In this document: positions 1 to 56,916 of the stretch, one piece after another
Numbering within the stretch: the first letter of the stretch is position 1
Layout: every line of letters starts with the position of its first letter
Assembly (NCBI GenBank): GCA_022794615.1
Contig: JAAWFD010000005.1
Location: 1-56,916, forward strand
Origin: Clostridia bacterium
Lineage (GTDB): Bacteria > Bacillota > Clostridia > TANB77 > CAG-508
Length of the DNA: 56,916 nt
Reading direction: 5' to 3'
The notes under the pieces: generated by a model
Databases searched by the model: none
The model's input: the letters and a program-made list of their open reading frames with translations, nothing else
What the model was told of the DNA's origin: nothing
Program-made: the position numbers and the translations under genes

Positions 1-54
1 TTTAATGTTCTCATTAAAGTCTTTTTCACATTTCTAAAATATTATTTTCTTTTT

Positions 55-1539
55 TTAGAAGTTTTTTTCAAAAAAGACTTGACTTTTGATAGTTGGTCTA
101 TTTAGCACCTTCGCTATTTTTACAAATTCATCTAACATAGCTTCATCCTCCTCTTCATAACCTTGGAGAAATTCACCAGAATTTGCTTCGAACAACAAAT
201 TTGCGGTCTGCGAAACTAGTGCTTCACGGTCAAGAATATTTTCTGTGGCAACAATACTTTCTTCTGTAACAGAGCTTTCTGCATTTGCCCATTTGCTTGA
301 TAAATTGCTTATATAACTGTTATCAAACAAACTACTTACATACTCTGGATTGGTGTCAAATCCAATTTGGCTCCAAACGGTACAAAAGTCCTGATAAATT
401 CCAGGTGCTATATCAAATGCCTCTAAGTTCTTTTCAAATCCTAATTGCTTAGAATCATTTAATAGTTCTGCCATAGTTGCATTATCATATGTTGCAAAAT
501 CGGGTATAGACTCACGAATGATGTCATATGTTTCTCCAACATCTACCCTATTGTTAATGTCATTGACAGCTGTAATGCAACCATCAATGATAGTAGTTAT
601 TACATCTGGGTTTTGCTCCGCAAATGTTTTATCTACCACTAATGCATCTATGATAAGATACTCGGCATCCTTGCTAGAGAACAGCAAGTGGCTTTCCTCA
701 GATCTTAATGCCGAAGTTAAATCCCATGTCGCTACAGCACTTACTTCTCCTCTTACAAAAGCATCAACAGCTTCTTGCGTGGAATTATATAGCTCGAAGT
801 TGTTTATTACAGTATTGACATCAATGTCACTTTGTATATTGAAAAGCCAAAGTAACATTGCTTCTGACACAGAATTTCGCGCCATGCCAATCTTAGCATT
901 TTGTAAAGAGGAAATCGAATTATAGTCGCCGTTAGCTACTATTCCATCGCCTCCTGTTGAGGTATCTGTGATATAAGGAATAATTACTTCTTTGTTTGCA
1001 TCCTGAAGTTCCTTACACACTAACGACATCTTATTGACAGTCATAAAGAAGAAGTCAATTTCACCATTTTTAAAGGCTTCAATGATGACATCATCATCAT
1101 CTTCAATCTTTATACTGACATCTAATCCATTTTCATAGTAATATGAATTTGGACTTGTTTCAAGACCACCATTAGCTACAATAGCTGCTGTATATCCTGC
1201 AAAACTATTACAATAGCCTCTAGCTTTGATAAACCTTTCTGTTACTGTTGGTGTTTCTACAGGTCCAGCAGGTGGTATCGTTGCTGTGTTACCCAGCTGT
1301 TTTTCACTTTCTTCCAGCAAATCGGTTATTGCGGAAGATGGTGTTGATGACTCTTCTTCGATGGGTATTCCTTGAACTTGTTGCTCATGTTGTTCATCAC
1401 TCTGTAAATTGCCTGTTCCCTCCACTTTCTGCTCTAAAGCAGGACCTATCTTCCAGCCTGCTACAAGCAATAGTGCTATTACTATAAGCTCAAGCACTAC
1501 TTTTAATGGTTTCTTTAGTTGCCGTTTTGGTTTTTTCAT
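55..1539 (-). CDS. Membrane-anchored NMT1/THI5-like (SsuA/TauA-type) ABC substrate-binding protein, probably with a truncated C-terminal OmpA-like domain
   Basis: N-terminal TM helix; motifs 'GLDVSIKIEDD', 'DTSTGGDGIVA', 'LLFSSKDAEYLIIDALVV' typical of this SBP family; C-terminus 'ANLLFEANSGEF...LDEFVKIAKVLN' resembles the start of an OmpA domain, then ends in AT-rich sequence; AAAGGAG RBS; visibly more GC-rich than flanks. Confidence 0.7.
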   Translation of the reverse strand: MKKPKRQLKKPLKVVLELIVIALLLVAGWKIGPALEQKVEGTGNLQSDEQHEQQVQGIPIEEESSTPSSAITDLLEESEKQLGNTATIPPAGPVETPTVTERFIKARGYCNSFAGYTAAIVANGGLETSPNSYYYENGLDVSIKIEDDDDVIIEAFKNGEIDFFFMTVNKMSLVCKELQDANKEVIIPYITDTSTGGDGIVANGDYNSISSLQNAKIGMARNSVSEAMLLWLFNIQSDIDVNTVINNFELYNSTQEAVDAFVRGEVSAVATWDLTSALRSEESHLLFSSKDAEYLIIDALVVDKTFAEQNPDVITTIIDGCITAVNDINNRVDVGETYDIIRESIPDFATYDNATMAELLNDSKQLGFEKNLEAFDIAPGIYQDFCTVWSQIGFDTNPEYVSSLFDNSYISNLSSKWANAESSVTEESIVATENILDREALVSQTANLLFEANSGEFLQGYEEEDEAMLDEFVKIAKVLNRPTIKSQVFFEKNF

Positions 1540-1564
1540 AATACTCCTTTCTTTACTGTGGTAA

Positions 1565-1580
1565 TATCCTTATAAGGATA
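1565..1580. promoter_or_regulatory. Perfect 16-bp palindrome TATCCTTATAAGGATA, candidate operator
   Basis: Lies between the predicted promoter and the RBS of the SBP gene. Confidence 0.4.
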
Positions 1581-1604
1581 CTAATTATGTTGTTTACATT
1601 ATTT

Positions 1605-1633
1605 ATTATACTTCGATTGTATAATTATGTCAA
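1605..1633 (-). promoter_or_regulatory. Consensus sigma-A promoter for the SBP gene
   Basis: TTGACA (1633-1628), 17 bp, TATAAT (1610-1605) on minus strand. Confidence 0.75.
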
Positions 1634-1694
1634 TTATTTTTGTCAAATAAAAAAGAATAGAATCTAAATGTTTCCTACTCTTACTTAATTTATT

Positions 1695-1955
1695 TTAATT
1701 ACATTTCTTTAATGCAACTAATAATTCACTTGATTCTACTTGTGTTACCTCTCCTTTATAGCTATAGTTTTCTCCTGTTTTATATACAGTATATCCTAAA
1801 TTTTCTAATCTTTGCTTTATCAAATATTCTATTCCACTTAACTCATGCATACTTAAGTTTTCTTTTACTACTAATTCGAAAAAAGTTATTACTACCTTTT
1901 CTTCATTTTCATAAATTTTCTCATCTATTATATTATTTAAATCTATTAATGTCAT
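1695..1955 (-). CDS. Hypothetical protein (86 aa)
   Basis: GAGG RBS, own consensus promoter, globular-looking sequence; no family recognised. Confidence 0.7.
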   Translation of the reverse strand: MTLIDLNNIIDEKIYENEEKVVITFFELVVKENLSMHELSGIEYLIKQRLENLGYTVYKTGENYSYKGEVTQVESSELLVALKKCN

Positions 1956-2008
1956 ATTTGTTTTCCTCTTTTTTATATTTTAATTTCTCTCTTTAACTTT
2001 ATATGATA

Positions 2009-2037
2009 ATTATAACACCTACTTTATCTAATGTCAA
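2009..2037 (-). promoter_or_regulatory. Consensus sigma-A promoter for 1695..1955
   Basis: TTGACA (2037-2032), 17 bp, TATAAT (2014-2009). Confidence 0.7.
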
Positions 2038-2160
2038 TTGTTACAATTTTCTTTATAATTACCTTATATTGGCTATTTTTCTATTTTTTTATTATTTAGT
2101 TTTTTCAAAAAATAAATATTTTTTTGTGTTTTGGATATTCTAAAAAAAAGGAGAATTAAA

Positions 2161-2442
2161 TTGGGAACAATAGTAAATTTGTATAGTACAAAAAAGGGTG
2201 AATTAAATAGATTTTTAAGTAGCTTTTTTAATACCGAAATGGAAATATATAATAAACTAAGTTGGCAAAAAAGCTATAATAATCCTATTGAAGTTACTGA
2301 CTTAATAGGGGTTTATGTAGATAATTATGATAATTATTCTATTAACTTATGGATTTGTTTAGATAATAATGTTTATATAAATGTTTCTGAAAAAAATGCT
2401 GATGCTTTAATAAGATATATATATGAGAGGTATCCATCATAA
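2161..2442 (+). CDS. Hypothetical protein
   Basis: In frame with ORF 2131..2442; AAAGGAG about 7 nt before TTG at 2161 suggests that start. Confidence 0.6.
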   Translation: MGTIVNLYSTKKGELNRFLSSFFNTEMEIYNKLSWQKSYNNPIEVTDLIGVYVDNYDNYSINLWICLDNNVYINVSEKNADALIRYIYERYPS

Positions 2443-2571
2443 TATAATTATATCTAATTTTTATTAGATTCACTTTTTTACTAGCTGGGGTGGATAATCG
2501 CAACATTGGGTATCTATTTGTTTTTGATATACACTTTATTATATTTGTAGTATTATATGTTTTTATAAAAG

Positions 2572-2621
2572 TAGCTTTTTTACTAGTGAGCGGGAATTCT
2601 CACCCACTAGCAAAAAAGCTA
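2572..2621. repeat. GC-rich palindrome / bidirectional terminator between convergent genes; core repeated at 15261
   Basis: Arms TAGCTTTTTTACTAGTG / CACTAGCAAAAAAGCTA (one mismatch) around AGCGGGAATTCTCACC. Confidence 0.7.
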
Positions 2622-2647
2622 TTTTTATTAAAATAATATATAAATAT

Positions 2648-3139
2648 CTATTCATTACTTTCTGTTTCTTCACTATTATTTGCTTCTACTGTCTCATTAT
2701 TTTCTACTTCTTCATTTACTGTCTCGTTAGATATTTCTATATTTTCTACAATTTCTACTTCTTTTACTTCTTCTACAGTTTGCTCTGCACCACAATGTAG
2801 GCAAAATTTTGCATCTTTTTCAATCTCTGCAAAACATTTTATACATTGCTTTTTGTCATTTAATAATCTTATTTCATTTAAGCAATTTTCGATTTCTGCT
2901 GAAAGTACATCTATTCTTGTAATTTCTTCTTCTAAGTAAGTTTCTATGTTTATCTCTTCTTTTAAAGTATGTTTTTCATATACTTTTTTACCAATTTCTT
3001 CATATAAATCACTAATTTTAGATTTACTGTCATTCATCTTCATTTTTAACTTTGCTTCTCTTGTTAATTTGTTAGTTTTTTCACTTACCCCTTTGTATGT
3101 TTCACTAGCCTTTTTACTTAATTTATTAAAAAAATCCAT
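2648..3139 (-). CDS. Zinc-ribbon domain protein with coiled-coil N-terminus
   Basis: CxxC...CxxC (CIKC, CLHC) after a helical segment; acidic tail; GGAG RBS. Confidence 0.8.
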   Translation of the reverse strand: MDFFNKLSKKASETYKGVSEKTNKLTREAKLKMKMNDSKSKISDLYEEIGKKVYEKHTLKEEINIETYLEEEITRIDVLSAEIENCLNEIRLLNDKKQCIKCFAEIEKDAKFCLHCGAEQTVEEVKEVEIVENIEISNETVNEEVENNETVEANNSEETESNE

Positions 3140-3254
3140 ATTTTCCTCCTTTAAAAGTATTTTTACTATTATGCGTTATATTTATTATAAATAAAATATG
3201 CAAAATTATTCTTAATTCCACGCTATTGTATATTTGTTTTTATTAAGTTTCTTA

Positions 3255-4238
3255 TTATTCCTCTTTTTTATCTCTAGTCATTAATATTTGTAATGCTTCT
3301 TCTGGTTTTATTTCTCTATTTAATACTTTATAAACTGTTTCAACTATAGGCATTTCTACACTATGAATTTTTCCTAATTTATATGCAACTTCTATATTGT
3401 CTACACTTTCTATCGTCATCCCAACTTGTTGTTTTGTTTCTTCTAATGTATATCCTTGTGCAATTAATCTTCCTGCTCTTCTATTTCTGCTATGCTCGCT
3501 TAAACATGTTACTATTAAATCTCCTAAACCACTTAATCCATAAAATGTCTCTCTTTCTCCTCCAAGCTCTACTCCTAGTCTGCTTATTTCTACTAATCCT
3601 CTTGTTATTAATGCTGCAAATGAATTGTCTCCTAGTCCTAAACCTGATGCAACTCCAGCACAGAATGCTATTATGTTTTTTAATGCGCCTCCAAGTTCTA
3701 CTCCTTTTACATCATTTGATGTATATATTCTCATTTTTTCACACATAAATGTGTCTTGTATTAATTTTTGTACTTCTTTATCTTTCGATGCTATAACTAA
3801 TACAGTAGTCATTAAAAATGCAACCTCTTCTGCATGACTTGGTCCTGATAATACTCCTATTTTTGTATTTGGCATTTCTTGTTGAAATATTTCATCTAAT
3901 GTTGATAATGTTTCGCTTTCAAATCCCTTTGAACATATTATAACTGGTTGATTTGTTACATATTGTTTGTAGTCTTTTAATGTACTTCTTGTAAATTTTG
4001 ATGGTGTAACATGTAATATAAAGTCTGTTCCTTCTATTGCTTCTTTATATGATGTTGTACATATTACTTTTTCTGGTATTAGAGCATCTGGTATGAATTT
4101 GCACTTTTTTTCATTGTTTATCATATCTGCTTCTTCTTGCATAAATGACCATATCCTTACTTCATTCCCTAAACTTGCTAAGTGTATTGCAAGTGCTACT
4201 CCCCAGCTTCCACTTCCTATTATTCCTATTTTTTTCAT
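3255..4238 (-). CDS. gpsA: NAD(P)H-dependent glycerol-3-phosphate dehydrogenase
   Basis: GSGSWG Rossmann motif, 'SKGFE', 'LSGPSHAEEV', 'GGALKNIIA', 'GLSGLGDLIVTC...SRNR'. Confidence 0.97.
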   Translation of the reverse strand: MKKIGIIGSGSWGVALAIHLASLGNEVRIWSFMQEEADMINNEKKCKFIPDALIPEKVICTTSYKEAIEGTDFILHVTPSKFTRSTLKDYKQYVTNQPVIICSKGFESETLSTLDEIFQQEMPNTKIGVLSGPSHAEEVAFLMTTVLVIASKDKEVQKLIQDTFMCEKMRIYTSNDVKGVELGGALKNIIAFCAGVASGLGLGDNSFAALITRGLVEISRLGVELGGERETFYGLSGLGDLIVTCLSEHSRNRRAGRLIAQGYTLEETKQQVGMTIESVDNIEVAYKLGKIHSVEMPIVETVYKVLNREIKPEEALQILMTRDKKEE

Positions 4239-4310
4239 TGCGTTTCCTTATATATATATTTAGGTTTTATGGTTTTACCTATAAACCTTTACTTGAATTT
4301 GTATATAGTT

Positions 4311-4943
4311 TTATTTTTTACTAAAACTTAATTTATTTTCTGTTCCACTTAATATTCTCTTTATATTAGTTCTATGATTAAATGCAACAATTAATGCTAA
4401 TATTACACTAAATACAAAATATCCTGTTCCTTCTGATACTGTAAAATTTGTATCTATAAATAAAATTAAAATTGGATATAGTATTGCTGCCCCAACAGAT
4501 CCTAATGATACCATTCTTGTTAATGCTATTAATACTAATGCAAATACTAAACATATTAATCCTATTTTCCAGTTAATCATTAATAACACACCTAAAGATG
4601 TTGCTACTCCTTTTCCTCCTTTAAACTGAAAGAATATTGGAAATGTGTGTCCTAATACTACTAATAATGCTGAAATTTGTACTAATAACGCTCTATCTAA
4701 GTCTTGCCATATTGCTCCTATTATTATTGCGATGGCTATTGCTACTATTCCTTTTAGTATATCACATACTAATGTTACTAGTGCTGCTGATTTCCCTACA
4801 GAACGTAACATATTCGTAGTTCCTGCATTTCCACTTCCTTTTTGTCTTACATCAAATCCTGCCATTCTTTTACTTATTATAATTGAAAAATTTACACTTC
4901 CTATTAAATAAGCTATTATTGCTATTATTATATATGCTATCAT
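4311..4943 (-). CDS. plsY: Glycerol-3-phosphate acyltransferase PlsY
   Basis: 'GSGNAGTTN', 'GHTFPIF..FKGGKGVAT', 'HRTNIKRI..GTE'. Confidence 0.97.
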   Translation of the reverse strand: MIAYIIIAIIAYLIGSVNFSIIISKRMAGFDVRQKGSGNAGTTNMLRSVGKSAALVTLVCDILKGIVAIAIAIIIGAIWQDLDRALLVQISALLVVLGHTFPIFFQFKGGKGVATSLGVLLMINWKIGLICLVFALVLIALTRMVSLGSVGAAILYPILILFIDTNFTVSEGTGYFVFSVILALIVAFNHRTNIKRILSGTENKLSFSKK

Positions 4944-4968
4944 TTTACCCTCCTAATTTTTTAATTAA

Positions 4969-6303
4969 TTAAATTTCAAATTCTTTTTCTCCTTTTTCTC
5001 TTGCTATCATTCTTATTGGTGTTCCTTCTAAACCAAATTCTTTTCTTATTTGATTTATTAGATATCTTTCATATGAAAAATGAAATAATTCTTTATTGTT
5101 TACAAATATTACAAATGTTGGTGGCTTCGTAGATACTTGTGTTCCATATAGTATTTTTAATCTCTTTCCTTTATCTGTTGGTGGCTGTACTATTGCAATT
5201 GCTTCATTTATTACTTGATTTAATACTGATGTTGATATTCTTATCGCATTTTGTTCTGCTACATGGTTTATTAGTTCAAATAGTTTCTCTACTCTTTGTC
5301 CTGTTTTTGCTGATATAAATAGTATTGGTGCATATGATAAATATGCTAGTTTATTATATATTTCTTTTTTATATTTTTCTAATGTTCCTGTTTCTTTTTC
5401 ATATTCGTCCCATTTATTTACTACAATTATTACACCTTTTCCTGCTTCGTGTGCTTCACCTGCTATTTTTGCGTCTTGGTCTGTTACTCCTTCTAATGCA
5501 TCAATTAGCATTAAGCATACATCTGCTCTTTCTATTGCTAGAAGTGTTCTCATTATACTAAATTTTTCTATCGATTCTGTTACTTTGCTTTTTTTCCTTA
5601 TTCCTGCTGTATCTATAAATACATATTTCCCTTTATCATTACTAAATTCGGAATCTATCGCGTCTCTTGTTGTTCCTGCTATATCACTTACTATGTTTCT
5701 ATTGTTTCCTAATATTTTGTTTATTAGTGATGATTTTCCTACATTTGGTTTTCCTATTACTGCTACTTTTATTTGCTTGTTTTCTTCTTCTGTTTCTTCT
5801 TTCTCTGGGAAATGTTCATATATTGCGTCTAATACATCTCCTATTCCTGTTGCATTTGTTGATGATATTAGATATGGCTCTCCTATTCCCAAATTATAAA
5901 ATTCATATGAATCTTGCTTTGCTTTTTCATAGTTGTCTGCTTTATTGCATACTAGAACTATTGGTTTTTTTGATTTTTTTAGCATTAATGATATTTCTTC
6001 ATCTGCTGGTGTTATTCCTTGTCTTATATCTGTTAAAAATATTATTACATCTGCCATTTCTATTGCTATTTGTGCTTGTTCTCTCATCTGTGATATTATT
6101 ATATCCTCTGATTTTGGTTCTATTCCTGCTGTGTCTATTATTGTGAATTCTCTTCCTCTCCAGTTTGTTTTTGCATATATCCTATCTCTTGTTACTCCTG
6201 GCGTGTCTTCTACAATTGATATTCTCGTTCCTACTATATAATTGAAAAATGTTGATTTTCCTACATTCGGCTTTCCTATTATCGCTACTATTGGTTCTGA
6301 CAT
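4969..6303 (-). CDS. der: Ribosome biogenesis GTPase Der (EngA)
   Basis: Two GTPase domains (GKPNVGKS twice; DTAG; NKAD/NKWD) plus KH-like tail. Confidence 0.98.
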   Translation of the reverse strand: MSEPIVAIIGKPNVGKSTFFNYIVGTRISIVEDTPGVTRDRIYAKTNWRGREFTIIDTAGIEPKSEDIIISQMREQAQIAIEMADVIIFLTDIRQGITPADEEISLMLKKSKKPIVLVCNKADNYEKAKQDSYEFYNLGIGEPYLISSTNATGIGDVLDAIYEHFPEKEETEEENKQIKVAVIGKPNVGKSSLINKILGNNRNIVSDIAGTTRDAIDSEFSNDKGKYVFIDTAGIRKKSKVTESIEKFSIMRTLLAIERADVCLMLIDALEGVTDQDAKIAGEAHEAGKGVIIVVNKWDEYEKETGTLEKYKKEIYNKLAYLSYAPILFISAKTGQRVEKLFELINHVAEQNAIRISTSVLNQVINEAIAIVQPPTDKGKRLKILYGTQVSTKPPTFVIFVNNKELFHFSYERYLINQIRKEFGLEGTPIRMIAREKGEKEFEI

Positions 6304-6319
6304 CTTTTTTTCTCCTTGT

Positions 6320-7264
6320 CTATTTTGTTTTGAATAAATCCCCTAATGGTCTTGATTCATTTAATCTTCTTATTGTTTCTGCAAATAGTGGTGCTATTGA
6401 TATTACTTTTATTTTGTCTATTTGCTTCTCTTCTGTTAATGGTATAGTATCTGTTATTACTAATTCTTGTATTGGTGAATCTTGTATTCTTTGTACTGCA
6501 TTTGCTGCTAATACCCCATGTGTACATCCTGCATATATTTCTTTTGCTCCTTCTCTAGCTAAAATATTTGCTGTTTCTATTAATGAGCCCCCTGTTTCTA
6601 CTTCATCATCAAATATTATTGCTTGTTTTCCTTTTACTGTTCCTATTACATTTGTTGCTATTGCTCTATCATCATTTCCTTCTCTTCTTTTATCTATTAA
6701 TGCTATTGGACATCCAAAGTATTCTGAATATTTATATGCTTTTTTTGAACTTCCTGCATCTGTTGCTACTATTACCATATTTTGTAAATTCTTCTTTTTA
6801 AAGTAATCTTGTAATATTCCTTGTGCTGTTAGTCTGTCACAATTTATATTAAAATATGCTTGTATTGCTGGATTGTGTAAATCACAACTTATTACTCTTG
6901 TTGCTCCTGCTGCTTCTAATAGTTGTGCCATTAATTTGGCTGTTACTGGTATTCGTGGTTGGTCTTTTTTGTCTGAACGAGAATATATGTAATATGGTAA
7001 TACTACATTGATATTTTTTGCTGAGGCTCTTTTTAGTGCATCTATTGTTATTAATAATTCCATTACTCTTTCATTTACTGGTGGTTGTGTTGTTTGTACT
7101 AAATATACATCTTGCCCTCTTACTGTTTCTCCTATCTGTACAAATGTGTTGTCGTTTTTGAATTTTATCGTATTTATTTTTCCCATTTCTATTTTTAGAT
7201 GATTGCATATTTTTTGTGTAAATGTTTCTGCACTTTTGCAAGCAAATATTTTGATATTTTCCAT
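6320..7264 (-). CDS. prs: Ribose-phosphate pyrophosphokinase
   Basis: 'LKRASA..INVVLPYY.YSRSDKK..PR.P.TAKL', 'DLH', PRPP-loop variant 'DDEVETGGS', 'THGVL'. Confidence 0.92.
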   Translation of the reverse strand: MENIKIFACKSAETFTQKICNHLKIEMGKINTIKFKNDNTFVQIGETVRGQDVYLVQTTQPPVNERVMELLITIDALKRASAKNINVVLPYYIYSRSDKKDQPRIPVTAKLMAQLLEAAGATRVISCDLHNPAIQAYFNINCDRLTAQGILQDYFKKKNLQNMVIVATDAGSSKKAYKYSEYFGCPIALIDKRREGNDDRAIATNVIGTVKGKQAIIFDDEVETGGSLIETANILAREGAKEIYAGCTHGVLAANAVQRIQDSPIQELVITDTIPLTEEKQIDKIKVISIAPLFAETIRRLNESRPLGDLFKTK

Positions 7265-7472
7265 ATTATACCTCTTTTCTTATTTTTATATTTCTAGATT
7301 TCGTTTTTGCTTCTTTTTCGATATTATTCTATAATATGTTCTTATAAATTGCAAGATTATTATTTGTTTTTATTTAGAAATTAATAAATTTCAAAAATTA
7401 TCGTAATAGTGTTCCTTTTTTATTGTTTTTTTAATATAATACAAATATCTTATTATAAAGGAGATGGAATAT

Positions 7473-8456
7473 ATGAAAACATATAAATTAGCTATTGTTG
7501 GTGCTACTGGATTAGTAGGAAGAACAGTTTTAAAAGTTTTAGAAGAAAAAAATCTGCCTAATTTTGAATACACAATGTTTTGTTCAAAAAAATCAGCAGG
7601 TCAAGAATTAACTTTACTAGGTAAAAAGTATATTACACAAGAATTAACTCATTCATCTTTTGATGAAAAATTTGATTTTGCAATCTTTTCTGCTGGCGGA
7701 GATGTATCAAAGGAATTTGCTCCTATTGCAGCTTCTAAAGGATGTATTGTTATAGATAATAGTAATGCTTTTAGAATGGATAAAGATGTTCCTTTGGTTG
7801 TGCCTGAGGTAAATCCTGAAAAAATCAAAGAAAATAAAGGCATTATTGCAAATCCAAACTGTTCTACAATTCAAGCAGTAGTAGCTCTAAAACCTTTACA
7901 TGATGCATATAAAATAAGAAGAATTGTTTATTCTACATATCAGGCTGTTTCAGGTGCTGGTATAAAAGGTCTTGAGGATTTAGAAAATGGTTCAAAAGGA
8001 TTACTTCCTACAAAATTTCCACATCCTATATATAATAATTGCTTACCACATATAGATGTATTTATGGATGATGGTTATACTAAAGAAGAACATAAAATGA
8101 TTAATGAAACTAGAAAAATTTTAAACTGCCCTGATTTAAAAATCACTGCTACTACTGTAAGAGTTCCTGTTCAGAACTGTCATAGTGAAGTAATAAATAT
8201 TGAATTTGAAAATGAATTTGAATTACAAAATGTTTTTGATTTATTTAAAAATTTTCCTGGTATTGTTCTTGTTGATGATGTAAAAAATAACGAATATCCA
8301 TTAGCTACGAATAGTGATGGTCATGATGAAGTTTTTGTTGGAAGAATTAGGCGTGATTATAGTGTACAAAATGGTTTAAATATTTGGGTTGTTGCTGACA
8401 ATCTTAGAAAAGGTGCTGCAAGTAATGCTATTCAAATAATGGAGAAGATGATTTAA
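7473..8456 (+). CDS. asd: Aspartate-semialdehyde dehydrogenase
   Basis: 'GATGLVG', 'IIANPNCST', 'STYQAVSGAG', 'WVVADNLRKGAASNA'; AAGGAG spacing favours ATG 7473. Confidence 0.97.
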   Translation: MKTYKLAIVGATGLVGRTVLKVLEEKNLPNFEYTMFCSKKSAGQELTLLGKKYITQELTHSSFDEKFDFAIFSAGGDVSKEFAPIAASKGCIVIDNSNAFRMDKDVPLVVPEVNPEKIKENKGIIANPNCSTIQAVVALKPLHDAYKIRRIVYSTYQAVSGAGIKGLEDLENGSKGLLPTKFPHPIYNNCLPHIDVFMDDGYTKEEHKMINETRKILNCPDLKITATTVRVPVQNCHSEVINIEFENEFELQNVFDLFKNFPGIVLVDDVKNNEYPLATNSDGHDEVFVGRIRRDYSVQNGLNIWVVADNLRKGAASNAIQIMEKMI

Positions 8457-8556
8457 TTTTATCTGTACAAATAATTGTGAAAATGATATAATTCAAACAT
8501 AATTATCGTTTTCAAATTTGAATATGATATCATATATTGAAAGGATTGAATGCCTT

Positions 8557-9444
8557 ATGAAAAAAACTATTTTTACTGGTTGTGGAACTGCAATTGCCAC
8601 ACCATTTGATGATAATGGAGTTAATTTTAAAGAATTGCAAAAATTAATTGAATTTCAAATATCGGAAGGAGCAGATGCTTTAGTAGTATGTGGTACTACT
8701 GGAGAATCCTCAACTATGAGTTTTGAAGAAAAATGTGATACTATTAAATTTGCTACTCAAATTTCTAATGGTAGAATTCCTATTATTGCTGGTACTGGTG
8801 GAAATAACACTAAAGAAGTTATTAAGATGTCAAAAAAGGCTGAAGAACTTGGTGTAGATGCATTATTAATTGTTACACCATATTATAATAAAACTACTCA
8901 AGCTGGTTTAGTTGCACATTATAATGCTGTTGCTAAAGAGGTATCTTTACCTATTATTTTATATAGTGTTCCTTCTAGAACTGGTGTCAATATTACACCT
9001 GAAACTTGCTTAGAATTATCTAAAATAGAAAATATAGTGGCTATTAAAGAAGCTAGTGGCAATTTGTCACAAATTGCTGATATCGCTCATCTTTGTGGTG
9101 ATAATCTTGATATCTATTCTGGAAATGATGACCAAATTTTACCTATTTTATCTCTTGGAGGAAAAGGTGTTATTTCAGTTTTATCAAATATTTATCCTAA
9201 ACTTACTCATAATATTGTCTCTAATTTTTTGGATGGTAATTTGGAAAAAGCTAAATCTTTGCAATTAGATGCATTGCCTTTAATTCATTCATTGTTTTCA
9301 GAAGTTAACCCTATTCCAGTTAAAGCTGGTCTTAATATGATTGGTTTTGATTTTGGTATTCCTCGTCTTCCTTTAGTTGAAATGACTGAGAATAAAAAAG
9401 TGGTTTTGAAAAACGAGATTGATAGGCTTAAAAATGTAGATTAA
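8557..9444 (+). CDS. dapA: 4-hydroxy-tetrahydrodipicolinate synthase
   Basis: 'GTTGES', 'PYYNK', 'LYSVPSRTG', 'AIKEASG', 'YSGND', 'NPIPVK'; start 8557 chosen from RBS. Confidence 0.97.
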   Translation: MKKTIFTGCGTAIATPFDDNGVNFKELQKLIEFQISEGADALVVCGTTGESSTMSFEEKCDTIKFATQISNGRIPIIAGTGGNNTKEVIKMSKKAEELGVDALLIVTPYYNKTTQAGLVAHYNAVAKEVSLPIILYSVPSRTGVNITPETCLELSKIENIVAIKEASGNLSQIADIAHLCGDNLDIYSGNDDQILPILSLGGKGVISVLSNIYPKLTHNIVSNFLDGNLEKAKSLQLDALPLIHSLFSEVNPIPVKAGLNMIGFDFGIPRLPLVEMTENKKVVLKNEIDRLKNVD

Positions 9445-9490
9445 TTTAATAAATAAAGTTTATATATTATTATATATTTTTTCAAGAGTT

Positions 9491-9534
9491 CTAATTTCCC
9501 AGGCAACGGTAATCACCGTCGCCTGGGAAATTAG
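9491..9534. terminator. Strong bidirectional hairpin between convergent dapA and gerW
   Basis: CTAATTTCCCAGGC / GCCTGGGAAATTAG 14-bp arms plus inner ACGGT/ACCGT. Confidence 0.8.
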
Positions 9535-9573
9535 TTAAAATTAAAAATTAATACATTACTATTTTTAATATAA

Positions 9574-10164
9574 TTAAAAATCTTCACCATCAGATTCTGG
9601 CTTTGGTTCATACATTTCGGTGTTTTTAATTACATTTGCATTTGTATCTGTTCTGTTTTCGAATTCTTTTACTTCGAAATTTTCGTTGTTTGACATTTCT
9701 TTTGTTGTTTTCTTTATTTGATTAATGATTCTTTCTGTTTTTTCACTTTTCTTTTCATCACCTTTATTTATGAACTTAGTAGCTTTTTCTATTAAATCTG
9801 GCACATAATCTAAAAGTCTATCTATATAGGATGTATGTTCTACTGGTATTAATCTTACATTTTCATTCTGTACTACTAAAAATGCCACTGGATTAATTGA
9901 TACTCCTGCTCCTGCTCCTCCTCCAAATGGTAATTTATATTGTATCTCTTCTTCTTGTTCTCTTTTGGTGTATTCACTTATTGTTTCTTCTTTAAATTCA
10001 CTTCCTCCTGATGCAAATCCAAATGATACCTTTGAAATTGGTATTATTAATAGTCCTTCTATTGCTTCTATTGGCTCTCCAACAATTGTATTTACATCTA
10101 TCATATCTCTTATACTACTCATTGCTGTAAGCATAAGCCCTTCTATCGGATGATTTTCTCTCAT
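9574..10164 (-). CDS. gerW: GerW/YtfJ family sporulation protein
   Basis: 'MIDVNTIVGEPI', 'IIPISKVSFGFASGGSE', 'PFGGGAGAGVSINPVAFLVV'. Confidence 0.92.
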   Translation of the reverse strand: MRENHPIEGLMLTAMSSIRDMIDVNTIVGEPIEAIEGLLIIPISKVSFGFASGGSEFKEETISEYTKREQEEEIQYKLPFGGGAGAGVSINPVAFLVVQNENVRLIPVEHTSYIDRLLDYVPDLIEKATKFINKGDEKKSEKTERIINQIKKTTKEMSNNENFEVKEFENRTDTNANVIKNTEMYEPKPESDGEDF

Positions 10165-10741
10165 TTGTATCCCTTCTTCCTTTTAAAATATTATTTTTTA
10201 ATTGCTTATATATATAATGCATTAAATGTATTCTAAATATGCAATTAATTTTTAAATTTATTAAGTTTTTTTGAATATATATTGGTTTTATTTCATATTT
10301 ATCTTTTTTTGTTATTTTGTCTTTTAATAATATCGCTATAATTGTTGATAATATTCCTACTGATATAGCTGTTAATGCTGCATCTTCTATTCCAATTTCT
10401 ATATACATTTCTAATTTTTTTATCTCTATCTTCAATTCTTTTATTATACTTGTTATGCCTTTAGGTGCTCTATTTCTTTTTAAGAATTTTACATCTAGAT
10501 TCTTTATTGCTTTACTTCTTTGTATATTTCTTATTTTATCTTTTTTTATTTTAAATTTTATTATCTTTAGTTTTTTTAATATTACTAATGATACTATTAT
10601 TTCGTAATCTTTATTTATTATATCTTTTCTTATGGTTGATATGTCTAAATTTTTTATTTCTATTTCTATTTTTGAGTTAAATATTATTGCTAATAATATT
10701 CCTACTACTAATAATATTATTATGCTTACAATAAAAAACAA
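10115..10741 (-). CDS. ytfI: YtfI / DUF2953 family protein
   Basis: 'IGIEDAALTAISVG' DUF2953-type motif; directly upstream of gerW as is usual. Confidence 0.8.
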   Translation of the reverse strand: MFFIVSIIILLVVGILLAIIFNSKIEIEIKNLDISTIRKDIINKDYEIIVSLVILKKLKIIKFKIKKDKIRNIQRSKAIKNLDVKFLKRNRAPKGITSIIKELKIEIKKLEMYIEIGIEDAALTAISVGILSTIIAILLKDKITKKDKYEIKPIYIQKNLINLKINCIFRIHLMHYIYKQLKNNILKGRRDTNERKSSDRRAYAYSNE

Positions 10742-10808
10742 TACTATCGCCTCCTTTTTAGAAGCTTTAGTATTATTTTTCCCATTTTTTTCTAGCTTAT
10801 TCTTTTAT

Positions 10809-11573
10809 TTATTGATTTGTAGTTTGTCTTTGTGATTTCTCAACAACTATTTCTCCAAATACTTCTTCTTGATCTGTTACTACCTTGTTTCTTCTTGATA
10901 GTTCTAATAGTCCTGAAAAAGCTGTTACTACTTCTTGTTTATCATGTTGTTTTATTGAAAATAATTTGTTAAATACAAACTTTCTGGTTTTTGTTAATTC
11001 TTTAAACATCTGCTTTACTTTGTCTGCTACTGTATATGTATCTGTTATTGCTATTTTTTCTATGTTTTTAGCATTTTCATTTATCTTTTCTTCATTTCTT
11101 CTTATAATATTTGCATATATCTCATATATCATTTCTATATTATATTCATATTCAATTTTTTGTGTAGGAAGTTCTATATTCTCTGCCATTTTGAATATTC
11201 TATCTGAATATTTTTCATAGTCTTCTTTTAATTTTTTTGTTATTTCTTTGTATTTTTTGTATTCAATTATTCTTCTTATCAATTCTTCTTCTGTTAATTC
11301 TTCTTCCTCTTCTACTTGCTTTGGTAGTAAACTTTTTGATTTTAAATATAATAAAGTAGATGCCATTACTAAAAATTCACTTGTTATGTCTAAATTCATT
11401 TGTTCCATTTGCTTTATATATTGTATATATTGGTCTGTTATTTCACTTATTTTTATATCATTAATATTCATTTTGTTTTTGTCTATTAAATGGCATAATA
11501 AGTCTAACGGTCCTTCAAAATTTTCCGTTTTTATTGCATATTGTTTTGTTTCTAATGATAGTATGTTATTCAT
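10809..11573 (-). CDS. scpA: Segregation and condensation protein A (kleisin)
   Basis: 'FEGPLDLLCHLI', 'ITDQY', 'SEFLVMASTLLYLKSKSLLP', C-terminal 'FSGLLELS...QEEVFGEI'. Confidence 0.95.
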   Translation of the reverse strand: MNNILSLETKQYAIKTENFEGPLDLLCHLIDKNKMNINDIKISEITDQYIQYIKQMEQMNLDITSEFLVMASTLLYLKSKSLLPKQVEEEEELTEEELIRRIIEYKKYKEITKKLKEDYEKYSDRIFKMAENIELPTQKIEYEYNIEMIYEIYANIIRRNEEKINENAKNIEKIAITDTYTVADKVKQMFKELTKTRKFVFNKLFSIKQHDKQEVVTAFSGLLELSRRNKVVTDQEEVFGEIVVEKSQRQTTNQ

Positions 11574-11589
11574 GTGAACTCCTTTTAGT

Positions 11590-12012
11590 TTAGATTTCTG
11601 AGTTATAGCCTTTTTTGTATAAATATGTTTTTATTTCTTCTTCACTCATTTGATTAGCTTTTTTAATTTTTATTCTCTCTAAGGATTGTCTTTCATATTC
11701 TTCTAGTTCTTCTTTGTTTTTTGAGATGTATTCTTCTATTGTATTTTTGTCTATTCCTTTTTGGTACAATTTGTATTGTATTTCTTTTATAGACATATTT
11801 TTTAAAGCCATATATTCATGTGTCTGTCTCTCCACATAATTATAGTCATTTATATATCCTGCTTCTTTTAAGTATTCTATTATATCTTCTAACATTTCTT
11901 CTTCTATTTCTTTTTGAAATTTTATTCTTACTTCTCTTTCTGTTCTTTTCTTGAACGTTATATATTTGAATACTTTTGTTTTTTGCTTATCAAATTCTTG
12001 TATTGTATACAT
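11590..12012 (-). CDS. recX: RecX regulatory protein (short form)
   Basis: Downstream of recA; 'RTEREVR.K', 'YL...GYIND..Y', 'I.YKLYQKGI', 'YLYKKGY'. Confidence 0.85.
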   Translation of the reverse strand: MYTIQEFDKQKTKVFKYITFKKRTEREVRIKFQKEIEEEMLEDIIEYLKEAGYINDYNYVERQTHEYMALKNMSIKEIQYKLYQKGIDKNTIEEYISKNKEELEEYERQSLERIKIKKANQMSEEEIKTYLYKKGYNSEI

Positions 12013-12040
12013 TTATTACTTCCTTTTTAACTTATTGCTT

Positions 12041-12071
12041 AAATAGGAAAAATCAAAGACTTTCCCTATTT
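12041..12071 (-). terminator. Hairpin between recA and recX
   Basis: AAATAGG-AAA...TTT-CCCTATTT arms. Confidence 0.55.
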
Positions 12072-12127
12072 ATATTTCTGAAATATCCATAAGCATATTT
12101 GATTGTTATATTGGATTATTTTATTGT

Positions 12128-13180
12128 TTATTCCTCTATTTCTTCTTCATCATCTTCTGGCATTTCTTCGCCTAAGCTTTGTTCAAATGCTTTTGCAAAA
12201 TTGTCTCTTACTTTTTGTTCTACTTCTTGTAATATTGCTTGATTTTCTATTAAATAGCGTTTTACATTTTCTCTTCCTTGCCCTATTCTTTCTCCATTAT
12301 AGCTAAACCATGAACCACTTTTTTCTATTATGTCTAAATTTACTGCCATATCTAAGATGTTTCCTTCTTTTGATATTCCTTTTCCATATACTACATCAAA
12401 TTCTGCTTCTCTAAATGGTGGTGCTACTTTATTTTTTATTACTTTTACTCTTACTCTATTTCCTGTTACTTCTCCATCTTGTTTTATATTTTCTACTTTT
12501 CTAATATCCATTCTTACTGAAGCATAAAATTTTAGTGCTCTTCCTCCTGTTGTTGTTTCAGGATTTCCAAACATTACTCCTATTTTTTCTCTTAATTGGT
12601 TTATAAATATTAATACTGTTTTTGATTTGTTTATTGCTCCTGCTAATTTTCGTAATGCCTGTGACATTAATCTTGCTTGTAGCCCCATGTGTGAGTCTCC
12701 CATGTCACCATCTATTTCTGCTTTTGGTACTAATGCTGCTACTGAGTCTACTACTATTACATCTAATGCTCCACTTCTTACTAATGCTTCTGTTATTTCT
12801 AATGCTTGTTCTCCTGTGTCTGGTTGTGATACTATTAAATTATCTATATCTACTCCTAATTTTTTTGCATATACTGGATCTAATGCATGTTCTGCATCTA
12901 TAAAGGCTGCTTCTCCTCCCATTTTTTGTGCTTCTGCTACTACATGTAGTGCTAATGTTGTTTTTCCTGATGATTCTGGTCCAAATACTTCTATTATTCT
13001 TCCTCTTGGTACTCCTCCAATCCCTAATGCTATGTCTAGGCTTAATGCTCCTGTTGGTATTGCTTCTACCTCCATTGCTTTAAATTCTCCTAGTTTCATT
13101 ACTGATCCTTTTCCAAATTGTTTTTCTATTTGGCTCATTGCTACTTCTAGTGCCTTTTTCTTTTCTGTATTTTCTTCCAT
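12128..13180 (-). CDS. recA: Recombinase RecA
   Basis: 'GPESSGKTT', '[10 protein letters not shown]', 'VDSVAAL', '[29 protein letters not shown]'; no intein. Confidence 0.99.
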
Positions 13181-13200
13181 TATTTTTTCCTCCTAATTAT

Positions 13201-13252
13201 AAACTTTTGTTCGATATATACATTATATACCAAATTTTTGTTTTGTCAATAT
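13201..13252 (-). promoter_or_regulatory. recA promoter with SOS (Cheo/LexA) box
   Basis: TTGACA (13249-13244), 16 bp, TATAAT (13227-13222); CGAAC-AAAA-GTTT at 13213-13201 matches the Firmicutes GAAC-N4-GTTY box. Confidence 0.75.
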
Positions 13253-13479
13253 ATTTTTTAAAAATTTTTCTCTTGTATTTTCCTTCAAACTTTAAAAACA
13301 TTTTTATTCTATCATATCGAATTTTAAAAGTCTATATCATTAATTAATAAATTTTGGTGATTTTTTTGTAATATGTATTGGAATCAATGTTAATGAAACT
13401 CTTTTTCGTAGAATTTGTTGCTACTATGAATGAAGAGTATCACTTAGTTTTATTAAATATGCTTTTAATGAGCGAATAT

Positions 13480-13511
13480 AAGAGGTCCAATTCTAAAAAT
13501 TGGGACCTCTT
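13480..13511 (+). terminator. Hairpin AAGAGGTCCAATT/AATTGGGACCTCTT
   Basis: Near-perfect arms; the T-rich tail follows on the plus strand. Confidence 0.65.
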
Positions 13512-13515
13512 GTAT

Positions 13516-15096
13516 TTATTTTTTAGTCCATGTACTTATGTTGTAAAATGTATTAAACCAATTAGCTGACATACTTCCAGCTAAGTTTTTACTAGATGCT
13601 ACAATATTATAGCTATTGTACAAGCTTATATATGGCACATCATCTATATATATTTCATATAACCTTTTATATTTTTCTTTTAATAATTCTTTATCTGAGA
13701 TATTTTGAACATCATTTATAATATTTCTTACTTCTTCATTGTAATAATTCGCTATATTTCCATCCCCAAAATATTTATATAAATCTATATTTGGTCCTAC
13801 ATATGAGCCACATAATACCATATCATAATTCTTATTTTTAATGTAATTATCATATTGACTATCTATTGCATATATTATAGTAATTTTTATACCAACTGCT
13901 TCTAATTGCTGTTTTATTAATTCTGCTACTTTTGTTCTTTGTTCATTATCTTTATTTACTAATAATCTAAAATTTAATCTTCTGGTATAATAATTTACAT
14001 ATTTTTGCCAATTGTTATATTCATATCTCCAACCATTATCTTGTAAAACCTGATAAAACTTTTCTATATTATAAGTATTTTGGTTTTTTGATTCGTGTAT
14101 CCAGCTTCCATAATCTATCGGAAAGTCTGATTTATAATATTTCGAATTATATACATTTTGTATTATTGTGTCTTTATCTATTGCATACATTATAGCTTGT
14201 CTAACTTCTTTGTTTTGTAAGACTTGGTTTTCTAAATTTAATGATAAGTAATCATACTCTCTTCCTGCTGATTCTATCTTGTTATATCCTATTGTTCCTA
14301 TATATTCTTCTATATTTATGTTGTTTGTACTTATATAATCTATTTTTCCTAACTTAAAGTCATTATATATTTCTCCTACTGTTCCATATAAATTTATATT
14401 TATTGTCTCTATTGCACTTTCTTTTTCTTCTTTGTTCCACCAATTTTCGTTTTTTGCTAATAGTATATTATTAGTTGTTATGCTACTTATTTTATATGGT
14501 CCTGTTCCTATTGCTTGTTTTACTTTGTCTGAATTTATAAAATCTTCATTCTCACAATATGTCTTACTCATTATTGGAAATGTTAAGTTGTATTCGAAAA
14601 ATGGAACTTCTTGATTTAGTATTATTTTTAATGTATATTGGTCTACTGCTTCTACTTGCTCTATATTTTGTACATTTGGTGTATATATTGAATTTATCTC
14701 TTTTAATTTTTGTATGGTATACAAGATATCATTAACTGTTAAGTTTTCTCCTGTTTGCCAATTTACATTTTCTTTTATCTTTATTATATATGTGTTGCTA
14801 CTTGTCTTTGCCCATTCTTCTGCTAATACTCCTTCTATTTCATATCTTGTGTTAAATGTTACTAATGGCTCATATATTAATTTTGCAATGTCTTGCACAT
14901 ATTTGTTGTTACTTAATATTGGATTTATTGTGTCATAACCTGCAATACCTAATTTTAACTCTTGTTTTATTTGTGGCTGTTCTACTTCTTGTTCTGTTTT
15001 TTCTTCCGTATTATTGTTTTTTCTTATTTGGAACATTGCAAATATTAGTATTATTAATACAAATATAAAAAATATGTATTTTATCCCATTTTTCAT
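13516..15096 (-). CDS. Orphan OppA/DppA-family (SBP_bac_5) peptide/nickel-binding protein
   Basis: 'YEPLV...IEGVLAEEW', 'D.YTLKI.L', 'IGTGPYKI', 'VRQAIMYAIDK', 'L..VGIK..I'; N-terminal TM anchor; no permease nearby. Confidence 0.88.
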   Translation of the reverse strand: MKNGIKYIFFIFVLIILIFAMFQIRKNNNTEEKTEQEVEQPQIKQELKLGIAGYDTINPILSNNKYVQDIAKLIYEPLVTFNTRYEIEGVLAEEWAKTSSNTYIIKIKENVNWQTGENLTVNDILYTIQKLKEINSIYTPNVQNIEQVEAVDQYTLKIILNQEVPFFEYNLTFPIMSKTYCENEDFINSDKVKQAIGTGPYKISSITTNNILLAKNENWWNKEEKESAIETININLYGTVGEIYNDFKLGKIDYISTNNINIEEYIGTIGYNKIESAGREYDYLSLNLENQVLQNKEVRQAIMYAIDKDTIIQNVYNSKYYKSDFPIDYGSWIHESKNQNTYNIEKFYQVLQDNGWRYEYNNWQKYVNYYTRRLNFRLLVNKDNEQRTKVAELIKQQLEAVGIKITIIYAIDSQYDNYIKNKNYDMVLCGSYVGPNIDLYKYFGDGNIANYYNEEVRNIINDVQNISDKELLKEKYKRLYEIYIDDVPYISLYNSYNIVASSKNLAGSMSANWFNTFYNISTWTKK

Positions 15097-15260
15097 TTCT
15101 TTTCTCCTTTGTTTTATAATTGTATACTATGAATTTCTTTTTTCTTTTTCATTATAATATATTAATTTTATATGCTAGTCAATATTTGTGAAATATTTAG
15201 TAGAACGATTATATACGATTGTTGGTTATATATTGTGTTTTATTTTTTAACTATTTCTCC

Positions 15261-15284
15261 AGTGAGCGGGAATTCCCGCTCACT
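15261..15284. repeat. Perfect 24-bp palindrome AGTGAGCGGGAATTCCCGCTCACT
   Basis: Second copy of the core at 2585-2608. Confidence 0.75.
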
Positions 15285-15390
15285 ACAAAATTAGTATTTT
15301 CTAAAATATAGATAATTATATCTTTACTATACATATCTGCATGAAATGTTTAATTTAGAAAACTTACAGTTCATACAACTTTTTATATGT

Positions 15391-15419
15391 ATGGAAATAA
15401 TATTTTGTATTATTTCCAT
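15391..15419 (-). terminator. Hairpin downstream of spoVT
   Basis: ATGGAAATAATA / TATTATTTCCAT 12-bp perfect arms. Confidence 0.65.
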
Positions 15420-15512
15420 TAGTTATCTGTAGCTCGCTTCGTTTTACTATGCATAAGTTATTCGTAATTTACTTTGTTTAAACTACTAATTTAACTTCGT
15501 TTCGCTGGATAA

Positions 15513-16067
15513 CTAAATCTCCATTTGGCTTCCTAAAAATGTAGCTGCTGATTGTGCTACTTTTTTTTCTACCTCATTCATTTTTATATTTGTATCTTTT
15601 GATAGTAATATTACTGTCCCTATTGTGTCTCCATTTGATATTATTGGATATACTACCTGTGAATTGTATTTTCTATCACTTTTATCATTTTTTGTTATTG
15701 GCATAGATATGTCACTATTTTCTTTACTTGTATATACTTCTTTGTCTTCCATTAGTTGTTCTAATTCATTACTTATATTTTGTTCTAAATATTCCTTTTT
15801 TGCTCCTCCTGATACTGCTATTATTGTATCTTTATCTGTTATACAAGCTATATGTCCTGTTGTTTTTGATAATGTTTCTGCATATTCTGTGGCAAATTCT
15901 GATAGTTCTCCTATTGGTGAATATTTTTTTAGTATTATTTGACCTTCTCTATCTGTAAATATCTCAAGTGGGTCTCCTTCTCGTACTCTTAATGTTTTCC
16001 TTATTTCTTTTGGGATTACAACCCTACCTAAATCATCTATTCTTCTTACAACTCCTGTTGCTTTCAA
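15513..16067 (-). CDS. spoVT: Stage V sporulation protein T
   Basis: AbrB-type N-terminus 'MKATGVVRRIDDLGRVVIPKEIR' plus GAF domain ending 'A.FLG.QME'. Confidence 0.97.
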   Translation of the reverse strand: MKATGVVRRIDDLGRVVIPKEIRKTLRVREGDPLEIFTDREGQIILKKYSPIGELSEFATEYAETLSKTTGHIACITDKDTIIAVSGGAKKEYLEQNISNELEQLMEDKEVYTSKENSDISMPITKNDKSDRKYNSQVVYPIISNGDTIGTVILLSKDTNIKMNEVEKKVAQSAATFLGSQMEI

Positions 16068-16168
16068 TCTTTTTCCCTCCTTTTATTGTCATATTTGTTT
16101 TTATTATGTCAATTGTGGAAAATTTTATTCATTCTTTTTTGATTTTGCCAAATTTTTTATCTTTCATA

Positions 16169-16555
16169 TTAAAATATATTGGCTAAACTTAATTGGTACT
16201 TGTCTTTTATATGTTTTAATATGAAAATGTTAACTTCAATTTTATCTAACGCTAAATTATATTCTCCTGTTTCTATATAACTTATAATTGATGTTATATC
16301 TGTTTCTACTTTTTCTAATTCATTATGTTCTATATAATAGGCTAATGTTGAATTTTTTTCTTGCCACTTTTCTTTGATTTTTATAGATTGTTCTTTTAAT
16401 TCTGTTTGACTTAGTTTTTGTAGCTTTATATCTTCATTTAACTTTTCTAACTGTCCTATTACTTCATCTGTTGATTTTTTTGTATAATTTTGCATTATTA
16501 CATCCAAACTAATTATAATAGATACTATTATTATGCAAATTAGAATTTCTCTCAT
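16169..16555 (-). CDS. DUF4363 family protein
   Basis: N-terminal TM; 'W......LAYYIEHNELEKV'; usual partner of DUF421. Confidence 0.8.
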   Translation of the reverse strand: MREILICIIIVSIIISLDVIMQNYTKKSTDEVIGQLEKLNEDIKLQKLSQTELKEQSIKIKEKWQEKNSTLAYYIEHNELEKVETDITSIISYIETGEYNLALDKIEVNIFILKHIKDKYQLSLANIF

Positions 16556-16606
16556 TTATTACACCTACTTCCATTATTCGTGTTTTGCTAGCTTATTATT
16601 TAACCT

Positions 16607-17275
16607 CTATTCCTTTTTTTGACAGAATATATCTCCTTTTCCATCTATAGTTACTACTAAAGCTTCTTCTGGTCTTATTTTAAATTTTTGGACTTCTTTT
16701 TTTAACCATTCATAATTTTTACCTATTGCTTTTAAATTTTCTTGCATTACTTTACCATCTACAACTAGGTCATATGGTATACCTTCGTACTCTGGCATTA
16801 TTCCAAAGTCTTCAGGTATAGTATTTCTCTTATTAGGTTTTTGTATTACTGTTACTTGTCCACTTGTTTCTAATATTGCATATTCTACATCTGATAAACT
16901 GCTTACATTTGAAGTTCTTAATCTTTCTTGTAATTCATTTACTGTAAATCTTTCCTTTTTTAATGCTTTTTCTATTATTTTTCCTCTATATATTAATATT
17001 GTTGGCTTTCCACAAATAATTTTTCTTGCATTATTACTTTTTAAATTGATTACTGATATCATTAGATGCATTACTAATAATCCTAGTATTGGTACAATTC
17101 CATTTGTTATTGGTATTCCTGGCTCTGTCATTGGTACTGATGCTAAGTCAGCTATTAATATTGATATTGCTAATTCAAATGGTTGCATTTGCCCTATTTC
17201 CCTTTTTCCCATTAACCTCATTACAATTAATACTATTATGTATAATATTATTGCTCTAAAAAATGTTATTAACAT
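16607..17275 (-). CDS. DUF421 / YetF family membrane protein
   Basis: 'MRLMGKREIGQMQPFE', 'GKPTILI..GKI', 'V.YAILETSG'. Confidence 0.9.
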   Translation of the reverse strand: MLITFFRAIILYIIVLIVMRLMGKREIGQMQPFELAISILIADLASVPMTEPGIPITNGIVPILGLLVMHLMISVINLKSNNARKIICGKPTILIYRGKIIEKALKKERFTVNELQERLRTSNVSSLSDVEYAILETSGQVTVIQKPNKRNTIPEDFGIMPEYEGIPYDLVVDGKVMQENLKAIGKNYEWLKKEVQKFKIRPEEALVVTIDGKGDIFCQKKE

Positions 17276-17481
17276 TTTACTCCTCCTCTTCTTAATCCTT
17301 TAGATTTTATGTTATTCAAATTGTTTTTTTCAAATTTTTATGTGTATATTTTTAACAATTTGAAAAAAAATATTCAATATTTGAATAAATAAAATTTATT
17401 TGTAAATAATATTTCTGTAACCTTATATTTAATTTTCGTATAATAATTTTTTTAATATGTATTAAAAAGGAGGTTAGGGTT

Positions 17482-17853
17482 ATGTCAAATACACAAAGTA
17501 ATACAAATAGTGGTGCAAGCACTGTATGGCAAATCGTTGGAAGATTAGTAGCTGCAGCTATAGTTTTAGCAATTACTGCTTTCTTTACACCTGGTTTTTC
17601 TATAAATAATATATGGGCTTTAGCTCTTGCTGCTATTGTTTTAACTATAATAGATTATCTTATCGTTAAATTCACAGGTTTACATGCTAGTCCTTTTGGT
17701 AAAGGATTTGTAGGTTTTGCCCTTGCAGCTGTAACTTTATATGTTACTCAATTCTTTGTAGCTGGTTATTCTATATCTTGGATGGCAGCTATAATAGGTG
17801 CTTTAATCTATGGTGTTATAGACTACTTCATTCCTGGAAATCAAGAAATGTAA
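17482..17853 (+). CDS. 4-TM 'phage holin family' (YvlD/DUF360-like) membrane protein
   Basis: Four hydrophobic segments, 'PGFSI', 'ALIYGVIDYFIP'; AGGAGG RBS; no phage genes nearby. Confidence 0.75.
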   Translation: MSNTQSNTNSGASTVWQIVGRLVAAAIVLAITAFFTPGFSINNIWALALAAIVLTIIDYLIVKFTGLHASPFGKGFVGFALAAVTLYVTQFFVAGYSISWMAAIIGALIYGVIDYFIPGNQEM

Positions 17854-18003
17854 CTTCATAGAAATTGTTAATATGAATATAAAAATAATTAAAAATTTAG
17901 CTATGCATACTTACTTTTATTACTTTTATTCGCAGAGCTAAGAAAAAATAGGATATTTTTGTAAAAAGTATTTTTACCTTTTATTATAATATCCTATTTG
18001 TTT

Positions 18004-18954
18004 TTATTTTATTTCATTTTTCTCTTTTTCTCCATTGTATTCGTTTACTAAATATAATGGTCTGTTTTTAGTCTCTACAAATATCCTTCCTAAATATTCT
18101 CCTATTATTCCAAATAAAAGTATTTGTATTCCTGAAAAGAATAGTATTAATAATATAATCGCTTGGAAAGCCTGTATTGCCATATGTACTACAAAGCATT
18201 TTGCTATTACATATATAAAGTATACTCCTAATATTATGAATGTTGGTATACTTATATATGTTGCTAATCTTAATGGTGATGTTGTAAATGATGTTATTCC
18301 ATCTATTGCTAAATCTATTAATTTTAAATAATTCCATTTCGTTTTTCCAGCTACTCTTGGCTCTCTATCATATAATACTTCTTTTTTCTTATATCCTATC
18401 CAACTAAACATGGATTTTGTGCATCTTTGCGATTCTCTTAATTTTCTAAGTGCATTTACACATCTTCTGTCTAATAATCTAAAGTCTCCTGTATCTCTTT
18501 GTATTTCCATACCTGCTATTTTTTGTAAAATTTTATAATACATTTTTGATGTGAATTTTTTTAAAAATGTTTCTCCTTTTCTTGTTTTTCTTCTTGCATA
18601 TACATCATCATATCCCTCTTCCCAATATTTTATTAATTCTGGTATTAGTTCTGGTGGGTCTTGCAAGTCTGCATCCATGAATATTACTGCATCTCCTTCT
18701 GCATAGTCTAGTCCTGCTATCATTGCTGTTTCTTTTCCAAAGTTTCTTGATAAATCTACATATGATATTCTATTATCTTGTTTTCTTTGTTCTTTTATTA
18801 TTTCTATTGTTCTGTCTTTACTCCCATCATTAACAAGTAATATTTCAAATTCATAGTTTTCTATTTCCCTTGTTATTTTGTTTAGTCTTTCGAATAAAAA
18901 TGATAATGATTCTTCTTCATTATATGCTGGTATTATTATTGATATTTTTTTCAT
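18004..18954 (-). CDS. GT2 polyprenyl-phosphate glycosyltransferase (GtrB/YkoT-like)
   Basis: 'PAYNEEE', 'NDGSKD', 'LSRNFGKE.A..AG', 'DADLQDPP', 'GDFRL', two C-terminal TMs. Confidence 0.92.
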   Translation of the reverse strand: MKKISIIIPAYNEEESLSFLFERLNKITREIENYEFEILLVNDGSKDRTIEIIKEQRKQDNRISYVDLSRNFGKETAMIAGLDYAEGDAVIFMDADLQDPPELIPELIKYWEEGYDDVYARRKTRKGETFLKKFTSKMYYKILQKIAGMEIQRDTGDFRLLDRRCVNALRKLRESQRCTKSMFSWIGYKKKEVLYDREPRVAGKTKWNYLKLIDLAIDGITSFTTSPLRLATYISIPTFIILGVYFIYVIAKCFVVHMAIQAFQAIILLILFFSGIQILLFGIIGEYLGRIFVETKNRPLYLVNEYNGEKEKNEIK

Positions 18955-19012
18955 TTATTTTTCCTTCCTTTTAGTTTATTATTACACTTATTGGAAATCT
19001 CTACTTGTTATA

Positions 19013-19456
19013 TTAGTTTTTTGATTTTTTAAATATTATAAACTTACTTAATATGTAATTTAATATTATTACTAAAATATTTGCTATTAACTTTATTACT
19101 AATTTATTCATATTTAATAAGTTCACAAATATATATAATATTGTTTCTTCTAATAATAGCGAAAATATTCTTGATATTGTAAATGATGTAATCTCTTTTA
19201 TTAAAGTATTTAATTTAAAGCTTTTACTTTCAAATACAAATAATTTATTTGTAAAATATGCAAATATTACACTTACTATCCAAGCTATTATGTTACTTGT
19301 ATGCATTTCTATTTTTACATTGTTTACTAATATCGCAAATACTATATAATTTATCACAGTAGTTAATATACCAATTACTAGATATCTGATTACTTCTTTA
19401 TATTTTTTTATTAATTCCTTGATTTCTTGCGTTAATTCTTCCTGTTTTATCTTCAT
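19013..19456 (-). CDS. GtrA family flippase
   Basis: 'RYLVIGILTTVINY', 'FAYFTNKLFVF', 'NYILSKFIIF'. Confidence 0.92.
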   Translation of the reverse strand: MKIKQEELTQEIKELIKKYKEVIRYLVIGILTTVINYIVFAILVNNVKIEMHTSNIIAWIVSVIFAYFTNKLFVFESKSFKLNTLIKEITSFTISRIFSLLLEETILYIFVNLLNMNKLVIKLIANILVIILNYILSKFIIFKKSKN

Positions 19457-19542
19457 CTTTTATTACCTTTCTAGTTTTATTAATTATCATTAGTAAATAA
19501 ATTTATATCTGAGTTTTTCAATTTCTTAAATAGTTCATTTTC

Positions 19543-21810
19543 TTATTTTTTTCTTAAAATCTTTTTAGTAGTTTTTACAAATGCCCTCCATATTGGATAT
19601 TTCCATAGTTTTTCTTCTAATAGCTCTTTTTTATAATTATATTCTTTGTTAGAATATACTCTTTTATATACTTCTTTTTGATACATTTCAGCTTCATATT
19701 TAAATTTATCACTATCATTCATAAGATTTATGCAAATTAATTCTTTCATTAGTTCTGTTGTGTTTGAAAGCATTTTACCATTTTCTATTTTTTCATTATT
19801 TGGATTTTTTACTGTATCTTTAAATATTTGTGATATTTCTTCTGACATTTTAGTTAAAGTGAATTTATTTAATATTTTATTCCTACAATTACATTTATAT
19901 TGTTCTATATTCTTTTCTATTTCTTCTATTGCACTTATGTACAATTCCACTTCTTTTTTATCATATTTGAAATTATATATTTCTGTCTCATTTTGCATAC
20001 ATGGCACTATTTTCCCTACTTCTTCATTTATTAGTTCTGCTTGTCCACCAACATTACTAGATATTACTGGTACTCCCATTGATAATGATTCATAAGCCGT
20101 TAGTGCTAATCCTTCTTTTATTGAACAGTTTATTGTTATGTCTGTAATTGCATATATTTCCTCTGTGGAATCTATATTTCCTAAAAATCTTACGTTTTCA
20201 TCTAGATTTGATGTATGTACTTCTCTTTTTAATTTTTCTAGTAGATTTCCATCACCTACTATTAAAAATATAATATCATTTCTTTTTTCTTTTAATTTTT
20301 TTATTATTTCTAACAATAAGAATGGTCTCTTTTGTTCAGTAATTCTGCATATATAGCTTATTACCGTTTTTTTATTATTTTCTAAATTGTATTTTTTTAA
20401 AATTTCTTGTTTGTTATACTTATTAGGATTGAACTTTTCTTCATCTACACCTATATATACTGTTTTTACTTCGTCTTGCTTTTTATTGAAATACTCTTTT
20501 AAAACTTTTTCTGTTGATGCATTACATACTAATGTTTTGTCAATAACATTCGAATAAATTGCTGCATTTCGTGCATATCCACCATTTCTGTAATACCATT
20601 CTTCCATATGTACATAGTCAAGTATTGGGATTTCTGGATTTTTTGCTTTTACATATGGCATTATATAATATCCATATGTACTATTTGTAGTGAATATTAA
20701 GTTTATATGTTCTTTTTTTATTATATAATTGATAAAACTTAACCAATTTTTTTGATTTAAAAATGTTGTTAAGTCATATACTGTTGCATACTTTTCAAAT
20801 TGTTGTCTTAATGTATTTATATTACTTTCTGTAGTTATTATAGTTATATTAAACTCTTCTTTGTTCAATCTTTTTACTAATTCAAGATTGAATTTATCCG
20901 CTCCTCCTATTATCATCCATGGTATAATCATTAATATGTTTATTTTATTATTATTCTTTTTTTCTGGTGCTACTATTGTTTCTTGTATATCTGCAATTTT
21001 ATCATAGTTGTAATCTTGTTTTGGATATTGAATTGCTTCTACTGGATGCAGTATTGTTTTTACTGTGTTATTTATTATCTCTAACGATTTTTCTTGGTTT
21101 TGTTTGGCTTTTGCTAATTCTCCATCTTTCTTTCTTCTATACCATTGTCCATAATAGTTAATATGTACTGGATATTTTCCTTTAGCAATTAATTTTAACC
21201 AAAAATTCCAATCTTCATTAACTGCTTTTTCTCTTATTCCATACCCATTTACTTCATAAAATGCTTCTTTTCTTATCATGGCAGATTCTACTAAGTCATT
21301 TGTTTTTTTCATTTTTTCTGAATTAAACCACATATTCCATGTATATGTATAACTATCAAATCCTATAGAATCTGTATAAGCCCAACTTGCTTCTTTATTT
21401 GTTTCTAAAGTCCAATAGCAACATTCTAAATATGTTTTTTCAATAAGGTCATCTGAATCTAAAAACATAAAATATTTTGTCTCAGATGAAGCTTTAGCAG
21501 CTCCATAATCTCTTGTAGCTGCTAAACCTTCATTTTCTTTATGAAATATTTTGATTCTATTATCTCTTTTTTCAATCTCCTCTAATTTTTTTAGACTTTC
21601 CTCATCTTTTGAGCCATCATCTATTATTAATAGTTCAAAATATGGATATGTTTGATTTAATATAGAATTAACTGTTTGTTCTATATATTTTACATCGTTA
21701 TAAAAAGGTACTATTACTGATATCTCTGGTGTTTTTTGTTTATATTCTTCTATTTCTAATTTTGTTCCTGGCTCTATCTTAAAATCAAAATATTCTTTCA
21801 TTTTTACCAT
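19543..21810 (-). CDS. Bifunctional GT2 + GT4 glycosyltransferase
   Basis: N-terminal GT-A ('VPFYN', 'DDGS', 'FLDSDD', 'EDW'); C-terminal GT-B ('GGADKF', 'EGLALTAYESLSMGVPVISSNVGG'). Confidence 0.9.
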   Translation of the reverse strand: MVKMKEYFDFKIEPGTKLEIEEYKQKTPEISVIVPFYNDVKYIEQTVNSILNQTYPYFELLIIDDGSKDEESLKKLEEIEKRDNRIKIFHKENEGLAATRDYGAAKASSETKYFMFLDSDDLIEKTYLECCYWTLETNKEASWAYTDSIGFDSYTYTWNMWFNSEKMKKTNDLVESAMIRKEAFYEVNGYGIREKAVNEDWNFWLKLIAKGKYPVHINYYGQWYRRKKDGELAKAKQNQEKSLEIINNTVKTILHPVEAIQYPKQDYNYDKIADIQETIVAPEKKNNNKINILMIIPWMIIGGADKFNLELVKRLNKEEFNITIITTESNINTLRQQFEKYATVYDLTTFLNQKNWLSFINYIIKKEHINLIFTTNSTYGYYIMPYVKAKNPEIPILDYVHMEEWYYRNGGYARNAAIYSNVIDKTLVCNASTEKVLKEYFNKKQDEVKTVYIGVDEEKFNPNKYNKQEILKKYNLENNKKTVISYICRITEQKRPFLLLEIIKKLKEKRNDIIFLIVGDGNLLEKLKREVHTSNLDENVRFLGNIDSTEEIYAITDITINCSIKEGLALTAYESLSMGVPVISSNVGGQAELINEEVGKIVPCMQNETEIYNFKYDKKEVELYISAIEEIEKNIEQYKCNCRNKILNKFTLTKMSEEISQIFKDTVKNPNNEKIENGKMLSNTTELMKELICINLMNDSDKFKYEAEMYQKEVYKRVYSNKEYNYKKELLEEKLWKYPIWRAFVKTTKKILRKK

Positions 21811-21816
21811 CCATCT

Positions 21817-24800
21817 TTAAATTTTAAAAATTTCTTTTATTCTTCTTTTTATTGTAGTTCTATCAAATAATATATAATATATTAGCCTTACAAATCTATT
21901 TCTTTCATTTAAATCTACAATTGGATTATAACTTAAATCTCCTACTTTGTTTGTTTCTAAATTTATATTTCCTTTTTCAAATAGTTTCTCTAATGAACAT
22001 TGACTCTTGCTATTTAAATCTTCTTGCATATCATCTATCATTTTGCGTACTTTTCCTGTTCTTATGTCATCTTCAAATTCTATAGCACTTAATGGTTGCT
22101 TGTCTATCCTTCGTGATGAATTAAAATATGCCATTATTGGTAGTGTTATATAGTAATCCTGATAATATAATATATCTATATCTTCTTTAAATGTTTCTAC
22201 AACATCTTTTACAAATTCTATTGCTGCTTCTTGTATTGTCTTTACTATATATTCTACTTGATATATACTTTCATATTCTTCAAATACTGGTGATACTTTT
22301 TCACCATTTACATCATATGCTATACATGATGGTGCTAGTTTAGAGAATAATAGCTCATATGCATTTCCTGTTGCTGTTGGCTTTGCTGGGAAAAATGTTT
22401 TTAAATTGAATTTTCCCATTTCTGCATACTCAATAGCATCATCTCTATTTATATTTAAGAAATATGTGTCTACACTTTTATTGCATAATTCTGTTAGATA
22501 AAATTCTGGTCTTCCACTATATCCTACATCAAATACAGCTGGTTTTTCTCCTAAAATTGTATTAAAGTATGATTTTAGTTTTTCTCTACTCTTTTTATGT
22601 TCTTCTTCGTTGTAAAAATTATCTACGACTATTTTTATATATTTATTAAATTCTTGTATCGTTTTGAATCTTTTTGTAAATTCTATTTTTTCACTTTTAC
22701 ACAATTGCTCTAATTTATTTTCATCAACTTTTATTATTCTTGATATATATTTTAGTACTCCTTTTGGTGTATGTTTTTCTATTTCTAATATTTCAGATAA
22801 TTTATAAAAGTCTAACTTGCTAACTATCATTATTGGTATTAATGCTTTTCTTGAAACATACATATACTCCTCTGTTGGCATATCTTTGTATAATTCTTTC
22901 ATTATTTTATATGTTTGCATTACTAAATAACCATCTCTTGCCATGAACGATATTTTGTCATAGTTTCCTTGTATGTTATCTATTAGCCATTTTGTTACTC
23001 CAAATGCATACATTCCTAAAGCATAATATCCTATTAGATATGGGTCTGCATTAAAATCAGATTTTTCATTAAATGTTCTAAAAGGATTGTCAAAATACTT
23101 ATTGGCTACCATTGCCATCATTGTTCTTATTCCTAAAAATCTTTGTGACTCTTTATTGTCTTGCCAAAATGGTAAACTTTTTACAAGCATTTGTGATAAG
23201 TCGTTTGTTTTTACTGTATCTTGCATTACTTCTGCTGTTTTTGGAATATATACTGCTTTCATTCCTAAATCTTTAACTCGTTTATAGTCTGTTTCTCGAT
23301 TATCTCCTAAATGTATTATCTCATTTGGTTTTATATTTAAGTCTTTTAATACATATCTATGTAAATCGCCTGTCCATTTTGTTTTCTTTATTGTTGATGA
23401 TAAATACAGTTTTTCTATTTGTGTATATCCATTTCCTTTTAGCATTTTAACTATTGTTTCTTCTGGTAAATACATATCTGATGTACATATTACTTTTTTT
23501 CCTATATCTATTGCTAATTGATATAATTCATATGTTGTATTTCTGCGTTTACAAAATCTTAATTCGTATTCTTTTTCTTTTTCTTTTAATATATTTAATA
23601 TATTATTGTCTATTTCATATAATCCATGTATTGTTTCATATATTGCATCTAATGTTACTTCTTGAACTTCTGGATTTCTTTTAAACTGCTCATCTCTTGC
23701 TATACTTTCTGATACTGTTCTTATTTTTGAAAAACTTATTCCTGCTTTATTGTTACTTATTTTTCTATAGTCTCTGTCTAATAATCTAAATAAATCTACT
23801 GGCTCTAGAAATGGTCTTACTACTAATGTATCAAATATATCAAAACTTACATATTTTACTTCTTTATCTATTATTGCTTTTTTTACTTTTTCTAGCTTAT
23901 CATTCCAATTTGTTTCTACTGATGAAAATAAATTTGCATTTTCTATTTGTTTCTTTTCACTACAAAATGTATCCATCAATTCATTTAATTCTTTTTTTTC
24001 TGTTGCTTTTACTTTTCTTGCTTGTTTTATATAACTTCTATGTTGCATACTATATAAATGTTTCCATTTTAAAAATTGTTGCTCATACTTATCATATATT
24101 TTTACTTCTTTTAAGAAATCTTCTATGAATGAAAATGAAGTCATTAAATCTGATATATTGTTCTTTACCTTATTATAATTTATGTCCTTAATTGATGTTG
24201 AGGTTACTTCGTGTTGACAATAAAATATATTATCATTTTGTGTTCTTGTTATTTTATTTGCATAGTAGAATAATACTGTTGAAAAAGCAAAATCTTCTGT
24301 CATTATTAATCTTTTATTTATTTTTTTATAATGTCTCGTTGCTTCCTTCCATATTTTCATTGAATATATTTTATTCCATATTGTATGCCAAGAAAAATTT
24401 AGCCCTTCTTGTCTAAAGTACTCATCTATGCATTGACTTCCTTTTAATTCTTTGAAATTCATATTAAATAAATTATATTCTATTTTTTTACCACTATCAT
24501 ATTCTAATACTGTATTTCCTATAACTATATCAGAATTATTTTCAATTGCATTGTTCATTAATGTCCTATAAAAATCTATAGATGTATAGTCATCTGCATC
24601 TAAAAATGCTATATAGTCTCCTGTCGCTACTGATGCACCTGTTAATCTTGCTTGAAATAATCCCTTGTTTACATCATGCTTTACATATTTTATTCTGTTG
24701 TCTTTTTCTTGATATTCTTTCATGATTTCATCACTATTGCCTTTTGAACCATCATTTACTACAATTATTTCTAAATTTTTATATGTCTGTTCTATTACAC

Positions 24801-24879
24801 ATTCTAAACTTCTTTTTAAGTATTTTTCGTTATTATAATTTGGTATAATTATTGATAGCTTCTTATCCATTTTATACAT
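21817..24879 (-). CDS. GT2 + HAD phosphatase + phosphoribosyltransferase-like fusion; candidate ribofuranosyltransferase/polymerase
   Basis: GT2 ('IPNYN', 'FLDADD'); HAD motifs 'SFDIFDTL', 'TSDMYL', 'HLGDN..TD'; then 'FMARDGY' and PRPP-loop-like 'VFDVGYSG'. Confidence 0.8.
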   Translation of the reverse strand: MYKMDKKLSIIIPNYNNEKYLKRSLECVIEQTYKNLEIIVVNDGSKGNSDEIMKEYQEKDNRIKYVKHDVNKGLFQARLTGASVATGDYIAFLDADDYTSIDFYRTLMNNAIENNSDIVIGNTVLEYDSGKKIEYNLFNMNFKELKGSQCIDEYFRQEGLNFSWHTIWNKIYSMKIWKEATRHYKKINKRLIMTEDFAFSTVLFYYANKITRTQNDNIFYCQHEVTSTSIKDINYNKVKNNISDLMTSFSFIEDFLKEVKIYDKYEQQFLKWKHLYSMQHRSYIKQARKVKATEKKELNELMDTFCSEKKQIENANLFSSVETNWNDKLEKVKKAIIDKEVKYVSFDIFDTLVVRPFLEPVDLFRLLDRDYRKISNNKAGISFSKIRTVSESIARDEQFKRNPEVQEVTLDAIYETIHGLYEIDNNILNILKEKEKEYELRFCKRRNTTYELYQLAIDIGKKVICTSDMYLPEETIVKMLKGNGYTQIEKLYLSSTIKKTKWTGDLHRYVLKDLNIKPNEIIHLGDNRETDYKRVKDLGMKAVYIPKTAEVMQDTVKTNDLSQMLVKSLPFWQDNKESQRFLGIRTMMAMVANKYFDNPFRTFNEKSDFNADPYLIGYYALGMYAFGVTKWLIDNIQGNYDKISFMARDGYLVMQTYKIMKELYKDMPTEEYMYVSRKALIPIMIVSKLDFYKLSEILEIEKHTPKGVLKYISRIIKVDENKLEQLCKSEKIEFTKRFKTIQEFNKYIKIVVDNFYNEEEHKKSREKLKSYFNTILGEKPAVFDVGYSGRPEFYLTELCNKSVDTYFLNINRDDAIEYAEMGKFNLKTFFPAKPTATGNAYELLFSKLAPSCIAYDVNGEKVSPVFEEYESIYQVEYIVKTIQEAAIEFVKDVVETFKEDIDILYYQDYYITLPIMAYFNSSRRIDKQPLSAIEFEDDIRTGKVRKMIDDMQEDLNSKSQCSLEKLFEKGNINLETNKVGDLSYNPIVDLNERNRFVRLIYYILFDRTTIKRRIKEIFKI

Positions 24880-24899
24880 CCTTCCTATTTTTCTATATT

Positions 24900-25673
24900 T
24901 TATAATTCTTCTGCAAATTTCTTTTGTAATTTGCTAAATAATAAATATCCTATTATACATATTAATATACTTATCCCTAGTACTATCATTAATGATTTTA
25001 TTTCTGGCATTTTTTTATAATAAAATATATTTCTAAATGCTTCTATTATATATGTCATGGGATTATATTTTAGTATCCATTTAAAATTTTCTGGTATTGT
25101 TGATGCTGAATAGACTATTGGTGTTGCATAAAATAACAATTGTAAAAGTACTGTTATAAAGTGTTGTAAGTCTCTAAAAAACACCGTAATACTTGAAACT
25201 ATAAATGATATCCCTATCAATAATATGTATTCAACTAATACTATTAATGGATAAAATATTACATACTTTGTTATTCCAAGTCCATATCCTAGTACAAAGG
25301 CTAATACTATTATTGTAGATATTACAAAATTAATCATTTCACTTGTTACTACTGATATTGATAATATTTCTCTAGGAAAATATACTTTTTTTATGATATT
25401 TCCATTTTCTATCATGGTAAATGCTGACCTTGATATTGCTGATGAAAAAAATGTCCATGGTATTAATCCACAACAAACAAACACTGTATAATTTGTTTCT
25501 GTACTTTTAGTTATTAATGGAAAAACTAGTGCATATACTACTATTTGTAATAGTGGATTTAAAAATGACCAAAATATTCCTAATACTGAATTTTTATATT
25601 TTCCTCTTACATCTTTTTTTACACTTGTTTTTAATAATTCTCTATATTCATACATATTTTTAAATATTTTCAT
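24900..25673 (-). CDS. Polysaccharide ABC exporter permease (Wzm/RgpC-like)
   Basis: 'RGKYKNSVLG.FWSFLNPL', 'IIKKVYFPRE', 'FFRDLQH', 'FYATPIVY', 'NPM'. Confidence 0.93.
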   Translation of the reverse strand: MKIFKNMYEYRELLKTSVKKDVRGKYKNSVLGIFWSFLNPLLQIVVYALVFPLITKSTETNYTVFVCCGLIPWTFFSSAISRSAFTMIENGNIIKKVYFPREILSISVVTSEMINFVISTIIVLAFVLGYGLGITKYVIFYPLIVLVEYILLIGISFIVSSITVFFRDLQHFITVLLQLLFYATPIVYSASTIPENFKWILKYNPMTYIIEAFRNIFYYKKMPEIKSLMIVLGISILICIIGYLLFSKLQKKFAEEL

Positions 25674-25698
25674 GAATTTCCCCTTTCCCTTAAGCTTG

Positions 25699-26448
25699 TT
25701 ACCTTGTTTCTTTTAAATATTCTTCTATTACTTCCTCTGGTTGTCCATCTATTTTTATTTCTCCATTGTGTATCCAAATTGCTCTATTACATAATTCTTT
25801 TACTGAGTCTAAACTATGTGTTACAAACACCATTGTTTTTCCTTCACTTCGTAATTCTTTCATTTTGTTTAAACATTTTTCTTGAAAATGCTGGTCTCCT
25901 ACAGATAAGATTTCATCTACTAATAGTATCTCAGCATCTACATTTATTGCTACTGAAAATGCTAAACGCATGAACATTCCTGATGAATATGTTCTTACTG
26001 GATTGTCTATATATTCTCCTAATTCTGAAAATTCTATTATTTGTTCTAGTCTTTCATCTATTTCTTTTTTTGTTAGTCCAAAGATTGATGCATTAAAATA
26101 TATATTTTCTCTTCCTGAAAAATCCATATGGAATCCAGCTCCTAGTTCTAACAATGATGTTAATTTTCCATATGTTTCTAGTTGTCCTTTATTAGGATAT
26201 ATTATTTTTGTCATTAACTTTAATAGTGTTGATTTTCCACTTCCATTTACTCCTATTAATGCTACTGCTTCTCCTTCTTGTATTTCTAAATTTATATTTT
26301 TTAATACCTCTCTAGTTTCTTTATTATTCCTATTCCAAAATAGTAGTTTTTCTTTTAGGCTATTAGCTTTGTCTAAATACACATCAAATGTTTTATATAC
26401 ATTTTTTACTTTTATTTTTACTGTATCCTTATCTTGCATTTGTTTCAC
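25699..26448 (-). CDS. Polysaccharide ABC exporter ATPase (Wzt-like, no C-terminal CBM)
   Basis: Walker A GVNGSGKS, 'LLELGAGF', 'YSSGMFMRLAFS', 'LLVDE'; 249 aa; true start may be ATG 26439. Confidence 0.93.
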   Translation of the reverse strand: MKQMQDKDTVKIKVKNVYKTFDVYLDKANSLKEKLLFWNRNNKETREVLKNINLEIQEGEAVALIGVNGSGKSTLLKLMTKIIYPNKGQLETYGKLTSLLELGAGFHMDFSGRENIYFNASIFGLTKKEIDERLEQIIEFSELGEYIDNPVRTYSSGMFMRLAFSVAINVDAEILLVDEILSVGDQHFQEKCLNKMKELRSEGKTMVFVTHSLDSVKELCNRAIWIHNGEIKIDGQPEEVIEEYLKETR

Positions 26449-26583
26449 CTTTCTCCATTTTTCTGGACTTTTTCATCTATTTTAATATACACTTTATTCT
26501 ATACTATCTATATTAAAAAATCAAGATTTTTATGTATAAAAAGTCTATTTAAATCAAGTTTTATACATTTTATTTTATTTAAT

Positions 26584-27495
26584 TTAAAGTATATTTTTAC
26601 TACTTTTAGCACTTATTAAAAATCGTTTACTTTTTATCTTTCCTGGTATGTATAGGCATATTAATAATATTTTGTTGTAAATGTTTTTGATTTCATTTAT
26701 TTGTATATTTGTATTTGACAACACAGAAAATAAGATATAATGTTTTATAGTATATAGTCTTTTTTCAAATAGCACACCTTTCATATCTCTTTGTAAAATC
26801 TCTTTAAAATATGCAAAATATCCTTGTGGATTTTCTATAAATACTTTTTGTATATTCTTCGTATAGCCATCTTTTTGATATTCACACACCATAATTGGCT
26901 TATTGCAACAGATTATTTTATACTTTAAATCCATTTCATGATGTAGTCTTGCTTCTGTTCCAAATCTTTCATTATTTTCTAATTTGTATCTATATTTTTT
27001 GCGAATATTGCTAAAATATACTAATGATTTTTCTCCATCTTCTCCTTCTTTAAAATATAAGTCAAACATTGTTGTTTCTTTGTTTTTAAATTCTTTTCCT
27101 ATATTTTTATTTTGTAAATTATATTTTAAAAAACATATTGCATATATGTCTTTTCTGTATTTATTTTTGTTAAATTCCTCTTCTATAATACTAAATGCAT
27201 TTTCTATAAAATAGTCATCAGAGTCACATTCTATTATGACATCTCCTGTAGCATCCATTACTAAGTTATTTATTGCTACCATTTTCCCTTGGTTTTCTTG
27301 TTTTTTATACTTAATTTGTATTTTGTTTTGTTCTATAAATTGTTCTACAATCTGCTTTGTATTGTCTGTTGAACCATCATCCATTATTAACCATTCTATT
27401 TCTAGTTTTTCTTTTATATTTTTTATTAAACTTTCATATAATTTTTTTAGCATTTTCGCTCTATCATATGTTGCAGTTAATATTGATATCTTCAT
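26584..27495 (-). CDS. GT2 glycosyltransferase
   Basis: 'ISILTATYDR', 'MDDGSTD', 'NQGKMVA', 'CDSDD'; start chosen from GGAG RBS. Confidence 0.9.
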   Translation of the reverse strand: MKISILTATYDRAKMLKKLYESLIKNIKEKLEIEWLIMDDGSTDNTKQIVEQFIEQNKIQIKYKKQENQGKMVAINNLVMDATGDVIIECDSDDYFIENAFSIIEEEFNKNKYRKDIYAICFLKYNLQNKNIGKEFKNKETTMFDLYFKEGEDGEKSLVYFSNIRKKYRYKLENNERFGTEARLHHEMDLKYKIICCNKPIMVCEYQKDGYTKNIQKVFIENPQGYFAYFKEILQRDMKGVLFEKRLYTIKHYILFSVLSNTNIQINEIKNIYNKILLICLYIPGKIKSKRFLISAKSSKNIL

Positions 27496-27523
27496 TCTTT
27501 TTCTCCACATTATTAATTTTTCT

Positions 27524-28645
27524 TTATATTGTTATTCCTATTAGTTGTTCTACCTTTTTTATTATTTGTTCATTGTTATATTCTTTTGATTTTTCTGCCT
27601 TTTTTATATTATCTGTATTTTCTAATACTTCTTTTAATCCTTTATATATTCCTTGTTCTGTATTTTCAAATATTTTACTTTCTTCGTATTCTTTTATTGT
27701 TTCTTTTGCTGCTGTATCTGTTATTAATATATATTTTCCTAATATTTGTGCTTCTAGTAATACCATTGGATAGCCTTCATAATTTGATAATAGTGCAAAA
27801 TAATCTGATTTTTTTATATATGGATATGGATTTTCTTTTGCTCCTAATAGTTTTATAGTTTCTTGACATTGTTCTTTTTGTATTATTTCTTCTAGCCTCG
27901 TTCTTTCAGGTCCTTCGCCTATAACATATATATTGTGCTTTTTTCCCTCTTTTATTAATTTTGAATGTACTTTTATTAACCTATCTATTCCTTTTTGTTC
28001 TACTAATCTTGCTACTGTTACTATGTTTATTTCTTTCCCTTTTATTATTTCTTCGGCTTGTCCTTCTTTTGATTTTTCTATTATTCTGTTGCTATCTATA
28101 TAATTATATATTACTGCTTTTTCTGATTCATTTTTATATTGTTTCTCAAATTGTTCTAAATTGTCTTTACTTACAAATACTAATTTCTTAAATTTTTTGT
28201 ATATGTTCTCATCTATATTCCTTTTTATTTTAGCTTTCATTCCTGTTCCATATACTTTTGTTATGTCATTGTGTATCCATGCTATTTTTTTCTCTTTCTC
28301 TTTTCCTTGTGCAAATATTCTAGTGACTGGTCCTTCTAAAAATGCTACTTCTACATCATATTTATTTTTTATATATTTTTTATATATTTTTCTTTTTTCT
28401 AATAAGATTTTTATTGGTATTATTAATTTTCTTTGTATTTTTGTTAGTTCTTTATATTGTTTATTATATATACTTTTTAATTCTACTTCATCATTTAATT
28501 GTTTTTCTAATTCTCCTTTTGCATATATTGTAAATATTGTAATTTTACATTTTTTTTCTTTACTTAATTTGTTTGCTATGTCTACTAATACTCTTTCTGC
28601 TCCTCCTAATGTTAATCCTGTTATTCCAAATACTATTTTTTTCAT
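27524..28645 (-). CDS. GT4 glycosyltransferase
   Basis: 'GGAERV', 'AWIHND', 'VARLVEQKG', 'NPYPYIK', 'EGYPMVLLEA'. Confidence 0.9.
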   Translation of the reverse strand: MKKIVFGITGLTLGGAERVLVDIANKLSKEKKCKITIFTIYAKGELEKQLNDEVELKSIYNKQYKELTKIQRKLIIPIKILLEKRKIYKKYIKNKYDVEVAFLEGPVTRIFAQGKEKEKKIAWIHNDITKVYGTGMKAKIKRNIDENIYKKFKKLVFVSKDNLEQFEKQYKNESEKAVIYNYIDSNRIIEKSKEGQAEEIIKGKEINIVTVARLVEQKGIDRLIKVHSKLIKEGKKHNIYVIGEGPERTRLEEIIQKEQCQETIKLLGAKENPYPYIKKSDYFALLSNYEGYPMVLLEAQILGKYILITDTAAKETIKEYEESKIFENTEQGIYKGLKEVLENTDNIKKAEKSKEYNNEQIIKKVEQLIGITI

Positions 28646-28749
28646 TTTGGAGTTCCTTTCTGTTTGTTAATTATTCTTTCTTATATTTGACTTGTTATTA
28701 TTCGTTTTATCTTCTTTTTTTCGTGCTCATTATATCATATGGTTTTTTA

Positions 28750-28814
28750 AAAAACAATGCCTTTATTGAGCTCCCCTTTATTAAGGTTGAGTTCTATTTA
28801 AAAGCATTGTTTTT
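28750..28814 (-). terminator. Long hairpin closing the amino-sugar cassette
   Basis: AAAAACAATGC / GCATTGTTTTT outer arms with inner GAGCTC/GAGTTC and CCTT/AAGG. Confidence 0.6.
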
Positions 28815-28849
28815 CTAATATTTTTGTATTTAATTGTTTGTTTAATAAC

Positions 28850-29209
28850 CTATATTTTATTAGTATTTATATTCATTATTATAATTCCTATAATAATTAT
28901 AATAGCACCTACAATTCCTTGAGTTGATATAGTTTCTTTTAAAATGACTACTGATGCAATTAATGTTAATATTTGAATTATTCCTGCTGATATCGGATAA
29001 ATATAACTTAAGTTAAACATATTAACAATTCTAGTAAATAACAGAAAACTTAATATATAGCAAATAAATCCCGCACAACTTACTAAACTCATAGAAAAGT
29101 TTAGATTTCCACTTCTTATTAAAATTTCTCCTGTGTTTCCTCCTAATTTCATTAATACTAGTCCTGATGTTGTTAATAATAAATATATTATAATCAACAA
29201 TATTTGCAT
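28850..29209 (-). CDS. SMR/EamA-like 4-TM protein, candidate ArnE/F-type lipid-linked sugar flippase
   Basis: 119 aa, four TMs, 'LSYIYP', 'LKETIS..GIVG..III.GI'. Confidence 0.75.
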   Translation of the reverse strand: MQILLIIIYLLLTTSGLVLMKLGGNTGEILIRSGNLNFSMSLVSCAGFICYILSFLLFTRIVNMFNLSYIYPISAGIIQILTLIASVVILKETISTQGIVGAIIIIIGIIIMNINTNKI

Positions 29210-29275
29210 TACTTAATCTCCTCTTTCTCATAAATAACTTTGATTTTTCCTATAATATTTTACTAAATTATAATC

Positions 29276-30178
29276 TTAAAATCTGCAATTTAATGATTTT
29301 AATTTTTTCAAGCTCGTTTCATTATTGCATTCATAATCAGTAATTACTAATCCTGTATTATCACCACATACGACTACAATATCATCATCTAAAATTAATC
29401 CTACTTGTCCAGGCGTCCCGTATATTGGATAGTCAAATCTTTTACATTTCCAAATTATTACTTTTTCACCATCAATTAGAGTATATGCTCCTGGATATGG
29501 ATGTGATTGAGCACGTATGAAATTATATACTTCCAAATTATTTTTGTACCAATTTATTTTACCATCATCGGGTAGTCTTTTACCACAATAAGTAATTCCA
29601 TCAGAAGATTGTTTTTTTGGTGTGATGCTTTGTGATAAAATTCTAGGATAAACATTTTTTATACATTCAACTATTTCCTTATCTACCTTTTTAATAACAT
29701 CTTCTACAAAATCTTGTTCATCTACATCGACTATTCCTGTTGCCCAAATATCACCTGTATCCATTCCCTCTTCAAAAGAAAATAAAGAAAATCCTACTTG
29801 TCTATCACCATTAATCATTGTCCACACAAGAGGTGCAAATCCCCTGTATTTAGGTAATAAAGAATTATGAATTCCAATAAATCCATTTGGAACTGATTCT
29901 AGGACATTTTTACTAATTAAAAAATACCAACCTAAAACAAAACAAATATCAGGTTTCAATTCATCGATAATATCATTAAGCTGACTTGATTTATTAACAA
30001 CATAAAATGGTATTTCATTATTCGTACTAAATAATTTGAATTCATTAAAAAATGATCTAGTATCTAAACTATCATCTACAGTAACACATCCAACAATTTT
30101 TTCTGGAGAAATATTATAAATCTCCGTAAATGCACTAAACCCCAACTCTTTACTTCCTATAAATAATACTCTATTCAT
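29276..30178 (-). CDS. Sugar N-formyltransferase (Fmt/ArnA-N-like)
   Basis: 'IGIHNSLLPKYRGFAP', 'GMDTGDI', C-terminal 'FIRAQSHPYPGAYT'; start overlaps the epimerase stop. Confidence 0.88.
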   Translation of the reverse strand: MNRVLFIGSKELGFSAFTEIYNISPEKIVGCVTVDDSLDTRSFFNEFKLFSTNNEIPFYVVNKSSQLNDIIDELKPDICFVLGWYFLISKNVLESVPNGFIGIHNSLLPKYRGFAPLVWTMINGDRQVGFSLFSFEEGMDTGDIWATGIVDVDEQDFVEDVIKKVDKEIVECIKNVYPRILSQSITPKKQSSDGITYCGKRLPDDGKINWYKNNLEVYNFIRAQSHPYPGAYTLIDGEKVIIWKCKRFDYPIYGTPGQVGLILDDDIVVVCGDNTGLVITDYECNNETSLKKLKSLNCRF

Positions 30179-31148
30179 TGTTTTTATACCTCTCACCATA
30201 CCAATCAAGTGTTTTTACTATTCCTTCTTCAAAATCTATTTTTGGCTCAAATTCAAGAAGCTCTCTAGCCTTTTTAGATGATGCACATAATCTTTTTACA
30301 TCAGCAGTTCTTGCTTCATTATATTGAATTTCGCTTTTATAATCATAATATTTACATATATTTTCTATAATACTCTTTATAGTTAATTCTTTGCCAGAAC
30401 CTAAATTTATTATTTGTCCTTGAGTTTTTTCTCCATTTTCGTAAGCAAGTAGTAATCCTCTTACTGTATCTTCAACATATATGTAATCTCTTGTTTGTTC
30501 TCCAGTTCCTTCAATAACTGGTTTTTCGCCATTAAAAATTCTTTTAGCAGTTATAGGAATAATCCCAGCTAAATTCCCATCATTTTGTCTTGGTCCATAA
30601 TTATTAAATGGTCTTATTATTGTTATATCAAATTTATAAACATTGTAAAATGATTTTATTAATAAATCTGCTGCTGCTTTTCCAGCTGCATAAGGAGTAG
30701 TTGGATTCATTGGATGATTTTCATCCATTGGTGCATATTGTGCTGTTCCATATGCTTCTGATGAAGACATGTGTATTAATGTCTTAAATGCTCCATTTCT
30801 CATTAAATTCATTAATACATCAGCTATTTGTACATTTATCATGTAAGCTCCATGTGGATTAAAGAATGAATATATTAAGGCCATTGTTGCCATATTGTAT
30901 ACAACTTCTATTTCTTCGTTTTTTATAATAGCTTCCATTGCTCCTAAATCTGCTGCACTTTCTTTATATATTTTTATATTATCATAATTTGACATTGCAT
31001 ATTCCAAATTTTCCATTTTACCTACAAAGAAATTATCAACAACTACTACTTTTTTAGCTCCAGCTTTTAATAATGCATCTGTTAAATGGCTTCCTATAAA
31101 TCCTGCTCCACCTGTTACTAATACATTCTTGTCTTTTATACTTCTCAT
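30171..31148 (-). CDS. NAD-dependent nucleotide-sugar epimerase/dehydratase (extended SDR)
   Basis: 'GGAGFIGSHL', 'SSSEAYG', YxxxK 'YAAGK', 'RPFNNYGPRQ', 'RDYIYVED'. Confidence 0.92.
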   Translation of the reverse strand: MRSIKDKNVLVTGGAGFIGSHLTDALLKAGAKKVVVVDNFFVGKMENLEYAMSNYDNIKIYKESAADLGAMEAIIKNEEIEVVYNMATMALIYSFFNPHGAYMINVQIADVLMNLMRNGAFKTLIHMSSSEAYGTAQYAPMDENHPMNPTTPYAAGKAAADLLIKSFYNVYKFDITIIRPFNNYGPRQNDGNLAGIIPITAKRIFNGEKPVIEGTGEQTRDYIYVEDTVRGLLLAYENGEKTQGQIINLGSGKELTIKSIIENICKYYDYKSEIQYNEARTADVKRLCASSKKARELLEFEPKIDFEEGIVKTLDWYGERYKNNE

Positions 31149-32377
31149 TATTTTCCCTCCACTATTTTTTCTTTTAGTTCTACTATTTTATTTATTACAT
31201 ATTCTTGGTCTTCATCTGTCATTTGAACATATAATGGTAATGTTATAGATAGGCTGTCTGCTTTATATGCTCCATCAAAGTCTTTTGACTTATATCCAAA
31301 TTTTTCTTTATAATATCCTAACATATGAACAGCATGTGTTCCTACTCTTGTTGCTATTTTATTTTCTTCTAATTTTTCCATTAATTCATTTCTAAATTCA
31401 TGTGCTTCTTCTACTGTCATATTTAGCTTTTCATTATCAATCATACATACAAATGATTGATATGTATGATAATAATTTTCAGGTACTACTGGTGGATTGA
31501 TAAAGTCTACTTTCTCCAGTAGTTTTCTATATAAATCTGCTTTTGTTCTTCTTGTTTCTGTTATATATGTCATTTTATCCATTTGTGCAACTCCTACTGC
31601 TGCTTGGATGTCTGTCATTCTATAATTATATCCCAAATCATTAAAATCTGGTAATAAATATCCTGCATTTTTATGTCTTGCTATTTCTGATACGGATGCT
31701 CCATGACTACGAAGTTGGGTTGTTATTTTATATATTTCTTCATCACTTGTTAATATCATTCCACCTTCTCCTGTAGTTATTGATTTTCTTGGATGAAAAC
31801 TTAAACAAGTTGGATTTCCAAATTCACTTTCGTATTTATCTCCAATTTTTGCACCAAAAGCACAAGCACTATCTTCTAATACTTTTAAGTTGTATTTTTT
31901 TGCTATTTCGTTTATTCTTGGTAAATCTGCACATAGCCCAAATAAATTTACTGGCACTAATGTAGTTAATTTGTTTCCTGTCTGTTTGTTTATTAATTCT
32001 CCATTTTTATTTTCATATTTTTCTTGAATTGTTCTTTCTATTTCTTCTACAACAATATTATATGTGGTAGGATGTACATCCACTAATATTGGTGTTGCTC
32101 CAGTATATAATACTGAATTTGCTGTTGCTACAAATGTAAATGCAGGTACTATTACATCTTGACCTTCTCTTACACCTAATGCTACTAATGCTAAATGTAA
32201 TGCAGTTGTACAAGATGTTGTTGCAATTCCATATTTTGTATTTTCATAACTTGCAACCTTTTCTTCAAACTCTTTTACTTTTGGTCCTTGTGCTACCCAT
32301 CCAGAAGCTAGAACTTTTTCTACCTCTCTTTTCTCTTCTTCTCCTATATAGGGAATCATTACTGGTATTTCTTTCAT
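31148..32377 (-). CDS. DegT/DnrJ/EryC1/StrS aminotransferase
   Basis: 'LASGWVAQGP', 'TSCTTALHL', 'EDSACA', 'SFHPRKSITTGEGGM', 'GYNYRMTD'. Confidence 0.93.
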   Translation of the reverse strand: MKEIPVMIPYIGEEEKREVEKVLASGWVAQGPKVKEFEEKVASYENTKYGIATTSCTTALHLALVALGVREGQDVIVPAFTFVATANSVLYTGATPILVDVHPTTYNIVVEEIERTIQEKYENKNGELINKQTGNKLTTLVPVNLFGLCADLPRINEIAKKYNLKVLEDSACAFGAKIGDKYESEFGNPTCLSFHPRKSITTGEGGMILTSDEEIYKITTQLRSHGASVSEIARHKNAGYLLPDFNDLGYNYRMTDIQAAVGVAQMDKMTYITETRRTKADLYRKLLEKVDFINPPVVPENYYHTYQSFVCMIDNEKLNMTVEEAHEFRNELMEKLEENKIATRVGTHAVHMLGYYKEKFGYKSKDFDGAYKADSLSITLPLYVQMTDEDQEYVINKIVELKEKIVEGK

Positions 32378-32432
32378 TTCTATTTACCTCCTAGTTTTTA
32401 TACTATATGAGCCTCTTTCTCTCAGCTTTATT

Positions 32433-33371
32433 TTATTCTATCTTTTCCACTCTGTCAACTATAAATGCTGGTCTGTTTCTAGTTGAATCTAAAATTCTCC
32501 ATATATATTCTGCTACTATCCCTAATGATATATTTGTAATTCCAAATCCTAACAAGACAACAACAAGTAGTGTTGGATATCCCATTGGCATTTGATTATT
32601 TACAAATATTTTGTAAATAATTGTAAATATTGCTATTAATACACTTATTACTGACATTATTATTCCTATTATGCTTACAGCTCTAATAGGCATATATGAG
32701 AAATTAACAAAAGAATCTATAAATAATTTAATTCGTTTAGAAAATGTCCACTTTGATTTTCCATTTTTTCTTGCATTTAAAGAATATGGTATAAATTCTT
32801 TTTTAAATCCCATATCTAGTATTTGCAACATTATTGAAGAGTTTTTTTCTATATTATTATTTAATATTTCTTTAGCTTGTCCATTAAACATCAATGTATT
32901 AGCACCTTCAACTGGAAAATCTTTTACAGCATATTTTTTTATTAATTTTGAATAAGAGTTTGAAAATAATTTTTCAATTTTTCCAATACTAACATTTTCT
33001 TTATATGCACATACTACTTGTGCTCCTTGCTGGATTTTTTCATACATTCGTGTTATTACACTAAATGGCTCTTGTAAATCAGCACTGAAAAATGTACATA
33101 TATCATTGGTAGCATTTTGTATACCAGCTCTTATTGCATTATGTGAACCATAATTTTTAGATAACTTAACAATCTTTGCATCAAAATTCTCAAAGTTTTG
33201 TTTTTTCAATACTTCTATGGAATTATCTGTTGAACCATCATCTACAAAAACTACTTCTGCATGAAATTCTGCTTGTTTACAATTTTCATTTAAATAATTT
33301 ACTAATTCTTCTATATTATCTTCTTCATTTAAGAATGGGATTACTATTGATATATTATCTGACATATTCAT
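32433..33371 (-). CDS. GT2 polyprenyl-phosphate glycosyltransferase (ArnC/GtrB-like)
   Basis: 'PFLNEEDN', 'DDGSTD', 'LSKNYGSH.A', 'ADLQEP', 'R..GKSKWTF', C-terminal TMs, 'G..AEYIWR'. Confidence 0.88.
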   Translation of the reverse strand: MNMSDNISIVIPFLNEEDNIEELVNYLNENCKQAEFHAEVVFVDDGSTDNSIEVLKKQNFENFDAKIVKLSKNYGSHNAIRAGIQNATNDICTFFSADLQEPFSVITRMYEKIQQGAQVVCAYKENVSIGKIEKLFSNSYSKLIKKYAVKDFPVEGANTLMFNGQAKEILNNNIEKNSSIMLQILDMGFKKEFIPYSLNARKNGKSKWTFSKRIKLFIDSFVNFSYMPIRAVSIIGIIMSVISVLIAIFTIIYKIFVNNQMPMGYPTLLVVVLLGFGITNISLGIVAEYIWRILDSTRNRPAFIVDRVEKIE

Positions 33372-33372
33372 A

Positions 33373-33915
33373 TTATTTTACCTCTATTGTTTTTTTACAT
33401 TCGCTACAATACATATTATTATCTAACCTGTTTCCACATTTGCATACATATCCTATTTTTCTTGCTGGATTTCCAACAACTAAAGAATATGGTTCAACAT
33501 CTTTAGTGACTACACTTCCTGAGCCTATCATTGAATATTCTCCAATTGTATTTCCACATACTATTGTGGCATTTGCACCAATAGATGCTCCTTTTTTTAC
33601 TAATGTTTTTGTTACTTTCCATTCTTTGTTGAATGCTCTTGGATAAAAGTCATTAGTAAATGTCATTGATGGTCCGCAAAACACATCATCTTCTATTGTA
33701 ACACCATGATATACATTTACATTATTTTGAATTTTTACATTGTTTCCAATTGTAACATCTGAATCTATGTATACATTTTTACTAATTATACAGTTTTCAC
33801 CAATACTAGCATTTTCTCTTACTTGTGCTAAATTCCATACTTTTGTATTTTTTCCAATGTTGGCTTTATCACTTACTTCTGCTGTGCCATGTATATACAC
33901 ATTTTCACCTTTCAT
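33373..33915 (-). CDS. Hexapeptide N-acyltransferase (WbpD/WlbB-like)
   Basis: 'IGKNTKVW', 'KIQNNV', 'FTND.YPR', 'GASIGANATIVCG', 'VVGNPAR..G.VC.CG'. Confidence 0.88.
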   Translation of the reverse strand: MKGENVYIHGTAEVSDKANIGKNTKVWNLAQVRENASIGENCIISKNVYIDSDVTIGNNVKIQNNVNVYHGVTIEDDVFCGPSMTFTNDFYPRAFNKEWKVTKTLVKKGASIGANATIVCGNTIGEYSMIGSGSVVTKDVEPYSLVVGNPARKIGYVCKCGNRLDNNMYCSECKKTIEVK

Positions 33916-33935
33916 TTATCTTACACTTCCTTATT

Positions 33936-34913
33936 TTAATATCTCTTTTTTAGTTCTACTAAATTTATCTTTTCTGCAAGCTCTACTGCTTTTGTTGCAT
34001 CTTTACCTGATGTTAATGGAGTTCTTCCTTCTATTATTGCCTTAGCAAATTCTAAATGTTCTGCTCTTAATGGTTCTACATTAGGTAACATTATTTTTTC
34101 TATTATATTTTCTTGCTTATATGTTGGTACATATCCTACATTTAAATCAAATGTTGTTTTTCTGGATACAGTTAGTGTTCTATTTAATAGGTCTGCTCTT
34201 ATAAAACATTTTTTAGTATGAATATCTATGGTTCTTACTTTGTCCTCTGTTACACGACTTGCTATAAGTGATGATATTGTTCCATTTGTATGTTGTGCAA
34301 CTGCTTGTACATAGTCAGCTCTATTATTACTCATAACATTTACTGCTGTAGATGTTATATTTTCTATTGGCGTTATATTTAAATAATTAAATACTATATC
34401 AATGTCATGTATCATTAAGTCATATATAACATTTGTGTCTGATATTCTTGGGTCAAATGGACTGCATCTTCTTGCTTCTATAGCTATTATTTCTTCGTTA
34501 TCTATTATTTTTTTTAATTCTGATACAACTGAATTATATCTTTCTACATGTCCTACCATTAGTCTAACATTATTTTTTTCAAACTCTTCACATAACATTT
34601 TTCCATCTTCTTCACTTAATGCTATTGGCTTTTCTATTAATGCATGTACTTTATGTTTTGCTACCATTAAACCTATTTCTTTATGTAATGATGATGGCAC
34701 TGCTATTATAACTGCATCAACATTATTAAGTAGTTCTTCTATTTCTTTATAATACTTTATTTTATATGTTTCTTCTGCAAATTTTATGTTTTCTTCCATT
34801 TTATCTGAAAACCCTACAAGTTCAAAATCTTTATTTAATTCCTTTAGCACTCTTAAATGGTTTCTTCCCATATGTCCTGTACCTATTACACCTATTTTTA
34901 TCATATTTAACAC
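33936..34913 (-). CDS. Gfo/Idh/MocA oxidoreductase (WbpB/WlbA/GnnA-like)
   Basis: 'GTGHMG', 'LIEKPIA', 'VGHVERYN', 'DLMIHDID', 'ASRVT..KVR'. Confidence 0.88.
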   Translation of the reverse strand: MLNMIKIGVIGTGHMGRNHLRVLKELNKDFELVGFSDKMEENIKFAEETYKIKYYKEIEELLNNVDAVIIAVPSSLHKEIGLMVAKHKVHALIEKPIALSEEDGKMLCEEFEKNNVRLMVGHVERYNSVVSELKKIIDNEEIIAIEARRCSPFDPRISDTNVIYDLMIHDIDIVFNYLNITPIENITSTAVNVMSNNRADYVQAVAQHTNGTISSLIASRVTEDKVRTIDIHTKKCFIRADLLNRTLTVSRKTTFDLNVGYVPTYKQENIIEKIMLPNVEPLRAEHLEFAKAIIEGRTPLTSGKDATKAVELAEKINLVELKKRY

Positions 34914-36110
34914 CTACATCTTTTCAAAAAATTTTTTTATCATATCTACTATATATTGTAATTCTTCTTGTGTTAGTTCTGGAAATATTGGTAAGCACAC
35001 GGTCTCTTTTGATAGTCTTTCTGAAACAGGTAAACTTCCTTCTTTATATCCTAAATATTTGAATGCTTCTTGTAAATGTAGTGGTATTGGATAAAATGCT
35101 CCTGTTCCTACTCCATTGTCTGACAAAAATTTTCCTAATTCATCTTTGTATTTTGTTTTTATTACAAATTGATGCCATACATCTTTTCTATCTGTTAATT
35201 CTTGTTGTAATACTATATCTCCTACTCCTTTTAGGTTTTCTAAATAGAATTTAGCATTTTGTGTTCTTTTTGCATTCCACTTGTCTAAATGTTTTAGTTT
35301 TGTTCTTAATACTACTGCTTGTATAGAATCTAATCTAGAATTATATGCTATTAAATAATTGTAATATTTGTATGGGTTATATAATGGGTCTTCTTCTTTT
35401 AATTCTTTTAATGCTTCTACATTTCCTTCTAATATATTTTTTGCTTGTAGCCCATTCTTACCTCCTGCATGTTCCCTTAATGCTTTACATATAACTGATA
35501 ATTGCTCATCATTTGTTGTTATTAATCCTGCATCTCCAAATGCTCCTAAGTTTTTTGTTGGAAAGAATGAAAAACAAGCTATATCTCCTAATGCTCCCGC
35601 CTTTATATTTTTATATTCTGCCCCTATTGCTTGGCATGCATCTTCTATTACTTTTAAATTGTATTTCTTTGCAATCCTCATTATTTCATCCATATTTGCC
35701 ATTCTTCCAAATATATGAACTGGTAATATTGCTTTTGTTTTACTTGTTATTTTTTCTTCAATTTTGGTTACATCTATGTTTAAGTTTTCATAGTCTACAT
35801 CTACAAATACTGGTGTTGCTCCTACACTAGCTATACTTTCTGCTGTTGCAAAAAATGTAAATGGTGTGGTTATTACTTCATCCCCTTCTTTTACTCCACA
35901 TGCCTCTAATGCTATTACTAATGCATCTGTTCCATTTCCTACAGTTATAGCATTTTTACATCCTATATACTCACATAGTTCTTCTTCTAATGTTGAAACT
36001 TCTTTACCCATAACATAATTTCCTGATTGTAATGTTTCTAAAATTCGTGGCTCTAATTCTTCTTTAAAATCTGCATATTGTCTTTGTAAATTTAATATTG
36101 GCACTTTCAT
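34914..36110 (-). CDS. DegT family aminotransferase (WbpE/WlbC/GnnB-like)
   Basis: 'NGTDAL', 'TPFTFFATAE', 'EDACQAIGA', 'SFFPTKNLGAFGDAG', 'NSRLD'. Confidence 0.92.
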   Translation of the reverse strand: MKVPILNLQRQYADFKEELEPRILETLQSGNYVMGKEVSTLEEELCEYIGCKNAITVGNGTDALVIALEACGVKEGDEVITTPFTFFATAESIASVGATPVFVDVDYENLNIDVTKIEEKITSKTKAILPVHIFGRMANMDEIMRIAKKYNLKVIEDACQAIGAEYKNIKAGALGDIACFSFFPTKNLGAFGDAGLITTNDEQLSVICKALREHAGGKNGLQAKNILEGNVEALKELKEEDPLYNPYKYYNYLIAYNSRLDSIQAVVLRTKLKHLDKWNAKRTQNAKFYLENLKGVGDIVLQQELTDRKDVWHQFVIKTKYKDELGKFLSDNGVGTGAFYPIPLHLQEAFKYLGYKEGSLPVSERLSKETVCLPIFPELTQEELQYIVDMIKKFFEKM

Positions 36111-36159
36111 TTTTTATTCCTCCTATTTCTTTATTTAATTAAAATATATTTAGATTTAA

Positions 36160-37659
36160 TTAATAACTAACCATATACAATGTGTCTTTTACAAATATAA
36201 GTTGTTCTTCACTAAATTCACTCCAGTCTTTTCCTTTTATATAAGTATTATATACATCATCATCCATTGGTACTATTTCAAAGTCTTTTCCATAGTAATG
36301 CCATATTACATCTTTCCAAGACCATGAAACTGTTAACGCTCTTCCTAAACAGTCTATATTTACATTTGGTTGATTTGGTATCCACCATGTATAATTTTCA
36401 TCGTAGCAATATGAAAATTTTGTTACTTCTATATTATTTGTTAGTTCGTATTCTTCTATTGCCCTCATTACTTTTCCTGCAATATATTTGTCATAATCAT
36501 TAATTCTAACTATTGCATCCACTAATCTATATGATAGATTTACTAGTACAAATATATATCCTCCTATTATTATTCCAATTAGTAATCTAAGCATTGAATT
36601 TATATCAATGTAATTAATTCCCATAAACAATAATATTAACCAAGGAATTGTTGAAATTGTTAGTATTGTTCTTGGTACAATACTTACTGTTGATACAATA
36701 TATGGTATTAATGCCGCAATTGATGTCATTACTATTGCTCCTACTATACATATAGACATATTCCAAAAATTCTTCTTATCTTTTTTTATTATATATATGA
36801 ATGTTATTGCTAAAAATAATACTATTATTCCCCAAAAAAAGAATTTCGGAAAAAATCCATATGAGTCTATCCATATTGTTTGTTGTGCTTCAAATATTCT
36901 TTTTATTCCTTCGCCTAAAGTTATTGATTCATATCGGTTGGTATCAGTTATATTTATTAATATTAGATTTGATATACATGAGATTCCATATATTATTCCT
37001 ATTATAAAATATCTTTTTATATTTTGAATTAATGGTTCATTTTTATATTTATATCCTAATAATATCATGCCTAACCCTATAAATAGTGGTCCTATTCCTT
37101 GATAAATGCACAGTCCTATCATATTTAATATAGTCGATATGCATATATTTCTAATAGTTAATTCTTTCAATAGTATTCTTACTGCATATATTACTATAAT
37201 ATATTGTATTGATAAACTTGTCATTACATTGTATACAAACAATTCAAAACTAAAAGCATTAAAAATAATTAAGAATGATGCTAGTCCTGTTATCCATATA
37301 CTTTTTGTCTTGTTTTTTGTTAATTCTTCACATGTTTTATATAACAGTATTGTGGCTATTATTAATATTACAATTGATAAGAAATTAAATAGTCCTTGAT
37401 TCGCCATCATATTTAAACCTATCATATTTACATAGAATAAGAACATATCGCTTAATGGTCTTCCTGATATTGAGTTTACTACACTTCCTAGCATGTCTCT
37501 TGAATATACATCATTTTTTGGATTTATTAATAAGTATGAATCTGGTGTCATATGAAATTTAAAAAATGGTCCTATACATAAAAATCCTAATAATACAATT
37601 GCTAGATATAATCCTACTTCTTTCTTGTTTTTCTTTAGTACTTCAATTAATTTATTCAT
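36160..37659 (-). CDS. Polytopic GT-C-type glycosyltransferase (Glucos_trans_II/GtrII-like)
   Basis: 'TPDSY' in first loop, 'SGRP', 'L..YQ' motif, about 10 TMs, 'PRT', extracellular C-terminal domain. Confidence 0.75.
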   Translation of the reverse strand: MNKLIEVLKKNKKEVGLYLAIVLLGFLCIGPFFKFHMTPDSYLLINPKNDVYSRDMLGSVVNSISGRPLSDMFLFYVNMIGLNMMANQGLFNFLSIVILIIATILLYKTCEELTKNKTKSIWITGLASFLIIFNAFSFELFVYNVMTSLSIQYIIVIYAVRILLKELTIRNICISTILNMIGLCIYQGIGPLFIGLGMILLGYKYKNEPLIQNIKRYFIIGIIYGISCISNLILINITDTNRYESITLGEGIKRIFEAQQTIWIDSYGFFPKFFFWGIIVLFLAITFIYIIKKDKKNFWNMSICIVGAIVMTSIAALIPYIVSTVSIVPRTILTISTIPWLILLFMGINYIDINSMLRLLIGIIIGGYIFVLVNLSYRLVDAIVRINDYDKYIAGKVMRAIEEYELTNNIEVTKFSYCYDENYTWWIPNQPNVNIDCLGRALTVSWSWKDVIWHYYGKDFEIVPMDDDVYNTYIKGKDWSEFSEEQLIFVKDTLYMVSY

Positions 37660-37857
37660 TTTTTTACAACTCCTATTATTTTTTTACTATATCATATTTA
37701 ACATAATCAATCAAGTCGTTTTTTTTAATTTATGAAATTCGTCGTGTATGTTTATAAACATAGATACATTGTTTTAAATTTTAAATTTATAAAATTAACT
37801 TTTTAATGTTGTTTTGTATCTATCAATTATATTATGGTAAAAATAGTAAAAAAATAT

Positions 37858-37895
37858 TCCTGATATTGTAGTTTTTAGTTCCTACAACATCAGGA
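37858..37895 (-). terminator. Terminator downstream of thrS
   Basis: TCCTGAT-ATTGTAG / CTACAA-CATCAGGA arms; A-run on the plus strand gives a U-tract on minus. Confidence 0.6.
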
Positions 37896-37999
37896 TAAAT
37901 TACTCTTAAATAATTCTTTCTATTTTTAAATTTTGTATCTTTTAGATTTTATCTTTCCTGGTAAATATAGACATATTATAACTTATTCTTTTTGTAGAT

Positions 38000-39919
38000 T
38001 TATATTGTAAAATTTTCTATTTCTTCTTTTATTTTGTTTACAAAATCATTTAAGTTCATTGCACCTATATCTCCATCTTTTCTTGAGCGAACTCCTACAC
38101 TGTGACTTTCTTCTTCTTTATCTCCTACTACTAACATATATGGTACTTTTTCAAGTTGTGCTTCACGAATTTTGTATCCGATTTTTTCATTTCTTTCATC
38201 AATCTCTACTCTTAATCCTACTTCTTCAAGCTCTTGTTTTAGTTTATTAGCATATTCTAAATGTTTTTCTGATATTGGTAATATCTTCGCTTGTACTGGT
38301 GCAAGCCATACTGGAAATGCTCCTGCAAAGTGTTCTGTTATTATTCCTATAAATCTTTCGAATGAACCAAATAATGCTCTGTGTATTAATATTGGAGTTT
38401 TCTTTTCTCCATCTTTATCTATATAACTCATATTGAAACGAAGTGGTAATTGAAAGTCTACTTGTACTGTTCCCATTTGCCATTCTCTTCCTAGACAGTC
38501 CTTCATTTTTATATCAATTTTTGGTCCGTAGAAAGCTCCATCTCCTTCGTTTATTCTGTAATTTGATTTTCCGCATATTTCATCTAATACATCTCTTAAA
38601 TTTGCTTCTGCTTTATTCCAAAGTTCTAATTCGCCCATGTAATCATCTGGTCTTGTTGATAGTGTTAATTCAAAATCTAATTTGAATATGTCATATAGTT
38701 CTTTTGCTATACTTATTATATTTTTTATTTCTGAGCCAATTTGGTCTTCACATATAAAGTTGTGAGCATCATCTTGTCTAAACATTCTTACACGGAATAA
38801 TCCATTTAGCTGACCTGATTTTTCGTTTCTATGGATTACATCAATATCATTAAATCTTAGTGGTAAATCTTTATAACTTCTTAGTTTTGATTGGAATATT
38901 TTTATTGCATTTGGACAGTTCATTGGTTTTAATGCTTGCTCGTTTCCATCAGAATCTGTTAGTACAAACATATCCTCTTTATAATGGTCCCAATGTCCTG
39001 ATGTTTTCCAAAGTACACTACTGTTTAATTGAGGTCCTGAGAATTCTTGATATCCATTTTCTTTGTGTATTTTTCTCCACATATCAATTAAGATATTCAT
39101 CATTGTAAATCCTTTTGGTAACCAATATGCCATTCCTGGTGCTGTTTCATCAAAGAAAAATAAGTCTAATTCTTTTCCAAGCTTTCTATGGTCTCTCTTT
39201 TTTGCTTCTTCTATTAGTTGTATATATTCTTCTAATTGGCTTGATTTAGGATATGCTATTCCATATATTCTTTGTAACATTTTGTTGTTTTCATTACCTC
39301 TCCAGTATGCTCCTGATGAAGTTAATATTTTTATTGCTTTTACTTTTCCTGTACTCATTAAGTGTGGTCCTGCACATAAGTCTGTAAATTCTCCTTGTTT
39401 ATAAAATGATATTTCTTCTCCTTCTGGTAAGTCCTCTATTAATTCTACTTTGTAGTCTTCTCCCTTTTCTTTCATAAATTTTATTGCTTCTTCTCTTGGT
39501 AGTGTAAATCTTTCTATTTCTAAATCTTCTTTTATTATTTTTTTCATTTCTTCTTCTATTTTTGCTTTGTCTTCATCTGAAAATGGTTTTTCTATATCAA
39601 AATCATAATAAAATCCATTGTCTATTGATGGTCCTATTGCTAATTTTACATTCGGAAATATTCTTTTTATTGCTTGTGCCATTATGTGTGATGTTGTGTG
39701 CCAATATGCTTTTTTTCCTTCTATTGAACTCTCAAATGTATGTATATTTAATGTGCAATCTTTTTTTATTTGATATCTTAAATCTTTTATTTCTCCATCT
39801 ACTTCTCCACATGTTGCTACTCTTGCTAGTCCTTCGCTTATTTTTTTTGCTACATCTGCTATACTACTTCCTTCTTCTGCTTCTAGTATAGCGCCATCTT
39901 TTAATGTTACTTTTACCAT
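38000..39919 (-). CDS. thrS: Threonine--tRNA ligase
   Basis: TGS domain, 'HTTSHIMAQA', 'DLCAGPH', 'RDHRKLGKEL', 'KPMNCP', 'HRALFGSFERF'. Confidence 0.99.
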   Translation of the reverse strand: MVKVTLKDGAILEAEEGSSIADVAKKISEGLARVATCGEVDGEIKDLRYQIKKDCTLNIHTFESSIEGKKAYWHTTSHIMAQAIKRIFPNVKLAIGPSIDNGFYYDFDIEKPFSDEDKAKIEEEMKKIIKEDLEIERFTLPREEAIKFMKEKGEDYKVELIEDLPEGEEISFYKQGEFTDLCAGPHLMSTGKVKAIKILTSSGAYWRGNENNKMLQRIYGIAYPKSSQLEEYIQLIEEAKKRDHRKLGKELDLFFFDETAPGMAYWLPKGFTMMNILIDMWRKIHKENGYQEFSGPQLNSSVLWKTSGHWDHYKEDMFVLTDSDGNEQALKPMNCPNAIKIFQSKLRSYKDLPLRFNDIDVIHRNEKSGQLNGLFRVRMFRQDDAHNFICEDQIGSEIKNIISIAKELYDIFKLDFELTLSTRPDDYMGELELWNKAEANLRDVLDEICGKSNYRINEGDGAFYGPKIDIKMKDCLGREWQMGTVQVDFQLPLRFNMSYIDKDGEKKTPILIHRALFGSFERFIGIITEHFAGAFPVWLAPVQAKILPISEKHLEYANKLKQELEEVGLRVEIDERNEKIGYKIREAQLEKVPYMLVVGDKEEESHSVGVRSRKDGDIGAMNLNDFVNKIKEEIENFTI

Positions 39920-39964
39920 ATTGGTTCCTCCTTTTTTTGTTTTATTGGAAATGTATTCCTGATT

Positions 39965-40195
39965 AATACAAAAACACCCCTATAGGTATTTTTATATTAT
40001 ACCTATAGGAGTGCTATTTTATTTTTTATATTTTAGCACGGTTCCATCCTATTTTTTTCTTAATTTAGATTATAACGCATCTATACGTCTAGCTTGTTTT
40101 CACTAGAAACTTTAAGAGCTAGTTTTTCAAACATGTTTTCTTGGAATAACTTTCAGCCTCGATTATTCCTCTCTTTTAGTAACCTTTATTTTACT
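39965..40195 (-). promoter_or_regulatory. T-box riboswitch leader of thrS
   Basis: Minus strand: AG box 'AGAGAGG', 'GGCTGAAAG', T-box 'AGGATGGAACCGTG' (40050-40037), terminator hairpin 39975-40012 with U-tract; specifier codon not pinned down. Confidence 0.85.
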
Positions 40196-40272
40196 TTTTC
40201 TCTTAATTGTTTTTTATATTCATTTTTTCTATATTTTTAGTTTACTACTTTTTTTACTTTGTGTCAATATTT

Positions 40273-41565
<1,293 letters not shown>

Positions 41566-41654
41566 TTAAAGGAAATGCTAAACATTTTCTTTTTTCCTTT
41601 TTTGGTATTTTATCCCTTTTTTTATTTCTTATACATTTAGCCTGCTATATAATA

Positions 41655-41738
41655 GAAAAAAGTGGTTGATATTAACCACTTATAAAGTCTTCTATAATGC
41701 AGGTACTAATATCAAAGATATTGCACTGCTGAGTTATA
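41655..41738 (-). ncRNA. Candidate ~85-nt structured small RNA downstream of the PemK-like gene
   Basis: Own promoter upstream; hairpin GCAG-UGC-AAUAUC-UUU-GAUAUU-A-GUA-C-CUGC; terminator AAGUGGUU/AACCACUU plus U-run; no ORF. Confidence 0.6.
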
Positions 41739-41743
41739 ACTTT

Positions 41744-41773
41744 ATTATAATATATAATATGTGATTTTGTCAA
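41744..41773 (-). promoter_or_regulatory. Sigma-A promoter just downstream of the PemK-like stop codon
   Basis: TTGACA (41773-41768), 18 bp, TATAAT (41749-41744). Confidence 0.65.
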
Positions 41774-41785
41774 TTTCTATTCAAA

Positions 41786-42487
41786 TTATTTTAGAAAAAG
41801 TTCTTTTATTTTTGCATCTATTAAATTTAATGTATTAGTTGATACTCTCAAATTAGCAAGAATGTCCGAAGAAGTTTTTGGATTATAAATTCTTTGTTTA
41901 CTAATTGTAGTAATTTGACTAATTAGTGCAATACTTCCTTTCTTCATCTTTGCAATTTCTTTTTCTATATTTTTAAACTCAGTATTAAATTTTTCCACTT
42001 TTTCAGTTGCCAAGTTCCATATGTTTTCATATTCATTCGCTAATTTTAGAGACATATTATCACATATTTTCTTTAAATTAATATATATTTCATTTCCTAT
42101 ATTAAGTGTAGAACTATTATATTTTTTATTTTCTTTTATAGATGTTAATGGAATTACAGTTAAGGTTCCTGATGATAATGCATTATTTTTATCTAGAACA
42201 ATACAATAATGTAAACCTCCTTCTTCATTTCCTACATTAAATCCTAAATTTGCCTTTATTATACTGCCCCTCTTATACTTTTTTAATAATTTTGGATTAA
42301 AATTTTCTTCATTTAAATTATATTTTGAAAAATCCTCAAACCAATAGGAAAGTAAATTGGCTTTTTTCAAGTTGTTATTTTCTATATGATAAGTTAATAA
42401 TAAATCAATTTGATTTACTGCTATCTGTTTATGAGCAATAGCATTTATATATTCAGTTCTATTTTCTAGAATTTGTTTTTCTTCCAA
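41786..42487 (-). CDS. PemK/MazF-fold protein, long form (233 aa), no protein antitoxin adjacent
   Basis: 'YKRGSII.ANLGFNVGNEEGGLHYCIVL', 'TVIPLTS', 'SQITTISKQRI'; N-terminal extension and internal helical insert; TTG start with AGGAG. Confidence 0.82.
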   Translation of the reverse strand: MEEKQILENRTEYINAIAHKQIAVNQIDLLLTYHIENNNLKKANLLSYWFEDFSKYNLNEENFNPKLLKKYKRGSIIKANLGFNVGNEEGGLHYCIVLDKNNALSSGTLTVIPLTSIKENKKYNSSTLNIGNEIYINLKKICDNMSLKLANEYENIWNLATEKVEKFNTEFKNIEKEIAKMKKGSIALISQITTISKQRIYNPKTSSDILANLRVSTNTLNLIDAKIKELFLK

Positions 42488-42522
42488 TATTATAATTCTC
42501 CTTAATATGTTTTAATTGTTAG

Positions 42523-44154
42523 TTATGATGCTATCTTATTTCTTAATTCTTTTGCATATTGAATTGTCGTATCATTTATTTCTCCTGATGAAATTCTTGC
42601 TATTTCTCTTATTACTTCATCTTCTTTTAATAATTCTATATTTGTATTTGTTCTTTCTCCTATTACTTTTTTGCTTATAAAATAATTGTAGTCTGCTTTA
42701 GCTGCTATGTTTGCTAAATGTGATATGCATAATACTTGATGTTTTTCTCCTATTGCACTTAATTTTTCTGCAACTGCTTTTCCTGCTTTTCCACTTATTC
42801 CTGTATCTATTTCGTCAAATACTAATACTGGCATATTATCTGTATCTGCTAGAACTTTCTTTATAGCTAACATTATTCTTGACATTTCTCCTCCTGATGC
42901 TATCTTTGTTAATGGCTTTTCATCTTCTCCTAAATTGGTTGTTATATAAAATTCTACTTGGTCTTTTCCGTTTTCGAAATATTCATCTTCATTATAGTCT
43001 ATATGCATATTTATTCTTGCATTTTTCATTTCTAAATCTTCTAATATTTTATTTATATTTGTATTTAACTTTTCTCCATTTTCTACTCTTAATTTATTCA
43101 TTTTTTCTGCTAATCTTATCATTTCTTTTTCTGTTTGCTTTATTTCTTCTTTTATCTTATGGTTATATTGTTCTATGTTTTCTAATTTTTGTATTTCTTC
43201 TGCTATTTCTTGTTTATATTTTATTATTTCTTCTATATCGTTTCCATATTTTCTTTTTAAATTGTAGATTATATTTAACCTTTCTTCTATTTCATTTCTT
43301 TCTTTTTCATCAAAATTTACATCTTCTTTATAATTTGATATATCTCTTGATAATTCTTGTAATTCATAATATATATTTTTTAAGTCATTATTAAAGTTTT
43401 GGTATTTTTCATCTATTGTTTCTATCTTTTCTAGTGCTCTTACTGCACTACTTATTATATCTATTGTTCCTTCTCCTATTGCTTTATCTACTGTATTTAA
43501 GCTTTCTATAATTTTCTCTGAATTTAATATCTTTTTTCTTCTTTCTTCTAATTTTATTTCTTCTCCTGTTTTTAAATTTGCTTCTTCTATCTCGTTTAAT
43601 TGGTATTGCAATAAATCTAGTCTTCTTTGTTTTTCTTTTTCATCTCCATAATTGTCCTTTAATTCTTTTTTTAATTTATTATATTTTATGTATTTTTCTT
43701 TGTATTCTTCTTTTATTTGTTTTATTTCTTCTCCTATAAAATTATCTAAATATTTTATATGTATTCTTGTGTCTAATATATTTTGGTTGTCGTTCTGCCC
43801 ATGTATTTCTATATAATTTTTCATGTATTCTTTTAATTCTGATACTGTTACTAATCTTCCATTTATTTTACATTGATTTCTTCCATTTGCATATATCTCT
43901 CTTGATACTATTATGTTCCCATCTATAGCATTTTCATCTTCTGGTACATATAGACATAATTCTACAAAAGAATTTTCTTCTCCTTTTCTTATCATTTCTT
44001 TTGAGAATCTCCCCCCTGATATTATGTCTAATGATCCTATTATTAAAGACTTTCCTGCTCCTGTTTCTCCTGTTAATACATTTAGTCCCTTATTTAAGTT
44101 TATTTCTATGTCATCTATTATTCCTATGTTTTTTATATGTAAGTTTGTTATCAT
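42523..44154 (-). CDS. recN: DNA repair protein RecN
   Basis: 'LTGETGAGKS', 'EIHGQND', coiled coil, 'IASGGEMSRIMLA', 'VFDEIDTGISG', 'CISHL'. Confidence 0.98.
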   Translation of the reverse strand: MITNLHIKNIGIIDDIEINLNKGLNVLTGETGAGKSLIIGSLDIISGGRFSKEMIRKGEENSFVELCLYVPEDENAIDGNIIVSREIYANGRNQCKINGRLVTVSELKEYMKNYIEIHGQNDNQNILDTRIHIKYLDNFIGEEIKQIKEEYKEKYIKYNKLKKELKDNYGDEKEKQRRLDLLQYQLNEIEEANLKTGEEIKLEERRKKILNSEKIIESLNTVDKAIGEGTIDIISSAVRALEKIETIDEKYQNFNNDLKNIYYELQELSRDISNYKEDVNFDEKERNEIEERLNIIYNLKRKYGNDIEEIIKYKQEIAEEIQKLENIEQYNHKIKEEIKQTEKEMIRLAEKMNKLRVENGEKLNTNINKILEDLEMKNARINMHIDYNEDEYFENGKDQVEFYITTNLGEDEKPLTKIASGGEMSRIMLAIKKVLADTDNMPVLVFDEIDTGISGKAGKAVAEKLSAIGEKHQVLCISHLANIAAKADYNYFISKKVIGERTNTNIELLKEDEVIREIARISSGEINDTTIQYAKELRNKIAS

Positions 44155-44185
44155 TTGATACCTCCATTTATTCTTAATATATTAT

Positions 44186-44251
44186 CGAATTTTTATTCTC
44201 TGAATGTTTGTTTGTTGTTATTTTATTACCAAATTTTTGTTTTGTCAATAT
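44186..44251 (-). promoter_or_regulatory. recN promoter region sharing 25 bp with the recA promoter; degenerate SOS-like boxes
   Basis: TACCAAATTTTTGTTTTGTCAATAT at 44227-44251 is identical to 13228-13252; GAAT-N4-ATTC (44187-44198) and GAAT-N4-GTTT (44202-44213). Confidence 0.6.
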
Positions 44252-44287
44252 GTTTTTTTATTTTTTATAAAATTTTTTGCAAAATAA

Positions 44288-44324
44288 AAAACTTATACAG
44301 AAATTTTATTTCTCTATAAGTTTT
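44288..44324 (-). terminator. greA terminator
   Basis: AAAACTTATA-C-AGAAAT / ATTTCT-C-TATAAGTTTT arms, U-tract on minus. Confidence 0.7.
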
Positions 44325-44365
44325 GTTTATGTGTGTCACAATGAACGTCCCCATGACACATCACA

Positions 44366-44842
44366 TTATTTATTAATAGATAGTATATTATATTGTATTA
44401 TTCCTTCTGGTGCTTCTACTTCTACTGTATCTCCTTTTTTTGCACCCATTAGTGCTTTTCCTAAAGGTGATTCATTTGATATTTTGTTTTCTACTAAGTT
44501 AACCTCTGTTGAGCCTACTATTGTATATTCTACTTCTTCTTTAAATTCTACATCATATAATTTTACTTTATTTCCTATTTGTATAGTTTTTGTGTCTATA
44601 TCTTTTTCATCTATTATTTTTGCATGTCTTAATTTTGTTTCTAATTCTGCTATTTTTGTTTCATTTTCTGTTTGTGCTGTTTTTGCTTCATCATACTCTG
44701 AATTTTCTGATAAGTCTCCAAATCCTAATGCTGTTTTTATCCTTTCTGCTATTTCAGCTCTTTTTTCTGTTCTTAAATGTTCTAACTCTTTTTCTAAGTT
44801 GTTATACCCTTCTTGTGTTAATATTACTTCTTTTTCTTCCAT
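44366..44842 (-). CDS. greA: Transcription elongation factor GreA
   Basis: 'LTQEGY..LE.EL', '[12 protein letters not shown]', '[12 protein letters not shown]'. Confidence 0.98.
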
Positions 44843-44917
44843 TGCTTTTACCTCTTTCTCGTAAATTTATTGTATATATTAATTTATTTATTCATTTTTG
44901 TCAAGTGTTTTGATTAT

Positions 44918-44953
44918 AAATTTCCCATCTTATTTTTTATAAAATGGGAATTT
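44918..44953 (-). terminator. groEL terminator
   Basis: AAATTTCCCAT / ATGGGAATTT arms. Confidence 0.6.
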
Positions 44954-45000
44954 CTACTATTTTTGTATGTTTTTATACAATTTTCTTCTTTTACAACATT

Positions 45001-46672
<1,672 letters not shown>

Positions 46673-46712
46673 TAATTTTTATATGATTACTGCTCTTATA
46701 TTTTTATGCATT

Positions 46713-47058
<346 letters not shown>

Positions 47059-47127
47059 TAATTTATATCTTTTTTATTAAATTGTCAATAGTTATTTTTA
47101 AATTTCATATTTTTTTCACATAACTTC

Positions 47128-49329
47128 CTATTCTTGTTCTTGTCCTTCTTCTGCATTAAGTGGTATATCACTTATTTGTTCCTTTTCCATTATTATTGAA
47201 TCTGTTTGTTCTACTTCTTTTCCCAATGTTTCTTCATAATATTCTTGTTCTACTTTTAAGTCTTCTATAAATTCAGATTTCACTGGCGGTAAAAGATTAA
47301 TTTTTTTTGTAGTTTTTCTTCTATGCAACGCTTTTATAAATGCTTTCACATCTCTTATTGGATTTTTATTGTCCCATCTTATATTTTCTTTTTTAGATAT
47401 AATTTCATCTTTTATATTCTCTTTTTCTTTTCTATCCAATTTTGACTTATCTTTTATTTTCCTTATACTACTTCCTACTTCTTGCTCAAAACATTTTTTA
47501 TTAAACCCCATTGCTTTTCCAATTAGTAATATATTTTTATTAATTTTATATTCTTCATATCTTGCTTTTAATTGTTCCTCTTTTGTTAATGGTTGTTGTT
47601 TCTCCAATCTCATATCATACATTTCATGACATATTTTATATATTTGTCCTAATGTTTTCGCTTTTTCTTTTCTTAATATAAAATTAAATGTGTAATTTGG
47701 TAATGCGTCCAGTAGCTTGTCTATTTGGTTAATTTTATTTATTATGTCATTATTTTGATATATATCTACTAGTTTTTCTTCTAATTTAACTCTTCCTTTT
47801 TCTCCTAATTTTAAAAATTCTACCTCACTTAATCCTACTGCACTAGATAGCATAGATAATATATATTGATAATTCTCATAGCCATTGAATCTAAAACTTG
47901 TATGTAATTTATCTGTAAATTGTACTCCTGTTAATAATTGTGTTCCACCTTCTACTAGCATTTCATCTAATTCGTGGAATTCGTTCTTATCTGATTTATT
48001 TTTTATAATATTTCCATTTTCATATACTATTGAATCTCTAATTGTATGATCTGTGGCATGGCGCATTTCGTGAAAAACTATTCCTAATATTGTGCTATTA
48101 TTTTCAAGCATCATATCTTTTAATATTAATGCCTTATCCTTTATGCATACCTTTCCAGAGAGTAATTCTTCTTCCATCTTACCTGATTTTATATATTTTA
48201 TATTTAATTTAAAATTTTCTCCCTTCTTTTGTAATGTTTTTCTATCCCATTCATAGACTTGTGCACTCCTTTTAAAATATTCACTTAATAGACTAATTAT
48301 TTCTATTGGATATTGATTTTCTATTGCCATTTGTTTTACTAAAATCTCAATTTCTTCCTGCTCAATAGGCTTTTCTCCTAATCTCTCACTTAACATTTTA
48401 ATGATTTTATCTTTATTTATAACTGGTACTTTGATATTTTCTTTCTCAACTTGTTTCTCTTGTTTATTTCTTATTCCTAACATTGATATTATTCTAGTAT
48501 CTATATGTTCAGCTGGTAATTCCCAACCTTTTTCAATAGTTATATTAGTAAGTTCCTCATCTTCTATGTTATATTCCTTTTGTAATTCTTTCATATGTGC
48601 CTTTATTATTTGGTAATTTATTATATCCTGTTCTTCTTTTCCTAATGCATCGATTTTTTCTTGTAAATTATATAAACAAAATGCATATATTCTCTTACAT
48701 ATTTCTGCATTTGGCTCTCCTTTGTCATATATTTCTTCAAAATTATCTTTTATACATTTATATATACAAAAAATCATATCATTGTAATAATTTCTTTTAG
48801 GGTTTTCTCTTTCATTTTCTATTTCGTTATATTCATGCTCAAATCCCTTTATTATTTGTGTTATTCTTGTTTCTTTTGTTCCATATGATGCTACTAACAT
48901 TTTGAATAATCGTTCAATTATAGGATTTTTGTTTTCAGATAAATTATTTATTGCATTTAATTGCATTAGTTTTATCTCACTTCTAGAAGTTACATCAAGC
49001 ATCTCTACAGCTGTTGCTTGTGCAGATATACTTTGTGATAAGTACTTATATATATTATTTTCATCTACTTTTTCTGTATAATTTGTATCAAAAATAAGGG
49101 ATTTTCTAGAATCCTCTATAATATTTTTGTTCCTACCTATATTAAAATATTCGATTCTATCAATATTTTCACTATAATTATGTATAATTTCTTCTAATTC
49201 GGATTCGCTTAAGTTGTATACTTCATTATATAACGAGAAAAATGTTATTATCATGGGTACAAATCTTTTATCATATTGTTTGTCCCTTATTAAATTTTCT
49301 ACTTTTAACATTAGTTCTTGATTATTCAT
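47128..49329 (-). CDS. Large hypothetical protein with HEXXH zinc-metallopeptidase (gluzincin-like) motif and internal duplication
   Basis: 'FHEMRH' followed by 'DEMLVEG'; two similarly patterned halves; no signal peptide. Confidence 0.7.
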   Translation of the reverse strand: MNNQELMLKVENLIRDKQYDKRFVPMIITFFSLYNEVYNLSESELEEIIHNYSENIDRIEYFNIGRNKNIIEDSRKSLIFDTNYTEKVDENNIYKYLSQSISAQATAVEMLDVTSRSEIKLMQLNAINNLSENKNPIIERLFKMLVASYGTKETRITQIIKGFEHEYNEIENERENPKRNYYNDMIFCIYKCIKDNFEEIYDKGEPNAEICKRIYAFCLYNLQEKIDALGKEEQDIINYQIIKAHMKELQKEYNIEDEELTNITIEKGWELPAEHIDTRIISMLGIRNKQEKQVEKENIKVPVINKDKIIKMLSERLGEKPIEQEEIEILVKQMAIENQYPIEIISLLSEYFKRSAQVYEWDRKTLQKKGENFKLNIKYIKSGKMEEELLSGKVCIKDKALILKDMMLENNSTILGIVFHEMRHATDHTIRDSIVYENGNIIKNKSDKNEFHELDEMLVEGGTQLLTGVQFTDKLHTSFRFNGYENYQYILSMLSSAVGLSEVEFLKLGEKGRVKLEEKLVDIYQNNDIINKINQIDKLLDALPNYTFNFILRKEKAKTLGQIYKICHEMYDMRLEKQQPLTKEEQLKARYEEYKINKNILLIGKAMGFNKKCFEQEVGSSIRKIKDKSKLDRKEKENIKDEIISKKENIRWDNKNPIRDVKAFIKALHRRKTTKKINLLPPVKSEFIEDLKVEQEYYEETLGKEVEQTDSIIMEKEQISDIPLNAEEGQEQE

Positions 49330-49351
49330 ATTTTATTCCTTTTTATAAATT

Positions 49352-49906
49352 TTATATAGTTATTTCTCTACATTCAATTTTTTTGTATCTTACATTACAT
49401 GTATCAAATAATCTTTTTGAAGCAATAAAGTCTTCTTTTTCACTATATTTATCTGATAAATAAATTACTTCTTTTATTCCTGATTGGATTATTAATTTTG
49501 CACATTCATTGCAAGGAAATAAATCTACATATATCTTAGCATTTTCTAACTCTTTTCTGCTTCCTCTATAATTTAATATTGCATTTAGTTCTGCATGACA
49601 TACATATGCATACTTTGTATATAATCTTTCTCCTTCCCTTGACCATGGAAAATCTTCATCTTTAAATCCATTTGGTGCTCCATTATATCCAATTGATAAA
49701 ATTCTATTATCATTGCTTACTATACATGCTCCTACTTGCGTGTTTGGATCTTTACTTCTTTTAGCAGATAGTTTTGCAATTAACATGAAGTATTCATCCC
49801 ATCCTAAGTAGTCTTTTCTACTTTCTCCTGTTTTTTGACATTTACTTCTCCATTCTTCAAATTCATTATTCATAATTTCCATAATGCTAGCTTTATAATC
49901 TAACAT
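49352..49906 (-). CDS. dCMP deaminase (ComEB family)
   Basis: 'WDEYFM.IA', 'RSKDPNTQVGA', 'GYNG', 'HAELNAI', 'PCNECAK'. Confidence 0.93.
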   Translation of the reverse strand: MLDYKASIMEIMNNEFEEWRSKCQKTGESRKDYLGWDEYFMLIAKLSAKRSKDPNTQVGACIVSNDNRILSIGYNGAPNGFKDEDFPWSREGERLYTKYAYVCHAELNAILNYRGSRKELENAKIYVDLFPCNECAKLIIQSGIKEVIYLSDKYSEKEDFIASKRLFDTCNVRYKKIECREITI

Positions 49907-49930
49907 TATATCCTCCTTTTATTATTAATT

Positions 49931-51541
49931 CTATTTTATATCTTTTGCTGCTTTTACTAAACCTATAAATAATGGTGATGGTTTGTTTGGTCTTGATTTT
50001 AACTCTGGGTGGAATTGCCCTGCTATAAAATATGGATGTTCTTTTACCTCTACAATCTCTACTAATTTTCCATCTGGTGATGTTCCTGAACATATTAGTC
50101 CTGCTTCTTCTAATTTTTCTTTATAATCATTATTATATTCAAATCTATGTCTATGTCTTTCAGATATCTTTTCTTCTCCATATATCTCTTTTGCTAATGT
50201 TCCTTCTTTTATTATGCATGGATATGCTCCTAGTCTCATTGTTCCACCTTTTTTGTCTACTTCTTTTTGGTCTTCCATTATGTGTATTACTGGATTTTGG
50301 GTAGTTGTGCTAAATTCTGCCGAATTTGCATCTTTTAATCCTAATACATTTCTTGCGAATTCTACTACAGCCATCTGCATTCCTAAACATATTCCTAAAA
50401 ATGGTATTTTGTTTTCTCTTGCATATTTTATTGTTTCAATTTTTCCTTCTATACCTCTATTTCCAAACCCTCCTGGTACTACTATTCCTTGTATTCCTTC
50501 TAACTTGTCTTTTACTGTATCTGGTGTAATTGTTTCTGAATCTATTAATTCCACTTGTACTTTTACTTTATTTGTAAATCCTGCATGGCGTAAACTTTCT
50601 ATTACAGATATATATGAGTCCTCTAGCTGTATGTATTTTCCAACTATTGCTATTTTTACTTTTCGGTCTCCTATGTTCCTTATGTCTTCTATCATTTCTT
50701 CCCATTTTGTATTGTCTGGTACATATTTTTCTAGTTTTAAATGGTTACAGACCTCTCTTGCCAATCCTTCCTCTTCTAGCATTAGTGGTACAGCATATAA
50801 GTTGTCTGCTGTTTTGTTTTGGATTACACTTGTTTTTCTTACATTGCAAAATAATGCTAATTTTTCTCTTATTGTATCTGGTATGTCTTGTTCTGTTCTA
50901 CATACTAATATGTTTGGTTGTATTCCTAAACTTTGTAATTCTTTTACTGAGTGTTGTGTTGGTTTTGATTTTATTTCATTTGAACCAAATATGTATGGTA
51001 ATAATGTTACATGGATATATATTACATCTTCTGGATTTTTTTCTAATCCTACCTGTCTTATTGCTTCTATTATTGATAATCCTTCTATGTCTCCTACTGT
51101 TCCTCCAACTTCTGTTATTACTATGTCTGTATCAGTATCTTCGAAACTATATATCTTTTCTTTTATTTCATTTGTTATATGTGGGATTACTTGTACAGTT
51201 TTTCCTAAATAATCTCCTCTTCTTTCTTTTTCTATTACACTAGAATATATTTTTCCCATTGTTACACTTGAATTTTCTGTTAGGCTTTCATCTATAAATC
51301 TTTCATAATGTCCTAAATCTAAATCTGTTTCTGCTCCATCATCAGTTACGAATACTTCTCCATGTTCATATGGACTCATTGTTCCTGGGTCTACATTTAT
51401 GTATGGGTCAAATTTTTGTATTGTGACCTTATATCCTCTATTTTTTAATAGCCTTCCTAATGATGCTGCTGTTATTCCTTTTCCTAATCCTGATACTACT
51501 CCTCCTGTTACAAATACATATTTCGTATTCATTTCTACCAT
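49931..51541 (-). CDS. pyrG: CTP synthase
   Basis: '[11 protein letters not shown]', '[13 protein letters not shown]', 'PGGFG.RG', 'GICLGMQ', 'ERHRHRFE', 'QFHPE'. Confidence 0.99.
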
Positions 51542-51586
51542 TCCTTTCTACTTTTACTGTTTTAGTATTTATCCCTTAAAAACGAA

Positions 51587-51639
51587 AAATAGATTAAAAA
51601 CTTTTCCACCACAAAAAGGGGTTTTTTTTTAATCTATTT
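51587..51639 (-). terminator. Hairpin in the pyrG leader (possible attenuator)
   Basis: AAATAGATTAAAAA / TTTTTAATCTATTT arms, downstream of a TTGCAA-17-TAATAT promoter candidate. Confidence 0.5.
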
Positions 51640-51707
51640 CATTGTTATATTATATTAATATATTAACATACTTTTTTTGTCTTTGCAAGGAATATTTTAT
51701 TTATTTT

Positions 51708-52736
51708 CTATAATATTGTTGCACATGCTTTTTGTACTAATATTGTATCTTCAATCCTAACTCCAAATTGTCCTGATAAATATATTCCTGGCTCGATTGT
51801 AATTACCATCTTCTCTCTTAATGTAAAATCTACTTTTGTACTTAAAAACGGTCTTTCATGTACTTCCAATCCTACTCCATGACCTAGACTGTGAATTAAG
51901 TTGAATCTATTTAGATTAAAATCGTTTTCTACACCTTTTGCAATCATTTTTGCATTTACTCCATCATATATGTCTCTTATACTCTGGTCATGGTTTTTCT
52001 TTACTAAATTATAAACTTTCTGTTGTTCTTCTGTTGGCTCACCTATAAAGAACGTTCTTGTCATATCTGAACAATATCCATTTATCTTGCAACCTATATC
52101 TATTACTACTATATCTTGTTCTGTAAACTTCCTGTTTGTTGGTACTGCATGTGGTCTTGAGGAATTTTCTCCACTTGCTACTATCGTTTCAAATGCTATC
52201 CCTTCTGCATTTTCACTAAAATAAGTATCTATCTTTTTGGCTATCTCTAATTCCGTTTTTTCTGGTACTAAATGTTTAGATATTTCTTCAAAACATTTTC
52301 TTGTTATTTCACATGCCTTTTTTATATTTTCTAGTTCCTCTTCATCTTTTATCATTCTTTGTTGTTCTACAATATTTTCTGTTTCTACTAAATTGTGTAT
52401 TTTATATCTGTATTTAAATTCTTTATATTTTGCATATGTTACATAATTTTCTTCAAATCCTACATTTTCACAATACATAAAAAAGTTTTCATATTCCTCT
52501 TGGCTTATATCTCTTACATCATATACTACAATTTCATCAAAAACTGTTACAGTATTTTGAACAGCTTCTATATATCTTCCATCTGTAATATATATATTTT
52601 CTTTTCTAGTTAATATTAGTGTTCCTTCTGCCTCTATATTTGTTAAATATTTGATATTTATTGGATTTGATATTATCATTCCTTGTAAATCCATATTTGT
52701 TATTTTATTTCTAAGCCATTGTATTTTTGGATTCAT
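51708..52736 (-). CDS. Xaa-Pro aminopeptidase (M24 family)
   Basis: 'ITDGRY', 'RMIKD..E', 'TIVASG..SSRPH', 'DIG....GYCSDMTRT', 'HSLGHGVGLEVHE', 'TIEPGIY', 'VRIED'. Confidence 0.93.
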   Translation of the reverse strand: MNPKIQWLRNKITNMDLQGMIISNPINIKYLTNIEAEGTLILTRKENIYITDGRYIEAVQNTVTVFDEIVVYDVRDISQEEYENFFMYCENVGFEENYVTYAKYKEFKYRYKIHNLVETENIVEQQRMIKDEEELENIKKACEITRKCFEEISKHLVPEKTELEIAKKIDTYFSENAEGIAFETIVASGENSSRPHAVPTNRKFTEQDIVVIDIGCKINGYCSDMTRTFFIGEPTEEQQKVYNLVKKNHDQSIRDIYDGVNAKMIAKGVENDFNLNRFNLIHSLGHGVGLEVHERPFLSTKVDFTLREKMVITIEPGIYLSGQFGVRIEDTILVQKACATIL

Positions 52737-52760
52737 ATAAATCCCCCCATTTTACTTCAT

Positions 52761-53514
52761 TTAATTTCTATATAAACCTAGTGTAAATATTGTCATTAAT
52801 ATATTTTGTAATATACTAAATGGTATTAACATACTTATAATACAAGATACTACTATAAATGGTCCAAATGATAAGTATTCGTCTACTTTCTTTCTTTTCA
52901 TAAGTAATAATGTTATACTTAAAATTGCTCCTATTAGAAATGACATTAAGGTGATTGCTATTATGTTTGATAGTCCAAAATATAGTCCTAAGGCTCCCAT
53001 TAGTTTTACATCTCCAGTTCCCATAGCCTCTTTTCCATATATTCCTTTAGCAACTAATGTTATTATTAAAAATATTCCTCCTCCAACAAGCATTCCTAAT
53101 AACATATTTATAGTTATTGCTACATTTGATATTCCATATATAAATGCTATTATTATTCCGTATTTCTAGTATTGTTAAGTTTAGCCTATTGGGTATTATT
53201 TTGTGCTTGTAGTCTATTACTAATACTGGTAATAACATTGGTACTAATATTAGATATTTTATTAATTCTAAATTTTCTATAAAATATTTCTGTATTCCAT
53301 ATCTGTATAGTATTAATACATTTAATGCTGAATTTATTATCATTAATATTATTGAAAATTTTGTTATTTTTCTTCTTTTTTTAAAATATTCTATAGTTAT
53401 TACTGTTTTGTATTCTGGTAACCTATCTTTTGTCCATTCAACTGCTCTTCCTGTTATACTTCCAAATAAAATTGCTAATATGTAACATATAATATGTACA
53501 TCATTTATATACAT
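52761..53514 (-). pseudogene. Prepilin peptidase (A24) split by a +1 frameshift near 53160
   Basis: Upstream frame carries 'DYKHKIIPNRL'; downstream frame carries 'MGTGDVKL' and 'LSFGPFI'; removing one base (G at 53160) gives one 250-aa ORF. Confidence 0.8.
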
Positions 53515-53515
53515 T

Positions 53516-54031
53516 CTATTTTCTCCTTTGTTGGTTTTCAATGCGTTTCTTATATCTATTTTTTATCATTTCTTCTAGTGGTCTTTTCCATACTGTTGTA
53601 AATATATCTTTTTTACTTATTGGCTCTACTAATATTGTAAACATTTTACATCTATTTCCACCTATTACATCTGTAAATATTTGGTCTCCAACTACTCCTA
53701 TATTTTCTGGTTTCATATTTAATTCTTTTTGTATTTGTATGAATCCCTTTTTTAGTGGCTTTTTTGCAAACATCTTATATGGTAATTTTCCTAACTTCTC
53801 TGCAACTGTCTCTACTTTTTCTTTTTTGTTTGTATTTGATAATATATATAGTTTTACTCCTTGTCCTTGTAATTCTTTTGCCCAAGTTATTGTTTCTTGT
53901 TCTAAGTTTTTATAGTAATCTATTAGTGTATTGTCTACATCTAAAATTAATGCTTTTAATTTATTTCTTTTTATAAATTCTATATCTATTTTTCTTACAT
54001 TCTCTATTAATGCATTTGGATACAATATCAT
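53516..54031 (-). CDS. yqeG: YqeG family HAD IIIA phosphatase
   Basis: 'LDVDNTL', 'LSN', 'AKKP', 'VGDQIFTDV.GGNR'. Confidence 0.92.
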   Translation of the reverse strand: MILYPNALIENVRKIDIEFIKRNKLKALILDVDNTLIDYYKNLEQETITWAKELQGQGVKLYILSNTNKKEKVETVAEKLGKLPYKMFAKKPLKKGFIQIQKELNMKPENIGVVGDQIFTDVIGGNRCKMFTILVEPISKKDIFTTVWKRPLEEMIKNRYKKRIENQQRRK

Positions 54032-54094
54032 TTTTTTACACCCTTTCATGTGTGTTTTATCACATCGTACTTCTTAATTTTTTCCCTTTTTTAG

Positions 54095-55801
54095 TTACAT
54101 TTTATTAGGCATTTTTATTCCTAATAATTCTGCTCCCTGTTTTAATACTATTCCTGTTATATATGTTAAATATACTCGTGCATCTTGAATTTTTTTGTCT
54201 TCACATATTATTTTGTTTTCATTATAGAAACTACTAAATGCTTTTGCTATATCTATTAAATATCTTGAAAGGATTGATGGCTCTTCTTTTTCTGTTACTT
54301 GTATCAATATATCTTGAAAGTTATATATTAGTTTTATTAAATTGAATGAATATTCATCTTCTAATTCTTCTGCATCTATTTCTTCTGCTTTTGGTATATA
54401 TCCTGCTTTTTCTATTATACTATTTGTTCGTACAAAACTATATTGAATATATGGCCCTGTTTCTCCTTGAAAGTTTAATGCTGTATTCCAATCAAATACT
54501 TGGTCTTTTATTGTTGCAGTTGATAATGTATTAAATATTACTGCCCCTATTCCTACTTTTTTTGCAACTTCTTCTTTTTCTTCTAATTCAGGATTTTTTT
54601 CTTCTATTATCTCTTTTGCTCTTTCTATTGTTTCTTTTAATAAATCTTCTATTTTTAATACATTCCCTAATCTTGTTGACATTTTTCCAGTTGGTAAACT
54701 TACCATTCCATATGATACATGTTTTAATCCTTTTTGGTATTTTTCATCTACTAGATATTTTGCTACTTCAAATATTTGCTTAAAATGTAGGTTTTGCTCA
54801 TATGCTACTATATATAAGCATTTGTCAAAGTCATATGTTTGTGCTCTATACATTATTGCTGCTAAATCTCTTGTTGCATATATTGATGAGCCGTTTGCTT
54901 TTTGTATTAAGCATGGTGTACTTATTCCTACATCTTCTAATTCTACTATTTTTGCTCCTTCTGATTCTTCTATTTTTCCTTTTTCTTCTAATATTTTTAT
55001 TATTTTTTCTTTATCTTCTGCATATGATGCTTCTCCTTTGAATGAGTCAAATTTTATGTCTAATAATTCATATATTTTTTGAAATTCTATCATACTTAAG
55101 TCTTTGAATTTGTTCCATAACTGTGTGCAATACTCATCTTTTTCTTCTAATAGTTTAAAATTATTTCTGCACATTTCTAATACTTCTTCATCTTCTTTGC
55201 ATAATGCATTTATTCTTACATACATGTCTACCATTTTGTCTATTGGATTTTCTTCTAAATTGTATTCTTGTCCCCACATTTTGTATGCTTCTATCATTTT
55301 CCCGAATTGTGTTCCATAGTCTCCTAAATGGTTTATTCCTATTGTGTTATATCCTAAATATTTATATGTTCTATATAAGGCATTTCCTATTAGCGTTGTT
55401 CTTAAATGCCCTATATGAAATGGTTTTGCTATGTTTGGTGATGAATATTCTATTATTATATTTTTTCCATTTCCTATTGTTCCTTGTCCATATTTTTCTG
55501 CTTTATCTATTTCTTCTATTACTTCTTTTGCTAGTATCTTTTTGTTTATATAAAAGTTTATATATGCTCCTACTACTTCTATTTTTTCTATTATTTCTGA
55601 TTTAATTTCTATCTTTTCTTTTATTTCTTCTGCAATTATTTGTGGTGCTTTTTTCATTTCTTTTGCTAGTCTAAAACATGGAAAGGCGTAGTCTCCTTTT
55701 GTACTTTCTTTTGGTGTTTCTATATTTTCTATTATTTCTTCTTTTTTTATGCTTGTTGCTTTTTCTATATAACCCGCAATTTCTTCTTTTATTTTTATCA
55801 T
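54095..55801 (-). CDS. argS: Arginine--tRNA ligase
   Basis: 'EYSSPNIAKPFHIGHLR', 'NHLGDYGTQFG', 'YATRDLAA', 'KMSTR', 'GETGPYIQY'. Confidence 0.99.
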   Translation of the reverse strand: MIKIKEEIAGYIEKATSIKKEEIIENIETPKESTKGDYAFPCFRLAKEMKKAPQIIAEEIKEKIEIKSEIIEKIEVVGAYINFYINKKILAKEVIEEIDKAEKYGQGTIGNGKNIIIEYSSPNIAKPFHIGHLRTTLIGNALYRTYKYLGYNTIGINHLGDYGTQFGKMIEAYKMWGQEYNLEENPIDKMVDMYVRINALCKEDEEVLEMCRNNFKLLEEKDEYCTQLWNKFKDLSMIEFQKIYELLDIKFDSFKGEASYAEDKEKIIKILEEKGKIEESEGAKIVELEDVGISTPCLIQKANGSSIYATRDLAAIMYRAQTYDFDKCLYIVAYEQNLHFKQIFEVAKYLVDEKYQKGLKHVSYGMVSLPTGKMSTRLGNVLKIEDLLKETIERAKEIIEEKNPELEEKEEVAKKVGIGAVIFNTLSTATIKDQVFDWNTALNFQGETGPYIQYSFVRTNSIIEKAGYIPKAEEIDAEELEDEYSFNLIKLIYNFQDILIQVTEKEEPSILSRYLIDIAKAFSSFYNENKIICEDKKIQDARVYLTYITGIVLKQGAELLGIKMPNKM

Positions 55802-55990
55802 CGTATTTTTTCCTTTCTTGTGAATTTATTATATATTATTTCTATTTATAAATCAATCTATTTTTAGTAAAATTACTTCATATATTATATTTAGTCTTTT
55901 GGGTAAAATTTTTAGAATTGACTTTTTTCGACACATATCTTATAATTTTATAATAAATTATTATAAGTTATATAGATTGGAGTGATTTTT

Positions 55991-56437
55991 ATGCGTAAAA
56001 TATTTAAAGAATTTAAGGATTTTGCTTTAAGAGGTAATGTTTTGGATTTAGCCGTTGGGGTTATTATTGGTTCTGCTTTTCAAAATATTGTTAAGTCTTT
56101 GACTACTAACATTATTTCTCCTATTTTAGGATGCTTTAGTGAAGTTGATTTTTCTTCTTTCTCTTTGAAAATTGGTAATCTTAATCTTACTTATGGTGCT
56201 TTTATTACAGATGTTATTAATTTTATTATTATGGCTTTTATAGTTTTCTTGATTGTAAAGTTTATGAATAAATTGGCTAATTTAGGTAAAAAAGAGGCAG
56301 TTCCTGTTGTTAAGGAAGCTACTACTAAAATTTGCCCTCATTGTTTTAGTGAGATAAATATTAAGGCTGATAGATGCCCTTTTTGTACTTCTGAATTAGT
56401 TATAGAAGAAAATGAGTCAGTTGAACAGGAAAAATAA
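55991..56437 (+). CDS. mscL: Large-conductance mechanosensitive channel with C-terminal zinc ribbon
   Basis: 'FKDFALRGNVLDLAVGVIIG.AF', 'YGAFI..VINF', then CPHC...CPFC; GGAG RBS favours ATG 55991. Confidence 0.95.
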   Translation: MRKIFKEFKDFALRGNVLDLAVGVIIGSAFQNIVKSLTTNIISPILGCFSEVDFSSFSLKIGNLNLTYGAFITDVINFIIMAFIVFLIVKFMNKLANLGKKEAVPVVKEATTKICPHCFSEINIKADRCPFCTSELVIEENESVEQEK

Positions 56438-56451
56438 TTTATTATAATATG

Positions 56452-56760
56452 CACAAGAAAGAGCGGGGTGATATATCCCCGCCCTTTGGTTATCTCTGCA
56501 TGGCTGTCTCTACTTTGAAGGCCGCACCCTATCAAGTGATTCAGCCCTATCGCAACCCCAGCCAGTGCCGCTTCAGATTTGCGATTTTCTCTGCATTACT
56601 GTAACAGTGTGTCCTCTAATACCCATTTTTACTCCTTTCTATTATTCTACTAGAATTTTCGACATTGTTTCAAAATGTTATAAAGTGGGACTCCGAATAA
56701 TGCACATGCACAAATCCTCCTTGCTTTTATTCAAAAGCTCTGTGTTAGCAACTTTTGTTG
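56452..56760 (-). ncRNA. Candidate ~305-nt structured RNA / sORF transcript of unknown family
   Basis: Bounded by a consensus promoter and a terminator; no ORF over 17 aa recognised; multiple hairpins and a GC-rich 3' domain. Confidence 0.6.
56458..56487. terminator. GC-rich bidirectional terminator
   Basis: AAAGAGCGGGG / CCCCGCCCTTT arms; U-rich tail on the minus strand. Confidence 0.8.
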
Positions 56761-56766
56761 TCTGTA

Positions 56767-56795
56767 ATTATATTATGTTTATTTCAAAATGTCAA
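56767..56795 (-). promoter_or_regulatory. Consensus sigma-A promoter for the candidate RNA
   Basis: TTGACA (56795-56790), 17 bp, TATAAT (56772-56767). Confidence 0.8.
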
Positions 56796-56916
56796 TAATT
56801 TTTTAAAAGTTTATTTAATTTATATGAAAGAAATGTGATAATGTCTTAAGTAAAGAAATGAGAAAATGTCCCAACTAAAAAATATTTGTTCTCTTAAATG
56901 ATATAATTAAAAATAT

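Follow-up and report, generated by a model that had tools for sequence, protein, structure and literature searches.

Organization of the locus and its host

The window, a stretch of 56,916 nt from a Clostridia bacterium (GenBank assembly GCA_022794615.1, contig JAAWFD010000005.1), contains nine co-oriented and tightly packed minus-strand ORFs between 28850 and 37659, with intergenic gaps of -8 to 66 nt and a strong terminator hairpin on either side (Table 1). The ORFs, the domains and both hairpins named in an earlier sequence-only reading were thus recovered. The hairpin of the upstream thrS gene reaches -20.7 kcal/mol (z -6.7 against 200 shuffles) and the one closing the cassette -24.9 kcal/mol (z -6.1); neither was picked up by a simple terminator scanner. 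The candidate promoter 5' of the GT-C gene is weak evidence, as matches of this type are not enriched over shuffles. Besides, the block does not stand alone: on the same strand, the genes of a wall-polysaccharide locus that includes an ABC-2 transporter follow downstream (28645 to 18004). Domains were assigned by Pfam and NCBIfam profile searches. Since all NCBIfam matches of the cassette enzymes stay under the curated cut-offs, none of them is an equivalog of a characterised enzyme.

Table 1. Positions of the cassette genes, flanking signals and downstream genes in the window.
Feature	Position	Strand	Basis
Terminator hairpin of upstream thrS, upper cassette boundary	37858..37895	-	14-bp stem, then U-run
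Candidate sigma-70-type promoter (TTGATT-17-TATAGT with upstream TG)	37686..37714	-	consensus scan
GT-C glycosyltransferase, GtrII family, 499 aa, predicted extracytoplasmic transferase	36160..37659	-	PF14264, AlphaFold model
DegT-family sugar 3-aminotransferase (DegT1)	34914..36110	-	closest solved structures are 3-aminotransferases
Gfo/Idh/MocA oxidoreductase, predicted UDP-GlcNAc 3-dehydrogenase	33936..34913	-	NCBIfam, solved relative
Left-handed beta-helix (hexapeptide) N-acetyltransferase, WlbB/WbpD-like, predicted 3-N-acetyltransferase	33373..33915	-	solved relatives
Polyprenyl-phosphate GT2 (GtrB/ArnC/PgfS-like), two C-terminal membrane helices	32433..33371	-	solved relatives, NCBIfam
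DegT-family sugar 4-aminotransferase (DegT2)	31148..32377	-	closest solved structures, NCBIfam
Extended SDR, predicted C4-keto former (4,6-dehydratase or C4 oxidase)	30171..31148	-	motifs, NCBIfam
ArnA-N-terminal-like formyltransferase-fold enzyme, 300 aa from ATG	29276..30178	-	Formyl_trans_N, Formyl_trans_C
SMR/DMT-like protein, 119 aa, four hydrophobic segments, candidate flippase for lipid-linked sugar	28850..29209	-	weak matches
Terminator hairpin closing the cassette	28749..28815	-	17-bp outer stem with U-run
Wall-polysaccharide genes outside the cassette, probable source of the acceptor polymer	18004..28645	-	Pfam
GT4	27524-28645	-	Pfam
GT2, downstream locus	26584-27510	-	Pfam
ABC ATPase	25699-26448	-	Pfam
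ABC-2 permease	24900-25673	-	Pfam
GT	21817-24879	-	Pfam
GT2-GT4	19543-21810	-	Pfam
GtrA	19013-19456	-	Pfam
GT2, last of downstream locus	18004-18954	-	Pfam

The host is a small-genome, gut-type Clostridia bacterium. LpxC was not found in its 0.99-Mb, 87%-complete genome, and two sporulation genes, SpoVT and YtfJ, lie in the window; therefore it is likely a monoderm, in line with the initial impression of a Gram-positive that shows no sign of lipid A. Elsewhere the genome encodes a formate-THF ligase, which can supply the formyl donor, a separate Fmt-like protein and an LCP ligase. The cassette is missing from the 40 relatives searched.

Predicted amino-sugar enzymes

Three adjacent genes point to the synthesis of a 3-amino sugar. 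The closest solved structures to DegT1 are QdtB (311 bits), DesV and WlaRG (266 each) and WbpE (238). For the Gfo/Idh/MocA oxidoreductase, the top NCBIfam model is NF040723, a UDP-GlcNAc 3-dehydrogenase (205 bits against a cut-off of 450), and the closest solved relative is 7bvj (116 bits), which we take to be GnnA. The acetyltransferase is closest to 3mqg, presumably WlbB (173 bits), followed by the sugar 3-N-acetyltransferases 7s43, 4mzu and QdtC.

A second trio comprises DegT2, the SDR and the formyltransferase. DegT2 is related to 8vr3 (188 bits), ArnB (166) and perosamine synthase (165), and scores 301 bits with PseC, 280 with LegC and 232 with ArnB among the NCBIfam models, all under their cut-offs. 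The SDR contains the motifs S129-S130-E131 and Y153-x3-K157, in which the Glu occupies the position of the catalytic base of RmlB, where 4-epimerases carry Ala or Gly. With 212 bits for LegB and 196 for RmlB versus 63 for ArnA and only 55-63 for ArnA-type models in general, an assignment as ArnA-type was rejected. Its S-[ST]-S-E orthogroup is kept across loci, and ArnA_DH-like SDRs proper (FSTSE[VI]FG...RW.Y..SK) form a separate group that is paired elsewhere with the same formyltransferase family. Nevertheless, the closest solved relatives of the SDR are 4-epimerases (6dnt, 186 bits) and a radical SAM/SPASM enzyme takes its slot in five related loci (L014, L020, L028, L036, L041), so that more than one chemistry at C4-C6 is conceivable. 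As rough odds, we give 4,6-dehydration to a 6-deoxy form an even chance, consider plain oxidation to a 6-hydroxy form a weaker candidate and regard decarboxylation to a pentose as improbable.

The formyltransferase, whose longest ORF begins at a TTG at 30208, has the ArnA formyltransferase domain as its closest solved relative (113 bits). Its residues G102, H104 and D140 line up with N102, H104 and D140 of ArnA, so that this clade has a Gly at the place of the catalytic Asn that is canonical in the N-x-H...D triad. All of 37 homologs share G102, and nearly every one of the 80 fetched loci has it as well. Given the absent Asn, the enzyme may differ from ArnA in its acyl group or in its mechanism.

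Predicted lipid-carrier machinery

GtrB (132 bits over residues 3-307) and ArnC (126 bits over residues 6-308) are the closest solved relatives of the GT2 and align with its full length; dolichol-P-mannose synthase comes next. Together with a DDGSTD motif and two hydrophobic C-terminal helices, this places the GT2, as the sequence-only reading had assumed, among the lipid-carrier enzymes and not the soluble ones. The best NCBIfam models are PgfS (157 bits, cut-off 500) and ArnC (152 bits), both under their cut-offs. The proposal that the 499-aa protein is a GT-C enzyme was likewise borne out: PF14264 matches with 54.3 bits, well above its cut-off of 30, and the top 16 PDB fold matches of its AlphaFold model (pLDDT 84, pTM 0.87) are all GT-C enzymes. 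Matches to STT3, PglB and AftB have probabilities of 0.95-1.0, yet weak E-values and a TM of about 0.4. Four residues do not vary among 10 homologs, namely D40 in the first loop, R67, N134 and K206. The enzyme is predicted to take the sugar off the lipid carrier and pass it on to the acceptor. The 119-aa protein gives weak EamA and SMR matches in Pfam and 26 bits with the NCBIfam ArnF model (cut-off 99), and its TM1 sequence has no acidic residue. An ortholog in locus L095 is 76% identical and conserved in position. While ArnE/F and several related cassettes comprise two SMR-like genes, the window cassette has a single one. Based on gene context, the protein is a candidate flippase.

Conservation in related loci

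We compared related loci (L-numbers), 80 of which were seeded with the formyltransferase. Versions of the gene set are found in Lachnospiraceae, Eubacteriales, Ignavibacteriales, Gammaproteobacteria and Omnitrophota, so the expected co-conservation holds across unrelated lineages. L095 has the gene order of the window and shares eight proteins of 71-90% identity; exactly in the formyltransferase slot it encodes a NeuD/PglD/VioB-family acetyltransferase. The same swap is found in L094, which suggests that the acyl step acts at C4. Of the 80 loci, 11 contain a GT2 ortholog (44-55% identity), and these come from monoderm as well as diderm phyla. In the ten of them uncut by a contig end, the ortholog is accompanied by adjacent small 4-TM ORFs, by a protein of 475-790 aa with 8-12 TM segments, or by both, and therefore the lipid-carrier genes appear to travel with the sugar genes. 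Large membrane proteins of the related loci include a GtrII match in L029 and a YfhO match in L019.

Proposed pathway and alternatives

We propose, with a probability of roughly 0.55, that the cassette is a module which uses a lipid carrier to decorate a cell-wall glycopolymer, outside the cytoplasm, with a single rare multi-amino sugar. Judged from homology and gene context, the Gfo enzyme would oxidize UDP-GlcNAc at C3, followed by amination of C3 by DegT1 and acetylation by the WlbB-like transferase to UDP-GlcNAc3NAc. The SDR would then generate the C4 keto group, DegT2 would aminate C4 and the ArnA-like enzyme would formylate this amine using N10-formyl-THF. The expected product is UDP-2,3-diacetamido-4-formamido-2,3,4-trideoxyhexose, 6-deoxy or not. 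The ArnC/GtrB-like GT2 would transfer the sugar to undecaprenyl phosphate, the four-helix SMR-like protein would flip it to the external face of the membrane and the GtrII-type GT-C would join it to the acceptor. This supports, at the level of sequence, the original idea of lipid-carried decoration with N-formyl/N-acyl amino sugars, to which the enzyme set fits, with the modification that probably one sugar and not several is made.

Both trios probably act on one sugar, because, among the 80 formyltransferase-seeded loci, a WlbB-like acetyltransferase lies within 10 kb in 19 of 22 loci with the window's SDR type (counted at >=40% identity) versus 14 of 57 others, and because L021, L015, L032 and L010 have genes of both trios adjoining or overlapping one another. 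However, this association could also reflect two sugars in one glycan: UDP-GlcNAc3NAc would serve the backbone GT4/GT2 enzymes and a simpler 4-formamido sugar (e.g. QuiNAc4NFo) would be loaded on Und-P. We consider this a serious but clearly less probable option. It fits with the GT2 gene physically parting the trios in the window and with the GT4 and GT2 genes that come after the cassette here and in L094. In addition, L029 combines the formyltransferase, a 4-aminotransferase, the GT2, an EamA pair and GtrII without the 3-amino trio, suggesting that the lipid-carrier branch can run without it; the SDR of L029 is, however, of the ArnA type. Rather unlikely is an ordinary hexose (Glc, Gal, GlcNAc) moved by the GT2, the SMR-like protein and the GT-C as in Gtr, CsbB/YfhO and GacI-L, in which case all the amino-sugar genes would feed Leloir glycosyltransferases and the clustering would reflect no more than a shared glycan locus. 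The Gram-positive multi-component systems characterised so far all work with common sugars, and a 2021 review on them contains neither 'formyl' nor 'amino sugar' (PMC8035078); moreover, L010-L012 and L041 have the DegT-SDR-formyltransferase trio without an adjacent ArnC-like GT2. Against this, the GT2 orthologs accompany the formyltransferase across phyla, and directly adjoin it in six loci (L013, L014, L020, L021, L027, L032); in L094, L095 and the window itself, the GT2 gene has one trio on either side.

Least probable is an Ara4FN-like pentose, for which the SDR would oxidatively decarboxylate UDP-GlcA or UDP-GlcNAc3NAcA to a 4-formamido-arabinose derivative. The S-S-E motif does resemble T-S-E of ArnA and UXS, ArnA is the closest relative of the formyltransferase, a UDP-sugar 6-dehydrogenase gene adjoins the cassette in L015 and L079, and 2,3,4-triacetamido-L-arabinose occurs in a Psychrobacter O-antigen (PMC8040287). 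In contrast, the SDR scores and the separate grouping of the genuine ArnA_DH-like SDRs speak against it, as does the lack of a UDP-sugar 6-dehydrogenase (PF03721) in the 87%-complete genome; 13 of 41 searched genomes, every one a relative, have one above the family cut-off. Since the SDR is not ArnA-type and this dehydrogenase is missing, Ara4N is an unlikely product as well. A different acceptor for the same machinery, lipoteichoic acid or a surface/S-layer protein (compare Pgf O-glycosylation in Streptococcus mutans), is possible at about the level of the two-sugar option, or slightly below. Among the NCBIfam models, the GT2 matches PgfS best, albeit far under the cut-off, the sequence does not reveal the acceptor specificity of the GT-C, and L094, which also has a GT4+GT2 pair beside it, adjoins a TagO/WecA-type gene and glycerol-3-phosphate dehydrogenase-like genes, suggesting a teichoic-acid context. 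On the other hand, Pgf-type partner proteins were not identified, and the cassette is embedded in ABC-2 transporter polysaccharide loci both in the window and in L093, where it adjoins the transporter and large GTs (ABC ATPase 67% identical). Based on gene context, the acceptor is most likely the ABC-transporter-exported polysaccharide encoded directly downstream.

The cassette would work similarly to Arn, yet is no member of it. It is a hitherto uncharacterised form of an established way of decoration rather than a system of a new kind. In agreement with the reported lack of an ArnD-like deformylase, the Pfam search found no CE4- or ArnD-like deacetylase gene in the window cassette, and the formyl group is therefore probably retained, leaving the decoration neutral. 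In this case, charge-based antimicrobial-peptide resistance is the least likely of the roles initially considered, next to phage-receptor masking and immune evasion; a strain-variable surface antigen or phage-receptor chemistry is the likely function rather than charge modification. Three CE4 deacetylase genes are located elsewhere in the genome, and their products could strip the formyl group. More distant versions of the cassette encode an extra deacetylase-fold protein with ArnD among its matches.

Predicted product of the cassette

Our most far-reaching reading, to which we give a probability of roughly one in three (0.35), is that the cassette makes a sugar undescribed in any glycan, a 2,3-diacetamido-4-formamido-2,3,4-trideoxy- or 2,3,4,6-tetradeoxy-hexose, which would be delivered via Und-P and a GT-C enzyme onto a Gram-positive wall polymer. 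Formylation would be carried out by a widespread clade in which Gly replaces a supposedly essential catalytic Asn, and the sister alleles of related loci (acetyl transfer, CE4-fold deacylase, radical SAM protein) would represent a modular surface-chemistry toolkit shared by several diderm phyla and uncultured Clostridia of the gut type. The sequence-only reading had proposed a lipid-carried decoration with a formylated amino sugar. Our comparisons of the encoded proteins support this interpretation, with the refinements that one sugar is favoured and that the SDR is not of the ArnA type. A literature search for natural triamino-tetradeoxy sugars found no characterised precedent.

The general principle of the cassette is already known. 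To our knowledge, Gram-positives are known to decorate their wall polymers via a lipid carrier with common sugars only (Glc, Gal, GlcNAc). The cassette joins this delivery route to a predicted pathway of six enzymes that leads to an N-formylated sugar with three nitrogens. Its confirmation would i) widen the chemistry of monoderm envelope decoration, ii) assign a function to a large clade of formyltransferases whose members are routinely mis-annotated as methionyl-tRNA formyltransferase, iii) do the same for an SDR orthogroup tied to 3-acetamido sugars and iv) provide a clear case in which an allelic swap of the last tailoring enzyme (formyl vs acetyl) varies surface antigens or phage receptors.

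Locus and source organism

Nearly all genes of the AT-rich window (G+C 23-33%) lie on the minus strand. Between 28850 and 37659, nine ORFs follow each other in one orientation with gaps of -8 to 66 nt, flanked by two folding hairpins with U-runs, which bears out the earlier description of one co-oriented block between two terminators. Both terminators were found by direct reading and folding; a consensus terminator scanner reported none on the minus strand there. Judging by the genes downstream of the second terminator, we regard the cassette as the opening unit of a larger wall-glycopolymer locus that depends on an ABC transporter. At its far end, on the same strand, this polysaccharide locus carries a second lipid-carrier pair that consists of a GtrA-family protein and a GT2. 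Further away, a 733-aa ORF without a Pfam match at E <= 0.001 is located between groEL and a dCMP deaminase gene.

Features of the window and of related loci (L-numbers, positions within the respective locus)
Feature	Position	Strand	Remarks
thrS, eno	upstream of cassette		housekeeping; Pfam
Hairpin + U-run	37858-37895	minus	-20.7 kcal/mol, z -6.7
GtrII-type GT-C	36160-37659	minus	first in transcription order; Pfam, NCBIfam (also for the eight genes below)
DegT1	34914-36110	minus	
Gfo/Idh/MocA	33936-34913	minus	
Hexapeptide acyltransferase	33373-33915	minus	
GT2	32433-33371	minus	
DegT2	31148-32377	minus	
Extended SDR	30171-31148	minus	
Two-domain formyltransferase	29276-30178	minus	
119-aa membrane protein	28850-29209	minus	last in transcription order
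Hairpin + U-run	28749-28815	minus	-24.9 kcal/mol, z -6.1
GT4, GT2, ABC ATPase + ABC-2 permease, two very large multi-domain glycosyltransferases	downstream beyond terminator	minus	Pfam
GtrA-family protein (second pair)	19013-19456		
GT2 (second pair)	18004-18954		
733-aa ORF	47128-49329	minus	
Radical SAM/SPASM protein	L028:4208-5143; L014:8358-9317; L041:10937-11854		also in L020, L036
~240-aa protein	L028:6068-6805; L036:10915-11652; L015:9410-10129; L014:12220-13002		
Minimal Arn-like set	L029:4086-10927		Clostridia bacterium, CAJTDE010000010.1

The source organism had been described as a Gram-positive with no sign of lipid A. In agreement with this, LpxC was not found in its genome (0.99 Mb, 87% complete), and lipid A is therefore not expected. 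The genome encodes an LCP ligase, the sporulation genes SpoVT and YtfJ lie within the window, and a GroEL cluster mate bears the name "Clostridia bacterium". A monoderm is thus a reasonable reading of these sequence data, and the host Clostridia are probably gut-associated and poorly cultured.

Proposed biosynthesis of the sugar

For the first part of the pathway, the nearest characterised relatives of Gfo, DegT1 and the acetyltransferase predict the established path to UDP-GlcNAc3NAc. Gfo has UDP-GlcNAc 3-dehydrogenases as its closest relatives (NF040723, 205 bits; 7bvj, which we take to be GnnA, 116 bits) and is much more distant from 3q2k, presumably a Bordetella WlbA (54.7 bits). DegT1 groups with sugar 3-aminotransferases (QdtB 311 bits, WbpE 238) and the hexapeptide (LbH) enzyme with 3-N-acetyltransferases (173 bits to 3mqg, which we assume to be WlbB). 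All three proteins score below the NCBIfam equivalog cut-offs.

The second trio consists of the SDR, DegT2 and the formyltransferase, and it could either continue the first pathway or make a sugar of its own. To place the cassette among related loci, GTDB species genomes were scanned with a formyltransferase alignment, which yielded 318 relatives, and 80 of them were taken with 10-kb flanks. The SDR type of the cassette (at least 40% identity, motif S-[ST]-S-E-[AV]-Y-G) is present in 22 of these 80 loci, and a WlbB-like acetyltransferase accompanies it in 19 of the 22 compared to 14 of 57 other loci, counts that are uncorrected for shared ancestry. In four loci (L021, L015, L032 and L010), genes from the two trios abut or overlap one another. 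Because of this association and contiguity, a single pathway to a 2,3-diacetamido-4-formamido sugar is favoured by the sequence comparisons, and two separate sugars from the two trios are the less favoured explanation.

Which sugar results would depend on the chemistry of the SDR. Its best solved relatives are 4-epimerases (6dnt, 186 bits), but we rejected a plain 4-epimerase: Glu131 occupies the position of the RmlB catalytic base, which is Ala or Gly in epimerases, and without the SDR no cassette gene would provide the keto substrate that DegT2 requires. The highest model scores come from 4,6-dehydratases (LegB 212, RmlB 196 bits), compared to 62.8 bits for ArnA (cut-off 777) and 54.9 bits for the UDP-4-keto-pentose synthase model. 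As rough odds, 4,6-dehydration would have about an even chance, plain oxidation appears rather unlikely and decarboxylation improbable. With regard to the last reaction, the SDR does not carry the ArnA/UXS-type insertion motif present in other loci; ArnA_DH-like SDRs with this distinctive insertion form a separate group, which is paired with the same formyltransferase family elsewhere, including L029. A UDP-sugar 6-dehydrogenase (PF03721) was not found in the 87% complete genome of the source organism, and the family exceeds its cut-off in 13 of 41 searched genomes, all of them relatives. An SDR outside the ArnA_DH group in a genome with no detected UDP-sugar 6-dehydrogenase makes an Ara4N-type pentose unlikely. 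Among 40 relatives, of which 24 belong to its genus, the SDR itself occurs in no genome.

Five related cassettes have a radical SAM/SPASM protein of ~310 aa in the SDR position, between or beside DegT2 and the formyltransferase. This protein may be a non-orthologous replacement of the C4-keto-forming step, which hints at simple C4 oxidation rather than dehydration.

For the amination, DegT2 groups with 4-aminotransferases, both among solved structures (8vr3 188 bits, ArnB 166, perosamine synthase 165) and in NCBIfam (PseC 301, LegC 280 and ArnB 231.7 bits, the last against a cut-off of 631). No characterised precedent was found in the literature on the PDB codes 8VR2, 8VR3 and 8VR5. The formyltransferase has the ArnA N-terminal domain as its nearest solved relative (113 bits) and reaches 164 bits with the ArnA model (cut-off 777). 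It belongs to a clade with 972 homologs at E <= 1e-10 and retains His104 and Asp140, but the Asn102 of ArnA is replaced by a Gly that is invariant throughout the clade (G-x-H vs N-x-H). The loss is not accounted for by a simple shift of the Asn, as the position that follows the His varies. Some of these loci also encode a second formyltransferase paralog, in which N-x-H is kept. Judged from these residues, formyl transfer by the Gly-bearing clade is likely, but not certain. The genome encodes a formate-THF ligase elsewhere. Members of the clade are usually (mis)annotated as methionyl-tRNA formyltransferase; for the cassette enzyme, a function as housekeeping Fmt was rejected because a separate, better-scoring Fmt-like gene is present elsewhere in the genome.

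In two cassettes from a GT-C-seeded search (L095, L094), the formyltransferase slot is filled by a NeuD/PglD/VioB-family acetyltransferase. The replacement looks like a straightforward exchange of the final tailoring enzyme and speaks for the C4 amine as the predicted site of acylation. Deacylation, on the other side, has no dedicated gene in the cassette: as claimed earlier, there is no ArnD-like deformylase, a CE4 domain being found by Pfam in 0 of 9 cassette proteins. Three PF01522 (CE4) genes are encoded on other contigs of the genome. Beside or near the GT2 of four related cassettes (L028, L036, L015, L014) lies a ~240-aa protein, of which no homolog was found in the window. Sequence searches with its 245-aa representative gave no match in Pfam, NCBIfam or PDB; only a fold search with its model (pLDDT 73) gave matches, to CE4 deacetylases and among them Salmonella ArnD (E 4.9e-4), which makes the protein a candidate deformylase.

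Predicted lipid-carrier machinery

The GT2 had been assigned to the polyprenyl-phosphate type, and its only strong solved relatives are indeed GtrB, ArnC and dolichol-P-mannose synthase (DPMS). Alignments are full-length, with GtrB (132 bits, residues 3-307) slightly ahead of ArnC (126 bits, residues 6-308). The protein shows a DDGSTD motif and two C-terminal hydrophobic helices and scores 152 bits with the ArnC equivalog model (cut-off 529).

The GT-C assignment of the 499-aa protein is confirmed by PF14264 (GtrII; 54.3 bits, cut-off 30) as well as by a fold search. An AlphaFold model built from ten homologs (pLDDT 84.3, pTM 0.87) was compared with the PDB by Foldseek, and the top 16 matches are all GT-C enzymes (STT3, PglB, AftB; probability 0.95-1.0), followed by unrelated transporters with probabilities <0.3. 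The GT-C matches are modest (E-values 6e-3 to 0.1, TM ~0.4) and support the fold class as modelled, not any specific family. No match to PMT_2, the family of ArnT, was obtained in Pfam, and ArnT is absent among the fold matches listed. The GT-C evolves fast, with at most 27% identity to homologs in same-genus genomes; a contig scan across genomes seeded with this protein alone returned no relatives, and a word-based search gave 5 matches only.

Four hydrophobic segments and weak EamA, SMR and ArnF matches (ArnF 26 bits, cut-off 99) characterise the 119-aa protein, a candidate flippase of SMR/DMT-like type outside the GtrA family. SMR drug pumps require an acidic residue in TM1; such a residue is missing here and scores are far under the cut-offs, so we rejected a role as QAC/drug pump.

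Relation to known systems

The cassette had been described as a functional parallel to Arn (PmrHFIJKLM), which adds L-Ara4N to lipid A in Proteobacteria. The predicted logic is shared: formation of a C4 keto group, DegT amination, N-formylation by an enzyme similar to the ArnA N-terminal domain, loading onto Und-P by an ArnC-like GT2, a small four-helix SMR/DMT-like candidate flippase and final transfer by a GT-C. The ArnA formyltransferase and ArnC are also among the best solved relatives of cassette proteins. In contrast, most features that define membership of Arn are missing. The SDR is not of ArnA_DH type and no UDP-GlcA supply is encoded; ArnD is absent; one SMR-like gene is present instead of the ArnE/F pair, although pairs exist in L013, L015, L029 and L032; the GT-C belongs to GtrII and not to PMT_2 like ArnT; and lipid A is not expected as acceptor. 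As further differences, the formyltransferase does not have the Asn of the Asn102-His104-Asp140 triad, the cassette has an extra 3-amino/3-N-acetyl trio, and none of its proteins reaches an Arn equivalog cut-off. It would work like Arn, as predicted, without being an Arn system, and the literature on Arn-like systems in Gram-positives offered no characterised precedent.

In its architecture, the cassette fits the multi-component transmembrane glycosylation systems of Gram-positives and phages (GtrA/GtrB/Gtr-type, CsbB/GtcA/YfhO, GtlA/GtlB, GacI-L), which have been reviewed (PMC8035078, PMC5836110). Within a wall-polymer locus, both combine an Und-P GT2 that has C-terminal helices with a GT-C and a small flippase, for which the cassette has a candidate; the cassette GT-C falls into the phage GtrII Pfam family, and no solved structure is closer to the GT2 than GtrB. 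These systems use Glc, Gal or GlcNAc, whereas six dedicated enzymes of the cassette operon are predicted to supply a multi-amino N-formyl sugar as donor; one review makes no mention of formylated or tailored amino-sugar donors (PMC8035078). Their flippase is of the GtrA/GtcA family, or Wzx as in GacK, in contrast to the SMR/DMT-like candidate found here.

With regard to the sugar, the predicted trio of Gfo 3-dehydrogenase, 3-aminotransferase and LbH 3-N-acetyltransferase is the one used on the way to 2,3-diacetamido sugars by WbpB/WbpE/WbpD (WlbA/C/B), by GnnA/GnnB and by the archaeal UDP-GlcNAc 3-dehydrogenase route. The Wbp route also has the UDP-GlcNAc 6-dehydrogenase WbpA; none was found in the source genome, and the cassette product is therefore not expected to be a uronic acid. 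Wbp/Gnn-type products are used directly by Leloir glycosyltransferases, whereas the proposed cassette product is C4-modified and lipid-carried. The second trio follows the order SDR, C4 aminotransferase and N-acyltransferase known from PglF/E/D and LegB/C/H, which make 2,4-diacetamido-2,4,6-trideoxyhexoses of the bacillosamine type. LegB and LegC are among the top NCBIfam matches, both below their cut-offs, and the acetyltransferase of L095 and L094 would end the pathway as in Pgl/Leg routes. The window cassette differs in the formyl instead of acetyl group and in a substrate that probably already carries a 3-acetamido group, and for its SDR dehydratase activity is at most predicted.

Distribution and possible role

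The genes had been expected to be co-conserved elsewhere, and a GT2 ortholog (44-55% identity) indeed lies within 10 kb in 11 of the 80 loci. Ten of these 11, those not cut by a contig end, also contain 4-TM ORFs of ~110-130 aa and/or an 8-12-TM protein of 475-790 aa. Among the large membrane proteins, that of L029 matches GtrII and that of L019 YfhO. Carriers are Lachnospiraceae (among them the isolates AB2028 and MD308), bacterium 1XD8-76, MAGs of Eubacteriales and Eubacterium, one Ignavibacteriales MAG and one gammaproteobacterial MAG. In an Omnitrophota MAG (L027) the arrangement recurs with a GT2 that is less similar (31% identity).

The closest cassettes came from the GT-C-seeded search. 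L095 has an identical gene order with eight shared proteins that are 71-90% identical; identities are 32-76% for L094, which adjoins a TagO/WecA-type gene, and 39-85% for L093, which adjoins an ABC-2 transporter with an ATPase 67% identical to that of the window. Since the SDR is missing from all 40 relatives and their GT-C is so divergent, the cassette is a variable unit and not a lineage trait, and its distribution suggests that it is probably exchanged horizontally.

As the window contains no deacylase, the sugar probably stays formylated and neutral. Of the proposed roles, resistance to cationic peptides through charge is then the least likely. Antigenic or phage-receptor variation would fit better with the formyl/acetyl allele swap and the patchy distribution.

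Two other arrangements were observed among the related loci. L029 combines an ArnA_DH-type SDR, two EamA-like small proteins, a DegT, an ArnC-like GT2, a GtrII GT-C and a formyltransferase of the same clade. This minimal Arn-like set has no 3-amino trio and is nearer to the true Ara4FN route than the window cassette. In L010-L012 (L012 from GCA_910576485.1), DegT1, acetyltransferase, DegT2, SDR and formyltransferase genes run together with WbmS-like, asparagine-synthase-like and extra formyltransferase genes; an ArnC-like GT2 is not adjacent to the formyltransferase, which is indexed in 395 assembly-collection blocks. The locus resembles the wbm region of Bordetella, which makes triamino uronamide sugars.

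Follow-up and report, generated by a model that had tools for sequence, protein, structure and literature searches.

To our knowledge, toxins of the MazF/PemK family are textbook type II toxins, the antidote of which has always been described as a protein. In the 56,916-nt contig of a Clostridia bacterium analysed here (the whole stretch is referred to as the window), a gene for a PemK/MazF-type protein of 233 amino acids is located between recN and eno, is followed by a small RNA gene and raises the question of what neutralizes its product. The original prediction proposed a MazF-fold toxin that lacks a protein antitoxin and instead possesses a dedicated downstream RNA, making it a candidate type III-like module, and the comparison of homologous loci described below supports this proposal. 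Judged from sequence and predicted structure, the locus would best be described as type III-like, serving as a toxin-antitoxin or abortive-infection module whose RNA would bind the MazF RNase and thereby block it; to this reading we assign a probability of roughly 0.55.

Architecture of the locus

On the minus strand the order is recN, a 35-nt gap, the 233-residue ORF, a promoter, an RNA of about 82 nt and eno. The elements of the locus are as follows.

42523–44154, minus strand: recN, upstream neighbour of the toxin gene (TIGR00634 equivalog, E 3.4e-146), stop codon at 42525–42523
41647–42505, minus strand: two-gene cassette consisting of ribosome-binding site, toxin ORF and small RNA gene with terminator, delimited by blastn homology
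41786–42487, minus strand: enlarged MazF/PemK-fold protein of 233 aa ('long MazF', phrog_1412 family), presumed toxin and endoribonuclease (Pfam, phrog, AlphaFold, Foldseek)
41539–41654, minus strand: remainder of the native intergenic region between recN and eno, including the eno ribosome-binding site, outside the cassette, assigned by its likeness to the empty sites L171 and L172
40273–41538, minus strand: eno, downstream neighbour (NCBIfam equivalog TIGR01060, E 7.7e-197)

The toxin ORF begins with a TTG start codon preceded by the ribosome-binding site AAGGAG at 42498–42503. Its placement between recN and eno, recognized beforehand from the letters alone, is borne out by the NCBIfam equivalogs for both neighbours; the gap to recN is indeed short, its length being 35 nt and not the 36 bp given at the time. 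Homology to 12 sister loci (blastn, 73–84% identity) begins at about 42505 and stops at 41642–41658, thus ending before it reaches the residual region. These sister loci are found in unrelated contexts, and the block which they share comprises exactly the ORF and the RNA gene. As the homology is limited to these two genes and as recN and eno are adjacent in relatives, with an empty site of just 65–110 nt in at least 10 members of the genus, the segment of about 860 bp represents an inserted two-gene cassette. On the evidence of these alignments, it is a self-contained module which moves horizontally and has been inserted between two housekeeping genes.

The sister loci carry a toxin promoter located 45–60 nt ahead of the start codon, which is lost in the window copy, and the toxin gene of the window is presumably expressed through read-through from recN. 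The notion that the module rides on an SOS-regulated recN transcript found no support: no Cheo/LexA box (GAAC-N4-GTTC, at most one mismatch) was found near recN, and the presumed dependence on recN is peculiar to this copy, which lacks the toxin promoter. The window copy may be in decay. In addition to the lost promoter it displays a deletion of three amino acids in the helical insert, a terminator loop unlike the class consensus and a terminal branch of 0.13 in the toxin tree, compared with 0.01–0.07 for its sisters. The same genome harbors a second module (L020; contig C15, 55372–56058) with an RNA of a different class, the inverted class 7, as expected for cognate pairs that do not cross-react.

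The enlarged MazF-fold protein

The protein matches the Pfam family PF02452 (PemK_toxin) with an E-value of 4.7e-11 and 43.3 bits versus a curated cut-off of 23.1, which confirms the assignment as a PemK/MazF-type ORF. The match consists of two stretches, the first covering profile positions 1–59 of 109, which are split by a helical insert. Full-length agreement is found with phrog_1412 (residues 23–233, E 3e-45), and homologs of the protein form 1835 clusters. In the AlphaFold model (pLDDT 81.5) the SH3-like barrel of the MazF fold is predicted to be preceded by an N-terminal extension of two helices (residues 2–36 and 40–60), interrupted by a helical-hairpin insert (133–180) and followed by a C-terminal helix, so that the extension and the insert anticipated earlier are both visible. 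The best Foldseek matches are MazF of S. aureus and B. subtilis, with TM(target) values of 0.72–0.77 and E-values of about 6e-6, and the top 50 matches in the PDB are all MazF or PemK chains.

In the profile alignment the segment GGLHY is matched to GGVRP, the corresponding segment of MazF from B. subtilis and B. cereus, 'LHY' thereby occupying the 'RP' position of MazF as had been claimed. The position of the catalytic arginine (Arg25 of BsMazF) corresponds to His93, which is invariant in the family, while the catalytic threonine (Thr48 of BsMazF) is kept as Thr115 and the segment QITTISKQRI aligns with EQIRTIDKQRL. Across the family there is little or no variation at His93, at Thr115 and in the substrate-binding segment, which suggests selection for activity, and in the context of the fold His93 and Thr115 appear to be a plausible catalytic set.

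At E ≤ 10 the Pfam matches of the toxin comprise PemK_toxin and one chance match, ToxN, CptN and TenpN being absent from the list. The NCBIfam search returned noise only, and the PADLOC search returned no match, this resource having no model for the protein. In public records homologs are annotated as 'type II toxin-antitoxin system PemK/MazF family toxin', and some phage records name them 'antitoxin mazE-like', a label which is attached to the MazF-fold protein without any supporting match.

No conserved ORF that could encode a protein partner is found on either side of the toxin gene, in agreement with the claim that a small antitoxin ORF is missing here. The only ORFs of at least 30 aa beside the gene are two chance frames of 32–33 aa inside the RNA region. 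A hidden small ORF in that region was rejected: the 33-aa frame starts at the TTG of the −35 box and lacks a ribosome-binding site, and sister loci carry indels that disrupt the chance frames, namely a 4-nt insertion in L045 and L046 and a spacer shortened by 1 nt in L043.

The small RNA gene

Promoter, bulged hairpin and intrinsic terminator, which had been predicted past the toxin stop codon, are all present:

41744–41773, minus strand: small RNA promoter, TTGACA (41773–41768), 18-nt spacer and TATAAT (41749–41744), matching the consensus at 12/12 positions
41656–41737, minus strand: predicted small RNA of about 82 nt, with the 5' end placed from the −10 box and the 3' end from the terminator U-run
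41699–41729, minus strand: hairpin P1 of 13 bp with UUU loop and bulged A and C on the 3' arm (fold, alignments A3 and A4)
41687–41693, minus strand: single-stranded AGAAGAC between P1 and the terminator, a conserved block in A4
41655–41681, minus strand: intrinsic terminator AAGUGGUU / AACCACUU with 6-nt loop and U-run, the sole terminator-like site, supported by covariation

The promoter begins 12 nt past the toxin stop codon and is the sole perfect TTGACA-18-TATAAT site in the region. The predicted RNA is composed of a 5' leader, P1 with the sequence GCAGUGCAAUAUC-UUU-GAUAUU-A-GUA-C-CUGC, the AGAAGAC segment and the terminator hairpin, which reads AAGTGGTT-AATATC-AACCACTT followed by a T-run at 41681–41656. 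Within the 1.3 kb from 41400 to 42700 this is the one terminator-like site, with 0.1 sites given by shuffled sequences. The 91-nt stretch folds with −23.6 kcal/mol (z = −5.2), a value that none of 200 shuffles attains, and the covariance model R1 described below locates the RNA in the window at 41651–41743 with 109 bits. No terminator separates the toxin gene from the RNA gene; each toxin mRNA therefore includes one copy of the RNA at its 3' end as well, and the terminator serves both the small RNA and any toxin transcript reading through. The AGAAGAC segment is a candidate recognition or pseudo-substrate site for the toxin.

A leader or attenuator of eno was rejected, since the unit of promoter, RNA and terminator ends in its own terminator, lies behind the toxin gene in contexts that are unrelated to one another and has the opposite orientation in one clade. 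On the same grounds the promoter does not merely feed eno.

Conservation of the toxin-RNA pair

Among the homologous loci with enough downstream sequence (n=120), the promoter-hairpin-terminator unit directly follows the toxin gene in 119, i.e. in 77 of 78 genome loci and in all 42 viral loci. A conserved and covarying downstream structure in homologs, which the original prediction had named as its test, is thus present. Recurrence of the pair in about 120 related loci makes the small RNA the probable antidote of the toxin. Carriers include phietaviruses of Staphylococcus aureus (phages 85, 92, phiMR25 and SA13) and Javan prophages of Streptococcus, and modules also occur in genomes of about 1 Mb, in prophages and in satellites. 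At a protein identity of just 30–45%, Streptococcus phage Javan166 and S. aureus phage SA13 keep the RNA unit. The prophage copies occupy the classic defence slot between repressor and integrase.

In several loci (L047, L048, L038, L066 and L076) a broken toxin gene is accompanied by an intact RNA gene, a pattern of decay that fits a toxin-antitoxin pair. The one intact homolog lacking the downstream RNA (L049) shows 60% identity, and no class-1 RNA was found elsewhere in its genome. Orphan RNA genes are present in L164, L165 and L166. The downstream RNA, announced as single-copy, is so in the window; in the family at large this does not hold, as some members carry two tandem repeats of the hairpin motif, likewise downstream of the toxin gene. 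In the two-repeat variants L146 and L131 the motif AAGA[CT] is located at the repeat junctions, a placement like that of the cleavage sites in type III arrays.

The covariance model R1, built from class 1, to which the window RNA belongs, detects classes 3, 4, 5, 7 and 8 with E-values of 1e-8 to 1e-3, in each case at the expected place and on the expected strand, and the RNAs therefore constitute one family. In the class-1 alignment A3 all cells of P1 are paired (100%), with changes on both sides at 6 of the 13 pairs. In the cross-class alignment A4 double changes occur at 13/13 pairs of P1 (91% of cells paired) and the terminator covaries at 8/8 pairs (99.8% of cells paired), although these pairing counts are inflated because A4 was fitted to the model structure. 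All 21 pairs of A4 covary with a score of 0.72, compared with 0.22 for shuffled alignments and at most 0.14 for slid partners. The bulge layout of P1 recurs in classes 1–4, 7 and 8. A closing helix proposed by RNAalifold (5' AAAGUU/GACUUU) is invariant in class 1 and absent from the other classes, and was left out of the model.

AAGA[CT] is found in 13 of the 16 RNA class representatives, versus 4.2 in dinucleotide shuffles, none of 1000 of which reached that number. Further conserved parts in A4 are the 5' UAAC and the sequence CAUUGC of the terminator loop. In the toxin ORFs no depletion of AAGA[CT], as would indicate self-avoidance, was detected (z = −1.0), so that this comparison does not single the motif out as the cleavage site. 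The RNA classes follow the toxin tree with 14 label changes, the minimum being 12 and shuffled labels giving 72.7; this agreement would also arise from physical linkage alone. A class-wise search for residues of the conserved toxin core that track the RNA motif variants yielded nothing convincing.

Comparison with known systems

The comparison with Rfam that had been proposed at the outset was carried out with Rfam 15: the RNA region of the window gave no match at E ≤ 10, the whole window gave no match to the small RNA at the gathering score, and 20 diverse loci gave none to a type III antitoxin RNA family at the same score. The abiF family was confirmed to be present in the library searched, which presumably also includes pemK, ToxI, CptI and TenpI. 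Full-text searches of the literature turned up no report of an RNA antitoxin paired with a MazF/PemK toxin. As far as found, the module of long MazF and partner sRNA corresponds to no published family, and its covarying RNA family is absent from Rfam.

The closest parallels are the type III systems ToxIN/AbiQ, CptIN and TenpIN (Blower et al. 2012, PMC3401426; review PMC5086642), which likewise combine an endoribonuclease of Kid/MazF-like fold, lacking a protein antitoxin, with a dedicated structured RNA encoded in the same locus. The RNA is in excess in those systems and would be expected to be so here. The two-repeat members of the long-MazF family, with the motif at the junction, resemble the type III arrays, and the modules ride on phages and mobile elements, which makes a role in abortive infection plausible. 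In type III systems, however, the toxin gene is preceded by the antitoxin, a tandem array of direct RNA repeats, with a terminator between array and gene, whereas the RNA described here lies downstream, is driven by a consensus promoter of its own where type III loci rely on a leaky terminator, mostly consists of one unit rather than an array and may have the opposite orientation to the toxin gene. Moreover, the toxin is a true PF02452 domain with extension and insert and not a ToxN, CptN or TenpN protein, and the window RNA is without match to the type III antitoxin families of Rfam.

With type II MazEF/PemIK systems (Kis-Kid; B. subtilis EndoA/MazF, 4MDX; S. aureus MazF, 4MZP) the protein shares the fold and the conserved substrate-binding segments, and they provide its best structural and sequence matches. 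Unlike them, the locus lacks a MazE/PemI gene and has a small RNA gene where no partner would be expected, and its protein is twice as large and carries histidine in place of the catalytic arginine. A further parallel is AbiF with the abiF RNA motif (RF03085), reportedly a phage-encoded system of C. difficile under RNA-based control (bioRxiv 10.1101/2025.04.15.648962), i.e. a prophage-borne Abi-type toxin with a small structured RNA in place of a protein antitoxin. Its toxin family and RNA are unrelated to those of the window, and the abiF RNA is located upstream of its gene. One member of the long-MazF family (L133) has an abiF RNA at a distance of about 400 nt.

Proposed mechanism and alternative explanations

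In the proposed type III-like mechanism the toxin would be an enlarged MazF-fold endoribonuclease to which the abundant small RNA binds directly. The helices that this family has in addition to the MazF barrel would hold P1, and AGAAGAC would fill the groove for RNA binding or catalysis as a pseudo-substrate or as a slowly cut substrate, keeping the RNase inactive in the manner of the type III RNAs on ToxN, CptN and TenpN. A fall in synthesis or stability of the RNA, be it upon phage infection, loss of the element or shut-off of transcription, would free the toxin, which might then cut cellular or phage RNA and thereby bring about abortive infection or retention of the element.

Alternatively, the RNA could be a partner which does not inhibit. 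It might serve the RNase as cofactor, as specificity or scaffold subunit or as sensor or trigger, or it might regulate host or phage targets, its own level being controlled by the RNase. Linkage, covariation and co-divergence indeed show a partnership and not its sign; AAGA[CT], 5' UAAC and the CAUUGC loop suggest several contact surfaces, reminiscent of a ribonucleoprotein, and L049 represents an intact toxin without RNA. We nevertheless regard this explanation as unlikely, as an uninhibited MazF-fold RNase would be hard to carry, loci with broken toxin and intact RNA are several times commoner than the reverse case of L049, and a consensus promoter implies that more RNA than protein is made, the stoichiometry expected of an antitoxin.

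Slightly less likely still is a type I-like mode of action, in which the RNA would pair with the toxin mRNA and cause a block of translation or decay by RNase III rather than bind the protein. In the type I systems TxpA/RatA and BsrG/SR4 of B. subtilis prophages, an antisense RNA overlaps the 3' end of the toxin transcript. Comparable geometry is displayed by classes c7 and c8, to which the second module of this genome belongs: the RNA gene is convergent, its terminator lies 10–25 nt from the toxin stop codon, and a good terminator on the toxin strand is missing, so that a read-through mRNA would be fully complementary to the RNA. In the window and in most classes, though, the RNA is encoded on the same strand as the toxin, which makes cis-antisense pairing impossible, and the inverted clade c7+c8 (support 100/96) is derived, being nested among same-strand classes in the toxin tree. 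There the RNA gene has stayed linked in spite of its inversion, so that the RNA would act in trans. Nor is there excess complementarity of the RNA to the translation-initiation region of the cognate toxin: duplex energies are −12.4 kcal/mol for cognate and −12.5 kcal/mol for non-cognate pairs, with scattered ranks. Together with the action in trans, this lack of a pairing signal lends indirect support to neutralization by direct binding of the toxin. Furthermore, known type I toxins are small membrane peptides and not RNases of 233 aa.

It is improbable that the protein is restrained by its own N-terminal helices or insert, acting as a fused antitoxin, or is non-toxic on account of an inactivating His93, the downstream unit then being a conserved terminator plus promoter or a hitch-hiking sRNA. 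The additions at residues 1–60 and 133–180 are particular to the family, the catalytic arginine is replaced and a PADLOC model for the protein is lacking, all of which would be in line with this view. Against it stand the (near-)invariance of His93, Thr115 and the substrate-binding segment, which suggests selection for activity, and the nature of the unit itself: a mere terminator would require neither a 12/12 promoter nor a covarying bulged hairpin of 13 bp nor a motif conserved down to 30% protein identity, and would not remain linked after inversion. Finally, an ordinary type II toxin with a protein antitoxin encoded elsewhere in the genome, as the public type II and 'mazE-like' labels might suggest, is very improbable, because what moves, into genomes of about 1 Mb, prophages and satellites alike, is an 860-bp unit devoid of a second ORF, which a partner in trans could not accompany, and because it is the MazF-fold protein itself that bears the 'mazE-like' label, with no supporting match.

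If the RNA-blocked RNase is returned to as the preferred reading, a broader proposal follows, for and against which we see about even odds: enlarged MazF RNases could form a widespread, undescribed class of RNA-neutralized toxin-antitoxin or Abi systems in Bacillota and their temperate phages, with a single, orientation-independent sRNA under its own promoter as antitoxin, the bulged hairpin docking on the helical domains and AAGA(C/U) plugging the active site. Such a phage-borne, RNA-controlled branch of MazF would blur the boundary between types II and III, would explain thousands of 'solo' MazF annotations and would add a likely module of abortive infection or prophage retention to S. aureus and streptococcal prophages. 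Enlarged MazF-fold RNases are at present annotated automatically as orphan 'type II toxins' or 'MazE-like antitoxins'. The small size of the 860-bp cassette, the cognate pairs available from laboratory phages and the clear targets within the RNA (bulges, AGAAGAC and terminator loop) make the module amenable to testing.

At the same recN-eno site of a sister species (L174), a shorter MazF with the canonical Arg-Pro is followed by an sRNA, for which Rfam returned nothing at E ≤ 1. This arrangement hints at a common use of RNA antitoxins by 'solo' MazF toxins.

Organization of the locus

In the window, recN, the toxin ORF, the small-RNA gene and eno are all encoded on the minus strand, with the following features:

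42523-44154 (-): recN (TIGR00634, E 3.4e-146)
35-nt gap between recN and the toxin ORF (-): contains an AAGGAG ribosome-binding site
42487-41786 (-): toxin ORF, 233 aa, TTG start
41773-41744 (-): perfect small-RNA promoter TTGACA-18-TATAAT, beginning 12 nt past the toxin stop codon
41729-41699 (-): bulged hairpin, 31 nt
3' of the hairpin and 5' of the terminator (-): single-stranded AUUAUAGAAGACUUUAU
41681-41656 (-): intrinsic terminator, the sole one within 1.3 kb
between terminator and eno (-): ~115 nt of intergenic DNA
41538-40273 (-): eno (TIGR01060, E 7.7e-197)

The original prediction, made from the sequence alone, described ORF, promoter, hairpin and terminator accurately; the small-RNA promoter is the sole 12/12 consensus site in the region. 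The predicted RNA folds at -23.6 kcal/mol (z = -5.2), far better than shuffled sequences, and has no Rfam match even at E <= 10. The further idea of an SOS-regulated recN transcript is not borne out, as no LexA box was found near recN. A second enolase gene of the assembly (contig C37, 11111-11560), only 73% identical to the eno of the window, may be a paralog or a sign of a MAG mixing two strains or species.

The putative toxin protein

By sequence and fold the 233-aa protein, denoted long MazF, is a member of the MazF/PemK superfamily. Pfam PemK_toxin matches it in two pieces (E 4.7e-11) and the PHROGs family phrog_1412 across its full length (E 3e-45); the label 'antitoxin mazE-like' of the latter is a mislabelling. 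PADLOC and NCBIfam searches with the protein returned nothing useful. The AlphaFold model, built on a 29-sequence alignment (pLDDT 81.5), depicts two long N-terminal helices (residues 2-36 and 40-60), MazF barrel strands (75-131), a helical hairpin insert (133-180) and the final barrel strands (185-196) followed by a C-terminal helix. Foldseek against the PDB returns only MazF/PemK toxins as its best matches, headed by S. aureus and B. subtilis MazF (TM(target) 0.72-0.77, E ~6e-6). In a profile search against PDB sequences, GGLHY, IPLTS and QITTISKQRI of the toxin are found opposite GGVRP, AAITA and EQIRTIDKQRL, respectively, of B. cereus and B. subtilis MazF. It follows that the catalytic Thr is retained, that the position of the catalytic Arg is occupied by an invariant His (H93) and that the substrate-binding segment is conserved. 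Judged from model and alignments, long MazF is a real MazF-fold protein with a conserved predicted active-site geometry and presumably altered chemistry.

Pairing of toxin and RNA gene

Loci were fetched from species genomes (80) and viral contigs (44). Directly 3' of the toxin gene, a unit of consensus promoter, structured RNA of 75-110 nt and intrinsic terminator is present in 77 of the 78 genomic and in all 42 viral loci with enough downstream sequence, and the pairing reaches down to protein identities of 30-45%. The sole exception, L049, carries an intact toxin gene followed only by a terminator, and the rest of its genome yielded no RNA of class 1 (the class of the window RNA). Repressor and integrase flank the long-MazF gene in Streptococcus phage Javan166 and S. 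aureus phage SA13, where promoter, hairpin(s), a motif reading AAGAC or UAGAC, and terminator come after it. Among 32 S. aureus phage records, identity over the module stretch is 99% or higher and none annotates an RNA there; the phage record B236 independently labels a 'promoter' and a 'terminator' in it.

Other small RNAs occur close to the module. In Javan166 the module RNA and the integrase gene are separated by a known S. pyogenes sRNA family, Spy779816 (L031, 3232-3318 (-); RF02589, 76 bits), which is on the opposite strand and convergent with the partner RNA. The viral contig L133 harbors an abiF RNA motif (RF03085, 3626-3662 (+)), with 37.1 bits just at the gathering score, ~400 nt downstream of the module, which hints at a small defence cluster. 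A FuFi-1 RNA (RF02986, 90 bits) is found at L067 (695-975 (+)), ~2 kb upstream of the module. Furthermore, at L060 (2957-3043; class 2, then class 3) and L071 (3943-4027) the partner RNA gene is followed in tandem by another one of its family.

The RNA family

The partner RNAs fall into about a dozen sequence classes of one common design: a 6-13-nt leader, often with UAAC, a hairpin whose 3' arm carries one or two single-nucleotide bulges, a single-stranded (A/U)AGAAGAC motif (variants AAGAU, AAUAC and UAGAC) and a terminator hairpin. Some classes carry the motif on each side of the hairpin, others two tandem hairpin-motif units (L146, L131, SA13). Within class 1 (15 sequences) the hairpin is 100% paired with both-side changes in 6 of its 13 pairs, a covariation never reached by shuffles. 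A covariance model built from class 1 alone finds classes 3, 4, 5, 7 and 8 (E 1e-8 to 1e-3), every match lying just 3' of a toxin gene on the expected strand. In a 57-sequence cross-class alignment, which was fitted to the model so that its numbers lean towards structure, compensatory changes are seen in 21/21 pairs, with a covariation score of 0.72 vs 0.22 for shuffles and <= 0.14 for slid partners. AAGA[CT] is present in 13 of 16 class representatives, compared to 4.2 in dinucleotide shuffles. At the level of these alignments, the partner RNAs are shown to be one family with purifying selection on structure and single-stranded motif.

In the cross-class alignment the terminator stems covary freely while the loop CAUUGC is kept across several classes; the terminator hairpin may thus serve a further function besides termination. 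The window terminator has AAUAUC in this loop.

Mobility and insertion site

Long MazF is present in 19 of 41 related genomes with a patchy distribution. The closest homolog of another species (L002/L042, 82% identity) has retained promoter, hairpin and terminator despite a neighbourhood different from that of the window. By blastn against 12 sister loci, homology is confined to window positions 42505 to ~41647, that is, ribosome-binding site, ORF and RNA gene through its terminator. Since recN and eno are spaced by only 65-110 nt in at least 10 relatives, the window carries an insertion of ~860 bp, located some 10-20 nt past the recN stop codon. The sister loci have their own TTGACA-17-TATAAT promoter ~50 nt 5' of the toxin start; the window copy has none, and its toxin gene is therefore probably expressed via read-through from recN. 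The window copy shows signs of drift: besides this promoter loss, its insert has a 3-aa deletion, its terminal branch is long and its terminator loop is atypical.

In a sister species, another insertion occupies this recN-eno site (L174, 1950-2850 (-)). It encodes a PemK-like protein of 161 aa (PF02452, E 2.8e-15) with canonical Arg-Pro and an N-terminal extension, without helical insert, and hhalign links this protein to the long-MazF profile (probability 94.7%). The gene is followed by TTGACA-17-TATAAT, a hairpin RNA without Rfam match and a terminator whose loop contains AAAAGAC. This insertion with its own sRNA suggests an insertion hotspot and a wider set of MazF-plus-sRNA modules.

Probable trans action and proposed mechanism

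A maximum-likelihood tree was computed for 103 toxins; the RNA classes mapped on it require 14 changes (minimum 12, shuffled labels 72.7), an agreement that linkage alone could give as well. Classes 7 and 8, in which the RNA gene is inverted and convergent, form one clade (support 100/96) nested among same-strand classes; hence the RNA gene flipped once and stayed linked, which argues for action of the RNA as a molecule in trans rather than as an element in cis within the toxin transcript. The genome of the window itself contains a second long-MazF gene, 49% identical (L020, contig C15, 55372-56058 (-)), with a convergent class-7 RNA whose terminator ends ~20 nt from the toxin stop codon, so that one 1-Mb genome has two modules of different RNA classes.

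Together, the comparisons show a mobile two-gene module of a MazF-fold protein and a structured, putatively trans-acting small RNA with a predicted promoter of its own. We favor, with a probability of about 55%, that the RNA acts as antitoxin by binding the toxin protein; AGAAGAC would serve as a pseudo-substrate or be the site of processing, and the family-specific helices would hold the hairpin. Ending at the terminator of the RNA, the toxin mRNA would contain one RNA unit in its 3' end; upon loss of the RNA supply the RNase would be freed. The prophage position between repressor and integrase suggests a role in abortive infection or element retention.

A non-inhibitory role of the partner RNA is unlikely, and slightly more so is type I-like base pairing: predicted duplexes with the cognate translation-initiation region are no stronger than non-cognate ones (-12.4 vs -12.5 kcal/mol), which leaves it without support in same-strand classes. 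That the protein is self-restrained or inactive and the RNA incidental appears improbable, and a protein antitoxin encoded in trans very improbable. Without a protein antitoxin gene the module is not a type II system. The proposed protein-binding antitoxin RNA most resembles type III systems (ToxIN, CptIN, TenpIN), from which the module differs in toxin family, RNA family, repeat array and gene order; a full-text literature search turned up no report of an RNA antitoxin for a MazF/PemK toxin.

Decayed modules and orphan RNA genes

A toxin gene broken by frameshift or stop next to an intact RNA gene is observed at L047, L048, L038, L066 and L076, the reverse decay at L049 only. The RNA model has seven matches in 201 genomes of the family: three adjoin intact toxin genes, two are decayed remnants without toxin gene (L164, L165) and two, which are weaker, are orphan RNAs from a different class. 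That antitoxin-like remnants outlast the toxin is in keeping with toxin-antitoxin logic.

Both orphans are class-4-like and have no long-MazF gene nearby; they could be remnants of the antitoxin alone or belong with another protein. One (L166, 1531-1614 (+)) occupies the usual slot of the toxin, with a cI-like HTH/S24 repressor on one side and a tyrosine integrase on the other, while the second (L167, 1395-1474 (+)) follows a single nuclease-like protein (DUF3644 plus EC042_2821). Two species that share the order but belong to a different family (G030:C11, 39847-40519; G034:C11, 40842-41514) have the long-MazF gene split at the same point: one frame encodes residues 10-86 and a second frame the remainder, representing either a shared frameshift or a pseudogene.

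Follow-up and report, generated by a model that had tools for sequence, protein, structure and literature searches.

A putative small mRNA with tiny open reading frames beside mscL in a few species of an uncultured clostridial genus

Described systems of comparable layout

Dual-function small RNAs (sRNAs) have been described in Firmicutes, among them SR1/SR1P, SR7/SR7P, and RNAIII/delta-haemolysin (PMC3526287, PMC12612679, PMC10730256). The element considered here lies behind mscL in a stretch of 56,916 nucleotides (the window) from an uncultured genus of Clostridia, and the closest described kind would appear to be such dual-function or small-ORF-bearing sRNAs as SR1/SR1P, without homology to them. 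Like SR1/SR1P, SR7/SR7P, and RNAIII, it has the layout of a 200–500-nt transcript with its own promoter and intrinsic terminator, in its case known from sequence alone; at that level, it is a discrete unit whose promoter and terminator are both conserved in position in seven lineages. It also combines a small ORF preceded by a Shine–Dalgarno (SD) site with untranslated sequence that may be active as RNA. However, it has no sequence or Rfam relationship to SR1/SR1P and the others, its ORFs span 5–46 codons compared with 26–39 for delta-haemolysin, SR1P, and SR7P, these ORFs are tandemly duplicated and conserved at the N-terminus only, and the element is confined to a few species of one uncultured genus.

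Ribosome arrest peptides of the RAPP, RGPP, or RAGP type, such as ApdA, ApdP, ApcA, and SecM, are a second group with which the element can be compared (PMC12992588, PMC10951233, PMC7897499). The arrest core of the RAPP type is R-[AG]-P-P (or RAPG/RAGP), whose final residue occupies the A site (PMC12992588). The ORFs of the element likewise have a short conserved core of Arg, a small residue, and Pro or Ser, followed by a variable remainder, but the core is N-terminal, whereas that of the ApdA/SecM type is C-terminal, and there is no downstream regulated gene. Assignment to the RAPP type was rejected because the fourth Pro/Gly is missing from the observed cores, which are RGPT, RSPT, RSPS, RGST, RGSN, RGHT, and RAP-stop. 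The likeness is one of resemblance and not of membership.

The leader peptide of the thrL attenuator is rich in Thr and Ile. The element shares with leader-peptide attenuators a promoter, a tiny Thr-rich ORF, GC-rich hairpins, and a terminator, and the crossing pairings that an earlier note on this DNA had proposed in its 3′ part look like alternative attenuator helices. Unlike those of thrL-type attenuators, its Thr runs are not conserved across lineages. An attenuator was rejected since no structural gene stands behind the terminator, the convergent mscL being next in all lineages, and since no C-rich upstream segment complements the G-rich arm of the terminator in the seven sequences inspected. 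No antiterminator is recognized, because no upstream segment complementary to this 5′ arm was seen by inspection in any lineage.

The sRNAs of the DapZ/MicL type are embedded in 3′ UTRs, have their own promoter, and are proteobacterial and Hfq-dependent. The element resembles them in standing directly behind the stop codon of an operon, with a common terminator and a promoter of its own, while it differs in that its promoter follows the stop codon instead of lying inside the upstream ORF and in that it carries SD-preceded ORFs.

With a probability of roughly 0.6, the element would be a lineage-restricted small mRNA bearing small ORFs (sORFs), perhaps of dual function, and not a structured non-coding RNA. 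Three options had been put forward in the earlier note, namely, a novel structured non-coding RNA, a protein-sponging RNA, and a dual-function RNA; the last of these comes closest, while the other two find no support. What the relatives keep is the 5′ leader and the tiny ORFs, not the GC-rich half that had suggested a novel structured RNA.

Predicted transcription unit, locus, and distribution

The element runs on the minus strand, from a sigma-A type promoter, TTGACA-17-TATAAT (56767..56795, a 12/12 consensus match), with a probable transcription start at approximately 56760, to an intrinsic terminator at 56452..56484 on the same strand. The terminator, GGGCGGGG-AUAUAUCA-CCCCGCUC plus UCUUUCUUGUG, consists of a G+C-rich GGGCGGGG/CCCCGCUC hairpin and a U-rich tail, UCUUUCUU, and is common to the convergent mscL. 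The promoter-to-terminator span is approximately 305 nt. The earlier note had described an unassigned, self-contained unit behind mscL, bracketed on the minus strand over some 305 nt by a perfect TTGACA-17-TATAAT and a strong terminator; the 12/12 consensus match, the hairpin at 56484–56452, and the lack of an Rfam match agree with it, and all the short hairpins that it listed are literally present in the sequence.

The promoter hexamer TTGACA and the 17-nt spacing are kept in seven of seven lineages, the −10 element is TATAAT in six and TATACT in lineage D (L092), and an extended TG occurs in two of the seven. A hairpin stands at the position of the terminator in every lineage, with a sequence that differs among them, and the U-rich tail ends 15–18 nt from the stop codon of mscL. 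The mscL gene itself (55991..56437, plus strand) encodes 148 aa with a CxxC...CxxC C-terminal tail, and its homologues match Pfam PF01741. A promoter-like site inside the element, TTGAAA-18-TAGAAT (56644..56673, minus strand, a 10/12 match), stands upstream of the second ORF and is probably incidental because it is not conserved in L070 or L086.

Relatives were found through MscL homologues at 80–100% identity and then through the syntenic contigs encoding them. At least seven lineages were recovered with the same locus, in which a PBP1–epimerase operon leads into the element and mscL converges on it: lineage A (the window and L065-69, MscL identity 100%), A′ (L070-77, 97%), A″ (L086-88, 93%), C (L089-91, 87%), B (L078-82, 83%), D (L092, 82%), and E (L110-111, 80%). 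Each of these loci has the element flanked by the convergent mscL and by the stop codon of the NAD-epimerase gene, which ends the operon and is on the same strand as the element. In L065, L070, and L078, the epimerase stop codon is approximately 20 nt upstream of the −35 hexamer. A repeat at the contig end of the window (56822..56916), with 100% identical copies at the ends of contigs C27 and C10, stands in place of the epimerase 3′ end of other strains. Between the epimerase stop codon and the element promoter, no terminator was found, and in L065, the only terminator-like site between that stop codon and mscL is the terminator of the element, which is therefore also the 3′ end of the operon. 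Other relatives, with MscL 80–84% identical over 88–95% of its length, have bofA or other genes at this place and lack the element.

A covariance model of the leader and ORF start was searched in 400 genomes of the family and 338 of the genus, and only three of the 338 genus genomes (G000, G635, and G702) gave true matches; the weak matches were coding regions or an HSP20 leader, and none was found in the sampled genomes of other genera of the family. A GTDB-wide scan with the conserved-leader pattern returned just two species, both already known, and a JGI-wide metagenome scan returned two chance matches to IS256-like leaders. The earlier note had proposed a BLASTN comparison across relatives, which in 60 GTDB relatives gave only chance matches to AT-rich sequence resembling promoters or ribosome-binding sites. 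Likewise, blastn and nhmmer on the mscL-flanking regions of 29 loci from relatives found no element, and phage and plasmid collections held no nucleotide match to it.

Conserved leader and small ORFs

The promoter, 5′ UTR, and SD site are 88–95% identical among lineages. The block AAAAGUUGCUAAYACAGRRCUUUU of the 5′ UTR is nearly invariant, and no other stretch of nucleotides in the element is conserved so well. In the window, it forms the stem-loop AAAAGUU-GCUAACACAG-AGCUUUU (56733..56756, minus strand) with seven pairs, and in the eight sequences aligned, the AAAAGUU/RRCUUUU helix has standard pairs in 56 of 56 cells, three of the pairs varying on one side only (U-A/U-G or A-U/G-U). The 10-nt loop GCUAAYACAG differs in lineages D and E, where it reads AGUGCAG and ACCACAG. 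An alternative hairpin, GCUUUU-GAAU-AAAAGC (56723..56738, minus strand), abuts the SD site and excludes this stem-loop. In its general form, (G/A)CUUUU-RAAU-AAAAG(C/U), it is paired in 91.7% of cells and includes one pair with a compensatory G-C to A-U change in three of eight sequences, but is not present in lineage E (L110). Among the five 5′ hairpins of the earlier note, only GCUUUU/AAAAGC is kept in relatives, where it competes with the better-conserved AAAAGUU/RRCUUUU, and CAAC/GUUG is retained in part of the lineages only, while ACAUU/AAUGU, AUUCU/AGAAU, and ACUG/CAGU are private to the lineage of the window.

Two sORFs that the earlier note did not mention follow the leader. The first (56678..56722 with its SD site, minus strand) has the SD site AAGGAGGA at 56722–56715 in the arrangement AAGGAGGA-N7-ATG and extends over nine codons from the ATG at 56707 to a TAA at 56678, encoding MCIIRSPTL. 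The second (56573..56637, minus strand) has AAGGAG at 56637–56632 in the arrangement AAGGAG-N5-ATG and extends over 17 codons from the ATG at 56626 to a TGA at 56573, encoding MGIRGHTVTVMQRKSQI. The first sORF is the positional orthologue of the sole or first ORF in all other lineages, which reads MCIIRSPTVIK in A′, MHITRCRSPSVVQ in A″, MKCIRGSTTSITNANAFQSATSAR in B, MKSIRGSTSFTNANVVLMTSAR in C, MGKTRGPTTALCTFLNANLSTMAAASVAICQQNS in D, and MIQIRGSNAMFSQNNMAKFVRQPVSADLNVAQRARKADSIMMASVT in E. Lineages A′ and A″ have second ORFs paralogous to the second sORF of the window, MGITRGPTTTTEMQ in L070 and MYKARGHTTTMKCATMMQI in L086, with synonymous third-position changes in the R-G-x-T block; the second ORF is MIRAP in both B and C, and there is none in D or E. 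ORF lengths across lineages range from 5 to 46 codons, the main ORFs encoding 14–46 aa.

When the SD-preceded ORFs of the seven lineages are counted (n = 12), all 12 start with M-x(0-5)-[ITAC]-R-[GSA]-[PSH], usually with Thr next, as in MGIRGHTVTV.., MGITRGPTTTT.., MYKARGHTTT.., MKCIRGSTTS.., MKSIRGSTS.., MGKTRGPTT.., and MIQIRGSN.. Every counted ORF has GGAGG, AGGAG, or GGGAG 4–10 nt before its ATG. The arrangement GGAGG-N4-10-ATG occurs at 327 sites in the metagenome-assembled genome (MAG), 75% of which precede ORFs of at least 50 aa, and before an ORF of under 50 aa it occurs at approximately one site per 25 kb.

These mini-ORFs are probably translated, with selection on their N-terminal residues, as suggested by the SD sites, third-position bias, mixed Arg codons, whole-codon indels, and the conserved MIRAP. 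The R-G-x-T block has 12 pairwise differences at the first codon position, 16 at the second, and 39 at the third; the Arg of the motif is encoded by AGA and CGG and the Gly by GGA, GGC, and GGT. The first sORF differs between the window and L065 by a single SNP, CCC to CCA, which is synonymous. Between lineages B and C, indels within the ORF are whole codons, while those downstream of the stop are of 2 nt; the ORFs have approximately six non-synonymous and two synonymous codon changes, and the MIRAP mini-ORF is 100% conserved, with its SD site retained though the surrounding bases differ. The coding signal ends at the stop codon, because downstream of it the GGCAGCGGCC block of lineages C and D stands in different frames and the B/C indels are of 2 nt. 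Beyond approximately codon 8, the lineages are unalignable, and the C-terminal parts of the ORFs are nearly unconstrained.

The invariant AGAGG within the motif may alternatively be a signal of the RNA itself, akin to an SD site, and the higher conservation of the 5′ UTR relative to the peptide would also fit a function at the RNA level. The peptides have no family in Pfam, NCBIfam, a word search of 5.8 billion proteins, or an HMMER search of 1.84 billion representatives, in which the only match was spurious, to a helical repeat in a SIR2-STAND protein. Extension of the ORFs into the GC-rich part by read-through or recoding (Sec or a +1 frameshift) was rejected, as lineages differ in the type of stop codon (TGA, TAA, or TAG) and do not keep the frame beyond it. 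A selenoprotein mRNA with UGA and a SECIS element was rejected on the same variation, which leaves no conserved in-frame UGA; no tRNA-Sec was found in the MAG, which is incomplete.

Proposed mode of action and alternatives

In the favored reading of a small sORF-bearing mRNA, the element would be transcribed strongly and independently and would double as the 3′ end of the PBP1–epimerase operon. Its constrained core comprises the sigma-A consensus promoter, the 5′-proximal stem-loop, a strong SD site, and one or two tiny ORFs; the stem-loop may stabilize the RNA or serve as a binding site, and ribosomes would translate the mini-ORFs, in which the constraint falls on the first 5–10 residues with [ITAC]-R-[GSA]-[PSH] and a usual Thr behind it. 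The output would be either a short hydrophilic peptide (14–46 aa in the main ORFs) or the translation of its N-terminus as such. The downstream G/A-rich stretch would then be a fast-evolving spacer ending in a bidirectional terminator, which would stop the antisense transcription of the strong promoter into mscL. The conserved 5′ loop may, in addition, be active as RNA, which would make the element a dual-function RNA. The anatomy of the element, its pattern of conservation, its coding-type substitutions, and its narrow distribution are observed, and transcription, translation, and any biological role are predicted from the DNA.

If the small-mRNA reading is true, the element adds one more unannotated micro-ORF gene to an uncultured, small-genome lineage of gut Clostridia, such genes being missed by gene callers and lying outside the coverage of Rfam. 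It would also mean that a promoter, GC-rich hairpins, and a terminator in an AT-rich genome need not indicate a structured RNA. Two features stand out, that a peptide motif is kept in ORFs of merely 5–9 codons duplicated in tandem and that all the downstream sequence is replaced between strains with 99% identical flanks; the practical importance is modest, as the element occurs in a handful of species only.

The alternatives are taken in descending order of probability. It is unlikely that the element is a trans-acting base-pairing sRNA or a true dual-function RNA, in which the loop GCUAAYACAG is the seed for target mRNAs and the mini-ORFs are secondary or stabilize the RNA. Such a role would fit the discreteness of the unit, which has a promoter and a terminator of its own, a layout like that of dual-function sRNAs such as SR1 (PMC3526287; review PMC12612679), and a 5′ UTR that is the most conserved part of the element, above the peptide. 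However, the complement of the loop occurs at chance level in the window (four matches compared with 1.9 expected), the only exact match being the element itself, the loop is altered in lineages D and E, and no target has been traced.

A more speculative and rather improbable idea is that of a free-standing translation-sensing device. The nascent N-terminus (x-R-G/S/A-P/S/H-T or MIRAP-stop) would engage the exit tunnel or the peptidyl-transferase center, and the occupancy by ribosomes would determine how stable or available a highly expressed RNA is, with the conserved 5′ loop of this RNA acting in trans. If true, this would be a new kind of arrest-like leader without a cis-regulated gene, fast-evolving downstream and present as different alleles in strains with near-identical flanks.

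It is improbable that the mini-ORFs act in cis, with R-[GSA]-[PSH] stalling or slowing ribosomes (by RAPP/RAGP-type arrest or by Pro-stop pausing at MIRAP-stop) and so tuning the fate of the transcript or antisense read-through to the convergent mscL. The tandem duplication of ORFs of as few as 5–9 codons, with conservation of the first 5–10 codons alone, is what leader peptides typically show, as opposed to folded proteins, and the motif is loosely like the R-A/G-P core of arrest peptides (PMC12992588, PMC10951233). Against this reading, the fourth residue that defines such cores (Pro/Gly in RAPP, RGPP, and RAPG) is missing, the motif is N-terminal without an upstream tunnel segment, no co-oriented gene lies downstream, and the stop codons are 40–55 nt from the terminator.

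That the element is a structured non-coding RNA, with its function in a GC-rich, pseudoknotted 3′ domain of a riboswitch-, ribozyme-, or raiA-like kind, is quite improbable. The 3′ region in question (56485..56572, minus strand) is rich in G and A and poor in T. The earlier note had called it unusually GC-rich, in agreement with a GC content of up to 57% per 100 nt in the 3′ half of the element, in a MAG of 27.7% GC. This half is the most GC-rich non-coding, non-tRNA stretch found in the MAG, the other top GC islands inspected being coding or the end of a chimeric high-GC contig; 20 other GC-rich islands of the MAG gave no Rfam match, and a repeat or MITE origin was rejected, there being no other copy in the genome. 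In favor of a structured RNA, the fold of the full transcript is more stable than those of shuffled sequences (z = −3.67), the window and L086 have in common a 28-nt hairpin block with 93% conservation, and a small GGC-N4-GCY hairpin was seen by inspection to recur close to the stop codon of lineages A, B, C, and D. The composition also persists, with G at 26–33% and T at 14–23% of the region in all lineages; standing against an AT-rich genome, it is an observation that counts against the favored reading of a small mRNA.

The conservation and folding of this region tell against the structured-RNA reading. Between the window and strain L070, identity is 99.3% over 3.8 kb of flank, 88–95% in a recombined tract spanning the 3′ half of mscL and the epimerase gene, and 37–57% across 56440–56700, with approximately 45% in the 3′ region; past codon 8 or so, the sequences are unalignable even where the flanks are 99.3% or 93–95% identical. 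The 28-nt block (GGCUGAAUCACUUG..GGGUGCGGCC) is the only island that the 3′ regions of the window (A) and L086 (A″) have in common, lineages B and C have two 3′ blocks in common, one being the MIRAP ORF, and since the GGCAGCGGCC block of C and D is read in different frames, any conservation there is at the RNA level. Without the terminator, the z-scores of the 3′ domain in the seven lineages are −1.67 (window), −0.52, −2.44, +1.87, +0.68, −2.76, and +0.66, so that it is no more stable than shuffles in five of the seven, and RNAalifold gives no common fold past the terminator and one invariant hairpin. The crossing helices proposed in the earlier note (AUCGCAA/UUGCGAU and UGAAG..GCAC/GUGC..CUUCA) are lost in L086, the closest lineage with a homologous 3′ domain, and no Rfam match was obtained in five lineages, permissive settings included. 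No part of the element is less conserved than the region taken for a pseudoknotted domain, whose sequence is replaced from one near-identical strain to another and which is thermodynamically ordinary in most lineages.

A functionless, decaying remnant at an insertion hot spot, keeping its promoter and the operon terminator by chance, is very improbable. Rapid turnover downstream of codon 8 or so, insertions of IS elements or repeats in or beside the element in two strains, and the narrow distribution in 3 of 338 genus genomes would suit a remnant, but the promoter has a perfect or near-perfect consensus in seven of seven lineages, the 5′ UTR equals or exceeds the flanking genes in conservation, each ORF keeps an SD site in front of it even through changes in the neighboring sequence, and substitutions in the motif are biased toward synonymous ones.

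Least credible of all is a signaling or allelic peptide gene with a conserved x-R-G-x-T, a hypervariable remainder, and strain-specific alleles, for which discrete alleles swapped by recombination between otherwise identical strains and the short motif with a variable rest would speak, and Phr-type pentapeptides such as ERGMT offer a comparison, but Phr precursors have their motif at the C-terminus and the ORFs here at the N-terminus, neither a signal peptide nor a hydrophobic segment for export is present, the neighboring genes (PBP1, epimerase, mscL, and argS) include none for a receptor, a transporter, or processing, and the hypervariability need not reflect selection on the peptide because it extends into non-coding sequence.

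Searches for known RNA families place the element, read as a small mRNA, outside those described. Rfam 15 cmscan at gathering score gave no match in the whole window, a permissive cmscan of 567 bases gave best values of E = 1.6–7 and 11–19 bits compared with cut-offs of 40–100 bits, and the four other lineages searched gave nothing relevant. The earlier note had seen no hallmarks of RNase P, tmRNA, SRP, or riboswitches, and Rfam likewise has no match to them at E ≤ 10; the loose resemblance to raiA that it had suggested disappears under cmscan at the same threshold, with raiA, RNase P, SRP, 6S, and tmRNA all missing from the permissive matches. A tmRNA or tRNA-like RNA was rejected, as an ARAGORN search of the entire MAG, with this contig, gave no tmRNA and the ORFs of the element, in contrast to the tag frame of a tmRNA, start at ATG behind SD sites. 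6S RNA was rejected since each of the three carriers has a genuine 6S RNA (75–77 bits, above the cut-off) at another place, for example at G000:C14:36170-36364. The protein-sponging RNA of the CsrB type, the remaining suggestion of the earlier note, has no CsrA gene to act upon in the three GTDB carrier genomes, and a CsrA/RsmA sponge was rejected as G000, G635, and G702, two of them 97% complete, lack PF02599, which the same search detected in control genomes. Most of the GGA motifs of the element lie in its SD sites or in the ORF motif.

Mini-ORF and repeated motif in the 3' domain

In the relatives' loci L078 and L089, which represent lineages B and C, the 3' domain of the element, the G/A-rich half downstream of the first mini-ORFs, holds a further mini-ORF, the second in each: AUGAUAAGAGCACCGUAA (MIRAP-stop). 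Lineages B and C share it with 100% conservation, and it keeps its own SD (GGGAG or GGAGG) in both, although the flanking bases differ. In L070, the 3' domain carries a second copy of the leader motif AAAAGUUGCUA, close to the 3' end of the allele, within CAUAAAAAGUUGCUAUAAGCC.

Sequences bordering the element

The final 95 bases of the window (56822-56916) recur with 100% identity at the ends of two more contigs of the MAG, C27 (18401-18495) and C10 (4-98). In the window strain a repeat or IS end lies upstream of the element, approximately 25 nt from its -35, at the position where the epimerase gene has its 3' end in other strains (L065 and L070). In one lineage D strain (L094), a DDE_Tnp_1 transposase gene (674-2167) immediately follows mscL, the position held by the element in L092, also of lineage D. 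The spacer between mscL and the epimerase gene appears to be a hot spot for insertions.

At its C-terminus (56335-56437), the MscL of the window has a CPHC...CPFC tail, which looks like a zinc ribbon. In some MscL homologues the MscL domain is followed by another Pfam domain, PF24460.

Recombination between L065 and L070

L065 and L070 differ by a recombination tract of approximately 2.3 kb (93-95% identity, approximately 5200-7500 of each locus), set in DNA that is otherwise 100% identical. There are also unalignable spots at approximately 7021 (PBP1 C-terminus) and approximately 9841 (upstream of PBP1). PBP1 is 923 amino acids long in L065 and 908 in L070.

Other features of the MAG

The end of contig C38 (46574-47341) has 72% GC in a MAG of 27% GC, and has the look of either a chimeric join or coding sequence from a contaminant. 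The MAG yielded only 18 tRNAs and lacked a tmRNA, consistent with its incompleteness (87% complete). The 6S RNA of the genome (RF00013) lies at C14:36170-36364 (75 bits).
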